Assembly (NCBI GenBank): GCA_049325595.1
Contig: JBMOLF010000010.1
Location: 32,001 to 96,000, forward strand
Length of the DNA: 64,000 nt
Reading direction: 5' to 3'
DNA from: Candidatus Babelota bacterium
GTDB lineage: Bacteria; Babelota; Babeliae; Babelales; Vermiphilaceae
Shown here: positions 1 to 64,000 of the stretch, piece by piece
Layout of the letters: the number at the start of each line of letters is the position of its first letter
Numbering within the stretch: position 1 is the first letter of the stretch
The notes under the pieces: generated by a model
What the model was told of the DNA's origin: nothing
Databases searched by the model: none
Seen by the model: the letters and a program-made list of their open reading frames with translations, nothing else
Position numbers and translations under genes: made by a program

Positions 1-1
1 G

Positions 2-988
2 AAAAATGCCAACTTCCGTCACCGTCCTATTGGTTTGGGGTTAATGGGATTACAAGATGCATTATACAAGCTTGATATTAATTTTGACTCGCCACAAGCA
101 TTAGAAATATCAAGCCATATTATGGAAATTATTTCTTATAATGCAATTCTTGCATCATCGATGCTTGCAAAAGAACGTGGTGCATATGAATCTTATAAAG
201 GTTCAAAATGGGATAGAGGAATTTTCCCACAGGATACTATTACATTGCTTGAGCATGAACGTAATATGCAAGTTGAAGTAAGTAGAAAAAGCATTCTTGA
301 TTGGGAACCAGTTCGCAAGCATGTAGCAACCTATGGTATGCGTAATTCAAATACTATGGCAATTGCACCAACAGCAACTATTTCTAATATTTCTGGTTGT
401 TTCCCTTGCATAGAGCCTATTTACAAAAATCTTTATGTAAAAGCAAACATGACGGGTGAATTCACCGTCGTGAACAAATATTTAGTTGAAGATTTAAAGC
501 AACTAGGTTTATGGGATCATGATATGCTTGAACTTCTTAAATATTATGATGGTAGCGTACAGCTGATTGAGTGTATCCCGCAAAAACTTAAAGATAAATA
601 CAAAGAAGTATTTGAAATTGATCCTGAATGGTTGGTTAAAATGACTGCTGAACGTGGTGTATGGATCGATCAAAGTCAATCTCATAATGTATTTATGAAA
701 GGTGTTTCTGGTAAGAAATTAAGTACGATTTATATTGCCGGGTGGAAAGCAGGTCTTAAAACTTTCTATTACTTACGTACTTTGGGAGCATCTCAAATTG
801 AAAAATCAACGCTCGATGCTAAAAAGTTTGGGTTTACCCAAAAACGTGAGTATGTAGCGGTTGAAACTAAATCAGAAACAGTATCAAGTGATGCTCAGGG
901 TAATATGGTGATAGAGCAAGAAACAACAATGATGCAAAAAACATCCTGTTCGATCTCAGCTGATCCTGAATGTGAAGTGTGTCAATAA
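2..988 (+). CDS. nrdA: Ribonucleoside-diphosphate reductase alpha subunit, 5'-truncated by the window edge
   Basis: Frame open from base 2 (KNANFRHRPIGLGLMG); motifs MRNSNTMAIAPTATIS, WIDQSQS, GLKTFYYLR; C-terminal CEVCQ cysteine pair. Confidence 0.97.
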   Translation, partial: KNANFRHRPIGLGLMGLQDALYKLDINFDSPQALEISSHIMEIISYNAILASSMLAKERGAYESYKGSKWDRGIFPQDTITLLEHERNMQVEVSRKSILDWEPVRKHVATYGMRNSNTMAIAPTATISNISGCFPCIEPIYKNLYVKANMTGEFTVVNKYLVEDLKQLGLWDHDMLELLKYYDGSVQLIECIPQKLKDKYKEVFEIDPEWLVKMTAERGVWIDQSQSHNVFMKGVSGKKLSTIYIAGWKAGLKTFYYLRTLGASQIEKSTLDAKKFGFTQKREYVAVETKSETVSSDAQGNMVIEQETTMMQKTSCSISADPECEVCQ

Positions 989-1006
989 TAAAATGAAAGG
1001 ACTATT

Positions 1007-2017
1007 ATGTCACAACAAAAAAAAGGCATAATAAACAATTCTGCTGTAGATCCTAACAAGATCTTACCTATGAAATATTTATGGGCACGCCAACACTACA
1101 AAGATGGCGTTGCCAACAACTGGGCGCCAGAAGAAGTTTCCATGCAAAAAGATGTTGAACAATGGAAATCGTTAACTGCGCTTAATGATGTTGAGCGCCG
1201 TATGATTATTTATAATCTTGGATTTTTTTCAACAGCAGAATCATTAACTGCAAATAATTTGGTATTGGCTGTTTACAAACATGTTACCAACCCAGAATGT
1301 CGCCAATATTTGTTGCGCCAAGCATTTGAAGAGGCTATTCACACCGATACATTTATTTATTGCTGTGATACATTAGGGCTAAATCCTGATGAAATTTATA
1401 ATATGTATCAAACCATACCTTCAATTAAAGAAAAAGATGAGTTTGTAGTAGAACTTACTAAATCATTGTTTGATCCTAATTTTACTACCGACGGTGTAGT
1501 AAACATTCAGCGCTTTTTACGTGATTTAGTTGGTTTTTACGTAATTATGGAAGGCATTTTCTTCTATGCTGGTTTTGCTATGATGCTTGCTTTAAAGCGT
1601 CAAAACAAAATGGTTGGTATTGGTGAGCAGTTTGAATATATTATGCGCGATGAAAGTTTGCACCTTGCATTTGGTTGCGATTTAATTAATACCATTAAAG
1701 CTGAAAATCCTGAAGTTTGGACTGCCGATTTCCAAGAAGAAATTGTTGAGCTTATTAAAAAAGCAGTAATTCTTGAGAAAAAGTATGCATTTGATGCATG
1801 TCCGCAGGGATTGCTCGGTATTAATGCACAACAATTCTCAGATTATGTTGAATATATCACCGATCGTCGCCTAGAACGAATTGATTTGCCAAAAATATAT
1901 GGCACGCAAAATCCATTCCCATGGATGTCTCAGTCTACCGATCTTGCAAAAGAAAAGAATTTCTTTGAAACACGAGTTACTGAGTATCAGTCCGCTGGCG
2001 CCCTTGAGTGGGAATAA
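1007..2017 (+). CDS. nrdB: Ribonucleotide reductase beta subunit, class Ic (R2c)-like
   Basis: FFSTAESL, EEAIHTDTF, EGIFFYAGF, RDESLH, NFFETRVTEY; follows nrdA; Phe at the radical-Tyr position. Confidence 0.96.
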   Translation: MSQQKKGIINNSAVDPNKILPMKYLWARQHYKDGVANNWAPEEVSMQKDVEQWKSLTALNDVERRMIIYNLGFFSTAESLTANNLVLAVYKHVTNPECRQYLLRQAFEEAIHTDTFIYCCDTLGLNPDEIYNMYQTIPSIKEKDEFVVELTKSLFDPNFTTDGVVNIQRFLRDLVGFYVIMEGIFFYAGFAMMLALKRQNKMVGIGEQFEYIMRDESLHLAFGCDLINTIKAENPEVWTADFQEEIVELIKKAVILEKKYAFDACPQGLLGINAQQFSDYVEYITDRRLERIDLPKIYGTQNPFPWMSQSTDLAKEKNFFETRVTEYQSAGALEWE

Positions 2018-2027
2018 AATAGCACAA

Positions 2028-2065
2028 ATAATGGCAGGGAGAAATCCCTGCCATTATCATTTTTT
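2028..2065 (+). terminator. Intrinsic terminator after nrdB
   Basis: ATAATGGCAGGGA-GAAA-TCCCTGCCATTAT 13-bp stem followed by a T run. Confidence 0.8.
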
Positions 2066-2081
2066 AAAGAGAATATTGTAT

Positions 2082-2558
2082 ATGAAATATTATTTTTTGT
2101 TCATTGTTTGGAGTTATGGTTTTTGTGCTTACAGTATGCACCATCAGGTAATAGTGAATGTTGTTAATAACACCCCTATGCCGGTTAAAATACAACAAAT
2201 TGGCAGAGAACAAATTATGCATATTCCTGGTATGGAAACATCTCATTATTATATATGGCCATTTCAAAGCAATAATTCATATGAAATGAAATTAAAAATA
2301 TCAGGTGATTTTTTTAGATCGGCATATGTTAAGTATGTAAAAAAAGCTAAAAAAAATGATTGTGTAATTAAAAAAAAGTTAATACGTAATTCAAAGAAAA
2401 TAAAATATAAGGTATGGGGTGCCATATACCAATCTCAGAAAGATATACAAGCTCAGAATGATATCAGAGCGAGCGTTATTAATTTAATCATTGATAATAA
2501 TAAAAAACCAATCATATCACCTGAAGCTATTATTTTAGAACCAGAATTAGCTTTGTAG
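2082..2558 (+). CDS. Hypothetical exported protein
   Basis: Start moved to ATG 2082 because the longer ORF overlaps nrdB and the terminator; hydrophobic N-terminus, then AYS|MHHQ. Confidence 0.6.
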   Translation: MKYYFLFIVWSYGFCAYSMHHQVIVNVVNNTPMPVKIQQIGREQIMHIPGMETSHYYIWPFQSNNSYEMKLKISGDFFRSAYVKYVKKAKKNDCVIKKKLIRNSKKIKYKVWGAIYQSQKDIQAQNDIRASVINLIIDNNKKPIISPEAIILEPELAL

Positions 2559-4352
2559 TTTTTTTATCTGCTCATCGGTAAGAGAATTGAGTAATTCTTT
2601 GAGAGTGCTTTTAATTTCGATATAAAGATTATCTAAATTTTGCTCATTTAATGTATTTTTAGATAATAAAAATTCTTTTGGAGCTTCGTTAAATTTGCGA
2701 TGGTAATTTTCTACTTCTTCTTTTAATAAATCATCTAATTCCTTCATGAATGGCATAAATATTTCACATTCGATGAGCTCGGTAATTTTTATGATCTTGG
2801 ACAGACGTTGATGCATTTTATAAATTTTTTTTAATTTTGAAAAAAATTTTAATGTGTAATCGACCTCAGTATTATAATCATCTAATTTTTCTGGAATAAT
2901 ATAGGTTTTGGCATATTTTTCAGATGACTTCTTTTTCTTAATATCCTGTAAACAGTTTTGTATTTGCGTAATTGAGTTGTTAATGCTTCCTAATATTTTT
3001 TGAAGGGGGGGAATATATTGTGGAATGTGTAAGCGAGTTGCTAAATCTTTCCCCTGGGTGATGCGTTCTTGTAATAAGCTTATTTCTTGAATTCGCATAG
3101 TCAAATATTGTTTTAGGAAATTATTTTGATAGGCAATAAGTTCAGGTCTTATAACCTGATTGAGTAAAGAAATTAATTCAATTTTTAAGTCGTTGGAAAT
3201 AGTTTGGGCGTCTTCTGGTTCGGTAATTGCGCTTACCCATCGTTGTTTTACGCATCTATATTTGCTATTAATTGTCTGATAAAGCAGTAAATGTATGTTA
3301 TTAAGGCTTGAACGAATCTCTTTTTTAGCAAGAAATGTTTTACAAGCATACTTTAAAGCTTTGTATATAGTTCCTATTTCTCTTGTAGGGACATATTCGG
3401 CAAAAATTGAAGAGAGATCTTCATTGTTTTGCTGAGAGTAAAAATTTTTTATAATTTTTTGCATAATCTGTTTTGTTTTAACATTAATTTTTTTGGATAA
3501 AGGATTTATTAAGCTACTGGTAATAAAAAAAAGAGCTCTAAAACTCATCTCTTTTAAAGAAGGTATTTTTTGTTGCTCAATTAAATTATTTTCATTAGGA
3601 AGTTCAACATCAGTGAATAATCCTTCAAAAAATTTTGGGTACTCTTTTAATTCACATGCTAGTGAAAGCGATGATTTGCCCAGTTTATTTTTGATTTTTA
3701 AATTAGCGCCTAAGAATAATAAATCTTTTACGAGATCAGGTTTAACTGAGTGTTGGCTAAGTGCTGTATGCAACGGTGTATCACCCTGTAAATTTGGTTT
3801 ATTTATTTGTCCCCCAAATTTACATAGAGATTCGAATATTTGAAAACGTAAATCTTCACGTAAAATTTGTTTTGGCATATCAGAAAAATCATTTTTTTCT
3901 GTATATAATTTTTTTTTGCGTACCATTAAATGAAAAGGTGTTTCTCCTGTATTGTCTTGATGGTCAGGAATAGCGCCATGTTCTAAGAGAAGCTTGACTC
4001 TAGCAAGATTTAATTCATCGACAGCATTATGCAACGGTGTTTTGCCCTGACGATTCATCCTATTTATAAATTCACTAAAAGGGACAGGGGCATCAGGTAA
4101 TTGTTTTATTAGTGTTATAAGCGTCTGAGCGACACTTACTTTTTTTGTAATATGTAAGCAATTATTTGCATAGCTATCGGTATAGAGTAAGTCTGCTCCA
4201 TTATCTAGCATTTTTTTTACCCGTTCCCAATCACCTTTTTCACAGGCATCAAAAAACAGTTCATTGCCACCCTGATCAAAAATATTTTTTTCCATACCAA
4301 AAAATGGAACGCTTAGGTGCAAAAGTAATATTGTTAAAATGTTTTTTTTCAT
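2547..4352 (-). CDS. Signal-peptide ankyrin-repeat protein with helical/coiled-coil C-terminus
   Basis: GKTPLHNAV, GETPFHL and GDTPLHTAL ankyrin motifs; N-terminus MKKNILTILLLHLSVPFFG|MEK. Confidence 0.9.
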   Translation of the reverse strand: MKKNILTILLLHLSVPFFGMEKNIFDQGGNELFFDACEKGDWERVKKMLDNGADLLYTDSYANNCLHITKKVSVAQTLITLIKQLPDAPVPFSEFINRMNRQGKTPLHNAVDELNLARVKLLLEHGAIPDHQDNTGETPFHLMVRKKKLYTEKNDFSDMPKQILREDLRFQIFESLCKFGGQINKPNLQGDTPLHTALSQHSVKPDLVKDLLFLGANLKIKNKLGKSSLSLACELKEYPKFFEGLFTDVELPNENNLIEQQKIPSLKEMSFRALFFITSSLINPLSKKINVKTKQIMQKIIKNFYSQQNNEDLSSIFAEYVPTREIGTIYKALKYACKTFLAKKEIRSSLNNIHLLLYQTINSKYRCVKQRWVSAITEPEDAQTISNDLKIELISLLNQVIRPELIAYQNNFLKQYLTMRIQEISLLQERITQGKDLATRLHIPQYIPPLQKILGSINNSITQIQNCLQDIKKKKSSEKYAKTYIIPEKLDDYNTEVDYTLKFFSKLKKIYKMHQRLSKIIKITELIECEIFMPFMKELDDLLKEEVENYHRKFNEAPKEFLLSKNTLNEQNLDNLYIEIKSTLKELLNSLTDEQIKKLQS

Positions 4353-5734
4353 TCTTTTTTGCCTATTTTACTAATTACAAAATGTTGCAAAAATCTATTC
4401 TTGCAATCTAAAACATTGCACGCATCGATGATCAAAGGACGCTTCATTATTTGGTGAAAGGGAGCATTTTCAAGTTGTTTAAATTCGCACCAATCGGTCA
4501 TAATTATTGCAGCATCACAATCAGATAACGCTGTTTCTAATGAATTACAATAACAAATATTCGGAAATAACTTTTTCATAGCATCATTTGCAATCGGATC
4601 ATACGCTTTTATATGAGCGCCATGTTTTTGAAGTAACTCTATAGTGGTAATAGCACAGGAATTTCGTATATCATTTGTACCGGCTTTGAATGAAAGGCCT
4701 AAAACAGCAACAGTTTTACCATCCAAAGTTACTAAATGTTCTAATAATTTTTTTACCGGAACCGTGCGTTGTTCTTGATTGGTTTGTAAACAAGCAGCAA
4801 GGGTGCGCAAAATAACACCGTGGTTTTTTGCAATCTGAAGTAACGCACTACAATCTTTAGGAAAACAAGATCCACCAAATCCCGGTCCATGCTTTAAAAA
4901 ATAAGAACCAATACGCTTATCAAGGCCCATGGCATGAGAAACTTGGCAGATATCTGCTCCTGTTTTTTCACATAAATTGGCAATTTCATTAATAAAGCTA
5001 ATTTTTACCGCTAAAAAAGAATTAGAAGCATATTTAATCGTTTCGGCAGTTGCCGGATCTACTAACACGCAGGGAATTTTTTCTTGAAGAAGTGGTTCAT
5101 ATAAGTTTTTAATTGTATGCGCAGCTTCAAATGAATGAGATCCAATTACAATACGATCCGGATTTAAAAAGTCATAAACTGCAGATCCTTCCCGTAAAAA
5201 TTCTGGATTCATTACCATGTCAAATAAATCGGGCGAAACATTATGTGAAAGTAATAGTTGTTCAGCATAATCTGTTGTGCCAATAGGTACGGTGCTTTTT
5301 ATGCAGATTATTGTTTTTTTGTACAACGACTTACCAATGGTAGCAAGTGCTGTATTCAAATAACCCATATAAGCAGTACCATCATCATTCATAGGGGTGT
5401 CAACGGCAATAAAAACTATGTCTGCTTGTTTGATGGCTTCTTCTGCTTGAGTGGTAAAGAATAATTTTTGATGCAAAAGCTCTTTACGTAAAAGATCGGT
5501 AAGTTGAGGCTCATAAATCGAAACAATTCCATTTTTTAGTTCATTTATTTTTTTTTCATCAATATCAACACATATTACCGAATAACCAAGATGTGCAAAG
5601 CAGGTACCCGTAACTAATCCCACATAACCCGTGCCAATAACGGCAATAGTTGGTATCTTAGTCTGAGAAAAAATACCATTATGAAATAGAATTGTGAAAA
5701 AAAATAATGAAATAATTTTCTTAATTTTGTTCAT
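4349..5734 (-). CDS. ugd: UDP-glucose/GDP-mannose 6-dehydrogenase family protein with signal-peptide-like extension
   Basis: IAVIGTGYVG, KSTVPIGT, NPEFLREG, GFGGSCFPKD, LGLSFK. Confidence 0.93.
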   Translation of the reverse strand: MNKIKKIISLFFFTILFHNGIFSQTKIPTIAVIGTGYVGLVTGTCFAHLGYSVICVDIDEKKINELKNGIVSIYEPQLTDLLRKELLHQKLFFTTQAEEAIKQADIVFIAVDTPMNDDGTAYMGYLNTALATIGKSLYKKTIICIKSTVPIGTTDYAEQLLLSHNVSPDLFDMVMNPEFLREGSAVYDFLNPDRIVIGSHSFEAAHTIKNLYEPLLQEKIPCVLVDPATAETIKYASNSFLAVKISFINEIANLCEKTGADICQVSHAMGLDKRIGSYFLKHGPGFGGSCFPKDCSALLQIAKNHGVILRTLAACLQTNQEQRTVPVKKLLEHLVTLDGKTVAVLGLSFKAGTNDIRNSCAITTIELLQKHGAHIKAYDPIANDAMKKLFPNICYCNSLETALSDCDAAIIMTDWCEFKQLENAPFHQIMKRPLIIDACNVLDCKNRFLQHFVISKIGKKE

Positions 5735-5884
5735 TGAGTCCCCCTTATCACTGGAGTATAGCTCAATGTTTTTATTTACTTCTAGAAATTGTTATTTTTG
5801 TTCAAATTTCGCTGGATTATTTTATTGAAAGCCTCTTCTTTTTTGTATTAAAGTAAGGCTAGTTGTTTATGATAACTGGAGTAA

Positions 5885-6724
5885 GTGAAAATGCGTTATA
5901 TGTGGTTATTAATAATCGGCATCCTACTTCATATAAGTAGTGTGGCTAAAGAATGTCTCACCTCATTTGTAATAGTAACTGCATCATATAATAACAAAGA
6001 TTGGTACCAAAAAAATTTACTTTCGCTTTTTGTACAAAAATATGAAAATTGGCGATTAATTTATGTTGATGATGCCTCTGATGACGGTACGGGAGCATTG
6101 GTAGAGCAATTTGTTCATGAACATGGCATGCAATCACGGGTGATGATTATAAGAAACAGTGCAAGAAGAGGGCACTTTGCTAATCAATATGATGCCATAC
6201 ACACCTGTGATCCTTCAGAAGTGGTGATAATTCTTGATGGTGATGATTGGCTAGCACATGATCAGGTATTAAATCGATTGCATGAAGTTTATCAAGATGA
6301 TGATGTGTGGCTTACGTATGGCCAATTTTGGTATTGGAAGAAAAATAAAAAAGGCTTTTGTAAACCTATTTCTCAGGAAAGATTAGAACAAGGAACAATA
6401 CGAACGCTTAAACCTTTTATGACATCTCATCTGCGAACATTTTATGCAGGATTGTATCAACAAATTCAAAAAGAACATCTTATGTATAATGATGCATTTT
6501 TTCCTATGTGTGTTGATGTTGCTACTATGATGCCTATGATAGAAATGGCTCGAACTCATGTGCGTTACTTAGATGAGATTTTGTATATTTACAATGATGC
6601 AAATCATCTTTCTTTTTTTCATGATCGCCGAAAACAACAAGAAGAACTAGAAGCATATATTAGAAAACAACCAACCTATCAGGCACTTAACCGAGTTCCA
6701 TGGGCACTAGAAAAGGATAACTAA
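5885..6724 (+). CDS. GT2 glycosyltransferase with signal peptide (alternative ATG at 5891)
   Basis: SYNN, YVDDASDDGT, LDGDDW (DxD) motifs. Confidence 0.9.
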   Translation: MKMRYMWLLIIGILLHISSVAKECLTSFVIVTASYNNKDWYQKNLLSLFVQKYENWRLIYVDDASDDGTGALVEQFVHEHGMQSRVMIIRNSARRGHFANQYDAIHTCDPSEVVIILDGDDWLAHDQVLNRLHEVYQDDDVWLTYGQFWYWKKNKKGFCKPISQERLEQGTIRTLKPFMTSHLRTFYAGLYQQIQKEHLMYNDAFFPMCVDVATMMPMIEMARTHVRYLDEILYIYNDANHLSFFHDRRKQQEELEAYIRKQPTYQALNRVPWALEKDN

Positions 6725-8184
6725 TGCAGGGGGTATTTAAACTTTTGTTACTTTTTTTTATGGCTTTTTTTATTAATACCGATGCTAAAGAAAAAAAATT
6801 AGTAATTATAATAACCTCTTTTAACAATGCCCAATGGTATCGTGCTAATTTAGACTCAGTTTTTGACCAAGAGTATCAAAATTATCGCGTTATTTACGTA
6901 GATGACTGTTCTGATGATGGAACAGCAGAATTGGTTGAAAAATATATTGCACAACGGGACCAACAACATCGTTGTATGCTTATTAAAAATAAAAAACGAG
7001 TGCGAGCATTAGCTAATTTATATAACGCAGTGCATCTTTGTGATGACAATGAAATAATTTTTAATTTTGATGGCGATGATTGGTTTGCGCATAATAAAGT
7101 TTTTGCCATGATTAATGAAATCTATGACGATCCCAATGTGTGGATTACCTATGGTCAATTTAAAAACTGGCCTACGGAACAAATGGGTTATTGTAAGCCA
7201 TTGCCTGATGAAGTGGTACAAAAACAATTGTATCGACAAAAATGGTGGGCGCCAGGACAACTACGCACGTTTTACGCATGGTTATTTAAAAAAGTGCAAT
7301 TAAAAGATTTGTTATTTGAAGGCCCTTATTTTAGAGGACAATTTTTTCCTGCAAATTCTGATCTTGCTATTTATTATCCCATGATGGAAATGGCAGGTCA
7401 TCGCCATAAATTTATTTCAGACGTAATATACATTCGCAATGTTCAAACGCCAATTAATGATTTTAAAGCCAATAAAGATGTTCAAGTAATGGGTAGTGCT
7501 TTAATACGTGCTAAAAAGAGATATCCATTATTGCCAAGTCACTATCAACCGGTAAAAAAAGATAATGAGAAAAAGGCTGATGTTGTGATTATTTCTTCTT
7601 GTGAGGAGAAAACAGATAGGCTATTAAAATCTATAGAAAACTTAATGATTGGTATTAATAGGGTATACATTTTAAGCAATAAGGCAGCGTTTTCATATGA
7701 AGATTGCAAGCATATGGTATCTTGCCCAATTATTGTTCAAGAATATCGTACTGTCCAAGAATTAAATGAGATAGTAAGTGATGCTTCAGATTACCTTTTG
7801 TTATTAAATGATTCGTTATTGGTAATTAGATATATTAATTTAGTTGAGTGTATTGAATGGCTTGAAAAGACCTATGCTTATGGTTTTTATTTAATGCAGG
7901 ATAAAAAATCTACTCTATCGCCATTTACCGGAAACTTTCAGCCAGTTCCCATTCTTAATAAAGTGCATAGCACTATCTATGCTTGGGCTTTTCATTACGC
8001 AGATTGCGGTGATTGGCGCAATCCTTTGCAGTGGGGTTGCTTGTACAAAAAGAGCGATCTTATTCAGGCAATAAATAGTTTGCTGTTTGTTACTGGTAAT
8101 GCCGACAAGCCAAGTGAATTAATTGATCTAGAAAATATTGGGTTATGTTATAAAAAGCCTAAATTATGTCTTATTGCAAGTTAA
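6724..8184 (+). CDS. GT2 glycosyltransferase with signal peptide and an extra C-terminal domain; paralog of the preceding gene
   Basis: YVDDCSDDGT, FDGDDW, WITYGQF and LRTFYA shared with 5885..6724; TAATG stop/start coupling. Confidence 0.9.
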   Translation: MQGVFKLLLLFFMAFFINTDAKEKKLVIIITSFNNAQWYRANLDSVFDQEYQNYRVIYVDDCSDDGTAELVEKYIAQRDQQHRCMLIKNKKRVRALANLYNAVHLCDDNEIIFNFDGDDWFAHNKVFAMINEIYDDPNVWITYGQFKNWPTEQMGYCKPLPDEVVQKQLYRQKWWAPGQLRTFYAWLFKKVQLKDLLFEGPYFRGQFFPANSDLAIYYPMMEMAGHRHKFISDVIYIRNVQTPINDFKANKDVQVMGSALIRAKKRYPLLPSHYQPVKKDNEKKADVVIISSCEEKTDRLLKSIENLMIGINRVYILSNKAAFSYEDCKHMVSCPIIVQEYRTVQELNEIVSDASDYLLLLNDSLLVIRYINLVECIEWLEKTYAYGFYLMQDKKSTLSPFTGNFQPVPILNKVHSTIYAWAFHYADCGDWRNPLQWGCLYKKSDLIQAINSLLFVTGNADKPSELIDLENIGLCYKKPKLCLIAS

Positions 8185-8293
8185 TTTAAAGATAGACATA
8201 TATTTTAAGCGTATTAATCTGTACTAAAATTGTTACAAAAAGGAAATCCAAAAACAGTTTTCCTTTTTTTGTTTTTTATTACAGAAAAAACTC

Positions 8294-8692
8294 ATGAAAT
8301 ATTTTTTATTTAGTATAATGCTCGTATTCACTGCAGATGCCATGCAGCCATATGAATTATCTTGTTTTAAGGTAACAATGCCTTCAGACCATATAATTAA
8401 AAGTAAGTTGTCAAAAGATGAAAATTTTAAAGATCTCACGATAAAAAGTGAATTGCATAAGCAATTGAGTGAAAAAATTTTAACCTATCGTGAACTTAAT
8501 AGCATAGTAGCCCGAGCCATAGAGCAATGGGCAGAATATCATCATAATGGAATGATACTACTTTTTGCCGATCAAACAGTTCCTTTGGTAGTTAAAACAA
8601 TATTTAAAAATAAGCCTACTATAATACAGAGTTATGAGCGTTTTTTAACTATTGAAAAAGAGTTGAAAGAAGTTAACCGATATTTAGTTTAA
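8294..8692 (+). CDS. Hypothetical exported protein
   Basis: Signal peptide MKYFLFSIMLVFTADA|MQ. Confidence 0.7.
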   Translation: MKYFLFSIMLVFTADAMQPYELSCFKVTMPSDHIIKSKLSKDENFKDLTIKSELHKQLSEKILTYRELNSIVARAIEQWAEYHHNGMILLFADQTVPLVVKTIFKNKPTIIQSYERFLTIEKELKEVNRYLV

Positions 8693-8796
8693 TTTATCTG
8701 ATGAAATAATAATGTTTGTAATTAAGTATCTATTTTCTTGATTGCAAATAACTGTACGTCGGATACTAAAATCAAAACAAGAAAGGAGTATCCGTT

Positions 8797-9204
8797 ATGA
8801 AAGCAGTTAAGGTTTTATTTTTCAGCATATTTTTTTTAGCAACTCAGGCTCATAATCATCAGCAAAAATATGCACAAAGAGTTAAGCAGTATTTTAACTC
8901 CTATCAAAAAGAATTTGCACAAGGTTTTGCTTTGGGTGCTGCTAGTGCAATAGGAATTGATTTTTTAAGAAATAAGGTATTACCAAACCTAGATGAATTA
9001 AAGCTCCATCAAAGAACAGGCATTTGCAGAGATCAACTTACCGGTCAATTAAAAGTAGCGTCAGCATTAGTAGGAGTTGCAGCACTTGAGAATAATCAAT
9101 TTGCTGATATTAATAACACAATAATACGCACCATTGGTGTACTTGTTGGCGCCAATTTTGCTGCATTCGCAACAAAATATGTTTCTGAATTATTAAAGAA
9201 ATAA
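8797..9204 (+). CDS. Hypothetical exported/membrane protein
   Basis: AAGGAG RBS; signal peptide; Gly/Ala-rich hydrophobic helices. Confidence 0.75.
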   Translation: MKAVKVLFFSIFFLATQAHNHQQKYAQRVKQYFNSYQKEFAQGFALGAASAIGIDFLRNKVLPNLDELKLHQRTGICRDQLTGQLKVASALVGVAALENNQFADINNTIIRTIGVLVGANFAAFATKYVSELLKK

Positions 9205-9220
9205 TAAGTAATTTTGCAGA

Positions 9221-9248
9221 GGCTCCTTTTATAGGAGCCCTTTTTTTT
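9221..9248 (+). terminator. Intrinsic terminator between convergent genes
   Basis: GGCTCCT-TTTAT-AGGAGCC followed by a T run. Confidence 0.7.
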
Positions 9249-10158
9249 ACTTTGATTGAGCTAATTTTTCTTCATGTTGTCTAATTAATTCAGCAATTTC
9301 GGGTGTACCGCCTTTTAAAGCATATTCATAGGCACCTGTTATTGATGCTCCATGCTCAAGTAAAAAATCAACCATTCCTATATTTTTCTGGTTAATGGCC
9401 ATTTCTAATGGAGTTTGGTTTAAGCCGCCCACTCCCGATTTTATATTAACATCTGCACCTTGTGATAATAAATATTCTAGCGCCTGATAATTTCCTACAG
9501 TAACTGCGATTTCTATCGGTGTTCGGTTACAATTATCTTTGTTATTAACATCAATGCCTTTTTTTATAATTTTTTTTATTAATAGAATGTTTGCGCTGGT
9601 AGCAATAGCGCTATTTAAAATATCGATGTCTGCATTTGCCCCTGATTCTAATAATTTTAATGCTAAGTTGTTATTGCGGAAATTTAGTGCCACTGTTAGG
9701 GGAGACATAGAATGGCTTACTTGATTTATATCAGCATTTTCAGCAATAAGTAGATCTACTAAGGGATAGTTTTCTTTCCAAATAGCTCTTACAAGCGGAG
9801 AGTTTTCCATCTTATCTTTTTTATTTACATTAGCTCCATATTGTAAAAGTAATTTGGCAATATCAATACTAGTTTTATCTTTATTGCTGGCAATTAAAGT
9901 AAGAGGAGTGTAATGCAAAGTTCCTTCTTTAATTTGCCAGGATAAATCTTCATCTGGTGAAGCGCCTGATTCTAAAGCAAATTTTACTTTTTTAAGATTA
10001 TTTTCTTGTAATCCTTCGAGCAACTCAATTTTAGGATCAAATCGTTGAATGATTTGTGTAGCAATAGTACGGCATTCTTCTTTTTGTGCAGCATCACAGC
10101 TAATGCCTGCTAAACAGCAAATAAAAATAAACGTTAATGACAATTTTCTTATTAACAT
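9247..10158 (-). CDS. Signal-peptide ankyrin-repeat protein (tandem paralog 3)
   Basis: YTPLTL, GANVN, RTPIEIAV, GADVN, QTPLEMA. Confidence 0.92.
   Translation of the reverse strand: MLIRKLSLTFIFICCLAGISCDAAQKEECRTIATQIIQRFDPKIELLEGLQENNLKKVKFALESGASPDEDLSWQIKEGTLHYTPLTLIASNKDKTSIDIAKLLLQYGANVNKKDKMENSPLVRAIWKENYPLVDLLIAENADINQVSHSMSPLTVALNFRNNNLALKLLESGANADIDILNSAIATSANILLIKKIIKKGIDVNNKDNCNRTPIEIAVTVGNYQALEYLLSQGADVNIKSGVGGLNQTPLEMAINQKNIGMVDFLLEHGASITGAYEYALKGGTPEIAELIRQHEEKLAQSK
9251..9300. repeat. 50-bp direct repeat, copy 1 (ankyrin C-terminus)
   Basis: 49 of 50 nt identical to 10182..10231. Confidence 0.9.
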
Positions 10159-10168
10159 GTTTTTCCTT

Positions 10169-10906
10169 TTATAAATCTATTTTTGATTGAGCTAATTTTT
10201 CTTCATGCTGTCTAATTAATTCAGCAATTTCTGAGGTACTATTTCGCAATGCATATTGATAAGCCCCTGTTGTGTGAACACCATGATCTAATAATAATTG
10301 TACAATCTCAGGATTCTTGCCAAGAATTGCTTTTTGTAAAGGACTAATATTTTGTGGACCAGCACGAAGATTTACATCGGCGCCTGCAGCTAATATTTTA
10401 GCGATAAGAGGTATGTTGCCACTATCAAGAGCTATATATAAAGGAGTTCTGTTAAAACCATCTTTTGTATTTACCTTTGCATTATGGGCAATAAAAAAAT
10501 CAACCAAGTCTGATTGATTGTTATATAAAGCTATATGGATTGGAATATCACCTTCACCATCCGGTTTGTTAACATCTGCGCCATACTGTACAAGTAACTG
10601 CGCCACGGGTAATGCATTTTTGTATGATATTGCTAAAGTGAGTGGCGTTCTATGGATTTGTTTGAATACAGAAGGAGCCAGTTGTAGAGTTGTCGTATAA
10701 TCATGATTTGCAGATGCGCCAAGCTTGAGAGCGTCTTCTATTTGTTCTAAGTTGCCTAATTGAATTCCTGCAAATAATTCCTGTATTGATTGGTGAATTA
10801 TTTGTTCTGCTATATCTCGCGCTTCTTGTTTTTGTGCAGCATTACCTGCATTAATGATTAATGTACTGTAGACAAGAGCATATAAAAGTAAATTTTTTAT
10901 TAACAT
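10169..10906 (-). CDS. Signal-peptide ankyrin-repeat protein (tandem paralog 2)
   Basis: RTPLTLAI, GADVN, RTPLYIAL; GGAGAGG RBS before ATG 10906. Confidence 0.92.
   Translation of the reverse strand: MLIKNLLLYALVYSTLIINAGNAAQKQEARDIAEQIIHQSIQELFAGIQLGNLEQIEDALKLGASANHDYTTTLQLAPSVFKQIHRTPLTLAISYKNALPVAQLLVQYGADVNKPDGEGDIPIHIALYNNQSDLVDFFIAHNAKVNTKDGFNRTPLYIALDSGNIPLIAKILAAGADVNLRAGPQNISPLQKAILGKNPEIVQLLLDHGVHTTGAYQYALRNSTSEIAELIRQHEEKLAQSKIDL
10182..10231. repeat. 50-bp direct repeat, copy 2
   Basis: 49 of 50 nt identical to 9251..9300. Confidence 0.9.
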
Positions 10907-10928
10907 TGTCCTCTCCATTTTATGATCT

Positions 10929-11651
10929 TTATTTTTGCTCTTTTAACGTTTCTTCATGTTTGCGAATTAGTTCGGCAATTTCTGGCGTGCAATATTGCAA
11001 TGCATAGTGATAAGCGCCAATTGTGTTAGCACCATACGTTAAGAAAAGCTTAACAATTTCAGTTTTTTTTCTAAAAATAGCTTCTTGTAAAGGAGTTTTT
11101 AAATGAGGTGCCATAAAAGCATTAGGGTTTGCTCCATGACTTAAAAGTTTTTCTATTATTTGTTTGTTGCCGACCTCTATTGCTATATGTAAGGGGTTTT
11201 GATAGTTCCGATCTTTTAAATTAATGTCTGCATTATTGGCAATAAACAAATCCACTAATTCTGGTCGATTTAAAAATATAGCTAAATGAAGAGGGAGGTT
11301 GCCTTGACCATCTTGTTTATTAACATTTGCATCATATTTGAGCAATAATGTGGCAATATTAAAAGCATCTTTAGATTGAATTGCCAGAGTAAGAGGAGTT
11401 TTATGAAATGTGGTTATGGTATTAGTGGAAGGAAGCTGCGCTTGCCATGTTACATCTTCATTTGGTGACGCGCCTAAATCAAGAGCGAGTCTTATTTTAT
11501 CTAAATTATTTTCTGTTATCCCATCAAATAATTCTTGTACTGCTTGTTGAATAACTTGTTGAGCAATATCTCGCGCTTCATGTTTTTGCAAAGCATGCAG
11601 ACCTGGTATGACAAGTAGCGCTAGGCTTAATAATTTAATCATAAATTTCAT
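10929..11651 (-). CDS. Signal-peptide ankyrin-repeat protein (tandem paralog 1)
   Basis: KTPLTLAI, GNLPLHLAI, QNPLHIAI; start placed at MKFMIK. Confidence 0.92.
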   Translation of the reverse strand: MKFMIKLLSLALLVIPGLHALQKHEARDIAQQVIQQAVQELFDGITENNLDKIRLALDLGASPNEDVTWQAQLPSTNTITTFHKTPLTLAIQSKDAFNIATLLLKYDANVNKQDGQGNLPLHLAIFLNRPELVDLFIANNADINLKDRNYQNPLHIAIEVGNKQIIEKLLSHGANPNAFMAPHLKTPLQEAIFRKKTEIVKLFLTYGANTIGAYHYALQYCTPEIAELIRKHEETLKEQK

Positions 11652-11773
11652 TCTTTTCCCATTAAAAATCAAAATTGTAATTAATTTTAATATAACAAAA
11701 AACATGGGTAAAAAGACATATTTACTATAAGAAAAAGTAGGAGATTTGGGTTAAAATAAATTTTTATTATCAG

Positions 11774-12187
11774 TTATCGGATATTTAGTCGATCGATGAT
11801 TATTTTTAAAGTTTTATGGTAATTATCAAAATGATCAACAAGGGTTTGAGCAAGTTTTTCATTGTAAGTATGAGATGTTAAATTTCTATCTTTTATCATT
11901 TGAGATAAGAGCTCAAATTCAGATTCGGTAATCGTGTTTGTTTGTAAAGCTACTCGTAATATTTGGCCAGAAGAAACAAAAGTAAATGGAATACCGTGAA
12001 TAGCTTCAATATAATCACGTAGAAATCTGCAAAAAACTATCACATTAAGTGCAAATTGTTTGATCATCGAATCACGATATAAGTCCTTTAATTCTCCAAA
12101 ATCTTGTTGCAAATAAAGATTTATTGAATTTGAAAATCTGGTAAGACATTTTTCAGCGATTAAATATTGTTGTTTTACACAATTCAT
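11774..12187 (-). CDS. HI0074-family HEPN-domain protein (nucleotidyltransferase substrate-binding/HepT-like)
   Basis: RDSMIKQF and DRNLTSHTYNE (Rx4H-x-Y); 137 aa, predicted helical. Confidence 0.85.
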   Translation of the reverse strand: MNCVKQQYLIAEKCLTRFSNSINLYLQQDFGELKDLYRDSMIKQFALNVIVFCRFLRDYIEAIHGIPFTFVSSGQILRVALQTNTITESEFELLSQMIKDRNLTSHTYNEKLAQTLVDHFDNYHKTLKIIIDRLNIR

Positions 12188-12333
12188 ACGATTAACAAAA
12201 GTATTACATTTTTTATCTTATAGCCTAATTTATTTAGTATTAGTTGCCAATTCAAAAAAAGCTGCTAGAGTGTTTGGCCGAAAAGGAATCAAAAATAACG
12301 TAGTGTCTTTAAAATAAAAAAAGAAGATTTGTA

Positions 12334-12921
12334 ATGAAAATTAATCACTTCCAACTAGTTATCTATTTTATCTGTTCTTTTTTTGCTACAAATGGGCAGC
12401 AAGATTCAAATCATTTTGTTTTTTGCGATTTAATAAAATCGCAGACATTATGTCCTAAGTCAGATTATGCGCAAGCAGTTAACTATTTGCCAATTTGTTG
12501 TGTTGATATTTTTGTATTTAACCAAAAAACACACCAATATTTTATGGTACTGCGCAAACAAAAACCAGCACAACATGAATGGTGGTATCCAGGTGGTAGA
12601 CTCTTTAAGGGCGAATCTTTTTTTGAATGTGCGATTCGTAAATGTCGTGATGAAGTTGGGTTGCACGTTAAGCCTCTTGCTGAGCTTGGTGTGTATTCAA
12701 CAATTTTTCCTGATTCTGAATGGAACTGCCAAACGCATACCGTTAATATAGCAGTATTAGCATTGTTAGAAGAAAACTCATTCATTCAATTAGACCACGA
12801 TCATGAGCAAGGACAGTGGGTTGATGTCAGTATTGTTCCCAAAAATCCTTATCTTAAAGCTTTGTATGACAAGGCAATTTCTTATTTAAATTCACATAAT
12901 CTTAATCAAGGAATCTTATGA
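12334..12921 (+). CDS. GDP-mannose mannosyl hydrolase-like Nudix protein with signal peptide
   Basis: WWYPGGRLFKGES...RKCRDEVGL variant Nudix box and THTV motif; clustered with gmd/fcl like gmm (wcaH). Confidence 0.8.
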   Translation: MKINHFQLVIYFICSFFATNGQQDSNHFVFCDLIKSQTLCPKSDYAQAVNYLPICCVDIFVFNQKTHQYFMVLRKQKPAQHEWWYPGGRLFKGESFFECAIRKCRDEVGLHVKPLAELGVYSTIFPDSEWNCQTHTVNIAVLALLEENSFIQLDHDHEQGQWVDVSIVPKNPYLKALYDKAISYLNSHNLNQGIL

Positions 12922-14024
12922 ATATAAAAAAAATTTATTTTGCATTATGCATAGTAGGTGTAAATGTATTGGCTTCTGAATATGAAACTGAAAAAGTAGC
13001 TCTTGTTTGGGGTATGGGCCAAGATGGTAAATATTTATCAAAACTATTATTAGATAAAGAATATAAAGTATATGGCATAGGCAAATCAGCTGATCAAAAA
13101 GATTTTAGACAAAATGTATATGATTTTCTTGGTATAGAAGAAGATTCAAGATGTTTTAAGCTATTTCAAGGAGATATTTCAGATTCTAACTGCGTTTTTA
13201 ATAAGTTGTCTAAAATTAGACCGACACAGATTTATAATTTAGCGGCACAAAGTAGTATCCCCGAATCTTTTAAAAATCCTGATCAAACTTATCAAACAAA
13301 TTTTGAAGGAACACTGAATATTTTAGAAACAATGCAAAGTTTGGATTTATGGCATATAAAATTTGTTCAGGCAGCTTCCATAGAAATTTTTACGGGTACT
13401 AAAGCTGATTGTTATGATGAAAATTCTTTGCTTTCTGCGTGTTCGCCCTATGGCACCTCAAAATTGCTAGCTTATAAAATGCTACAGCGTTACCGTAAGA
13501 GATATGGAACAAATGCGGGGAATGCGATTTTATGTAATCACGAATCACCTGAACGACCTGAAGGTTTTATTACTCAAAAAGTTGCAAAAGCAGTAGCAGA
13601 AATTTTTTTAGGAAAAAGAGATAATTTTTCTGTTGGCAATATTCATGCGCAACGTGATTGGGGACATGCTCGCGATTATGTAAAAGCCATGAAAAAAATG
13701 GCTGATCAAGCAAAAATGGACGATTATATAATAGCAACTGGCAAAGTTCATTCAGTTAAAGATTTAATAGAAAGCGCTTTTTCTCATACCGGACGTACTA
13801 TTGTATGGTCAGGAGAAGGCATAGATGAAAAAGGTTGTGATAGTAAAACAGGTCACGTATTAGTAACAATAAACCCAGAATTTTATAGACCAAATGAGGC
13901 ACAAGTAACTACCGGCAATACAAAAAAAATATACGAAAAGTTATATTGGCAACCAGAAACCACCTTTGATGAATTAGTAAAAGAAATGGTGGAAACACAA
14001 ATTAAAAAACTACAAACAAAATAA
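12918..14024 (+). CDS. Divergent GDP-mannose 4,6-dehydratase-like SDR with signal peptide
   Basis: [42 protein letters not shown]. Confidence 0.88.
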   Translation: MNIKKIYFALCIVGVNVLASEYETEKVALVWGMGQDGKYLSKLLLDKEYKVYGIGKSADQKDFRQNVYDFLGIEEDSRCFKLFQGDISDSNCVFNKLSKIRPTQIYNLAAQSSIPESFKNPDQTYQTNFEGTLNILETMQSLDLWHIKFVQAASIEIFTGTKADCYDENSLLSACSPYGTSKLLAYKMLQRYRKRYGTNAGNAILCNHESPERPEGFITQKVAKAVAEIFLGKRDNFSVGNIHAQRDWGHARDYVKAMKKMADQAKMDDYIIATGKVHSVKDLIESAFSHTGRTIVWSGEGIDEKGCDSKTGHVLVTINPEFYRPNEAQVTTGNTKKIYEKLYWQPETTFDELVKEMVETQIKKLQTK

Positions 14025-14036
14025 GGAGTAAACACG

Positions 14037-15053
14037 ATGTTAAAAAAAATAGTATTATCACTTTTATTAGTAACTATGGTAAATACGAATGCCAATGTGG
14101 CACCAATGCCTAAAGATGCTAAGATTTTTGTAGCAGGCCATCGTGGATTGGTAGGTTCGCATATTGTTGATGAGTTACATGCTCAAGGTTACACGAACAT
14201 TTTAACTAGAACCAAAGATGAACTTGATTTATGCAATGCACAAGCAGTAGATGAATTTTTTGAAAAAGAAAAACCGGAGTATGTGTTTTTAGCAGCAGCA
14301 AAAGTTGGTGGTATTTTGGCTAACAATACCTATCCAGCCGATTTTATTGCACAAAATCTTGCCATTGAATTAAATATAATTCAATCTTCTCATAAATACG
14401 GCGTAAAAAAACTTCTCTTCTTAGGTTCTTCATGCATTTATCCACGCATGTGTCCACAACCAATTAAAGAAGAATATTTGTTGACCAGTGAATTAGAGCC
14501 AACTAATGAGCCATATGCTATTGCTAAGATTGCTGGTATTAAATTATGCCAATCTTATAATCGCCAACATGGCACGAAATTTATTGCTTGCATGCCAACA
14601 AACTTATATGGTCCTAAAGACAACTTTAATTTACAAAATTCTCATGTATTACCGGCACTACTTTCCAAAATTCATACCGCAAAAGTGAATGGTGATAAAC
14701 AAGTTACCGTGTGGGGCACCGGTACACCGCGCCGCGAGTTTTTATACGTTGAAGACCTTGCCCAAGCATGTGTTTTCTTAATGAATAATTACGAAGGTAA
14801 TGAAGTGGTAAATGTAGGTACCGGCACCGATGTTACTATTGCAGAATTAGTTTCAATGATCGCCAAAGTTGTTGGCTTTGAAGGTGACTTAGTGTACGAC
14901 ACTACTAAGCCTGATGGTACGCCACGCAAATTATTAAATGTTGATAAATTAACTTCACTTGGCTGGAAAGCTAAAATATCGTTAGAAGATGGCATTAAAA
15001 AGACCTATGAATGGTATTTGCAAAATGTGGAAAAAGAAATGATCAAAAAATAA
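14037..15053 (+). CDS. fcl: GDP-L-fucose synthase with signal peptide
   Basis: [51 protein letters not shown]. Confidence 0.96.
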
Positions 15054-15063
15054 GAGGGAAGTA

Positions 15064-16167
15064 ATGAAGCACTTAATTATATGTTTATTATTGGGAGCCA
15101 GCGCTATAAGCGCTGCTCCCAAGGTTGCGCTTATTACGGGTGTGACGGGCCAAGATGGATCGTATCTTGCTGAGTTTTTATTAAAAAAGGGGTATATAGT
15201 ACACGGTATTAAACGTCGTGGGTCATTGATTAATAATACACAACGAGTTGATCATATTTATGAAGATCCACATTGTGCTAAACAATTTTTTCTACACTAT
15301 GGTGAAATGACTGATGCAGCTAATTTAGTGCGCATTATTCAAGAAGTGCAACCGGATGAAATTTACAATTTAGCTGCTCAAAGCCACGTGCAAGTTTCAT
15401 TTGAGGAGCCTATTTATACAGCACATGCTGATGGTGTTGGTGCGCTTAATATTTTAGAAGCTATTCGTATTTTGGGTATGACTAAAAAAGTGCGTTTTTA
15501 TCAAGCATCAACCAGCGAAATGTTTGGAAAAGTACAAGAAATACCACAAAAAGAAACCACACCGTTTTATCCTCGTTCTCCCTATGGTGTTTCTAAATTG
15601 TATGCGCATTGGATTACCAAAAATTTCCGTGAAGCCTATGGTATTTTTGCTGTCAGTGGTATTTTATTTAATCACGAATCACCACGACGCGGCGAAACAT
15701 TTGTAACCAGAAAAATTGCTCGGGCTGTTGCACGTATTGCAGCTGGATACCATGAAATTCTGTACCTTGGTAACCTAGATGCTTGTCGTGACTGGGGCCA
15801 TGCTCGCGATTACGTAGAGGCAATGTGGCTTATGTTGCAACAAGAAACACCAGAAGATTTTGTAATAGCGACAGGAGAAACTCATTCAGTTCGTGAATTT
15901 GTAGAACTCTCATTTAAAGAAGTTGGCATTGAAATTGAATGGACAGGTACTGGTCTTGATGAAAAAGGTATTGATAAAGCAACGGGTAAAGTATTAGTAA
16001 AAGTTGACCCGCGTTACTTTAGACCAACCGAAGTTGATTATTTGCTTGGTGATGCAACAAAAGCAAATAATATTCTAGGATGGAAGCCGCGCACTACCTT
16101 CTGTGAACTCGTTACCGAAATGGTACAAGCAGAAGTCCGTGCTTTAGATATCGATTTAAATTTTTAA
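15064..16167 (+). CDS. gmd: GDP-mannose 4,6-dehydratase with signal peptide
   Basis: [46 protein letters not shown]. Confidence 0.97.
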
Positions 16168-16184
16168 AAAATTAATTATTTATA

Positions 16185-16227
16185 AAAAAAATAAAGAGAG
16201 CGCATTAAAACGCTCTCTTTATTTTTT
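16185..16227. terminator. Bidirectional intrinsic terminator
   Basis: AAAAAATAAAGAGAGCG-CATTAAAA-CGCTCTCTTTATTTTTT between convergent genes. Confidence 0.85.
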
Positions 16228-16241
16228 AGGCAAAGGAACAC

Positions 16242-16430
16242 TTACGATTTTTTGTGTTCTTTTTTTTGCTCATTTTGTTTACCATGCTCTTGGCCATGTT
16301 TCCAGCCTTGAGTAGTACCAAATTTGCCTTCTTGTTTTTGTTCTTGGCCGTGTTTTACATGACCTTGTTTTTCATGTTGAGTTTTCTCGTGTTGACCTTG
16401 GCCATTTCCTTTTTTGAATTGGTTAGCCAT
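16242..16430 (-). CDS. Small hydrophilic Q/K/E/H/G-rich protein (62 aa)
   Basis: AAGGGG RBS upstream, terminator downstream, internal QHEK and KHGQE repeats. Confidence 0.7.
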   Translation of the reverse strand: MANQFKKGNGQGQHEKTQHEKQGHVKHGQEQKQEGKFGTTQGWKHGQEHGKQNEQKKEHKKS

Positions 16431-16714
16431 TGTTACCCCTTTTTTGGTTTAAATAATATTAACAGATAAAAAAGTTTCTATAATTTAGGTTTTTATAGTT
16501 ATTTTTTTATATTTTAATAATAAATCATATTTGTAACAAAATGCAAGGGTTTACAAAAATTAAAAACTAGTAAATAAAAGCGTTTTTTGGGTTTTTTTAA
16601 AGTGACTATAAATTCATATTTGTGGTGATTTTAATTTCTTTTAAATTTACGAGTTTCATAAAAAGATTTATAGTAAAATTATTAGAAAACACACCCTTCT
16701 TTTTGAGGTTCATT

Positions 16715-17911
16715 ATGATAATTTCTCTGCGTTATTTTTTGTTTCTTATATTGTTAACGAGTGTTGGTTGGACGGGATGGGGCATTTATAGTTATTTTTT
16801 TGATCCTACCCTTCCTTCTATTACCATTAGTGGCATAGAAAATGATTGTTATTATGCGGGTGATATTCAATGTGGTGTATCCAGCAATAAAACAGGACAG
16901 CTTTCCATTTGGCTTGATGGGCAACCGTTAATTAATAGTTTTAAGCTTGGTGCTAAAGAGCAAGATCATCCTTTTACCGTGCCAACTAAAACAATTACCA
17001 ACGGTAAACATGTTCTCAAAGTTGAATTGCAAGATAGCACCTGGCGAAAAAATAAAGCAGTTGTTGAAAAAAACTTTTGTGTAGACAATGTTCCCTTACA
17101 AGCGGCATTTGTTCGTTCTGAAGCAGATTATAAAGTCTTTCAAGGAAGAACTTTACATTTACAATTTCAAGTAAACAAAGAGATTCAAGAAGCTCAAATT
17201 AATACGTTGTCTCGTTCATTTGATTGTTTTCCTGAAACAAAAGATTCGATGATATACGAGTGCTTTATTCCAATTTCTTGTGAAGAAATGCCTAATGAAT
17301 ATTTACTTTCAGTAGTGGTAAAAGATAAAGTTGGTAACGCGCTTAATCTAGATAGCAAGTTTCAGGTGGTGATGTATCCATTTAAAAAACAAGCTTTACA
17401 TGTTAGTTCAGAAAAAGTTGCAGAGGAAAAAGCAATAAGTCTTTCTGGGCAGCTTCTTGAGCAAGAACTTGAAAAGCTTGTACAAAATTCACCTCGACAA
17501 AAATTATGGCGCGGTGCATTTTGTGAGCCGATCGAAGTTGCTCGCGTGACCTGTGAATTTGGTACCATTCGAACGACTAAAGAAAAAGGTCGTTACATGC
17601 ATAAAGGGATAGATGTAATTAATACGCCAAAATGCGTAGTATGGGCGCCTCAAGATGGTATTGTAGTACTTAAAGAACGCTATGAGTTTAGTGGGAATAC
17701 CGTGGTAATTGACCATGGCATGGGTGTGCTTTCCTTATTTTTCCACCTAGATAGTTTTGCAGACATATCTGTTGGTCAAAGAATTGCAAAAGGCAATCCA
17801 CTAGGAACAATGGGAATGACTGGTTATGCGACCGGATACCATTTACATTGGGAAATGCGAGTAGCTAATATTCAAGTTGATCCAATGCAATGGACTAAGC
17901 CTAACTTTTAA
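16715..17911 (+). CDS. M23 family metallopeptidase with N-terminal membrane anchor
   Basis: HKGID, GNTVVIDHG, TGYHLHWE; start placed at ATG 16715. Confidence 0.92.
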   Translation: MIISLRYFLFLILLTSVGWTGWGIYSYFFDPTLPSITISGIENDCYYAGDIQCGVSSNKTGQLSIWLDGQPLINSFKLGAKEQDHPFTVPTKTITNGKHVLKVELQDSTWRKNKAVVEKNFCVDNVPLQAAFVRSEADYKVFQGRTLHLQFQVNKEIQEAQINTLSRSFDCFPETKDSMIYECFIPISCEEMPNEYLLSVVVKDKVGNALNLDSKFQVVMYPFKKQALHVSSEKVAEEKAISLSGQLLEQELEKLVQNSPRQKLWRGAFCEPIEVARVTCEFGTIRTTKEKGRYMHKGIDVINTPKCVVWAPQDGIVVLKERYEFSGNTVVIDHGMGVLSLFFHLDSFADISVGQRIAKGNPLGTMGMTGYATGYHLHWEMRVANIQVDPMQWTKPNF

Positions 17912-17934
17912 ATAAAAAAACGGGGGAGTAGTAG

Positions 17935-18432
17935 ATGATTTTTAGGATAAATGAGAGTGACAGAAAAAATATATTAAACAGATATTTACCCTATTTTTTA
18001 CTGCTTCTTATTATAAGCTTTTTATGTGCAGGATGGTTTGTTATCTACTACCATCCTTTACAATTAAAAGTGCATACTCGCACAGCTCATCAGCAACAAT
18101 TATTGCAAAAATATTGCACTACATTAAAACGACAACAAGCTGAATTGCTACCAGTTGTACCAGAGCTTGAAACAGCTACTATCCCCGAGCTTATTCAAGA
18201 AATTATAGAAATGGTTGACCAAAACAATTTAGCGCTCATTTCATGTGATTTACATAAAAAAAATAATCTCATTTATCATTGTAACTTGTCATATCACGGT
18301 TTAATTGAACAATCATATACGATGCTTAATAATCTTGAGCAAAAGAATATCAAAATTAAAAAAATTTCAATGAAAAATTCTGAATCTGGTAGTGCAATGC
18401 ACCGTCTGATCATAGAATTGCAACAAGCTTAA
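17935..18432 (+). CDS. Single-TM hypothetical protein, PilO/GspM-like architecture
   Basis: GGGGGAG RBS; one TM helix, coiled segment, small alpha/beta C-terminus. Confidence 0.5.
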   Translation: MIFRINESDRKNILNRYLPYFLLLLIISFLCAGWFVIYYHPLQLKVHTRTAHQQQLLQKYCTTLKRQQAELLPVVPELETATIPELIQEIIEMVDQNNLALISCDLHKKNNLIYHCNLSYHGLIEQSYTMLNNLEQKNIKIKKISMKNSESGSAMHRLIIELQQA

Positions 18433-18447
18433 TAAGCTTATTGTGTC

Positions 18448-18483
18448 AAAAAAAACCCTTCAACTTGAATAAGCTGAAGGGTT
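18448..18483 (-). terminator. Intrinsic terminator
   Basis: Minus strand reads AACCCTTCA-GCTTATTCAAGT-TGAAGGGTT then a T run. Confidence 0.8.
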
Positions 18484-18544
18484 AGGGGGTGAACAATACA
18501 AAGAGGTATTGTTCGTTTAGGGATTTTTTTAACACGTAGTTCGT
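18448..18544 (-). ncRNA. Candidate ~95-nt small RNA
   Basis: Lies between a consensus promoter (18549..18577) and a terminator; internal hairpin GAACAATAC/GTATTGTTC; no ORF. Confidence 0.6.
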
Positions 18545-18548
18545 GGAG

Positions 18549-18577
18549 ATCCTAACAACCAACTTTTTTATTGTCAA
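18549..18577 (-). promoter_or_regulatory. Sigma70-type promoter
   Basis: TTGACA - 17 nt - TAGGAT, with an extended -10 (TGn). Confidence 0.7.
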
Positions 18578-18582
18578 GTTTC

Positions 18583-19356
18583 TCACATGTTACATGTCTT
18601 ATTCTGTTTGTTGAAAAAAAATTGACGCAAAGGAGAATGAACAAGTCTGAGTTTTACTAATGAGCTGAGCATGCGCAAACCACCTTTAAAAAGCTTTAAT
18701 TTACTATCAGCTTGATCATGCCAAACAGTAGGAATCTCTTTAATCTTTGCCTTTTGTTTTTTGCATAAATAAAGCAGTTCTACATCAAATGCCCATTGCG
18801 TAACCGTAAATTTATCGATGATAGCCTGAATAACGGGTCGTTTAAAAATTTTAGCTCCACATTGAAAATCTGCATACCGTATGCCAAATAACATCCATGC
18901 CAGATTTTCATAAACCAGCTTGCTTCCCATTCGCTTTATAAAAGGTCGTGCTGGGCTTACGTGCGCACCCTTCATATATCTACTTGCAATGATACCATCG
19001 CACGATGAAATCTGCTCAATGAGCTGAAAAAAATATTCAGGTCGGGTAGCCATATCAGCATCGACAAATCCAATAAGATCATTTGTCCCCTGCAAAGCAT
19101 GTGAAAATCCTTGCGCTATAGCAAACCCTTTGCCTGCTTGTTCATAATTAAGCACGACAATTTGTTGGTGCTTTTGAGCAAATTGATGTGCAACCTCGAT
19201 GGTTTTATCAGAACAACCATTTAACACAATTATAAATTCATAATCATGTATTACTTGTTGTTCTTTTTTTTCGTGAAAAAATTGACAATAATTATCAACT
19301 GTTTTACCAAGTCGACGTTCTTCATTATGGGCTGGGATCACAATACTAATTTTCAT
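18583..19356 (-). CDS. GT2 polyprenyl/dolichyl-phosphate glycosyltransferase-like protein
   Basis: VIPAHNEERR, GKGFA, FVDADMAT, DFQCGAKIF, WAFDVELL. Confidence 0.9.
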   Translation of the reverse strand: MKISIVIPAHNEERRLGKTVDNYCQFFHEKKEQQVIHDYEFIIVLNGCSDKTIEVAHQFAQKHQQIVVLNYEQAGKGFAIAQGFSHALQGTNDLIGFVDADMATRPEYFFQLIEQISSCDGIIASRYMKGAHVSPARPFIKRMGSKLVYENLAWMLFGIRYADFQCGAKIFKRPVIQAIIDKFTVTQWAFDVELLYLCKKQKAKIKEIPTVWHDQADSKLKLFKGGLRMLSSLVKLRLVHSPLRQFFFNKQNKTCNM

Positions 19357-19376
19357 GGCTACCTTTTATGCCCAAT

Positions 19377-20180
19377 TTAGGCTTCAATATCAGCAAGTTG
19401 TTCTTCGTGGCATCCTTGCTTTATTATTTCTTCAATTTGCTCTAAAGTGGCTTTTTTTCGAGCTAAATAATATTTATATAAAATACCATCGTGTAAATTC
19501 TGGATTCCAGTGTAGCCAGCTTCTAAACTCCAGCGCAATATTTTGCCCCAAAATAATGCAAAGTAGATAATCATCACAATCTCATTTGGTTCTTCATGAA
19601 CTGAATAGAGATTATTGTTATGACGCACTACATGAAAAGATGATGTTGATCGATTGGTAGCTTTGTTGGCAGATTTTAGTATTGCCCAATGAGCTTGTTT
19701 AGGAAGAAAATAAGATCCGATTAAAGATACTAATGAACCGGTGCTTAAAGCAGCAAGATATTTTTTTTCGGTTTTATAATTAAAAAGCAAATTAGAAAGA
19801 TAACCAATGCCTGATATACTTAGCAAGCTAGCGCAAATTTTTGCTATTCCCTTGCTAATTAAAATGGGATGTTTTTTTATATCACTTGCTAATTGCTTAT
19901 TTATCGCATCTATTTCATCTTTGGTAAGTGATTCAAGATATTTTTTTTCATTACGATAATTAAAGCGAATTTTCTTTTCTCGAGTATTGTATCGATTGTC
20001 AAAACTCTCTGAAAAGCGTTCTGCGTCAAGACCTTCTTTGATTAATTCATCAATTTCAGGGCCAGCGTAACAGGCATTTCTTATTTTATCAAAAAATTGA
20101 AGCCAACTTCCTTGATAGGTTGCTTGAGTCATAGGTGTCATAAATAAGAGCAATAAAGCCTTACGAGGGCAATAGTTCAT
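19377..20180 (-). CDS. Hypothetical protein with paired hydrophobic helices
   Basis: Start placed at ATG 20180 because the longer ORF overlaps the opposite-strand gene. Confidence 0.65.
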   Translation of the reverse strand: MNYCPRKALLLLFMTPMTQATYQGSWLQFFDKIRNACYAGPEIDELIKEGLDAERFSESFDNRYNTREKKIRFNYRNEKKYLESLTKDEIDAINKQLASDIKKHPILISKGIAKICASLLSISGIGYLSNLLFNYKTEKKYLAALSTGSLVSLIGSYFLPKQAHWAILKSANKATNRSTSSFHVVRHNNNLYSVHEEPNEIVMIIYFALFWGKILRWSLEAGYTGIQNLHDGILYKYYLARKKATLEQIEEIIKQGCHEEQLADIEA

Positions 20181-20258
20181 GTTGTAACCTTTATTAATTT
20201 TAAGTATGTTAGAAAATGAATACAGCCAATAATAAAATATCTTTGCTAAGTACTCAAT

Positions 20259-20918
20259 ATGAAACAGATTAAACATCATCAAATTCTTGAGACAGTTAAA
20301 CCTTATTTGCCCAATGCTCCTATTGTAGTTGAAGCTGGTGCATTTGATGGTGCTGATACTAAAAAAATGGCATTGTTGTGGCCTGAAGGCACCATTCATG
20401 CATTTGAACCCGTGCCCAAAAATTTTGAGCTGTTAAAAAATAATACTGTTGCGTATAAAAATATTTGCTGTTATCCACTCGCATTAAGTAACACTACCGG
20501 TTATGCAACTTTTTATTCAGCTATTAATCCTGCAAAACCAGATAAACCATGTCAGGCTGGCTCACTATTAGCGCCCAAAGAGCGATTGAGCCATTCGCCA
20601 ATGGTTTATCAAGAAACTATTCAGGTGCCGGCTATTACGCTTGATGATTGGGCTGAGAAAGAAGAAGTTAATCAAGTGGATTTTTTATGGCTTGATATGC
20701 AAGGGCATGAGTTATCGGTGATTAAAAGTTCTCCTGTTATCATGACTACCGTAAAAGCAATTTATACAGAGGTTCATTTTATAGAGGCTTATGAAGGCCA
20801 ATCTTCCTATCAAGAATTAAAAAATTATTTAGAATCTATTGGATTTACTATGGTAGCCCGTGATTTTACCGAGCCACCATCTTGGTTTTTTGGGAATGCA
20901 TTATTTGTACGTTTATAA
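20259..20918 (+). CDS. FkbM family methyltransferase
   Basis: VEAGAFDG, HAFEP, TLDDW, LWLDMQGHEL, IYTEV. Confidence 0.92.
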   Translation: MKQIKHHQILETVKPYLPNAPIVVEAGAFDGADTKKMALLWPEGTIHAFEPVPKNFELLKNNTVAYKNICCYPLALSNTTGYATFYSAINPAKPDKPCQAGSLLAPKERLSHSPMVYQETIQVPAITLDDWAEKEEVNQVDFLWLDMQGHELSVIKSSPVIMTTVKAIYTEVHFIEAYEGQSSYQELKNYLESIGFTMVARDFTEPPSWFFGNALFVRL

Positions 20919-20920
20919 GA

Positions 20921-21484
20921 TTAATTTTTAAATCCACTATTAATCCGTTGAATTTTTTTACCATACATCATAACTAAAAGTCCTGGTAAAACCCACGTTA
21001 AGGATTTCTTTTTTAGATTTTCATCAGCAAGATGGGTAGTTAAAAATGTATAAGGAGTAGGATTATCAATGGTAGGTAATTTATCACTTAATATTTTTAC
21101 AATAACGTTACAATAAGTTTTCTGAAATTGCTCCCAGCTTAAACTGTCTTGTTTTAATAATGCTTGGTAATAATCTTCTTCAAATTCTTTAATTTCACAT
21201 ATCTTATTCAAAATGTTACTTGCGTTGTCGGTAATGCTTCTTTTAAAGATAGAGCGATGATTTTTAGGCAAAACATTAATTTGATTATGAGTTTTGGTAA
21301 TAATTTCTTGCAAAGTAACATTTGACCAATTATTGGGATATGCTAATGCCTGTACAAATAAGGTATTTAAGTCGGTAATCTCTTGCGTATCTAATTCGAC
21401 TTGATCTAAGCGGCATAGTGTTTGTTTTTCTTGCGCGGCAATAGTGCCGGTAATAAAAAATAATAATATGTAAATAATTTTCAT
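20921..21484 (-). CDS. Hypothetical exported protein, paralog of 21662..22273
   Basis: Signal peptide MKIIYILLFFITGTIAA; shares V-x-LD...IT and W-x-L-x-G...Y-x3-IQR with its neighbour. Confidence 0.7.
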   Translation of the reverse strand: MKIIYILLFFITGTIAAQEKQTLCRLDQVELDTQEITDLNTLFVQALAYPNNWSNVTLQEIITKTHNQINVLPKNHRSIFKRSITDNASNILNKICEIKEFEEDYYQALLKQDSLSWEQFQKTYCNVIVKILSDKLPTIDNPTPYTFLTTHLADENLKKKSLTWVLPGLLVMMYGKKIQRINSGFKN

Positions 21485-21661
21485 AATATACTCGATAGTA
21501 ATTTGTATTAATACAATAGGTAAGCCCACAAGTGCTTACCTATATATTATCATATTAATCGGGCATTTTAAATTTCTGTTTTGCAATTTGTTTGACACTA
21601 TAACGAATAGATTCAGGGAATAACCAGTAAAATAACTCTTTTTTTATTTCATGTGATCCTT

Positions 21662-22273
21662 TTATTTGTTAACCGGTATATTAGGACATCCACATGAAGA
21701 CTGGGTGCGTTGTATTTGGCGGATATAGTATAAAATTATATTTCCGGCGAGTAACCACTTTTTGGCTGCCTCTGGTAGATCTTTATTTGCGCGTAAAAAT
21801 TCTTCATAGCTCCTAGAAGAAGGATTAGTTTGAAAGCAAACGCCTTTAGTTTGTAAAATTTCTTTCCCAACATGATAAGCACCAATGCGATAATTGTTCC
21901 ATGCTTCTAAACTATTTTCTTCTTTTGCTTTTTTATAGAGTTCTTGATAGTGCGTATCTTTTTCATGCAATTCAAAAAGTTCATCAAGAGTGTAGCGCGT
22001 TTCCATATTAAAGGAGGCAGTGTAAGTGAGATGAGGTTGATATTTATAAGATTCTATCCATGGTTCTAAGCTTTTGTAAAAAAGAGTAGCGTTATTAGTT
22101 TCTGATTCAGCATTGATTTTTTTACTTACGTCCAAGGTAGTTTGCATGCCTCCAAGAAATTCAGTGATGGCAACCGAATCTAATTTCACTTTATTCATTG
22201 GCCGTAATGTATTGTCCATAGTAAATAATGCCAAATTCGAGCTAAGAATTGCGATACATAATAATTTATTCAT
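21662..22273 (-). CDS. Hypothetical exported protein
   Basis: AAGGA RBS; signal peptide ending LFT|MDN. Confidence 0.75.
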   Translation of the reverse strand: MNKLLCIAILSSNLALFTMDNTLRPMNKVKLDSVAITEFLGGMQTTLDVSKKINAESETNNATLFYKSLEPWIESYKYQPHLTYTASFNMETRYTLDELFELHEKDTHYQELYKKAKEENSLEAWNNYRIGAYHVGKEILQTKGVCFQTNPSSRSYEEFLRANKDLPEAAKKWLLAGNIILYYIRQIQRTQSSCGCPNIPVNK

Positions 22274-22372
22274 ATAGTTTTCCTTTTTTTAAACTATTGC
22301 TTACTCACCTAAAAAAAAATTATCACTGTACTATTGAATCAACTAATATCATGTAATAAAAGGAAAAGAAAC

Positions 22373-23032
22373 ATGAAGATTTTTTTAGATACCGCATCTA
22401 TTGATGATATTAAACAGTTTGTGCAATTTGGTATTATTGATGGGGTAACAACTAATCCAACACATTTGTACAAGGCGGGCAAAGCGCCTCTTGATACCGT
22501 AAAAGAAATTACGAGTTTATTAAAAAATGGTGTAATTAGTGTAGAGGTTACTGAAGAAGAACCCGATGCCGTTTATCAGCAGGCTAAACGAATTGCGCAC
22601 ATAGCGCCTAATGTCGTGGTAAAAGTTCCTTGCCATGAAAAATATTATGAAGTTATAAATAAACTGGTGCAAGAAGAAGTACCGCTTAATATAACCTTGG
22701 TATTTAGTTTGTTGCAAAGCTTGATGATGTGCAAGTTAGGTGTCCGCTACATTTCTCCTTTTGTCGGTCGGCTTGATGATATTGATGCCGATGGTTCAGG
22801 ATTGCTTCATGATTTGCGACAAATGGTTGATACTTACAATTTTAAAACTCAAATTCTTGCCGCTTCAATTCGATCGGTTGATGATTTTCATCAAGCAGTT
22901 ATGGCTGGAGCTGATGTAGTAACTTTACCTACAGAAGTTTTGCGTAAAGCTCTCCAGCATCCATTAACGGATAAAGGCATGAAGCTGTTTCTTGATGATT
23001 GGCGCAAGCTTGGATATAAGTCGTTTGCTTAA
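22373..23032 (+). CDS. tal: Transaldolase / fructose-6-phosphate aldolase family protein
   Basis: MKIFLDTA, GVTTNPT, VVVKVP, YISPFVGRLDD, LAASIR, HPLTDKG. Confidence 0.93.
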   Translation: MKIFLDTASIDDIKQFVQFGIIDGVTTNPTHLYKAGKAPLDTVKEITSLLKNGVISVEVTEEEPDAVYQQAKRIAHIAPNVVVKVPCHEKYYEVINKLVQEEVPLNITLVFSLLQSLMMCKLGVRYISPFVGRLDDIDADGSGLLHDLRQMVDTYNFKTQILAASIRSVDDFHQAVMAGADVVTLPTEVLRKALQHPLTDKGMKLFLDDWRKLGYKSFA

Positions 23033-23445
23033 GGTGTTGTCCTGTAAAGTTCTAGCTTTTCAAGAACATCACCAACGGTTAGTTTTTTTAGTGAGAATGC
23101 ATCTTTTTTAGTGCCATATTTACGCATCTCTTTAAAATCAGAAAGCACTTTTGCAACAACTGAATCGCTTGAAAAGCTCTCTTGTAATTCTTTATCAACA
23201 ATTTTATCTTTCATGTTGCTTAGCTTTTGCCATAAAATTTTTTTATCTTCATCTGATAAGTGGACAAAGCAGATGGTAGGATAACTATTTTCTTCTTTAA
23301 TACCTAATGAAAATTGGTAATCAATTTTTTTGCCGTTAAAAGGGTGAGCATACCGAATGTTTGGTCGCATTTCTTGGCAAACTTTGTCATAGCTATTAAT
23401 CATAAAAATTAGCAATAGCCCATTTAAGAAAATTGTTTTTTTCAT
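23029..23445 (-). CDS. Hypothetical exported protein
   Basis: Signal-like N-terminus; ATGA overlap with the upstream gene. Confidence 0.65.
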   Translation of the reverse strand: MKKTIFLNGLLLIFMINSYDKVCQEMRPNIRYAHPFNGKKIDYQFSLGIKEENSYPTICFVHLSDEDKKILWQKLSNMKDKIVDKELQESFSSDSVVAKVLSDFKEMRKYGTKKDAFSLKKLTVGDVLEKLELYRTTP

Positions 23446-24122
23446 TCATTAGCCCTTTTTTTTGCATATACATAGACGGTTGTTTTTTTATTCCATGTCA
23501 TAGGTAATTGATAGGTTTTGAACAGCGTTAAATAATTATTTTCAGGCATTTTGCGTAAGGTAATAACATATCGTAATGATTGTGTCTTTGATAACGTGTT
23601 TGAAATCTGTTGCATTAATTTATCAGAAAAACAGGTTGAGCATAAAAAGATTACAGTAGCATCGGAAAAGTTTGTTTTAGTAATATCTGCAACACGCAAT
23701 TCGACTCGATCTTTAAAATCAATACCATACATGTTTTTTAAATTAATTACTGCCTGTTGAGCTCGTTCGATACGGGTTTTTGATAATTCAACACCTTTGG
23801 CTTTTGCCGGTGTTGTTAAAGCTACTTGTAAACAGGTTTGCGCAAGCCCACAACCAAGATCATAAAAAACATCTAGGGCTGATAAAGTAAGATCAGATAA
23901 TAGTGTTTGCAGCGCTTCAAAGGTAATTTCTCCATATGTAGGGTCGCCGCCAGCAGTTCTTATAGAAGCTGATTCCTGCGGTGGAATAACATAGCCATTT
24001 ATATTTTTATAAACAGTATTTATGATTTGCTGAGCCTGATTAGGTTTTAGTGGTAAAGATAGAACTGTATAACTAAAGAAAGTTATTATCAATAATGGTA
24101 CTAGATATAACGAGTGCTTCAT
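23442..24122 (-). CDS. DOT1-like class I SAM methyltransferase with signal peptide
   Basis: TYGE, DVFYDLGCG, GVELS, ATVIFLCSTCF. Confidence 0.8.
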   Translation of the reverse strand: MKHSLYLVPLLIITFFSYTVLSLPLKPNQAQQIINTVYKNINGYVIPPQESASIRTAGGDPTYGEITFEALQTLLSDLTLSALDVFYDLGCGLAQTCLQVALTTPAKAKGVELSKTRIERAQQAVINLKNMYGIDFKDRVELRVADITKTNFSDATVIFLCSTCFSDKLMQQISNTLSKTQSLRYVITLRKMPENNYLTLFKTYQLPMTWNKKTTVYVYAKKRANE

Positions 24123-24182
24123 ACTACTCAATCCTTTTTACCATTTTTTCATAACTGGCAGATGTAATACAAGAACTTAAGC

Positions 24183-24221
24183 AAAAAAAGAAGGGAAGAG
24201 ATATAAAATCTCTTCCCTTCT
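24183..24221 (-). terminator. Intrinsic terminator after ndk
   Basis: AGAAGGGAAGAGAT/ATCTCTTCCCTTCT stem with a T run on the minus strand. Confidence 0.85.
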
Positions 24222-24245
24222 AATTCATTTCTAATCTGAAATAGG

Positions 24246-24662
24246 TTATTTCAAATCAGGAAAGAACAATGCAAGTTCTTGCTTTGCTGTTTCAGGAGCA
24301 TCAGAACCATGGACCGCATTGTTACCAATGTTAGCACCAAATAATTTTCTGATAGTTCCTTCAGCAGCTTTTGCCGGGTCGGTGGTTCCCATAAGATCAC
24401 GCCATGCTTGAATAGCGTTATCTTTTTCAAGAGCCATAATAACAACCGGTCCTGAAGTAATGAAATTTACCATTTCACCAAAAAAAGGTCGTTCTTTGTG
24501 TACGCCGTAAAAAGTTTCAACTTGAGGTTTAGTCAAGGTAGCTTTTTGCATGCGTACAATAGTAAACCCATTTTTTTCAATAAGGTCGATGATTTTGCCA
24601 CTATTACCAGCAGCAACTGCATCAGGCTTAATCATAGCGAATGTACGTTGCATAATGAACAT
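24246..24662 (-). CDS. ndk: Nucleoside diphosphate kinase (alternative start at 24653)
   Basis: RTFAMIKPDA, HKERPFF, GTIR, NAVHGSD. Confidence 0.97.
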   Translation of the reverse strand: MFIMQRTFAMIKPDAVAAGNSGKIIDLIEKNGFTIVRMQKATLTKPQVETFYGVHKERPFFGEMVNFITSGPVVIMALEKDNAIQAWRDLMGTTDPAKAAEGTIRKLFGANIGNNAVHGSDAPETAKQELALFFPDLK

Positions 24663-24664
24663 CC

Positions 24665-26509
24665 TTACTCGTTGTCTGACTCTGAAGAAGTTGTTTCGCC
24701 TTCTGTTCCTTGCTTTTGACGAGCTGCATATTTTTCAAGCTCAAGCTGGAACAAGTTTTTGGTTTTAGGAGCAGAAGTTTGAGTTTTTGGTTGCTTTTCA
24801 ACTTTAGCTGCCTTCGGCTTCTCTTTTCTTTCTTCAGTACGAACGTGTTCATAAGAACCGGTTTCTTTAGTCTTCAAGCTTAAGCCAAGTTTACGTTCTT
24901 CCTTGTTAATGTTGATAACACGGAATTGTGACATTTGGCCAACTTTAAGAATATCTTCAACCTTGTTTACATTATGATCAGCAAGTTCAGAAATATGCAC
25001 TAAGCCTTCAATACCGGTAGGAAGTTTTACAAATGCACCAAAATTGGTGATTTTGGAAACTTTACCTTCAACCAAGGTACCAATTGGGTATTGAGTTTCA
25101 ATATTTTCCCATGGATCTTGGGTGAGTTGTTTGATGCCAAGAGATATTTTCTTATTAACTTTATCTACACCAAGTACTACCGCTTCTACGGTATCACCTT
25201 TCTTGTAGATATCGCTTGGGTGATCAATATGCTCAGTCCATGAAAGATCAGAAATATGTACCAATCCGTCAATTCCCGGCATTAATTGTACAAAGATACC
25301 AAAGTCAGTGATGTTACTGATGGTTCCTTTGATGTGTTGACCCACTTTAAATTGCTCATCAACAGCTTCCCAAGGATTTTTATCAATTTGTTTGATGCTC
25401 AAGGACATACGACGATTTTCTTTATCCAATGAAACGATCAATACTTCAATTTCTTGACCTACTTTAAATTTGTTGGTCAAGTCGTTGATACGATCAGTCC
25501 ATGAAATTTCAGAAATGTGTACCAATCCTTCAACACCTTTTTGAATTTCAACAAAAAGGCCATAATCGGTGATGCTAGAGATTTTACCTTTAACTTTGTC
25601 ACCAACTTTGAGTGTTTCGCTTACTTTTTCCCACGGATTGCCACTGAGTTGTTTTAAGCCAAGAGAGATTTTTTCATTAGCTTTATCAAATGACAATACT
25701 ACGACAGAAATAGTATCGCCAATGCGAACCATTTCGCTTGGGTGAGCAATGCGACCCCAGGTCATATCAGTAATGTGTAAGAGTCCGTCTACGCCGCCGA
25801 TGTCGATGAACACACCATAATTGGTAATATTCTTAACCACACCTTGAATTACTTGTCCAACATGTAAAGTATCCAAGATTTTCTTACGACCTTCTGCGCG
25901 TTGTTCTGATAAGAACTTGCGACGAGAAATAATTACATTGCCGCGTTTTTTGTTAATTTTAATAACATTGGCAGTAATTGGTTGACCTACGTACTGATCA
26001 AAGTCAGTAACTCTTTGCAAGTCAATTTGGGATCCAGGCAAGAATGCAGGGATGCCAATATCAACGCTTAAGCCACCTTTAACTTTATGAGTAACGATAC
26101 CCTCAACTGGTTTACCTTCTTCATAAAGACGGGTAATTTCATCCCAGGCGCGAAGCGCTTTAGCTTTCTCATATGAAAGCAAAACTTGGCCATCAGCAGT
26201 TTCTATTTCGTCAAGAATAACTTCAATAGGATCGCCTGCCTTTAGTTTTTTTAACTCATGTTCTGAAAATTCATAACGAGGTATGAAGCCATCAGACTTA
26301 AAGTTAATATCTACCACCACACCATCATTGGTAACTTTCATGATAGACCCTTGGATGAGCTTGCCAGATGTTAAATTGTCAAGCGCTCCTTGATAAAGGC
26401 TATCAATCTCTTGTCTTTGTTCAGCACTTAAGCTGAGTAACTCATCATCGATGAGAACTGCTTTGTCTGCCTGAGCAAATTGGGTGGGTTTGATAAACTC
26501 TTTTGACAT
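24665..26509 (-). CDS. rpsA: 30S ribosomal protein S1
   Basis: Six S1 repeats (FLPGSQID, DGLLHITD, EGLVHISE, DGLVHISD); AGGAG RBS before ATG 26509. Confidence 0.97.
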   Translation of the reverse strand: MSKEFIKPTQFAQADKAVLIDDELLSLSAEQRQEIDSLYQGALDNLTSGKLIQGSIMKVTNDGVVVDINFKSDGFIPRYEFSEHELKKLKAGDPIEVILDEIETADGQVLLSYEKAKALRAWDEITRLYEEGKPVEGIVTHKVKGGLSVDIGIPAFLPGSQIDLQRVTDFDQYVGQPITANVIKINKKRGNVIISRRKFLSEQRAEGRKKILDTLHVGQVIQGVVKNITNYGVFIDIGGVDGLLHITDMTWGRIAHPSEMVRIGDTISVVVLSFDKANEKISLGLKQLSGNPWEKVSETLKVGDKVKGKISSITDYGLFVEIQKGVEGLVHISEISWTDRINDLTNKFKVGQEIEVLIVSLDKENRRMSLSIKQIDKNPWEAVDEQFKVGQHIKGTISNITDFGIFVQLMPGIDGLVHISDLSWTEHIDHPSDIYKKGDTVEAVVLGVDKVNKKISLGIKQLTQDPWENIETQYPIGTLVEGKVSKITNFGAFVKLPTGIEGLVHISELADHNVNKVEDILKVGQMSQFRVININKEERKLGLSLKTKETGSYEHVRTEERKEKPKAAKVEKQPKTQTSAPKTKNLFQLELEKYAARQKQGTEGETTSSESDNE

Positions 26510-26766
26510 GTAATGCTCCTTTTGATTGGTAAAAATCCAATCAAAATTCCTAATAAAAGGAGGTTTAAAGGTTAAAATAAAATACAATGCTTTTATTTTA
26601 TCATGATTGGGTATGTTTTACAAATTGGCTTTTTTGCATGAATCATCGTATTGCTAGGAGTTATCCAATGAATTTTTATGCATATACATGAGCTTTGTTT
26701 TTATTGCTATTTGTGATAAAATTAAATGCGTAGTTAATAATTTATTTATGTTAAAATGGAGTGCTT

Positions 26767-27153
26767 ATGAAGGTATTAATACTTTCTTTATTTTTTACCA
26801 CCTTGAGTTTTATTTCAGTGTGCCAAGAATCTAACAAACAAGTTAATAAAATGAGTATTTCGTTTTTGCTCAATGATGGTAACAATATTAACTCTGGCTT
26901 AGCAAAAATATCTTATTTAGCTAAAAATAAAGCTATATGTCAGCATTGTTCGGCTATTTTTCACTCACAAGATCGATGCCTGGAACATCTTATGACATTA
27001 ACTAAAAATTCTTATCAATTTATATGTTGTAATAATATTTATGAAAATTCTGACCAGGCACAAACCCATCTTTACGTTAACCATTTTCGGCAAAAAAGAA
27101 ATTTCATTATTTATCAAGACGAAAAATTAGTGGTAAATAATAGTTCAAATTAA
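26767..27153 (+). CDS. Exported protein with C2H2-type zinc-finger motifs
   Basis: Signal peptide; CQHCSAIF...LEH and CCNNIY...THLYVNH. Confidence 0.7.
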   Translation: MKVLILSLFFTTLSFISVCQESNKQVNKMSISFLLNDGNNINSGLAKISYLAKNKAICQHCSAIFHSQDRCLEHLMTLTKNSYQFICCNNIYENSDQAQTHLYVNHFRQKRNFIIYQDEKLVVNNSSN

Positions 27154-27896
27154 TTTATATTTTTTTGTTGGCGGTATAGTAAAGTTGCAAATATCCCTAA
27201 GGTTACCAATTTTAAATATGATGCAACAAAGTAATCAAGAAATAATGGCAATTTAGAAGTAATTGCTGTTGTTGTTGTATCAGTAATAAACTTAATTTGA
27301 AAAAAAGTAATAAAATAATGAATTAAGGTAACTAATACATATGCAGCAGCTAAACTTATAAGAACTGCAACAATAGTTTTTAATACCAATTTGCTTGATT
27401 CTACCATTGCAAAAATTGCGTTGTTGGCTTTAAACAAAACGAACTGGGTTGCATAAAATAATAAAAATACTCTGATTATTGAATCTATGAGCAAGATTAT
27501 AAATGATAATTGTGGTATGCCAGCAAATAAGGTACGTGAAAAGAGATATTGAATAATTCCAAAAAGTGCTAGTGCAGGAAATTTGTCAGACGCTACTTTA
27601 AAGCTTTGACTAATCCCTGCAGAAGGTCGATTAGGTACATAATAAGCAACAGCAGCAACGATAAAAAATTGCAACGTATTTTCAAAAATATGTGCCAATG
27701 GTAACATTAAATAATCAAAAAAACCTAATGTTTTGCCAGTTTGTGCAAGTAAATTAATCGAAGAAAATAACAAATAATGGAATCCCATAAAAAAGAGCGC
27801 CGTTGCAAAAACAATTCCTAGTATGACAGGGTGTTGCCATGCAAGCAGATGAGCCTTTAAATATGTTTTAATATCATCAATAATAGTAATGTTCAT
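27150..27896 (-). CDS. Multi-pass membrane protein
   Basis: About six hydrophobic helices; GAGG RBS. Confidence 0.8.
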   Translation of the reverse strand: MNITIIDDIKTYLKAHLLAWQHPVILGIVFATALFFMGFHYLLFSSINLLAQTGKTLGFFDYLMLPLAHIFENTLQFFIVAAVAYYVPNRPSAGISQSFKVASDKFPALALFGIIQYLFSRTLFAGIPQLSFIILLIDSIIRVFLLFYATQFVLFKANNAIFAMVESSKLVLKTIVAVLISLAAAYVLVTLIHYFITFFQIKFITDTTTTAITSKLPLFLDYFVASYLKLVTLGIFATLLYRQQKNIN

Positions 27897-28002
27897 AAAA
27901 ACCTCAAAAATAAAATTTTTTGGTAATTATTACCATCACTAGCAAGCTGTGCTAAAAAAAGTAAAGATCTTATACTATTGTTTGATGATTAAAATGATTT
28001 GA

Positions 28003-28626
28003 TTATTTGGTTTTTAAATAATCAAACACAATTTGGCTCCAGGTTTCAAGCTGTGGATAGAGCTGTTCAATTTCTTCACACGTCATAAGATAACCAGATT
28101 TTAGCTCTGATTTTACGGCAATCTGATCAGTATTCCCATGAGCAAGAATTACAAATCCTAAATGTACTTGTCCTACAGCATTAGAGTCATCATTTAAAAA
28201 ACCAATTGGTTCAAGAGTAAGTGAGCCAGAATAATTTATTTCTTCATGAAATTCGCGTTCTGCCCAGTCAATTATTGCTTTTCCTTGGACATCTTCTTGA
28301 CGCACATGGCCACCAATGCCTAAAGAAAATTTATTTTTCAAGCGTTGCTCAGAAGCGCTGCTTTTACGTTGCATAACAAAATAGCGGCCATCAAAATGAT
28401 AAACTACATAAGGAATAATTTGTTTGTAAGTTGGATCTTGCTCCATTAGTGAGCGGGGTAAAAATTCTTGATTTTGAGTGATCGTTGTTACCATGTTAGA
28501 AGTGCTATCGTTGTTTAACCCATGCCAACTTGTTTGAGCAAATAGCAATTCGCGTTTTACTACTAAGATATGTTCATCATGATTCTTTATTGAATTGGTT
28601 GGTATAGCATTTGGTGTAGGATTCAT
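28003..28626 (-). CDS. Nudix-fold predicted phosphoesterase (COG4112-like)
   Basis: DPTYKQIIPY, SLGIGGHV, REFHEE, NDDSNAVGQVHLG. Confidence 0.85.
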   Translation of the reverse strand: MNPTPNAIPTNSIKNHDEHILVVKRELLFAQTSWHGLNNDSTSNMVTTITQNQEFLPRSLMEQDPTYKQIIPYVVYHFDGRYFVMQRKSSASEQRLKNKFSLGIGGHVRQEDVQGKAIIDWAEREFHEEINYSGSLTLEPIGFLNDDSNAVGQVHLGFVILAHGNTDQIAVKSELKSGYLMTCEEIEQLYPQLETWSQIVFDYLKTK

Positions 28627-28673
28627 AACGATATCTTTCAAGAAAATTTGTTAACCATAAGAAGGAGATTATC

Positions 28674-29084
28674 ATGAATAGTTCTAATCCACAAATAGTG
28701 CAAAATTGCCAAGTGCATACTGCCTATACGTTACTTAAATATACCTATGGTATTGTTGCGCTTATTGTGGGTCTTGATAAGTTTTTTGGTTTTGTTACCC
28801 ATTGGCCTAAATATGTAAGCCCTTATATTGCACAATATTTGCCTGCTGGATTTACTATGCAATATTTGCTTGGCAGCGTCGGCATTATTGAGATTGTTGT
28901 TGGATTATTAGTGTTGAATAAAAAATATACGCAAATTGGTGCCTATATTTTAGCGGCATGGTTGGGCATAATTGCACTCAATTTGCTGACTATTGGCGGC
29001 TATTTTGATATTGCTGTGCGTGATCTGGTGCTAGCAGTAGGTGCAATAGCTCTTGCTCTTTTAAGCAAAGTTTGTTGTAAGTAA
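28674..29084 (+). CDS. DoxX-like membrane protein
   Basis: GLDKFF, WPKYVSP, GIIEIVVG, YFDIAVRD. Confidence 0.82.
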   Translation: MNSSNPQIVQNCQVHTAYTLLKYTYGIVALIVGLDKFFGFVTHWPKYVSPYIAQYLPAGFTMQYLLGSVGIIEIVVGLLVLNKKYTQIGAYILAAWLGIIALNLLTIGGYFDIAVRDLVLAVGAIALALLSKVCCK

Positions 29085-29090
29085 CCATAA

Positions 29091-29131
29091 AAAATAAGAG
29101 AGCATAGCCAACATCTACGCTCTCTTATTTT
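29091..29131. terminator. Bidirectional terminator
   Basis: AAAATAAGAGAGC...GCTCTCTTATTTT between convergent genes. Confidence 0.75.
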
Positions 29132-29150
29132 ATTTATAAATAAGGCAAAT

Positions 29151-29684
29151 TTATTTTATTGATTCTTTATTGATTATTTTATCAATTTCTTGAATGGTAT
29201 TCGGCGTATTATTTTTTAATTCTTTTAAGCAGTGAATGCTGCTGGCAGCTCCCCATGCCGATCCTCCTGTCATCAAAGATGCAAAAACAAGGTTACCCTG
29301 AAAAGCAAAGTAACTAGCTGGTTCAGGTGCAGCTGGATTTATTAAATGTTTAAGTTGAAGCGCAATAAGATGCCAATGGTCGGCGGCTTCAATACCAACT
29401 CCAATAGAAACCCCAGCAAAAGTTGCCGCTGTCGCAATAAGAAGAGCCTTTTCTGTTTTAGATTTTTTTAATAATTCTATCTCTGAAGCATCTTTATTTT
29501 TCTGTTGTAATGATGTACTAAAAAGTTTAGGTGTATGAGCATTGTCTTTTTGAGATAAGATTGGGCGAGATTTGGTTGCAGATACCATTTTAGTTACTAA
29601 TGCTAATTCATTTTTTAGCATAGCTTGATTTAAGTTATACCAAGCACTGCTTAACGAAATTAAAACAAGTAATCGTGTGTTCAT
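29151..29684 (-). CDS. Hypothetical exported protein with two hydrophobic helices
   Basis: AGGAG RBS; signal peptide ending NQA|MLK. Confidence 0.75.
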   Translation of the reverse strand: MNTRLLVLISLSSAWYNLNQAMLKNELALVTKMVSATKSRPILSQKDNAHTPKLFSTSLQQKNKDASEIELLKKSKTEKALLIATAATFAGVSIGVGIEAADHWHLIALQLKHLINPAAPEPASYFAFQGNLVFASLMTGGSAWGAASSIHCLKELKNNTPNTIQEIDKIINKESIK

Positions 29685-29860
29685 GTTGTCTCCTGTTTAT
29701 ATGATTAAAAGTTTGGCAAATTGTAGTACATATTTTTTTAAAATGCAACCTATCCCTACATAAATCAGCGCTGCCTCTTTCAAAGCATTCAATCTTTTTC
29801 ATTATGTGTTACACTGCACTACAAGTAAATTTATAGTACGTATCACGTAAGGAAAAACCC

Positions 29861-32317
29861 ATGGCCTATGAATTTGGTGCCATTGAAAAAAAATGGCAAA
29901 AAATTTGGGAAGAACATCCGGTAGCACAAACTAAACCAACTGGTTCAGGTAAAAAATATTATTGCTTAGACATGTTCCCTTATCCATCAGGTTCTGGGTT
30001 ACACGTAGGTCACTGGCGTGGCTATGTGCTTTCTGATATTTATGCGCGTATTAAATGGCTAGAAGGGTATAACATTTTACACCCTATGGGATGGGATGCT
30101 TTTGGTTTGCCTGCAGAGAATGATGCTATTAAAAAAGGTATTAATCCACAAGTCAGCACAGCGCAAAATATTGCAAATTTTAAAAAACAACTCAAACAAC
30201 TTGCCGCTATTTATGATTGGGATAAAGAAGTAAATACCACTGATCCTGAGTATTATAAATGGACTCAATGGATATTTTTACAAATGTACAAAGCAGGACT
30301 TGCTTATTGTACCGATATGCCCATTAACTGGTGTCCTTCATGTTTGACTGGTCTTGCCAATGAAGAAGTGGTGATGGGTAGTTGCGAGCGCTGTGGTACG
30401 GTTGTTACTAAGAAAAAAGTTCCTCAATGGGTGTTGCGTATTACCGATTATGCTGAAAAGTTACTTGAAGGTCTTGATAAGCTTGAATGGCCTGAAAAAG
30501 TTAAATTGATGCAAAAAAATTGGATTGGTAAATCGCAAGGGGTAGAAATTGTATTTGATACCGTTGATAATAATGGTAATAAAGTTCAATTACCAGTATT
30601 TACCACCAGTCCAGAAACTATTTATGGTGTCGTATTTTTGGTAATGGCGCCACAACATGCCATGGTACGTGATTTAACTAAAGAAGAAGAGCATCAAGAG
30701 GTAGAAGATTACTGCGATCTTGCAAAAGAAACTCATCTATTTGGCCATGAAGTTGATGATGAAGCAAATCCAAAAGAAAAAACAGGCGTGTTTACCGGAT
30801 CTTATGCGCGTAATCCAGTAACTGGGGAACAGATTCCAATTTATGTTGCTGATTATGTATTGAGCGAATATGGCACGGGTGTGGTAATGGGCGTACCGGG
30901 CCATGATGTGCGCGACTTTGATTTTGCGGTGAATTTTGATTTGCCACGTCCACAAGTTATTGATGCGCCAGAAGCAAAACCAGGTGATCAAGATGATATG
31001 GATGCAGCATACATGGGTGATGGTAAAATGATCAACAGTGGTCAATTTACTGGTATGACTCGTGAACAAGCTCGTAAAGCAATTAACGATTACATTATTG
31101 CTAATGGTTTTGGTGCAATTAAAAATAAATATAAATTAAGAGATTGGATTTTCTCACGACAACGTTATTGGGGTGAACCTATACCTTTAGTTCATTGCCC
31201 AACATGTGGAATAGTACCCGTTCCTGAAAATCAATTGCCGGTAGAATTGCCCTATGTAGAAAAATATCAACCTACTGGTACTGGCGAATCACCATTGGCA
31301 GCAATTAGTGAGTGGGTTAATACAACCTGTCCACAATGCCATGAACCAGCAAAGCGTGAAACCAATACTATGCCACAATGGGCAGGTTCTTGTTGGTATT
31401 TCTTGCGGTACCCCAACCCTCATTTGTCAACTGAGGCATTTGATAAAAAAGATATGGATTATTGGCTACCGGTTGATTTATATGTTGGTGGTATTGAACA
31501 CGCAATTTTACATTTGTTGTATGCGCGTTTTTATGTAAAAGTATTGCATGATCTGGGGTATTTACCATTTGATGAGCCGTTTGCTCATTTATTTAACCAA
31601 GGCATGGTTCTTAAATACTCTGAAAAAACTGGCCTTGTAGAAAAAATGTCTAAATCAAAAGGCAATGTGGTTAACCCTGATGATATGGTACGCGATTATG
31701 GTTCAGATGTATTGCGTATGTATATGATGTTTATGGGGCCACCTGAACTTGATTGTGAATGGCAAGATTCCGGGTTGGATGGTATTAAGCGTTTTATGAA
31801 TCGTTTCTGGGATTATTTTACTAATCCAGAACATCGTTTGCAGAAAAATGAATTAGAAGATAAATCTGCAACCCGTCGCTTGCATAAATTCTTGAAAGAT
31901 TATCAAGACCGATTGGCACACTTTAAACCAAATACAGCAATTTCTGCCTTTATGGAATTTTTAAATGATGTGACTGCTCAAACATTTAAATTTGGTTCTG
32001 AAAGTCTGGAGAAAATTTTCGTAAGTTTATCTGTATTTGCACCACATGCAGGATCTGAATTGCTTGAGCAACAACTTAATAAGAAATTGAGCGATTGTTG
32101 TTGGCCTTCATTTGATCCAACATTAGCTGCAGATGATATTATTACAATAGTAGTTCAAGTAAATGGTAAAGTACGTGCAAATATTAATGCTAAACCGGGG
32201 GCATTACAGCCTGAAGTTGAAACTCTTGCCAAGGAAGCGGTAGAAAAATGGCTTGAGGGTAAAGCAATTAAGAAAGTTGTTTTTGTAAAAGATAAATTAA
32301 TTAGTTTTGTTATTTAA
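29861..32317 (+). CDS. leuS: Leucine--tRNA ligase
   Basis: [39 protein letters not shown]. Confidence 0.98.
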
Positions 32318-32365
32318 AAATTTGCTTTCTTGTATAAACAATAAAAACAAACCTAAGGAGAATTT

Positions 32366-32773
32366 ATGAAATTAGTACGCATTGCTGCTCTCGCTGCTTT
32401 AACAGCATCATTAGCACAAGCAACCACACAATTAGATTTTGCATTAAAACTTAATGAAGAAGTTCTTGCAAAAGATACCGTTATTGTAAGCTCAGAAAAT
32501 TCAGTTGCAGTAGGTACCACAACAGGTTTAACCGTGGTAGTCAATGTAGTTGAAGAAACTGAAGAAGCAGTAACTCTTAAATTTGATGTAGTACAAGATG
32601 ATAAAGTAGTTTGTACTCCTGAGGCTGTTGTTACCTTTGGTGCTGATCAAGCAACTATTACCTGCCAAGGGCCAGTAAACTACGAATTAACTTTATCGGC
32701 TCAAAAAGTAGTTGAAGTAGCACAATCAGAAGAAGCTGTGGTTGACCCAGTAGAAACTGAAGTAGCTGAATAA
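32366..32773 (+). CDS. Acidic exported beta-rich protein
   Basis: TAAGGAG RBS; signal peptide ending AQA; terminator downstream. Confidence 0.8.
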   Translation: MKLVRIAALAALTASLAQATTQLDFALKLNEEVLAKDTVIVSSENSVAVGTTTGLTVVVNVVEETEEAVTLKFDVVQDDKVVCTPEAVVTFGADQATITCQGPVNYELTLSAQKVVEVAQSEEAVVDPVETEVAE

Positions 32774-32819
32774 TTAAAAAGTGATGGGTGTATGAAGCTT
32801 TCTTAATACAAGGAAGCAA

Positions 32820-32850
32820 AAAAAGTGGGTCTTTTTATGACCCACTTTTT
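32820..32850. terminator. Bidirectional terminator
   Basis: AAAAAGTGGGTC-loop-GACCCACTTTTT. Confidence 0.85.
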
Positions 32851-32853
32851 ATT

Positions 32854-34188
32854 TTAAAATAATCTACGACGAGTATTATATTTTTTTTCAGAAAAACTAT
32901 CTTTTTCTTTGGTTTCTTCACCAGTAAAAGCGGCATTGTATTTACGTTTTGCACTAACTTTTTTTGGTGAGGGGCTTAAAGTTTCTTTTTCAGGACTAGT
33001 AATAGATTTTTTTTCTTCCGATTCTTTTTTTTCTACTTTTTTGTAGAGCGTACATTCTGATTTTAAGTTATCAAATGTTGCAACTAAATTTTTATATGAT
33101 TCAGGACTATAATTTGGATTAATACATGCTTGATTATACTCTGTTTCATTAAACTCAGTAGCATTACCGGTATATGCCATGACCAAATTATCTTTATCTC
33201 TAAGTATTAATTTTTCATGCATAATGTTTGGCATTAGACCATGCTTTTTAGTATTACCTTCATTGTATATAAAGGTGTTAATATTTTTGTACTCTACTAG
33301 CTCATTAAGTATTTGTTTTTGTTTATCACTAGTCGGATTGTTAATAATAATTTCAAATTCAGTTCCCTGTTTTGCTTGTTCTTTAATTTGATTGATAATA
33401 TCGGGAGCTGTCAGATTCATTGTAGCAATGCGTACTTTTTTACCGGTCAAACGATCAGCAGTGATTTTGTTTAATTTATGTTTTAATGAATCAAGAAAAG
33501 TAATTTTTTGCGGTGTACATGGAATAGTTTCTTTTTGTTCATCAATTTTTTTTGTTTCAGGACTTTTATCACCTGCCAATGGTACGCAAGTTTTTTTTAA
33601 ATTTTCAAATGATTTTATGGCATCGCAAACGACTTCGCTATTTTTTATTTTTTCCACAAATTCTACATTATGATAAGCATGACCTGAAAGATTACGTGAA
33701 CCCATGACTAAAATATGTTCTTTATCAAGATTGGTTAGTTTATCAACACTTTGTGAACGAGGACGTCTTTTTGCAATTACCGTTTTAGCATGCACGGGCA
33801 TAATGTGAGCTAAATGTACTGAAACTTTAGGATTTTCTTTGGCTATTTCTTCAGCGGCTTTTTTGTTGCGATTGGTGTCATCTAAAATAATTTCTGTTGA
33901 AGCTTTTGTGCTTTTTAATGCATCTATGAACCATTTATCAGTAAGGTGAGATGCTATTATTTTTAATTCGTCGCCTTTTTCTAAAGATGAAATTGTTGAT
34001 TTTTGTGGTTTATGAGGGCCACCTTTTTTGGCTGAAAAAACAAATTTTGTCTCAGCTTTTTTCTTGATTGGTGTGGAAATTGGAGTTGCTATTGGTGTTG
34101 ATGGATTGGTATTAGTATTATTTTCCATCCCAATAACCGGAAAAGCCATAAGAGATACAAAAACTATAATTTTTAGAATATTTTTCAT
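32854..34188 (-). CDS. Exported phospholipase D-superfamily (two HxK domains) protein
   Basis: HAKTVIAK...MGSRNLS and HEKLILRD...TGNAT; signal peptide ending VIG|MEN. Confidence 0.8.
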   Translation of the reverse strand: MKNILKIIVFVSLMAFPVIGMENNTNTNPSTPIATPISTPIKKKAETKFVFSAKKGGPHKPQKSTISSLEKGDELKIIASHLTDKWFIDALKSTKASTEIILDDTNRNKKAAEEIAKENPKVSVHLAHIMPVHAKTVIAKRRPRSQSVDKLTNLDKEHILVMGSRNLSGHAYHNVEFVEKIKNSEVVCDAIKSFENLKKTCVPLAGDKSPETKKIDEQKETIPCTPQKITFLDSLKHKLNKITADRLTGKKVRIATMNLTAPDIINQIKEQAKQGTEFEIIINNPTSDKQKQILNELVEYKNINTFIYNEGNTKKHGLMPNIMHEKLILRDKDNLVMAYTGNATEFNETEYNQACINPNYSPESYKNLVATFDNLKSECTLYKKVEKKESEEKKSITSPEKETLSPSPKKVSAKRKYNAAFTGEETKEKDSFSEKKYNTRRRLF

Positions 34189-34220
34189 TAGGATTTAATC
34201 CTCCACGAGATTTTAATTTA

Positions 34221-34249
34221 AGTATCGCATAAATTGACAATATGTCAAT
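34221..34249 (-). promoter_or_regulatory. Possible promoter for the PLD gene, overlapped by an inverted repeat
   Basis: Minus strand TTGACA-16 nt-GATACT with TGn; ATTGACA-ATA-TGTCAAT palindrome at 34233..34249. Confidence 0.45.
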
Positions 34250-34372
34250 ATATGCCCTGGCAAATTATAATTATTATTTTGAATAATTATTCTATTTGCA
34301 AACAATTGGTTTGTTGAGTTTTATTCTTTAAAAAAGTTAATCTAAAAAAAGAATTTTAGGGGGATAAGCTAC

Positions 34373-34786
34373 ATGATAAAATACATTGCACTATTGATTT
34401 GTTTTAACCTATATGGTTACAAAAAAGACTGTTGGCAAGAAAGAAATAACCAAGATTCGGTAACTAGCTATTACAATTATACTTATTATCCCTATCGATC
34501 TCGTTATATTGGTTTGCCATTTAAACAACGTTGTGGGGTAAATTTAACTGATCAGGAAATCATAGAGATCGAAACAGAACTTGCTCAATTTAATCCACTT
34601 ACTCCTATTACTGATAGTTTTATCTATTTATACAGAGAAACCGTTACTGGTAAGATATTAAAAGATTTGTACGATAATCGCATGGCGACTATTGTAGGTG
34701 AAGCATTACGCATTATTCAAGAAAGTCATGCAGCTCAAACAAGAAGACAAAAAACGAGTGAATTTGATAGTGATGGTGTTTTATAA
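34373..34786 (+). CDS. Hypothetical protein, possibly exported
   Basis: AGGGGG RBS; short hydrophobic N-terminus. Confidence 0.7.
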   Translation: MIKYIALLICFNLYGYKKDCWQERNNQDSVTSYYNYTYYPYRSRYIGLPFKQRCGVNLTDQEIIEIETELAQFNPLTPITDSFIYLYRETVTGKILKDLYDNRMATIVGEALRIIQESHAAQTRRQKTSEFDSDGVL

Positions 34787-34803
34787 TACTAAAGGAGTGT
34801 AGC

Positions 34804-35937
34804 GTGCGCATTGCTATGGTATCAAACAACTATACTCCTTATTCAGGGGGAGTGGTAAGTTCACTTAATGCTATTGTACCTCAGCTGCAGGCGCTTGGTC
34901 ATGAAGTAATTATTGTAACATTAGATTTTACAGGTGATCATTGCGATCCTGACTATGTTATTCGTATAAAAACATGCCTCAAATTTTTATATAAAAATAA
35001 TCATATGGCATTACCCTGGCGGCTGCATCAGCAACTTCAACAGATTTTAATAAATTATAATCCGGATATTATTCATATTCATCATCCTTTTTTATTAGGA
35101 GCTGCGGCGGTCAGGATAGCAAAAAAACTACAAAAAAAAGTTATTTTTACGCATCACACGCTCTATCATGCGTATGCTCATTACATTCCCTTTGCGCCCA
35201 TTGCTCTTACTCAAAAATGTATCAATGCATTAGTAACATCGTTATGCAATAAAGTTGATGGAATAGTTATACCAACATTTGATGTAATGCAATTTTTAAT
35301 CCCCGCTATACATTACAAAACAATAGTATTGCCAAGCCCGCTACAATCACACTTTTTAAACAATCAATTTATACCAAAAAACAAAGAGTCTAAATTTCGG
35401 TTACTCACCATTGGGCGTATGGTTCCCGAAAAAAATGTAAAATGGCTTTTAGAGATGTTTACTGGTTTAAATCCTGAATTATTTGAGTTTACTCTTGTTG
35501 GATATGGTTCTAGTTATAACGAATTGCAAACCTATGCGTACGATCTATTAAAATTATCTTCAACAACAGTAAAATTTGTTCATAAACCGGATAAAGAATT
35601 ACTTAAACTTTTTTATCGTAATGCTGATTTATTTATTTTTGCAAGCCAAACTGATACACAGGCTTTAGTCTTAGCCGAGAGTATGGCATTTGGTACACCA
35701 GTTATTGCCCTTGATGGTGTTGGACAACGACACATCGTGGAACAGGGCTATAATGGCTATCTAGTACATTCTCATCATGAAATGCGATTACTAATACAAG
35801 CGTTAGCCAATGATGCAGATCATCATATGTATTTACAAAAAAATGCTTTTCAAACGAGTCTTGGTTATCATCCAGCTGTATTAGCAGAAAAATTGATTAC
35901 TTTTTATCTAAAGACTGGCTGCAATACTGTTTGTTAA
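34804..35937 (+). CDS. GT4 (GT-B fold) glycosyltransferase
   Basis: MRIAMVS..Y.P.SGGV, HIHHPF, GRMVPEKN, DTQALVLAESMAFGTPV. Confidence 0.92.
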   Translation: MRIAMVSNNYTPYSGGVVSSLNAIVPQLQALGHEVIIVTLDFTGDHCDPDYVIRIKTCLKFLYKNNHMALPWRLHQQLQQILINYNPDIIHIHHPFLLGAAAVRIAKKLQKKVIFTHHTLYHAYAHYIPFAPIALTQKCINALVTSLCNKVDGIVIPTFDVMQFLIPAIHYKTIVLPSPLQSHFLNNQFIPKNKESKFRLLTIGRMVPEKNVKWLLEMFTGLNPELFEFTLVGYGSSYNELQTYAYDLLKLSSTTVKFVHKPDKELLKLFYRNADLFIFASQTDTQALVLAESMAFGTPVIALDGVGQRHIVEQGYNGYLVHSHHEMRLLIQALANDADHHMYLQKNAFQTSLGYHPAVLAEKLITFYLKTGCNTVC

Positions 35938-36445
35938 ATCTTGCAATATAAAAATGTATTGCTTTTTTCTCTAGCGGATCAATAATGTCATTAATTGAAT
36001 AATCACTTTCGTAGCTTTCACTACTGTCACTTTCTGAATCTGTTTCATTGGCTTGATAAGCAACTTGTGTTTGCAAGAGCAATGGCTTATAAGTTTTTTC
36101 TAATTTATTTTGATCTTTACGAACAATTTCAATGGTATACTCATAGCATTGAATAATATTTTGTGAGCTTTGGGTTATTGGGTTCATCAAATAGCTACGA
36201 CCGATTGGTTGTAAAATAGTGAGTACCGTTTGTAAAACCTTAATTTTTTCATCAGGAGTTTCAACAAAATTATATTTTTCCAAACTATTTTTAGCTTCGA
36301 TTGCCTTTGTTTCTAAGAGAGAAAAAGGAGTATCGGCTTGGTGAAGCATTTTTCTTAGATTTTCAATTTGATTGTTTATCTTAATAAAGTTTGCTTGTGT
36401 TAACTGGGTGAGGAATATTAACAAAAGAACTACAGTTTTTTTCAT
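35897..36445 (-). CDS. Hypothetical exported protein with acidic Ser-rich tract
   Basis: Signal peptide MKKTVVLLLIFLTQLTQA; ETDSESDSSESYESD. Confidence 0.65.
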   Translation of the reverse strand: MKKTVVLLLIFLTQLTQANFIKINNQIENLRKMLHQADTPFSLLETKAIEAKNSLEKYNFVETPDEKIKVLQTVLTILQPIGRSYLMNPITQSSQNIIQCYEYTIEIVRKDQNKLEKTYKPLLLQTQVAYQANETDSESDSSESYESDYSINDIIDPLEKKAIHFYIARFNKQYCSQSLDKK

Positions 36446-36665
36446 ATTCAAGCGCTTTATTTTTTTATTTTTGAACTGAGTTTAGTCTAATTCTATTGTA
36501 AAGCAGAAAAACAGATAATTAAAATTTTATATTTTTAAACATATAAATTCTATAATTATTCAAAAATTAAGAGAGACTATCAAATAAGGTAGACGGTAAA
36601 GGTATATACAAAAAAACAAACTTGTATTACAATTGTAAAATGTTTTAAAAATAAAAAGGGCAAAA

Positions 36666-38636
36666 ATGGACAAATTATTCAAACTTCATGCTCCTTTTCC
36701 GCCAGCCGGCAGCCAACCTGAAGCTATCAAACAACTTGTCCAAGGCAGACCCGGTAAATCTACCTTAGTTGGGGTAACTGGATCAGGAAAAACTTTTACT
36801 ATGGCAAATGTCATAGCACAACAAAACAAGCCCGTGCTTATTTTGGCTCCTAATAAAACACTGGCAGCGCAGCTCTATGAAGAATTTTCCTTATTCTTCC
36901 CAGAAAATAAAGTTTGTTATTTTGTAAGTTATTATGATTACTATCAACCAGAATCATACTTGCCCGCTACCGATGTATATGTTGCAAAAGAAACAAAAGT
37001 TAACAGTGAAATTGAGCGATTACGTGTCGAAGCTACTGCATCTATTTTACAACGTAAAGATGTAATTATTATTGCATCGGTATCCTGTATATATGGATTA
37101 GGTAATCCCCATGATTATAAATATCTTGCGTTTCCTATAGCAGTAGGCCAGGAAATGAGCCGTGCAGAAATTGTTCGAAAGTTAATTTCAATTCAGTATG
37201 AGCGTAACGAGATAGATAAAAAACCAGGAAGTTTTCAGGTTCTTGGTAACACCATTGAGGTGCAACTTCCGTATAGTAAGGAAAAATTGCGTATTGAATT
37301 GTTTGGCAATATGATTGAAAGCCTGCAATGGGTCAGCAAGCTCAACAACACCGTTGTCGCACAATCGGATGCTACTATAATATTCCCTGCAAAACACTTT
37401 GTGACCACTGAAGAACGCCAAAAAGCAGCGCTTGTAAGTATTCAACAAGAATTAGAGTTATGGGCACCACAGTTGCAAAATCCCATTTACAAAGAACGAA
37501 TTGAAAAACGGGTGGCTCATGATCTTGAAATGCTCAAAGAAGTAGGGTATTGTACCGGTATTGAAAATTATTCAGCACATTTTGATGGTCGTAGTGCAGG
37601 TGAACCGCCATATTGTTTATTTGATTACTTTCAAGATGATTTTTTGTTAATAGTTGATGAGTCGCACATTGCTATTCCTCAGTTGCGTGGTATGTATGCT
37701 GGTGACAAAGCACGTAAAAAATCGTTAATTGAGTTTGGTTTTAGATTGCCATCAGCCTCTGATAACAGACCGTTAAAATTTGAAGAGATCGAACGTTATT
37801 TTAATGACGTGGTGTTTGTTTCTGCAACACCGGGATCTTATGAACTAGAAAAATCAGATATGATTGTTGAGCAAATTATTCGCCCAACCGGTTTGCTTGA
37901 TCCAAAAATTGAGATTCATTCTCGTAATGGGCAACTTGATCATCTTATTGAACAAATCAAATCAACGACCGATAAAGGTTTCCGTACATTGGTAACGGTG
38001 CTTACAAAAAAAATGGCAGAAGACCTAGCGCGCTATCTTGAAGAGCGTCAAATAAAAGTATGCTATTTACACAGCGAACTTAAAACTCCGCAAAGAACAG
38101 AGTTAATACAAAAATTACGATTGGGTATTTTTGATTGTTTGGTCGGTGTTAATCTTCTTCGTGAAGGGCTTGATATTCCAGAAGTGGCATTGGTTGCTAT
38201 TATGGATGCTGATATTGAAAGTTATTTGCGTGATAAACGATCGTTGATACAGATTATTGGTCGCGCAGCACGTAATACTAATTCGCGGGTATTATTGTAT
38301 TCAGATAAAATGACCGATTCAATGCGTAACGCGATTGATGAAACTAATCGACGTCGAGCATTACAAGAAGCTTATAATCAAGCTCATGGCATTGTACCTA
38401 AAACGGTAAAACGTGAGGTTACCAAAACTATTACTGATATTCAAAAAGCAATTGCACAAGCTTCAGAGAAAAAGCGAAGCAAGAAAAAATCTGCCGAATT
38501 AACAACACCAGATCAAATCAGACAGCGTATGGCTGATATTGAGCAAGCCATGGCAATAGCGGCAGAAGAGCTTGATTTTGAAAAAGCAATTTCTTTGCGT
38601 GATGAATGGTTTGAGTTAAAAAAGAAATTGGAATAA
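36666..38636 (+). CDS. uvrB: Excinuclease ABC subunit B
   Basis: GVTGSGKT, YYDYYQPE, VDESH, NLLREGLDIPEV, GRAARN, C-terminal UVR domain. Confidence 0.98.
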   Translation: MDKLFKLHAPFPPAGSQPEAIKQLVQGRPGKSTLVGVTGSGKTFTMANVIAQQNKPVLILAPNKTLAAQLYEEFSLFFPENKVCYFVSYYDYYQPESYLPATDVYVAKETKVNSEIERLRVEATASILQRKDVIIIASVSCIYGLGNPHDYKYLAFPIAVGQEMSRAEIVRKLISIQYERNEIDKKPGSFQVLGNTIEVQLPYSKEKLRIELFGNMIESLQWVSKLNNTVVAQSDATIIFPAKHFVTTEERQKAALVSIQQELELWAPQLQNPIYKERIEKRVAHDLEMLKEVGYCTGIENYSAHFDGRSAGEPPYCLFDYFQDDFLLIVDESHIAIPQLRGMYAGDKARKKSLIEFGFRLPSASDNRPLKFEEIERYFNDVVFVSATPGSYELEKSDMIVEQIIRPTGLLDPKIEIHSRNGQLDHLIEQIKSTTDKGFRTLVTVLTKKMAEDLARYLEERQIKVCYLHSELKTPQRTELIQKLRLGIFDCLVGVNLLREGLDIPEVALVAIMDADIESYLRDKRSLIQIIGRAARNTNSRVLLYSDKMTDSMRNAIDETNRRRALQEAYNQAHGIVPKTVKREVTKTITDIQKAIAQASEKKRSKKKSAELTTPDQIRQRMADIEQAMAIAAEELDFEKAISLRDEWFELKKKLE

Positions 38637-38665
38637 TATCCATTTATAACAAGACTAAAATGTTT

Positions 38666-38699
38666 AAGATAGCGCAATACCTGCGCTATCTTTTTTTTT
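38666..38699 (+). terminator. Intrinsic terminator after uvrB
   Basis: AAGATAGCGCA-ATACC-TGCGCTATCTT followed by a T run. Confidence 0.85.
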
Positions 38700-38754
38700 A
38701 TCATTACTGCTAGACTTGGAAGCAAAAAAACAGCATTTTAATCAAAGGAGTATA

Positions 38755-40833
38755 ATGATAAATAATCGTATTGTTTTTGGACTTGTCGCTATAGCGTTAT
38801 CAGTCCTATTCATTGTTAATATTTTACCAGGTAAATCGCTTATGCATGTAAATTCAATTAAAGATATTGAACAGTTGTTTTCTAAATCACCAGACCAATA
38901 TCGTTCACAGGTGCAAAAATATTATGAAGAATTAAAAAAAACTATTGCTCAAATAATTGCTATTCCACGTCACGAGCGTACCTTTGCAAATACCGCTTTG
39001 GCTCTTGATCATGCTCTTGCATTTTCTAATCTTGCAATTACTAGAAATATTTTACAGGTGCTCGATTTAACCACTACTGATAAACAAATGCGAGAAACAG
39101 CACAAGATTTGTCGGTAAAAATTGAAGCAATGTATGTAGATGAAATTGCCAGCAACAAAGCTTTATACCAAGCATTTAAAGATTATGTACAACACAATGC
39201 AACCAAAGAAGAGCTTACCAAAGAGCAGCGCTATTATCTTGATGAAACAATGCATTCTTTTCAGCGTGAAGGCTTAGAATTACCCGATGAAAAACTTGAG
39301 CAAGTTAAACAATTAAAAAAAGAATTAGCAGCTCTTACTATTGAATATGATAGTAATATCGCAAAAGATGCGACTACTATACCCGCAACTAAAGAAGATC
39401 TAAAGGGCTTGCCAGAAGATTTTATTAATGCTCTTAAAAAAACTGATGACGGGAAATACTTACTTACGCTCGATTACCCAACCTATTTTACGGTTATGGA
39501 AAATAGTGAGGTAAGTGAGACGCGAAAAAAAATGCGTTCTGCATTTAACAATCGTGCATATCCTGCGAATAAAGCAATTCTTGAAAAAGTTATTGAAAAA
39601 CGCGATCAGTTAGCAAAACTTCTTGGTTATGATAGTTATGCAAATTATGATACATCTGATCAAATGGTAAAAAATGCCGATCGTGCGTATGAATTTGTTT
39701 CTTCGATAGTTACCAAAGCACAAGATAAAGCACGCAAAGAATTTGAAAACTATACAGCAAAATTACCTGATTCAGTAACATTAGATCCGCAAGGTCGCAT
39801 TTATCCATGGGATGAAGCATATGCACGAAATGTGTATAAAAAAAGCTATGACATTGACGAGTTAAAGATAGCTGAATATTTTCCGATGGAAAAAACAGTT
39901 AAAGGATTGTTTGATATTTATCAAAAATTTTTCGATCTAGTTTTTGTCCAAAAACCCATAAGTGTGTGGCATGAAGATGTGTCGGTTATTGAAGTTTCTC
40001 ACAAAGATGGTGCATTCATTGGATATTTGATTTTAGATTTGCATCCTCGTCCTAATAAATATACCCATGCGTGTGAAGCAACTATTATTCCAGCAACCTA
40101 TGTTAATGGAAAACCAAATAAAGCAGTATCTGTCGTTCTTGCGAATTTTCCAAAATCAACACCGACTAAACCTTCGTTATTAAAACGTTCTGATGTAAAA
40201 ACATTTTTCCACGAATTTGGCCATGCCTTGCATGATCTTCTTGGTCGTAGTCTTTTAGTGACTATGGCAGGAACCAATGTTAAACGTGATTTTGTAGAAT
40301 TGCCTTCACAGATGCTTGAAAATTGGTTAAATGATCGCCAAATTTTAAAAATGGTAAGTAGCCATTACCAAACAGGTGAGCCGTTGCCAGACGGAACACT
40401 CGATGCAATTATAAAAATAAAAAACTTGTTTAGTGGTACTAATACGCTGGTACAAATGATCTATGCATCGTTGTCACTTGATTATTTCAAGCCGGGTGCG
40501 CAAAAAGATGTTGATGCTATTCAACGTAAAATTTATGAATCAATTCGTCCTTACGTTGTATATGATGAAAATGATCGTAGTTATGCATCATTTGGCCATT
40601 TAATGGGTTATGGTGCTAAATATTATGGCTACATGTGGTCTAACGTATTTGCACTCGATCTTTTTGAACAGATCAAAAAAGCCGGTTTGTTAAATCCTGA
40701 AATTGGTAAAAAATATGTTGAAGCCGTTATAGGTCGTGGTGGTACTGCTGATCCCGATGAATTGCTTTACGACTTTTTAGGACGTCAACCGACGGAAGAT
40801 GCGTTCTTGCGTGACATGGGATTAAAAGAGTAA
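38755..40833 (+). CDS. M3A family (thimet-like) oligopeptidase with N-terminal signal/anchor
   Basis: FFHEFGHALH, DFVELPSQ, FGHLMGYGAKYYGY; AAGGAG RBS before ATG 38755. Confidence 0.93.
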   Translation: MINNRIVFGLVAIALSVLFIVNILPGKSLMHVNSIKDIEQLFSKSPDQYRSQVQKYYEELKKTIAQIIAIPRHERTFANTALALDHALAFSNLAITRNILQVLDLTTTDKQMRETAQDLSVKIEAMYVDEIASNKALYQAFKDYVQHNATKEELTKEQRYYLDETMHSFQREGLELPDEKLEQVKQLKKELAALTIEYDSNIAKDATTIPATKEDLKGLPEDFINALKKTDDGKYLLTLDYPTYFTVMENSEVSETRKKMRSAFNNRAYPANKAILEKVIEKRDQLAKLLGYDSYANYDTSDQMVKNADRAYEFVSSIVTKAQDKARKEFENYTAKLPDSVTLDPQGRIYPWDEAYARNVYKKSYDIDELKIAEYFPMEKTVKGLFDIYQKFFDLVFVQKPISVWHEDVSVIEVSHKDGAFIGYLILDLHPRPNKYTHACEATIIPATYVNGKPNKAVSVVLANFPKSTPTKPSLLKRSDVKTFFHEFGHALHDLLGRSLLVTMAGTNVKRDFVELPSQMLENWLNDRQILKMVSSHYQTGEPLPDGTLDAIIKIKNLFSGTNTLVQMIYASLSLDYFKPGAQKDVDAIQRKIYESIRPYVVYDENDRSYASFGHLMGYGAKYYGYMWSNVFALDLFEQIKKAGLLNPEIGKKYVEAVIGRGGTADPDELLYDFLGRQPTEDAFLRDMGLKE

Positions 40834-40854
40834 ATAACATACTTTTTTTGATAC

Positions 40855-40889
40855 AATAGGTCCTGAATTTTATTTCAGGACCTATTTTT
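40855..40889 (+). terminator. Intrinsic terminator
   Basis: AATAGGTCCTGAA/TTCAGGACCTATT stem followed by a T run. Confidence 0.8.
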
Positions 40890-40901
40890 GTTTGGAGAAT
40901 T

Positions 40902-42221
40902 GTGAAGAAATTATTTTGCTTGTTTTTTATATCGATGTCGATTGGTGCAATGGAAGAAAAAGATAAGCCAATTGTTTTGCGCAGTTTGTCCGAACTTCTT
41001 TCACAAAAAAATATAAAAAAAGACTTCAGCATTAATTTAGTTTCGGAAGGTTTAACATCATTAGAAGGTATTGCTAATGCACGATTTATTAATAAATCAA
41101 AAAAATTTTGGAAAGAGGAAGTTCATTTATTGTTCATATCACACAATTTTATTAGTCATCTTCCTGATGAAATTGGGGAGTTTGTCGCATTAACAAATCT
41201 TTGGGCTACGCATAATTGTATAAATAACATGAGCCCTCAAATAAGTAGGTTAACCAATTTAGAACACATAAATCTTAACTATAATCGACTCGAGGAGTTA
41301 CCCATATCAGCTGGATTTGGATTCCTAAAAGAGTTAGGATTACAAAATAATTTATTAAAAAAGTTACCAGATTTATCATATTGTAGTCGCCTAGAAGTTC
41401 TTCATTTAAACCATAATAACTTATGTAATTTAACTGATGAAAAAGGCAATATTATTTTACCAGTTAGTCTTATTAGTTTGAGTGTAAGCAACAATAAGAT
41501 AACTAGTTTACCAAAAGATATAACGCAATTATCGAGGTTAATGTTTATAGATATTTCCTATAATCCACTTAATGAACTTTCTATTGATGGTGAAAGTTTT
41601 ACTAGATTGTCTAATTTAAATTTTAGCAATTGTTGCATAAAGAAGCTATCTAAGAGTTTTGGTAATATACAATATGATGGTGATAATTTTTTGCCTTTTA
41701 TTATAAACTTATCGGCAAATCAGCTGTCGGCAATGCCAGCTAATTTTGATAAAATATCTGGAAAGTTTCTTGTTAGTTTAGAAAAAAATTGTTTTACAAG
41801 AATAGGAAAGAGTTTATGCAAAAAGTTAAAATACGTAACACATTTGAATTTGGCTCTTAATCCCATTTATGAAATAAGCTTAGCAATTGAATTACTTCAA
41901 CGATTGATTTATTTAGACTTAAGTAATTGTCAGATTAAGAAGCTGCCACGCGAATTAAATTTATGTCAGTTGGATACTTTTAAGCTAAATAATAATCAGC
42001 TCATGGAATTGCCAGATGCTATTACACAATTAACAAATTTAAATTCACTTCAAATATTAGATAATCATCAACAATTACTAACATATATTTTTGATGATAA
42101 AAATAATAAAGCCATATTTAATTTTATCCAACGTTTACGTAAACAAAAAAATGTTCAATATGGCAATCCATTACGCCAATTACCTACTGATATGAAACGA
42201 GAAATTTATAAACATCTTTAG
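40902..42221 (+). CDS. Exported leucine-rich-repeat protein with C-terminal F-box-like motif
   Basis: Repeated LxLxxNxLxxLP; signal peptide IGA|MEE; ends LRQLPTDMKREIYKHL. Confidence 0.9.
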   Translation: MKKLFCLFFISMSIGAMEEKDKPIVLRSLSELLSQKNIKKDFSINLVSEGLTSLEGIANARFINKSKKFWKEEVHLLFISHNFISHLPDEIGEFVALTNLWATHNCINNMSPQISRLTNLEHINLNYNRLEELPISAGFGFLKELGLQNNLLKKLPDLSYCSRLEVLHLNHNNLCNLTDEKGNIILPVSLISLSVSNNKITSLPKDITQLSRLMFIDISYNPLNELSIDGESFTRLSNLNFSNCCIKKLSKSFGNIQYDGDNFLPFIINLSANQLSAMPANFDKISGKFLVSLEKNCFTRIGKSLCKKLKYVTHLNLALNPIYEISLAIELLQRLIYLDLSNCQIKKLPRELNLCQLDTFKLNNNQLMELPDAITQLTNLNSLQILDNHQQLLTYIFDDKNNKAIFNFIQRLRKQKNVQYGNPLRQLPTDMKREIYKHL

Positions 42222-42231
42222 GAAAATAATT

Positions 42232-42891
42232 ATGAAAAAGCTAATTTTATGTTGCATACTATTGAGTGGTTCACTTTTTTCTATGGAATATTTTTCAAAC
42301 GAAAATTCATCCTTATTACCATCTACATTTGAAACAAAAAAACTTGAAGACATTTTAGATGAAGATTGCGTATATCAAGATACTATATGTGCTCATTCAA
42401 GAACCCTTAGCGATATTTCAGCGCTTGTAACCCACGAAAAGTTTAAAGAAAATGTTGTTAGAAAAATTACCGTGATGAGTTTTAAAAATAACCTTATTAG
42501 CTCTGTGCCAAAAGAAATTTCTCGATTTGAAAATGTAGTACACTTAGATTTATCGTATAATCAATTAAAAGAAATTCCTGATTCAATTAGTGCATTGACA
42601 AACCTAACCAATTTAAATTTAGAACATAATCAAATTGTTCGTTTACCCACTTCATTGAGTACATTAGAGAATTTGGCCATTTTGTTGCTATCTCATAATC
42701 GGTTAACTGAAATACCATCTTTAGTTGATTGTAAAAAATTGGAAATTTTTGAAGCCGCTAACAATAAGCTTGTAACATTGTGTAATGAAAATGGTGAGCT
42801 TTTGTTGCCAGTGGGTATTTGGCTTTGTAATATTGATAATAACAACATTCCTACCAATGAAATGCAACTATTAAAACAAAAAAGCAATTGA
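42232..42891 (+). CDS. Exported leucine-rich-repeat protein
   Basis: LDLSYNQLKEIP, LNLEHNQIVRLP; signal peptide LFS|MEY. Confidence 0.9.
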   Translation: MKKLILCCILLSGSLFSMEYFSNENSSLLPSTFETKKLEDILDEDCVYQDTICAHSRTLSDISALVTHEKFKENVVRKITVMSFKNNLISSVPKEISRFENVVHLDLSYNQLKEIPDSISALTNLTNLNLEHNQIVRLPTSLSTLENLAILLLSHNRLTEIPSLVDCKKLEIFEAANNKLVTLCNENGELLLPVGIWLCNIDNNNIPTNEMQLLKQKSN

Positions 42892-42895
42892 TAGT

Positions 42896-44542
42896 ATGAA
42901 TCATGGAAAATTTTTTTATGCCAGTTTGTTTTTTATAAACTTCTTATTACACACAGCTGAACGCGGTTTGGAAGATGCCGACGTGCGTATCGATCAAACA
43001 TCTGCAACCTTAAAGCTTAAAAGTCAACGGCTTACTAATGTAGAAGGAATTGCTTTTGTTCGTGGTTGTAGCAATATTCAAACACTCAATCTTAATAACA
43101 ATGAATTAACTTCTTTACCGGCAGAAATTGTTGCATTAACACGGTTAAAATACTTGCAGGCTAAAAATAATGCGCTGCAAAAACTTCCCGATGTAATGAA
43201 TAAATTAACCCATCTCTTTTTTTTAGATATGGCTCATAATCAGCTGCGAAATGTTCCAGATTTAAATAAATTAATTAACTTAAATTCATTAATTTTAGAT
43301 GATAATTATTTAACTGAACTTCCTTTGTTAGGAAAATGTAAAAACTTGCGAATCTTAAGTATTTCTAATAACCAAATAACACAGCTAGTTGATGATGGCA
43401 ACCAAGATATGTTCCCCAGTTCCATTGAAAGATTAACTATATCGGGTAATAAATTATCTTGTTTGCCGGTGAGTTTTTGTAAATTGACTAAATTAGTATC
43501 GTTAGATTTACAAAATAATAATTTAACAGAGTTGCCAACCGAATTTACTTCATTAAAGAAGCTTAATCATTTATTCCTTGCCAAGAACCGTATTCAACAA
43601 TTACCTAATGATTTTTTTGCAGTGGTTAAAGATGGGTCATCGAATGATATAACTATTATTGATATTTCACAAAATCAAATTTCACAGCTTCCCCAGATAA
43701 TGCCAGATCTTATTACTCAGTTGCATACACTGCGTGTAGCGCATAATAACCTTACCAAGATGCCCAATTTTTCTCACGAGCTTGTTAATTTATGTGAAAT
43801 AGATTTTTCTTATAATAAGCTTACTCGATTAACTAAGCGCATTACTTTATTGCCACATCTGATGGTTTTAAAATTAGATGGCAATAATTTATTAACTTTA
43901 CCCACAATACTCACTAAATGCGCAAAATTAAGAACATTATCACTATCACATAATCACTTAACCGAATTAATAAATGGTTGGAAGGCATTAAGTAGTTTAG
44001 AATTTATTAATGTGAGTCATAATCAACTCAAAAACTTGCCAGATGATTTTGGTAAGTTAGGGCGCAATTCTTTTGGGGATGTTCTTATTGATTTATCATA
44101 TAACCAATCAAAGTCGTTACCTAAATACCTTACAAAAGGTAAAAAATATTATGTTTTGCGCATGAGTCATAATTTATTGCAATCTATTAAAGCGAGTGAC
44201 ATTAAACAATTACTCAAAGTCAAAGAACTTGATCTTTCATCAAATCAAATTACGAAATTATCAAACAAAATAAAAAGCTTAACTCAATTAGTATTGCTTA
44301 ATTTAGCACATAATAATCTTAGGGCATTACCAGAAACTATTTATTTATGTGCTCAATTGAGGACTTTAAGCTTGAACAATAATCAACTGGTAAGTCTGCC
44401 AAAACAACTGACGTGTCTAACAAATTTAGAAAGCATGCACTTGCATGATAATGATCCGGAATTGTTGACGTATATTTTTGATGATGAGGATAATCAAAAG
44501 TTATTTGGTTTTATTGAATTGTTATACAACCAAAATAAGTAG
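42896..44542 (+). CDS. Exported leucine-rich-repeat protein
   Basis: Long LRR array; C-terminal LLTYIFDD cap shared with 40902..42221. Confidence 0.92.
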   Translation: MNHGKFFYASLFFINFLLHTAERGLEDADVRIDQTSATLKLKSQRLTNVEGIAFVRGCSNIQTLNLNNNELTSLPAEIVALTRLKYLQAKNNALQKLPDVMNKLTHLFFLDMAHNQLRNVPDLNKLINLNSLILDDNYLTELPLLGKCKNLRILSISNNQITQLVDDGNQDMFPSSIERLTISGNKLSCLPVSFCKLTKLVSLDLQNNNLTELPTEFTSLKKLNHLFLAKNRIQQLPNDFFAVVKDGSSNDITIIDISQNQISQLPQIMPDLITQLHTLRVAHNNLTKMPNFSHELVNLCEIDFSYNKLTRLTKRITLLPHLMVLKLDGNNLLTLPTILTKCAKLRTLSLSHNHLTELINGWKALSSLEFINVSHNQLKNLPDDFGKLGRNSFGDVLIDLSYNQSKSLPKYLTKGKKYYVLRMSHNLLQSIKASDIKQLLKVKELDLSSNQITKLSNKIKSLTQLVLLNLAHNNLRALPETIYLCAQLRTLSLNNNQLVSLPKQLTCLTNLESMHLHDNDPELLTYIFDDEDNQKLFGFIELLYNQNK

Positions 44543-44613
44543 AAAATCTATCACATAAAGTTCTTGAAAGCATGAGCAACTTCAATTTATGGTATTACCA
44601 AAAAGGAGTTGCT

Positions 44614-45075
44614 ATGAAATTACCAATGCTATTGTGTGCTTTAATCTTAAGTGCTACCCAAATTTTTTCAGTCGAAGTTGATTTGCCCAAAGTTCAAGGT
44701 TATGTAAGTCGTTACAGCCATACCTTTGAATTGAAAAACAAAGATAAAAAACCTATTGCCGTAAAAGTGTATGAAAATCGTCCCACAGGTCAGCGCTTGC
44801 TTTTTAATAAAACCATAAACAATACCATACGGTTTGGCGTGAGTTATTTGCAGCTAGATCCTGAATATCCGCTCGTAATACATATTACTGATTCAGAAAA
44901 TAAAACTAATTCATTCATGATACAGCCCGATAAACATACGTTGTCAGTTTTAGTTAAATACCGTAAAGGTAATTTATCGCCGCAAATAGGTACCTATGCA
45001 GGTATGAGTGGTTATACAACTTCAGGATTGCCTTTAGTGGGTAATATTAGACCTGATCAAATAGAAAAAATATAA
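44614..45075 (+). CDS. Hypothetical exported protein
   Basis: AAGGAG RBS before ATG 44614; signal peptide. Confidence 0.75.
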   Translation: MKLPMLLCALILSATQIFSVEVDLPKVQGYVSRYSHTFELKNKDKKPIAVKVYENRPTGQRLLFNKTINNTIRFGVSYLQLDPEYPLVIHITDSENKTNSFMIQPDKHTLSVLVKYRKGNLSPQIGTYAGMSGYTTSGLPLVGNIRPDQIEKI

Positions 45076-45111
45076 TTAAAAAGGCCAGGATTGTTCCCGG
45101 CCTAACTTTTT

Positions 45112-46785
45112 TTAAAGTGGTGCCCATTCATCTCTAAATTCGCGATCGATAACACCCGGTAAAATTTTAAATGTAGAAGCCGATGGCTTTGGAATTTGCA
45201 TAATATAAGCAAGTGTATTAGGAATTTGTGGTGCCCATACTTTGTTATCAATGATTTGTTTTCCAAGCTCACCTTTTTGGTAAATAATAATTGGCACATG
45301 GGTATCGCGCTCATAAGGAGTTCGATGGCACGTACCGCATTCTTTTGCCGTAATTAAATTGTAAGGGAACGGTTGTATAATAATTTGGCCTGAGCGTCCT
45401 GGGTATAATTGATTTTTGTAGAATGATTCAAGCGAAGGTAATTCATAACAGCTATGAAGTAGTTCATGAACTGTCCAGACATTTTTAATGCCAAGCTCAG
45501 CTAAAAATAAATTCTTCAAATCATGAATAGTCATTTTTTGTTGCTGGGCTTTGAGTGATTCTAAAGCGGCCGTATCAATGTATACATTTTGTGCGTGAAT
45601 TCCCTTAACTAAATTTTTTATTTTATATTTTGTTTCAATCACCGCGTTGATACGATCAGTGATATCAATAGGATTAATGCGACGTGCTGGGGTGTAGCCA
45701 TCTTGCGCAACTAACTCAGGAATTGGTGTTATGCCATGATCTGCAGTAAATATGTAAACGATTTCTCTTGATGGCACACAGTCTTGCAAGCACTTCATAA
45801 ACGTATGAAGTTGTTTATCTAAATGATAAATTAAATCTATCGCTTCAAGGCTTTCTGGACCATATTCATGTCCAATCTTATCAAGATTTCCTAGACAAAC
45901 CCATAACAATAATTGCTCATCACCATAGCGAGTCATATGAGCTTTAATGCAGGTAAGAGCTAGATTAAGTAATACTTGGTTAGCGCGCGGTGTTTTTAAT
46001 AATGTTTCGTAAGGATTTTTGCCATTTGTTTTGGTAATAATCGTATCAACAAGCGGTGATGCACATGCATAATCATAATTATTAATATGCTTAAACTGGT
46101 AAGCGCATCGATTTTTAGGCCATGCTTTATGCCATACATACGGTTGATCTAATCCGATATGGCGATTAAAACAGACAAGCCAGTTTGGAAGGGTATCAAA
46201 ATAAGCTTTGCTTGATGTAAACTGCCCCGAGGCTTGGTCAAACCAAATTGCTTTACCTGCATGCCCAGCAGTGCCAATTGCTGCACGGCTTTTAAATGAG
46301 AGAGAAATTGCGGTGCGTTTTTTGCACGGTTGTGTTGCAAGTGCCATTTGATCAGATATGCCATCAACCATAATATTATGAGGACCTTTGCCGTAGTTAT
46401 ATACGCCACCATTAGGTGCGAGCACTGCTGAAGTTTTTACTGGCGCATCATCAGCACACACAATACGACCATCAGAATACCTAAATTTATTGGCTACAAT
46501 GCCGTGATCTTTTGGAAAAGTTCCCGTATTTAAAGTCGTGTGTCCTGGTGCGGTGGTTGGCAGTGCATGGGGCATATACGCATTTTCATAAACTATACCG
46601 TTATGGAGCAAAAAACGTAACCCGCCGCGCATATGACGAGATAATTTAGGAATATAATCATAACTAAACTGATCAAAGACAAAAATTACTGCGAGACGTG
46701 GAATACGACGTGCTTCAATTGTAAGAGAAAATAATAAACACCAGAAAGGAAGAAGAAGAAATATCGAATGCCAATTTTTTTTCAT
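45112..46785 (-). CDS. Alkaline phosphatase superfamily protein (PafA-like)
   Basis: VFDQF, TTAPGHTTLNTG (Thr nucleophile), KSRAAI, DKIGHEYGP, TADHG. Confidence 0.9.
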   Translation of the reverse strand: MKKNWHSIFLLLPFWCLLFSLTIEARRIPRLAVIFVFDQFSYDYIPKLSRHMRGGLRFLLHNGIVYENAYMPHALPTTAPGHTTLNTGTFPKDHGIVANKFRYSDGRIVCADDAPVKTSAVLAPNGGVYNYGKGPHNIMVDGISDQMALATQPCKKRTAISLSFKSRAAIGTAGHAGKAIWFDQASGQFTSSKAYFDTLPNWLVCFNRHIGLDQPYVWHKAWPKNRCAYQFKHINNYDYACASPLVDTIITKTNGKNPYETLLKTPRANQVLLNLALTCIKAHMTRYGDEQLLLWVCLGNLDKIGHEYGPESLEAIDLIYHLDKQLHTFMKCLQDCVPSREIVYIFTADHGITPIPELVAQDGYTPARRINPIDITDRINAVIETKYKIKNLVKGIHAQNVYIDTAALESLKAQQQKMTIHDLKNLFLAELGIKNVWTVHELLHSCYELPSLESFYKNQLYPGRSGQIIIQPFPYNLITAKECGTCHRTPYERDTHVPIIIYQKGELGKQIIDNKVWAPQIPNTLAYIMQIPKPSASTFKILPGVIDREFRDEWAPL

Positions 46786-46949
46786 AAAGTTCCTTTCTAT
46801 CTTACCTTTTGGGTTTTACGATAAAAAAATAAGATAAAGTTTGGCAAGAGTTCTCATTAAAAAAAGGTTAAAAAAAATATAGCCTTAATACCCATTGCGC
46901 GGTAGTCTTAATGTATTGAGAAAATGCTATAGATTAGGTTTATCTTGCT

Positions 46950-47537
46950 GTGAAAAAACATATTGGTATTGTGATAAAAACATATTTTACCAAAGTGCGG
47001 AAGTGTGCCCTTTTGGATTATGAATTGGGAATGATTGATGCAATTCCGCCTTCTGAGGCTTTAAGCGCTGGATCTATGATTGAATATTCATTAACTAAAA
47101 GATCGCAAGAAAAGTTTTTTTTGCAAGAGGTTGACCTTATTAATATACCGCTGCAATTAGCCAAACAAGATATATTATTTTTTCATCACATTTTGGAGCT
47201 TTGCTATTTTTTTATGTTAGAAGGAAGCCAAGTTCCGGGAATGTATGAACTTTTATGTAGGTTGTACCACGAGTCAAAAACATATTCACTTGATTTTAAA
47301 TTATTATTTTTATTTAAATTTTTTGTGTTATTAGGGCGATTTCCTTATGAAGGAAAATATCAGACTACCTTTTTTCAGGAACTTGCATCAAAGCCTATTG
47401 ACACTATTATTAGCTACTCAATAGATTGGAACAGTAAACACGAATTGCGTGAATGGATAGTAAGTTGTGTGATGGATCATCCATACGTGCAAGGATTAAA
47501 GACGATTCATTTTTTAGAGCGTGATAGGTTGTTATGA
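46950..47537 (+). CDS. Possible divergent RecO-like DNA repair protein
   Basis: N-terminal GIVIK followed by OB-like strands and a helical bundle; weak resemblance only. Confidence 0.4.
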   Translation: MKKHIGIVIKTYFTKVRKCALLDYELGMIDAIPPSEALSAGSMIEYSLTKRSQEKFFLQEVDLINIPLQLAKQDILFFHHILELCYFFMLEGSQVPGMYELLCRLYHESKTYSLDFKLLFLFKFFVLLGRFPYEGKYQTTFFQELASKPIDTIISYSIDWNSKHELREWIVSCVMDHPYVQGLKTIHFLERDRLL

Positions 47538-50500
47538 TAACAATACTTTTAAATTTACTATTTTTAATGTTTAGTATGTCTGCGCCACTATTGGCAGAAA
47601 ATATTGTTGAAACAACAACAAAAAAATTACTGCCACAAGCAGATAAAAAAATATTTACTACAACTAAAGAAGAGCGCCAAGAACGATTAGAAGCTCTTAA
47701 AAAAGAAAAAAAACAATTTCAGGAAACAGAAAAAACATTTATTGCGGAAAATAATCTTGCCGTAACTCGTTTAAAAACACAAATTGCTCAAACCGAAACT
47801 GCGTTAGCCAAAGATCCTGATAATGAATATTTAAAGAAGAAACTTGAACTCAGTGTTGATCTTTTTAATTATAGAAATAGTGAACGACAGCTGAGAGAGC
47901 AGATCCAAAATATTATTGATGAGCACATAAAATTATTAAAAGATTATGTTGCTGATCCTGAGCAAAAAGCATTTGAACAATCATTGATCGAAAAGAAAAA
48001 AGCATACTCATTTGATAAAGAGTTGCTTGATTTGTATGAATTAATGGTAAATAAGGAGCGTGAGCTTGGTCAATTAGTTGAGCAAGAAGCAAATGCCAAT
48101 GCGGAATTAGAAAATAGAAAACGGGCAATAGATGCCACCAACGATGAAGTAAAGAAAAAAGAGGGTGGTAAAGCGGGAGAAACATTTATTCGTGATATTG
48201 GTCTTACTGGTGCACAACGTTCGGAAATTGCTTCCCTGCAAGAAGAAACGCGTACTGCCCGTAAGAGAATTGATCAAATGCGTATTCAAGAAATTGAATA
48301 TAAAATTAATCTTGTTAAAACGCGTATATTTATTGTCCGTAAACAACTTGATATTGCCCGAGATCTTTTTAAGACAATAAAACCACTAACTACCGTAAAC
48401 GAAGCTGAAATAGCAAATGCGCAGGAAGAAATTGACAAAAAAAGACAACAGTCATTCATTGTCAAAACCGATTTGCGTGCTCAAATAGAGCAATTGAATG
48501 GTCAAATTCGCTACAAAGAAAACGAACTTGAGCGTATGAGCAAGCGCTATAACATTCCATTGGGCCAGGAGCTAGATGAATGGCGTATTGAGCCACGTCG
48601 CACCATTGCAGGCTATAATGCTTTGATGCAAATTGGTATGCTTAATGATTCGTTGTTGTTATTAAAACGTAAAAAAGATGTATTAGAAGCACAAATTGCG
48701 CTCGAAGAAGCAAAACTGCACTATGATACCCTCACCGTAAGTGTTAAGCAATCTTTTTTTAAAGTAATAAACAGAAAATTTACTAATCAAACAGAAGTCA
48801 ATAATGAGATAAAAAAATATGATGCATTTAAAGCAGACAATCAAGCTAACCTTGCATTTATTAAAGAGAAATTAAATACGTTTACTTCTTTGAGTAGTAT
48901 ACAAAAAAGAGCACTTGAAAATATTAGAGCGCGGAAAAGAACCATTGAAGATGAGAAAAATGGTTTATTTAAAGGACACACTTCTGATTACAATACCCTT
49001 ATTGCTAATCTCAAAAAAGCAGAAGCGCAAGTACAACAGCAAATCGAAATAATTGCAAAAATTACCGACACCTATACTGATGTTTCTGCTGTTTTAAATC
49101 AAGCGCTTAAAAATATTGAATTTATTGTTTCAGAACATGGTGCTGTTACGATTTGGTATCGTCCAGAGCATGCAATTTCATTGCAAGGTATACAAAATAG
49201 TGTTTCTGATTTACAAATTTTCTTCAAAGATGTTTATACCAATTTTTCGCTCAAAAGTATTAATGCATTGTTGGTTAAAACAAAACGGTTATTTAGTTTT
49301 TCTACATTAGCATTTGCATTTTGGTTTAAAATTTTAGCTCTTCTGGGCTTGCTAGTGCTCATTAGAAGTAATGCTTCATGGTTGGTGAAACAACTTATTT
49401 CAGTGCAACGTGTGCCTATGCTATTGCGTACTATTATGGGGTATGCAGCTGTTATTATTGAATTTATTGCGAAGCATACTTTTAGTATTGGGCTCTGGTT
49501 TTTCCTTTTTGTATGGTTAATTTGGGTGCCTGAAACCTATGACCCATACTTGATGGTGCTTTTCTATTTGATATCAATTCCGTATTTACTCTATTTATGC
49601 AATCGTTGGCTTAATTACTTGGTTGTTTTTAATGAGCGGCATGATTATTTATTGATTAGCAAAGATTATAAGCAACGTTTTATTTTGGTGTTGTCAGTAT
49701 TGCTTTATGCAACTATTATTATTTTCTTTTTTAGAGAAGCGTTTATTGTTGGCAATTATCGTAAATCTGAGGTGCCAAGTATCTTATTGGCAGTCTATTT
49801 TATAATTGTACAAATAAGTGCTATTTTACTCATTGTTAAAGAGCAATTATTAAGTTTAATTCCGACCACGTCAGCTTTCTGGCATTGGGTTTATGAAACG
49901 GTTGATGCTTTTTATTACATATTCTTAATGGTATTGGTTGCCATTATTGTTATGAGTAATCCATATGTCGGATTTGGTCGTTTAGTTTTATATATTCTTA
50001 ATCGAGTAATATATACCATTGTTGTATTACAGATACTTTCGTGGGTTCACGAATGGTTAAAGCGTACCTTATCTAAAATTTTCTTTTATGAAGATGAAGA
50101 AATTTTAAAAGAACGTTTTTCTTCAGCTAAAACCTGGTATGGGCTCATGGTTGTGGGCATCTTTTTGCTTATGACATTCTTAGGAATTATTTTAATTGCA
50201 CGTATTTGGTCATGGCCTGAAGTAGTGTTAAAAATTAGTAGTTGGCAAGATATTGTAGCTCTTATTAAAACACCGATACTTTTAACCGAAACATCATCGC
50301 CGATTTCACTTTATACATTAATAAAAGTTATTAGTTTTGTAGTGGCAGGTATGGTTGCCTCTTTCATTGTACAAAAATTCATATTGCGACGAATTTTTGA
50401 TATTCTTCTTGTAGAGCCTGGCGTGCAAAATACAGTCACTAGTTTAACTCGTTATCTGGTGTTAATAACGGCGGTTATAATTGGTTTCCAGTCTGTGGGG

Positions 50501-58665: not shown

Positions 58666-60303
58666 TTAAAAACATACATCACATTTAAAAGTTGCCATGT
58701 AATCAGGGCCTATTCCTGAAGTTGTCCATGTTGAATCAAGATTTAATGAAAATACCCAAGAACGATTTAATTGTTTATGTTTCCAGAAAAATGAACCATA
58801 TAACTTACTTTGATACACCAAGGGTTTGGTAGCAACTTTTTTGTTAAGAGGAGTTTCTAATTGATCACAAATTTTTATATTGTGCAAGCGTTCTGCTAAT
58901 TTTACATAAGTATCAGTTCCTAATGCAAATCCACCCTTTTTACGCTCATAGGTGAAATTAGATGTTGATCTAAAAATAAACCCGGGATGAACGGTTGCAT
59001 AATATGCATAAGGATATAAACGCTCAGTAAGCTTACGAGTTAAAAAATCAAAATTGCTATTTGCTTGATTGGGATTGGTAAAATCTCTTGTGTCAAATTC
59101 ATTTTCGTCATTACAAGTGATAAAAAAACGTTGTTCTTGCTTTGGAAACAAATATTCGATTGACATAAAACTGTTCCAAGTAAAATGTTTAGTCCACCAC
59201 AAATTAACCCAATTGCGTAAAGGAGTAGCGCTTCTGCTATATACCGCAACACCAAGATGACCGCCATTTCCTATTGGTTCTTCCAAAATCATTGCACCCA
59301 GATTATCAAGTGCGCCGAGTATGAAATTGTAAATTTCAGTTTCCGTAAAATCACCAGCATTTAATGCTTGATTAATAAGATCAAGAAGATTTACCGTAGG
59401 ACGTATAACTGGTGGTTTAAAATTATTCCCTTTTAAACCTTTGGTCATACAAAAAGCACTGGGGATAGTAAAATAAGTACCAATACGTAATTCCCAATCT
59501 CGTTTTTCAATCCATGGCATGTCAATCATAATTCGAGAATCGCCTAACCCAAATTTGTCGCTAATTAAATGAAGATCTTGAAATTGTTCAACCGCATCAT
59601 TGCATACCGATTCAGGTGAAGGGGCTTGGCCACTTATTCGTTTTTGTGCATCAGCAATAGTTTCTTCAATAATATCTTGTTGTGCTTGATCTACAAAATG
59701 ATTGCGTTCTAAATAATACCAGGGAACCATAACCGTAATTTGATACTTATCAACATGTTTAGTCCCATAAAACATTAAACCAAAACGGCGTTCTTCTACC
59801 GTAAAATTTTCAAAAAGAAGCGGAAGTGTACTAAAAAATTCTGGATCAAAATTAGGTAATAGGTCTTTTAATTGAGTAAAAATATTTTCAAGTGCAGAAA
59901 TAAAACCTTCGCCTGTTATATTTAAATAGGAAGAAATATTAGAACTATCTTTATTAAAGAATTTGCGTGCTGTAACATTATAAAAAAGGTCGATACCCAA
60001 GCATCTTTTAGGTTTTTTAAATCGCAAGAACAAGGGGTAATCAAGAAGACTACGAGTATTTAATTTGTTAGTCCTCAGAAAGATAGGTTGTTTAAGAAGA
60101 TTAATTGCCCCAATGTCAAGTAAAAGGGTAATAATATCTTGTTTGTCGGTTTGTCGGGTTATATTTAAGTTAGTTTCTTGATTGAGTAATGCATTTATTT
60201 CAGGGTCATCAAAATCAAAAGGAGCGCTTGTGCTTGTTAGCATGCACGAGTGCGTAGCAACTAGAGCGGTAAAACAAGCAAAAATGAGACAATATAATTT
60301 CAT
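58666..60303 (-). CDS. Hypothetical exported protein, possible outer-membrane beta-barrel
   Basis: Signal peptide; aromatic alternating strands; C-terminal Phe. Confidence 0.6.
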   Translation of the reverse strand: MKLYCLIFACFTALVATHSCMLTSTSAPFDFDDPEINALLNQETNLNITRQTDKQDIITLLLDIGAINLLKQPIFLRTNKLNTRSLLDYPLFLRFKKPKRCLGIDLFYNVTARKFFNKDSSNISSYLNITGEGFISALENIFTQLKDLLPNFDPEFFSTLPLLFENFTVEERRFGLMFYGTKHVDKYQITVMVPWYYLERNHFVDQAQQDIIEETIADAQKRISGQAPSPESVCNDAVEQFQDLHLISDKFGLGDSRIMIDMPWIEKRDWELRIGTYFTIPSAFCMTKGLKGNNFKPPVIRPTVNLLDLINQALNAGDFTETEIYNFILGALDNLGAMILEEPIGNGGHLGVAVYSRSATPLRNWVNLWWTKHFTWNSFMSIEYLFPKQEQRFFITCNDENEFDTRDFTNPNQANSNFDFLTRKLTERLYPYAYYATVHPGFIFRSTSNFTYERKKGGFALGTDTYVKLAERLHNIKICDQLETPLNKKVATKPLVYQSKLYGSFFWKHKQLNRSWVFSLNLDSTWTTSGIGPDYMATFKCDVCF

Positions 60304-60540
60304 AGATTACAACACCATACTGGTTATCAGCTTGCACGTTTTCAAATTTACATAGTGAAAATAGAATAATAAAAATAATATCGTTGAATTTTCATTTTAT
60401 CGTAATCGCATTGGTATGACAAATTGTCGCATAATTCATGAGCGGTAATTGATCTATCTGATATACTTTTTGCCAATTTCATATACATGCGGTTAAATTG
60501 GTTAAAAAACAACTTCTTTTTATGAAGGCATATTATTGCA

Positions 60541-61365
60541 TTAGGATTTCAAATAGCCATCAGCTAATTCAATAATAGTTTTATTAAATTTTTCACGTTC
60601 GTCATAAAAAAGACCGTGACCACTTTTTTCAAAGGGAATAAGAGTAGAATTTTTGATTCCTTTATGCATAATTTGTGCAAAATCAAAAGGACAAATTTTG
60701 TCGTGAGTTCCATGCAAGATAGCTGTTGGAATGGTAATTTTTGCCATTTCATTTCGCAAGTCGGTGTCACGTAGTGCTATCATACACATAGCTGTTGCAT
60801 AGGGTGAAGCGTCCATAGCAATTGAGTGGAACCATTGGGAAAGTGCGGACGAAAGAGCATTTGGTGTGACAAAAAAATCCCTACCGAAATTTTCCAATAA
60901 TTGAGCACGGTCTGAATAACAAAGATCAAGCATTTTATTGATAGCTTCTTTAGTAAATCCATAAGGATAATCAGGCCGCTGGGTCCAGATTGGTGCTGCT
61001 GCACCGCATAAAGTGAGCTGAGAAACGTGCTTGCTACCATGACGAGCAACATAATGCATACTAATAGCACCGCCCATTGAGTGCCCTATGAGCATAGCGT
61101 TTTTTATTTTTAATTCTTCAAGCACTTTATGAATGTCATCGGCAAAAATATCGTAATTGTAGTGTCCCCAGGGACGATCAGAGTTACCATAGCCGCGCAT
61201 GTCAATACCAATACAGCGAAACCCATGTTGTGTTAGTTGAGTAAATTGATACTCATAGCAGCGATGATCAAAAGGCCAACCAGGTATAAAGACAAGAGGT
61301 TTTCCCGAGCCCCAGTCTTGAGCGAAAATCTTAATATTTTCTGCAACCGTAATATAATGACTCAT
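60541..61365 (-). CDS. Alpha/beta hydrolase, non-heme haloperoxidase/arylesterase-like
   Basis: QDWGSG, DMRGYGNS, GHSMGG, HGTHDKICP, SGHGL. Confidence 0.93.
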   Translation of the reverse strand: MSHYITVAENIKIFAQDWGSGKPLVFIPGWPFDHRCYEYQFTQLTQHGFRCIGIDMRGYGNSDRPWGHYNYDIFADDIHKVLEELKIKNAMLIGHSMGGAISMHYVARHGSKHVSQLTLCGAAAPIWTQRPDYPYGFTKEAINKMLDLCYSDRAQLLENFGRDFFVTPNALSSALSQWFHSIAMDASPYATAMCMIALRDTDLRNEMAKITIPTAILHGTHDKICPFDFAQIMHKGIKNSTLIPFEKSGHGLFYDEREKFNKTIIELADGYLKS

Positions 61366-61665
61366 TACTACTCCCTAAAAAGGATCTATTTTCCAATTTT
61401 TATCTTGTAGTAGTAATGGCATATCCAAAAGTTATTTGTCAAATATTGAACAGGTAAAGCAGAGAATTAAAAAGTTCATTATATGAGAATTGTTGAGATT
61501 TTTTTTAAAAAATACTATAAACATGCTAATTCTGTGCTTTTTTTAGATAAATAGTGCTTGAAAAAAATAAAAAAACTGCGTTACAATTAAAAATAACTAT
61601 TAAAAGAAGAAAAAGTACGAAGCGCTTGAAATCAACTATCCTTAAAAATCTTAGAAAGGCAAGTC

Positions 61666-61923
61666 ATGGTAGATGGTATCTTTTATGCCAAAGCTGCTGC
61701 ATGTATAGGTGCTTCTATTTGTATGGGCATCGGCGTAGTAGGACCTGCATTAGGTCAAGGATTTATTGGTATGAAAGCGTGTGAAAATATAGGTAAATAT
61801 CCAGAAAGTGCGGGTAAAATACGTACCGCAATGTTTTTGAGTATGGGTATTGTTGAGACAGGATTGTTGTGGGCAGGGCTTGTATCGGGCGGGTTGCTTT
61901 ATCTTGCGTATAGTTTTGCATAA
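61666..61923 (+). CDS. atpE: F0F1 ATP synthase subunit c
   Basis: GVVGPALGQG, KYPE loop, conserved Glu in IVETG. Confidence 0.93.
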   Translation: MVDGIFYAKAAACIGASICMGIGVVGPALGQGFIGMKACENIGKYPESAGKIRTAMFLSMGIVETGLLWAGLVSGGLLYLAYSFA

Positions 61924-61941
61924 TACTTTAATGAGTAAACG

Positions 61942-62316
61942 ATGTCTCTTGTTAATTTGACGCTTGGTGTGCAAGCTATTAATTTTTTTTTGGCCTATCT
62001 TATTTTAAAATATTTTCTTTTAAAGCCTGCAATAATGGCCATTCAATCTGAAGATACTCTTCAACAGCACTTGATTGCTAAAGTTCACCAAAGCCATAAA
62101 CGCATTAGTGATAAGCAACGAGAAATACAAGAAAAATGGCAAGAGTGTCAGAAAGAATTTGCCGACAATGCTCCTTTATTAGAAGTCAATCAGTTTGTAA
62201 CCCGGTCAACTACCAAAGCGTTATCATTAGCACCTATAAATGAGCAAGAAGTAATGCACAAAGCTCAAGAAATAGAGCATGAATTGATCAAGAAAGTAGC
62301 GCATGTACGACATTAA
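61942..62316 (+). CDS. ATP synthase subunit b'-like
   Basis: QAINFFLAYLILKYFLLKP TM plus coiled coil; operon position. Confidence 0.8.
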   Translation: MSLVNLTLGVQAINFFLAYLILKYFLLKPAIMAIQSEDTLQQHLIAKVHQSHKRISDKQREIQEKWQECQKEFADNAPLLEVNQFVTRSTTKALSLAPINEQEVMHKAQEIEHELIKKVAHVRH

Positions 62317-62809
62317 TTCTCTTATAGCAATACTGTTTAGGATTATTAACTTTTGTTTTTTTGTCGGTATTGCTATTTATTTTTTTAAGAAAAAGGTTCT
62401 TACTGCTACTAAACAAAAAATAAATGAAAATGAGGTATACCAAAAAAGCTTACAAGAGCAAGAGCGTATGCTAGAAAATCAATATTTTCGTTTAGATGAT
62501 CAGTTACGTGCACAAAATGAAAAATGTCATCGTTTATTGTCAAAAGTTACGCTTTGGAAAGTAGCAAGTGATGCTTTGCACGCAAAAAAAAATCAAGAGT
62601 GCCATCGTAATAAAGAGCGTATGGCTGTTCGCAATGATCTTATTCAAACTCTGATTAATAACCAACGATTTGAAAAAGAAGCATTGCAAAAAGCGCTTAG
62701 TAAAACAAAGCAAGATTTGCAAAAAAAATTTTCTGATGAGTCGGTTAGTAGATCATTTATACACGATATTATTATGAATCTTGATAGGAAAACCGATGAC
62801 CGAACGTAA
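62303..62809 (+). CDS. atpF: ATP synthase subunit b
   Basis: FRIINF TM plus coiled coil; operon position. Confidence 0.78.
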   Translation: MYDINSLIAILFRIINFCFFVGIAIYFFKKKVLTATKQKINENEVYQKSLQEQERMLENQYFRLDDQLRAQNEKCHRLLSKVTLWKVASDALHAKKNQECHRNKERMAVRNDLIQTLINNQRFEKEALQKALSKTKQDLQKKFSDESVSRSFIHDIIMNLDRKTDDRT

Positions 62810-63344
62810 TAATCGGGTTATAGCGCGTCGGTATGCGCAAGCATATTATAATATATTTGGTTCGAGTATTACTTTTGTAGCATTTCAAGCAATTCAATCA
62901 GCTGAACAATTTTTGCATGAACACAAGGAATTTATTTCATGGCTTAAAGTTCCTGCAATGCCAGATGAGGTAAAGCATAAGGTTTTAGTTCAATTATTGT
63001 TAAAAAAATATGCCGGACCTTCTTCACTTGAACAGCTTATTAGGGTGCTCATTCAAGATAATCGTTCTTATTTAATAGGTTTAACGCTTCAAGAAATTGC
63101 AGATATTTACCAAGAGCGAAGTGGATTGCATTTGTTTACCGTTTCCAGCTCACATGCATTATCGCAAGAAGATGTTGCTGTTTTAGAAAATTTTTTAAAG
63201 CAAAAAAAAACGGGAGCAGTATTGTATCGGCAGGTAGTCGATAAAGATCTTATTGCAGGTATATGCATGCAAAGTAACTTAGAATTATGGGAATACTCGG
63301 TACGCAAGGATTTACGTGCTATTGAGTTATCGCTTAAGAAATAG
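62796..63344 (+). CDS. atpH: ATP synthase subunit delta
   Basis: IARRYAQA, VDKDLIAG, SVRKDL; start placed at ATG 62796. Confidence 0.9.
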   Translation: MTERNNRVIARRYAQAYYNIFGSSITFVAFQAIQSAEQFLHEHKEFISWLKVPAMPDEVKHKVLVQLLLKKYAGPSSLEQLIRVLIQDNRSYLIGLTLQEIADIYQERSGLHLFTVSSSHALSQEDVAVLENFLKQKKTGAVLYRQVVDKDLIAGICMQSNLELWEYSVRKDLRAIELSLKK

Positions 63345-63357
63345 CAAAGGATAGAGC

Positions 63358-64000
63358 ATGGAAATAAAAAGTACCGATTTAGTATCGCTTTTTGAAAAAG
63401 CACTCAAAGGGTTACCCGAAGAACAATTTGATCAAATTGGTATTGTAGTAAAAGTTGGCGATAATATTTGTTCAGTTCATGGATTGACTGATGCAGTATA
63501 TGGCGAGTTAATAACATTTGATGGCGGTAATAGAGGTATTATTTTTAATCTCGATGAAGATGCCGTAGCTATATTTTTACTTGATAGTAATATTCCCGTT
63601 GCCGAACTTGAAGTAGCTCGTAGAACCGGACATGTATTTAAAGTTCCAGTAAGTTCTGCAATGCTTGGTCGTGTCATTGATGTATTGGGAAATCCTATTG
63701 ATGGGCTTGGAGCTATTGAACCAAGTGAATGGCGCTCAATAGAAACAACGATTCCACAAATTATTGAACGTAGTCCCGTTAACGAATCATTGGAAACAGG
63801 AATTCTTGCTATTGATGCTTTGGTGCCAATTGGTAAAGGTCAACGTGAATTATTGATTGGTAATCGCAATACTGGTAAAACAACAGCAGTTCTTGATACC
63901 ATTATTCACCAAAAGGGTAAAAATGTTCTGTGTATTTATGTATCAATTGGTCAACGACAAGCAAACTTAGCCAATATAGTACAAATATTGGAACAAAATA
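63358..64000 (+). CDS. atpA: ATP synthase subunit alpha, 3'-truncated by the window edge (absent from the ORF track)
   Basis: Translated by eye: MEIKSTDLVS, VHGL, LGRVIDVLGNPIDG, TGILAIDALVPIGKGQRELLIGNRNTGKT. Confidence 0.95.
   Translation, partial: MEIKSTDLVSLFEKALKGLPEEQFDQIGIVVKVGDNICSVHGLTDAVYGELITFDGGNRGIIFNLDEDAVAIFLLDSNIPVAELEVARRTGHVFKVPVSSAMLGRVIDVLGNPIDGLGAIEPSEWRSIETTIPQIIERSPVNESLETGILAIDALVPIGKGQRELLIGNRNTGKTTAVLDTIIHQKGKNVLCIYVSIGQRQANLANIVQILEQN

Follow-up and report, generated by a model that had tools for sequence, protein, structure and literature searches.

Signal-peptide-like extensions on a GDP-fucose and UDP-glucuronic acid gene cluster of a Dependentiae bacterium: a probable extra-cytoplasmic pathway

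Introduction

The enterobacterial colanic-acid and O-antigen GDP-fucose block comprises gmd, fcl, gmm/wcaH, manC and manB, the products of which we take to be cytoplasmic. Comparable enzymes are not restricted to cells, as giant viruses encode GDP-mannose dehydratase, GDP-fucose synthase and UDP-sugar enzymes, and have glycosylated collagen-like fibrils. In the eukaryotic Golgi, GT6 and GT10 glycosyltransferases are type II membrane proteins whose catalytic domains face the lumen, where nucleotide-sugar transporters supply them.

Cytoplasm-type enzymes can also be displaced by intracellular bacteria. According to the sections drawn on here of Gehre et al. (2016, PMC4829429), the glycogen enzymes of Chlamydia trachomatis reach the lumen of the inclusion by secretion and are fed by imported host UDP-glucose. 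For the Dependentiae, the consulted sections of the Babela massiliensis report (PMC4378268) read tagged proteins (i.e., those bearing signal peptides) as secreted into the amoeba cytoplasm, and give type II secretion as the sole secretion system found. Those of the Chromulinavorax destructans report (PMC6561590) place signal peptides on 44% of CDS. Release of cytosol-type enzymes into the host has also been published for the Dependentiae. The original prediction for the present locus knew of no description of a whole exported pathway of this kind. A literature search indeed found no published account of exported nucleotide-sugar synthesis enzymes, although the claim was overstated in view of these Dependentiae and Chlamydia precedents.

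Gene content of the cluster

The source genome belongs to a small bacterium of the amoeba-parasite type (Dependentiae). The window, which is the whole 64,000-nucleotide stretch of DNA analysed, contains the seven predicted open reading frames (ORFs; Ugd, GT2a, GT2b, Nudix, GmdL, Fcl and Gmd) at the positions below, listed with their neighbours.

4349..5734, minus strand: Ugd, UDP-glucose 6-dehydrogenase family, 461 aa; signal-peptide-like aa 1-23 (nt 5666-5734)
5885..6724, plus strand: GT2a, family-2 glycosyltransferase, 279 aa; signal-peptide-like aa 1-21 (nt 5885-5947)
6724..8184, plus strand: GT2b, GT2 domain plus C-terminal domain, 486 aa; signal-peptide-like aa 1-21 (nt 6724-6786)
8294-8692 and 8797-9204, plus strand: two small signal-peptide-tagged ORFs, no family match
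9247..11705, minus strand: three tagged ankyrin-repeat genes (Ank Pfam families)
11774..12187, minus strand: untagged protein like nucleotidyltransferase substrate-binding proteins (PF08780, E = 8e-18)
12334..12921, plus strand: Nudix hydrolase, 195 aa; signal-peptide-like aa 1-21 (nt 12334-12396)
12918..14024, plus strand: GmdL, divergent Gmd paralogue, 368 aa; signal-peptide-like aa 1-19 (nt 12918-12974)
14037..15053, plus strand: Fcl, GDP-L-fucose synthase, 338 aa; signal-peptide-like aa 1-19 (nt 14037-14093)
15064..16167, plus strand: Gmd, GDP-mannose 4,6-dehydratase, 367 aa; signal-peptide-like aa 1-17 (nt 15064-15114)

Gmd scores 600.4 bits against TIGR01472 (cut-off 415), its residues 20-359 aligning to model positions 1-340, and in solved Gmd structures query residue 20 aligns to structure residue 2-3; over the fold, it shares ~70% identity with E. 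coli Gmd (1DB3), and the catalytic motifs of the two line up. Fcl reaches 509.7 bits against NF047922 (cut-off 500), residues 27-332 aligning to NCBIfam model positions 2-306. GmdL remains under the TIGR01472 cut-off of 415 (330.5 bits, alignment from residue 26) and is 40% identical to Gmd, its Rossmann motif being shorter by one residue and its Tyr/Lys motif retained. Ugd has three UDPG_MGDP_dh Pfam domains, the first from aa 29, where the NCBIfam alignment also begins (TIGR03026, 447.8 bits; cut-off 189.8). The Nudix protein (PF00293 from aa 57) is weakly like GDP-mannose mannosyl hydrolase (NF011963, 43 bits, under the cut-off of 146).

Both transferases contain PF00535, from aa 30 in GT2a, which retains a DGDD motif, and from aa 28 in GT2b, whose C-terminal domain (~220 aa) has no family match. 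GT2b has 1547 homologues at E<=1e-10, the nearest named one coming from a Dependentiae isolate; of 22 sampled, 20 have a hydrophobic segment at the N-terminus, the other two being one N-terminally partial sequence and one without the segment. Relative to the compact cluster of a same-genus relative (G001), which lacks them, the ankyrin genes are an insertion, and the 11774..12187 protein, lying within the inserted stretch, is probably not a pathway member. The Nudix gene adjoins Fcl and Gmd in G001 also, and a GmdL orthologue is absent from the G001 cluster.

Signal-peptide-like extensions and translation starts

All seven proteins bear the predicted signal-peptide-like extension ahead of an intact catalytic domain. 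As the Pfam, NCBIfam and structure alignments begin after it, each protein carries ~17-23 additional N-terminal residues, which comprise 1-3 Lys/Arg, a hydrophobic core free of charges and small residues at positions -3 and -1. The catalytic domains start (Pfam) at residue 22-32 in the other cluster enzymes and at residue 57 in the Nudix protein. Signal-peptide calls rely on our own crude rule in its strict form, not on a trained predictor, and this rule does not tell signal peptides and short membrane anchors apart with certainty. It is passed by 458 of the 1290 N-termini in this genome (35.5%), against 1.2% of 4061 internal-Met control positions, and by 1/78 Gmd genes from other phyla. Its false positives, in which the ORF is extended upstream of the true start, include AtpG, PolA, DprA, a LOG-family protein, CTP synthase and one Pyr_redox_2 protein.

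In the tagged enzymes, the median uncharged stretch is 16 residues and the predicted cleavage position 19, compared with 17 and 19.5 for true periplasmic and outer-membrane proteins encoded in this genome; its membrane anchors have a median stretch of 21. This similarity supports the view that the extensions would behave like real Sec signal peptides. The tag is frequent in the window (25/58 ORFs), and the seven proteins thus belong to a genome-wide pattern and are not an isolated case. Despite being widespread, tagging is selective: Ndk, LeuRS, UvrB, GalU and a GT4 have no tag. The internal controls named originally (the GT2 at 18583, FkbM, Tal, Ndk and GT4) all proved untagged, as are LeuRS, UvrB, RecD2, S1 and the ribonucleotide reductase small subunit.

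The extensions are translated. Shine-Dalgarno-like motifs, which precede 38% of starts genome-wide versus 5.5% of random positions, lie 5-14 nt upstream of the extended starts of Ugd (AAGGGGGA), GT2a (GGAG), GT2b, GmdL, Fcl (AAGGAG) and Gmd (GAGGG). The claimed coupling is also seen, the Nudix stop and GmdL start sharing ATGA and the GT2a stop overlapping the GT2b start. Between M1 and the domain, Ugd has no ATG, GTG or TTG, and Gmd has no ATG or GTG before its fold. Fcl keeps a Met at codon 24, the canonical start position, with no motif upstream. Such a Met is kept in 11 of the 14 tagged Fcl orthologues listed (this genome, G000, counted), which makes a cytoplasmic isoform possible.

Conservation among relatives

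The tags are lineage-wide on Gmd, Fcl, Ugd and ManC, their character being conserved and their sequence not. Compared with the same-genus relative, signal regions are 14-41% identical versus 58-84% for the mature parts, while still basic and hydrophobic, and the GT2a orthologue is tagged as well. Signal-peptide-like N-termini occur in 16/25 Gmd, 13/20 Fcl and 10/16 Ugd genes of relatives; among same-family orthologues of Ugd, the count is 10/10. The ManC-like genes adjoining Gmd in relatives (n=9, judged by eye) comprise five signal-peptide-like, two clearly not and two ambiguous cases. Three genomes (G003, G013, G017) each combine a tagged with an untagged Gmd. The tag states of Gmd and Fcl match in G000 and in 11 relatives (eight both tagged, three both untagged) and differ in one relative, G024; these counts come from kin, not from independent events, with a Gmd tree too poorly resolved for counting gains and losses. 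GlmU, taken as a control, is untagged in 19/20 relatives; in G000 and G001, it combines a signal-like extension with a Met conserved at the canonical position. A near downstream ATG before the fold is found in 2/16 tagged Gmd and 1/10 tagged Ugd of relatives. Median Cys counts (tagged vs untagged) are 3 vs 3 in Gmd, 6 vs 3 in Fcl and 8 vs 9 in Ugd; as the tagged forms show no depletion of Cys, a reducing destination is weakly favoured.

Substrate supply, secretion machinery and other tagged proteins

A second Gmd, Fcl or Ugd gene, with or without a tag, was not found in this genome, nor was a ManC-like gene in G000 or G001, which fits the use of host GDP-mannose. The genome does have GalU and a PGM/PMM-type mutase, both untagged; manB is not in the cluster. 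Support from a lack of substrate-supply genes and signal-less copies is therefore partial only: the bacterium makes UDP-glucose in its own cytoplasm, the missing supply route applies to GDP-mannose only, and an untagged GalU alongside a tagged Ugd counts against the exported-pathway reading.

The genome encodes SecY, SecD/F, signal peptidase I, a secretin, two T2SSE genes and two T2SSF genes; TatC was not found in it. Other tagged proteins need ATP, SAM or NADPH (seven AAA ATPases, a DOT1-like methyltransferase, a uridine-kinase-family protein and thioredoxin-reductase-like proteins). Elsewhere in the genome, tags are borne by glycosyltransferases (GT2, GT6, GT10), methyltransferases and seven collagen-like proteins. 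On one contig (C1), seven collagen-repeat and four DUF5122 beta-propeller proteins adjoin a tagged GT2, GT6, GT10, GT2, FkbM cluster.

Where the pathway may operate

The GDP-fucose/UDP-glucuronic acid chemistry is probably sited outside the bacterial cytoplasm, on host supplies. The lineage-wide tags, the mostly concordant pathway steps, the untagged paralogues in some genomes and the lack of ManC support, at sequence level, this part of the original prediction, which is weakened for UDP-glucose, made internally. Judging from sequence, Sec export followed by action in the host cytosol on host nucleotide sugars is our preferred account, held tentatively at a little under an even chance. Cleavable Sec-type signal peptides would have been added to Ugd, to Leloir-type GT2s and to a GDP-fucose block (Nudix, Fcl, Gmd) of the ordinary bacterial kind. 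The enzymes would cross the inner membrane via SecYEG, be cut by signal peptidase I and, in the manner of the lineage's tagged ankyrin, AAA-ATPase and DOT1-like proteins, leave for the host side, most likely through type II secretion-like machinery. Against this account, Sec passes unfolded chains, and Gmd would need to fold and bind NADP+ after export. In the host cytosol, the enzymes would meet GDP-mannose, UDP-glucose, NAD+ and NADPH, and turn the host's GDP-mannose into GDP-fucose and its UDP-glucose into UDP-glucuronic acid. Co-exported GT2, GT6 and GT10 transferases and FkbM methyltransferases could then use these sugars, the likely acceptors being collagen-like proteins that the parasite itself would secrete, or proteins of the host.

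The exported enzymes may instead be retained in the periplasm or on the cell surface for a Golgi-like glycosylation, a rather unlikely arrangement in our estimate. As the parasite sits in the host cytoplasm, host GDP-mannose, UDP-glucose and NAD(P) would reach them via outer-membrane pores, and periplasmic Leloir transferases would decorate collagen-like and surface proteins exported by the bacterium itself, before or during their assembly. This shares all the export evidence (tags, starts, signal features, conservation), and the bacterium's own tagged proteins by the tagged transferase cluster of C1 would be its likely acceptors. Post-export modification is logical, since Sec-exported proteins cannot be glycosylated before export, and the tagged ManC of relatives suggests a self-contained compartment. 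Nevertheless, we know of no bacterial periplasm with a nucleotide-sugar pool, NADPH and GDP-mannose come close to or exceed the size that porins usually admit, and an oxidising periplasm disfavours the Cys-rich Fcl and Ugd. Many co-tagged proteins, DOT1-like, ankyrin and AAA proteins among them, make sense only inside the host in light of the consulted sections of PMC4378268.

Uncleaved N-terminal anchors, tethering the enzymes to the inner membrane as a glycan assembly line with catalytic domains on either face, seem improbable. The rule's uncertainty over short anchors, the common action of GT2 enzymes at membranes and the ~45 aa anchor-like N-terminal segments of some orthologues (e.g., Gmd in G024 and G021) speak for them. 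The uncharged stretches are, however, shorter than those of same-genome anchors, and small -3/-1 residues lie two to six residues ahead of the fold in most orthologues. Lys/Arg on the N-terminal side would put the catalytic domain outside (positive-inside rule), against cytoplasm-facing anchors, which would still leave the pathway without a GDP-mannose source. It is very unlikely that the enzymes act mainly or also in the cytoplasm, a downstream start such as Fcl Met24 giving the untagged enzyme and the tagged form being minor or regulatory. An ATG no more than 11 codons upstream of the fold in 11/14 tagged Fcl, often exactly at the untagged Fcl start, and the like layout of GlmU in G000 and G001 would suit it, but the Shine-Dalgarno motif precedes M1 and not M24, alternative starts are missing from Gmd and Ugd here and scarce in relatives, and a cytoplasmic Fcl would be substrate-less without cytoplasmic Gmd and ManC. 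Finally, that the extensions are untranslated, open hydrophobic upstream sequence in an AT-rich genome is close to refuted: longest-ORF choice does produce such cases here (AtpG, PolA and others), but all seven proteins pass a rule passed by so few internal-Met controls, the extended starts have motifs and, in Gmd and Ugd, no alternative, and the feature is kept across many genomes despite sequence turnover, while absent from GlmU in most relatives and from 77/78 outgroup Gmd genes.

Comparison with described systems

As in the enterobacterial block, Nudix, Fcl and Gmd families stand side by side, Gmd and Fcl exceeding NCBIfam equivalog cut-offs; unlike in that block, all members are predicted to be signal-peptide-tagged, manC was not found, manB lies outside the cluster and a divergent second Gmd paralogue is inserted. 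The likeness to giant viruses is that of a protist parasite with its own GDP-fucose/UDP-sugar enzymes and transferases, which would work on host precursors in the host cytoplasm to modify its surface proteins, and with collagen-like proteins, except that viruses need no export, whereas a cellular parasite would have to secrete its enzymes. Leloir GT2, GT6 and GT10 enzymes whose N-terminus bears a signal or anchor and whose catalytic domain is predicted to be non-cytoplasmic recall the Golgi, although the synthesis enzymes, tagged here, are cytosolic in eukaryotes.

The predicted Sec/type II secretomes of Dependentiae (PMC4378268, PMC6561590) come from the same lineage and are alike in tagged share (35-48% by our rule versus the published 44%), tagged ankyrin and AAA proteins, and type II secretion parts. 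The sections of these papers drawn on describe no whole sugar-nucleotide pathway that is tagged and accompanied by transferases; in term searches of the papers, 'mannose' and 'fucose' are absent from both, 'GDP' is absent from PMC6561590, and 'glycosyl' occurs once only, as DNA glycosylase in PMC4378268. With Chlamydia trachomatis, as portrayed in the consulted sections of PMC4829429, the present bacterium shares an intracellular life, a whole cytoplasm-type sugar pathway moved outside and the use of a host nucleotide sugar (both, here, by prediction). The two differ in their signals (type 3 secretion there, Sec signal peptides here), in their chemistry (glycogen synthesis and breakdown there, nucleotide-sugar interconversion and protein or glycan decoration here) and in their compartment, which in Chlamydia is the vacuole lumen.

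Identity of the seven enzymes

The seven open reading frames of the original prediction, which encode nucleotide-sugar enzymes and glycosyltransferases (Ugd, GT2a, GT2b, Nudix, GmdL, Fcl, and Gmd), are present in the window at 4349-16167, exactly where they had been placed. Their catalytic domains, as delimited with Pfam, begin at residue 22-32, the Nudix domain excepted (from residue 57). Gmd (15064-16167) scores 600.4 bits on the NCBIfam equivalog TIGR01472, for a cut-off of 415. Its residue 20 aligns with residue 2-3 of solved structures, and comparison with 7KF3 and 1DB3 reveals the conservation of GVTGQDG, QASTSE, and a further ten-residue stretch. The conserved positions cover the GxxGxxG motif of the Rossmann fold and the Thr/Glu and Tyr-xxx-Lys motifs of catalysis. 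GmdL (12918-14024), a divergent paralogue sharing 40% identity with Gmd, reaches 330.5 bits on TIGR01472, which is under the cut-off of 415; its Rossmann motif lacks one residue and QAASIE replaces QASTSE, the Tyr/Lys motif being kept.

Fcl scores 509.7 bits on the equivalog NF047922 (cut-off 500), its residues 27-332 corresponding to model positions 2-306. Ugd displays the complete three-domain architecture (N-terminal, central, and C-terminal Pfam domains) and 447.8 bits on the nucleotide-sugar dehydrogenase subfamily TIGR03026 (cut-off 189.8). It stays under the cut-offs of the UDP-glucose dehydrogenase equivalogs (TuaD, 488.8 vs 700; AglM, 398.7 vs 670), and we infer its specificity for UDP-glucose. 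The Nudix protein is a Nudix hydrolase (PF00293, 53.6 bits), falling short of the GDP-mannose mannosyl hydrolase model (Gmm/NudD, NF011963; 43.1 bits for a cut-off of 146), and the one indication of a GDP-sugar role is its conserved position adjoining Fcl and Gmd. GT2a and GT2b match PF00535 (E = 6e-18 and 1.8e-19) and both keep DGDD, a motif of nucleotide-sugar-dependent GT-A enzymes, which implies that they are Leloir GT-A glycosyltransferases (GT2) with a putative nucleotide-sugar donor. GT2b has 1547 database homologues, the closest named one originating from 'Candidatus Dependentiae bacterium Noda2021', and the nearest solved structures are distant GT2 enzymes only. A hydrophobic N-terminal segment was found in 20 of 22 sampled GT2b homologues, one of the other two being N-terminally partial and one devoid of such a segment.

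Signal-peptide features

The N-terminus of each of the seven proteins is extended by 17-23 residues that include 1-3 Lys/Arg, a hydrophobic core, and small amino acids at -3/-1, and all seven pass a strict home-made signal-peptide rule (positively charged n-region, hydrophobic h-region of about 7-15 residues, small -3/-1). In these features, the seven equal 16 bona fide proteins of the periplasm or outer membrane encoded in this genome. The twin-arginine (RR) motif occurs in none of the seven N-termini, and no TatC match was found in the genome, which is 94.96% complete. A reading by eye for a lipobox showed that the hydrophobic core is immediately followed by a Cys in none of the seven proteins. 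The Ugd of a same-genus relative, G001 (…CNVGC followed by T), might be an exception.

Ribosome-binding sites and translational coupling had originally been invoked in favor of the extended starts. At a distance of 5-14 nt upstream of these starts, Ugd, GT2a, GT2b, GmdL, Fcl, and Gmd all have a Shine-Dalgarno-like motif, a feature of 493 of 1287 predicted starts in the genome vs 5.5% of random positions. Stop and start codons overlap at Nudix/GmdL and GT2a/GT2b, and the intergenic gaps along GmdL-Fcl-Gmd measure 10-12 nt.

Signal peptides across the genome

The window sits on a 284-kb contig of a 1.29 Mb genome with 34.5% GC. Proteins with a signal-peptide-like N-terminus are called tagged here, and the others untagged. 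By this home-made and crude rule, approximately 35.5% of the ORFs (458 of 1290) are tagged, compared to 1.2% of 4061 internal-Met positions, used as a chance control. Of the 58 ORFs in the window, 25 pass it. Ndk, GT4, and Tal, initially put forward as untagged internal controls, are indeed so, as are further housekeeping proteins of the window (S1, LeuRS, UvrB, RecD2, AtpH, and the ribonucleotide reductase small subunit).

Of the 400 ORFs with 130 aa or more that pass the strict rule, 398 were compared with Pfam, which assigned a family at E ≤ 1e-12 to 131. Tagged envelope proteins are found as expected (OmpA, OmpH, SurA, ZnuA, an amidase, a secretin, and solute-binding and TolC-like proteins), together with ankyrin, LRR, and WD40 proteins. 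Enzymes needing ATP, SAM, or NADPH are tagged too, namely seven AAA proteins, a DOT1-like methyltransferase, a uridine-kinase-family protein, and thioredoxin-reductase-like proteins. The DOT1-like protein is a plausible candidate for a host-chromatin effector. Clear false positives of the rule, in which the longest ORF overruns the true start, are AtpG, PolA, DprA, a LOG-family protein, CTP synthase, and one Pyr_redox_2 protein. The true starts of AtpG and PolA are almost certainly downstream, a caution for automated secretome counts in this AT-rich Dependentiae lineage.

Signal-peptide-like proteins singled out in the genome
Window 23442-24131 (minus strand): DOT1-like histone methyltransferase, tagged (PF08123, E = 8e-17)
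C10:175536-176510: AtpG, hydrophobic signal-like upstream extension due to the longest-ORF choice
C7:57836-60658: PolA, hydrophobic signal-like upstream extension due to the longest-ORF choice

Signal-peptide-like N-termini also occur on an ATP-dependent DNA ligase and on two MutS-like proteins (C10:266860-268704, C11:37187-38959, and C15:95834-97534), the ligase having a second Met at the canonical start. These DNA enzymes may be directed at the host, or their starts may be mis-called.

GlmU, which must act in the cytoplasm, was considered as a counter-example to the selectivity of tagging. In the genome under study (C12:28747-30303, minus strand; L157:1-1557), it bears a 35-residue, very signal-like extension before the conserved canonical Met. 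A stop codon lies just upstream of this Met in 19 of 20 relatives, and the open signal-like extension is limited to this genome and G001, so that GlmU is not counted against selectivity. The extension may be an isoform restricted to the genus, an anchor, or a frame left open by chance.

Among Gmd genes from other phyla, one of 78 is strictly signal-peptide-like. It lies within L035:7705-17090, part of a contig assigned by binning to Rhabdochlamydiaceae, with tagged CAP59/GT2-like and FkbM-like genes around it. The arrangement may recur in a second intracellular lineage, genes may have been transferred between lineages, or the contig may be mis-binned.

Conservation in related genomes

Forty related genomes were searched, the frame upstream of each orthologue being read and its start chosen by rule. 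The extension was to be looked for throughout the lineage, and tagged Gmd, Fcl, and Ugd do occur in multiple relatives.

Orthologues of three enzymes in related genomes
Gmd: 25 orthologous genes in 20 relatives; 16 tagged (14 strict, 2 lax); 9 untagged, one of them borderline
Fcl: 20 orthologues; 13 tagged (9 strict, 4 lax), two of them doubtful by eye; 6 untagged; 1 stop-interrupted
Ugd: 16 orthologues; 10 tagged (7 strict, 3 lax)

For Ugd, tagging follows the family: all ten same-family orthologues (46-67% identity) are tagged, and all six distant ones (35-39%) untagged. ManC-like genes (350-395 aa) adjoin Gmd in many relatives; of nine such genes read by eye, five look tagged, two clearly do not, and two are ambiguous. 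Three relatives (G003, G013, and G017) each possess one tagged and one untagged Gmd. The tag states of Gmd and Fcl are concordant in the studied genome and 11 relatives (8 with both tagged, 3 with both untagged) and discordant in one (G024), these counts coming from kin genomes and thus not being independent. Compared with G001, the signal regions are 14-41% identical and the mature parts 58-84%; faster turnover of the signal region than of the mature part is the usual behavior of signal peptides. A Gmd tree (FastTree, 66 rows), in which 9 of 63 inner branches are well supported, is consistent with an origin of the tagged copies within the lineage and is too weak to count gains or losses. In-frame stops interrupt the Fcl orthologues G019:C5:14402-15367 (one TGA) and G039:C1:1082875-1083804 (one TGA and one TAG), which may be pseudogenes, in genomes with an untagged Gmd.

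Sugar clusters, substrate supply, and export machinery

In G001, the cluster is compact (Ugd, GT2a, GT2b, two ORFs, Nudix, Fcl, and Gmd; L101:4714-12771). In the window, it is split at 8294-12187 by three ankyrin genes, two small tagged ORFs, and a nucleotidyltransferase-substrate-binding-like gene, and GmdL constitutes an additional insertion relative to G001. Elsewhere in the genome, a sugar cluster on contig C1 encodes tagged GT2, GT6, GT10 (fucosyltransferase family), and GT2 enzymes, and a tagged FkbM methyltransferase. This group belongs to an island of approximately 50 kb (about 9-56 kb; L121-L123), with seven collagen-triple-helix and three DUF5122 beta-propeller proteins, all tagged, a fourth DUF5122 protein being on C12. 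The proteins of this island probably receive or use the sugars issued from the window pathway. Contig C9 (73869-78084; L139:1-4216) carries a third tagged sugar cluster, with an RmlD-like reductase, a Methyltransf_24 protein, and an RmlB-like SDR, the latter resembling dTDP-glucose-4,6-dehydratase (328 bits, under the cut-off of 365).

The use of host substrates had been expected to go with the absence of manB, manC, and galU, which holds for ManC only. A PF00483 search of the genome and G001 returned GalU and GlmU, and no ManC-like gene. GalU (329 bits on TIGR01099, cut-off 326.8) and a PGM/PMM-type mutase are present and untagged, as is a GlmM-like protein. Given the lack of a ManC-like gene in this 94.96% complete genome, there is no known endogenous source of GDP-mannose. 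Signal-less copies were also sought, and no second Gmd, Fcl, or Ugd was found in the genome. Two nucleotide transporter (NTT) genes are present, along with Sec machinery (SecY, SecD, SecF, and signal peptidase I (S26)) and type II secretion-like parts (a secretin, two T2SSE, and two T2SSF genes).

Proposed route and alternative explanations

Judging by their N-termini, the seven proteins probably leave the cytoplasm by Sec export, with cleavage by signal peptidase I. From there, a type II-like system would deliver them to the host cytosol, a final site which is preferred tentatively, because the co-tagged proteins need ATP, SAM, or NADPH, some of them act on eukaryotic targets (DOT1-like, ankyrin), and Cys is not depleted. 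Cys depletion was sought in the tagged enzymes as the mark of an oxidising destination; its lack, in small and related samples, is weak evidence on this point. The main rival, a Golgi-like periplasm supplied with metabolites of the host, would accord with acceptors among the tagged collagen-like proteins of the bacterium itself, and is somewhat less probable than the host cytosol.

Three further alternatives are less likely. Uncleaved membrane anchors are improbable, since the uncharged stretches of the seven proteins match those of true periplasmic proteins and not those of anchors. Initiation downstream of the extension is slightly less probable still, as Ugd has no alternative start codon ahead of the fold, and the sole one of Gmd is a TTG within the hydrophobic core. 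In Fcl, codon 24, which marks the canonical start, is an ATG, and is not preceded by a Shine-Dalgarno motif. Of 14 tagged Fcl genes, 11 have an ATG in the canonical start position or close to it, often exactly five codons ahead of the fold, and such an ATG is rarer in the relatives' tagged Gmd (2 of 16) and Ugd (1 of 10). The ATG retained in Fcl (within window 14037-14110) may be left over from the ancestral start, or translation may also begin there. Finally, the internal-Met rate and the GlmU and outgroup Gmd controls argue against an artefact or chance origin of the tags, which is highly improbable.

Sec export followed by passage to the host cytosol, or alternatively retention in the periplasm, can be combined with the other clusters into a broader reading, possible and still doubtful. 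Dependentiae, and at least one contig provisionally binned as Rhabdochlamydiaceae, would run a complete Leloir-type glycosylation factory outside the cytoplasm, from Sec-exported ManC, Gmd, Fcl, Ugd, RmlB-like, RmlD-like, GT2, GT6, GT10, and FkbM proteins. This bacterial counterpart of the Golgi lumen, in the periplasm or the host cytosol, would use GDP-mannose, UDP-glucose, NAD(P)H, and SAM of the host to coat secreted collagen-like fibres with fucosylated, glucuronylated, and methylated material, and the pairs of tagged and untagged paralogues would represent two separate nucleotide-sugar economies per cell.

Significance and comparison with known systems

Bacterial protein and surface glycosylation is considered to need nucleotide sugars confined to the cytoplasm, lipid-linked donors being used outside. 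If the proposed export is true, a lineage exporting nucleotide-sugar enzymes and soluble Leloir transferases would break this cytoplasm-only rule. It would also constitute a new form of host exploitation by an energy parasite, in which the host's activated sugars are used directly, being neither imported nor made. Part of the very large Dependentiae secretome would thus be explained, for example by a glycosylated collagen-like coat resembling that of giant viruses. In annotation, a cytoplasmic GDP-fucose or O-antigen pathway should not be deduced from the tagged genes when metabolism is reconstructed. Dependentiae can be cultivated with amoebae, and strain Noda2021, the source of the GT2b homologue, grows in Vermamoeba vermiformis (PMC8812299). 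Giant viruses, which bring GDP-fucose enzymes and glycosylate collagen-like fibrils, offer an analogue by their combination of such enzymes with collagen-like proteins.

The novelty originally claimed is to be narrowed. A huge Sec secretome with cytosol-type enzymes is already known: signal peptides are described on 44% of the CDS and 78% of the ankyrin proteins of Chromulinavorax (PMC6561590), and on 79 of 126 ankyrin proteins and an AAA-ATPase family of Babela, read as secreted into the amoeba cytoplasm (PMC4378268). Type II secretion is reported as the only system of Babela (Pagnier et al., PMC4378268). In term searches, neither 'mannose' nor 'fucose' turned up in PMC6561590 or PMC4378268. 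What stands is the tagging of nucleotide-sugar synthesis enzymes, for which a literature search largely limited to open-access journals found no paper. The nearest functional precedent is the glycogen pathway of Chlamydia trachomatis, whose enzymes are secreted by type 3 secretion and which uses imported host UDP-glucose (PMC4829429). It is, however, not of the same class, relying on type 3 secretion, whereas Sec together with a type II-like system is proposed here.
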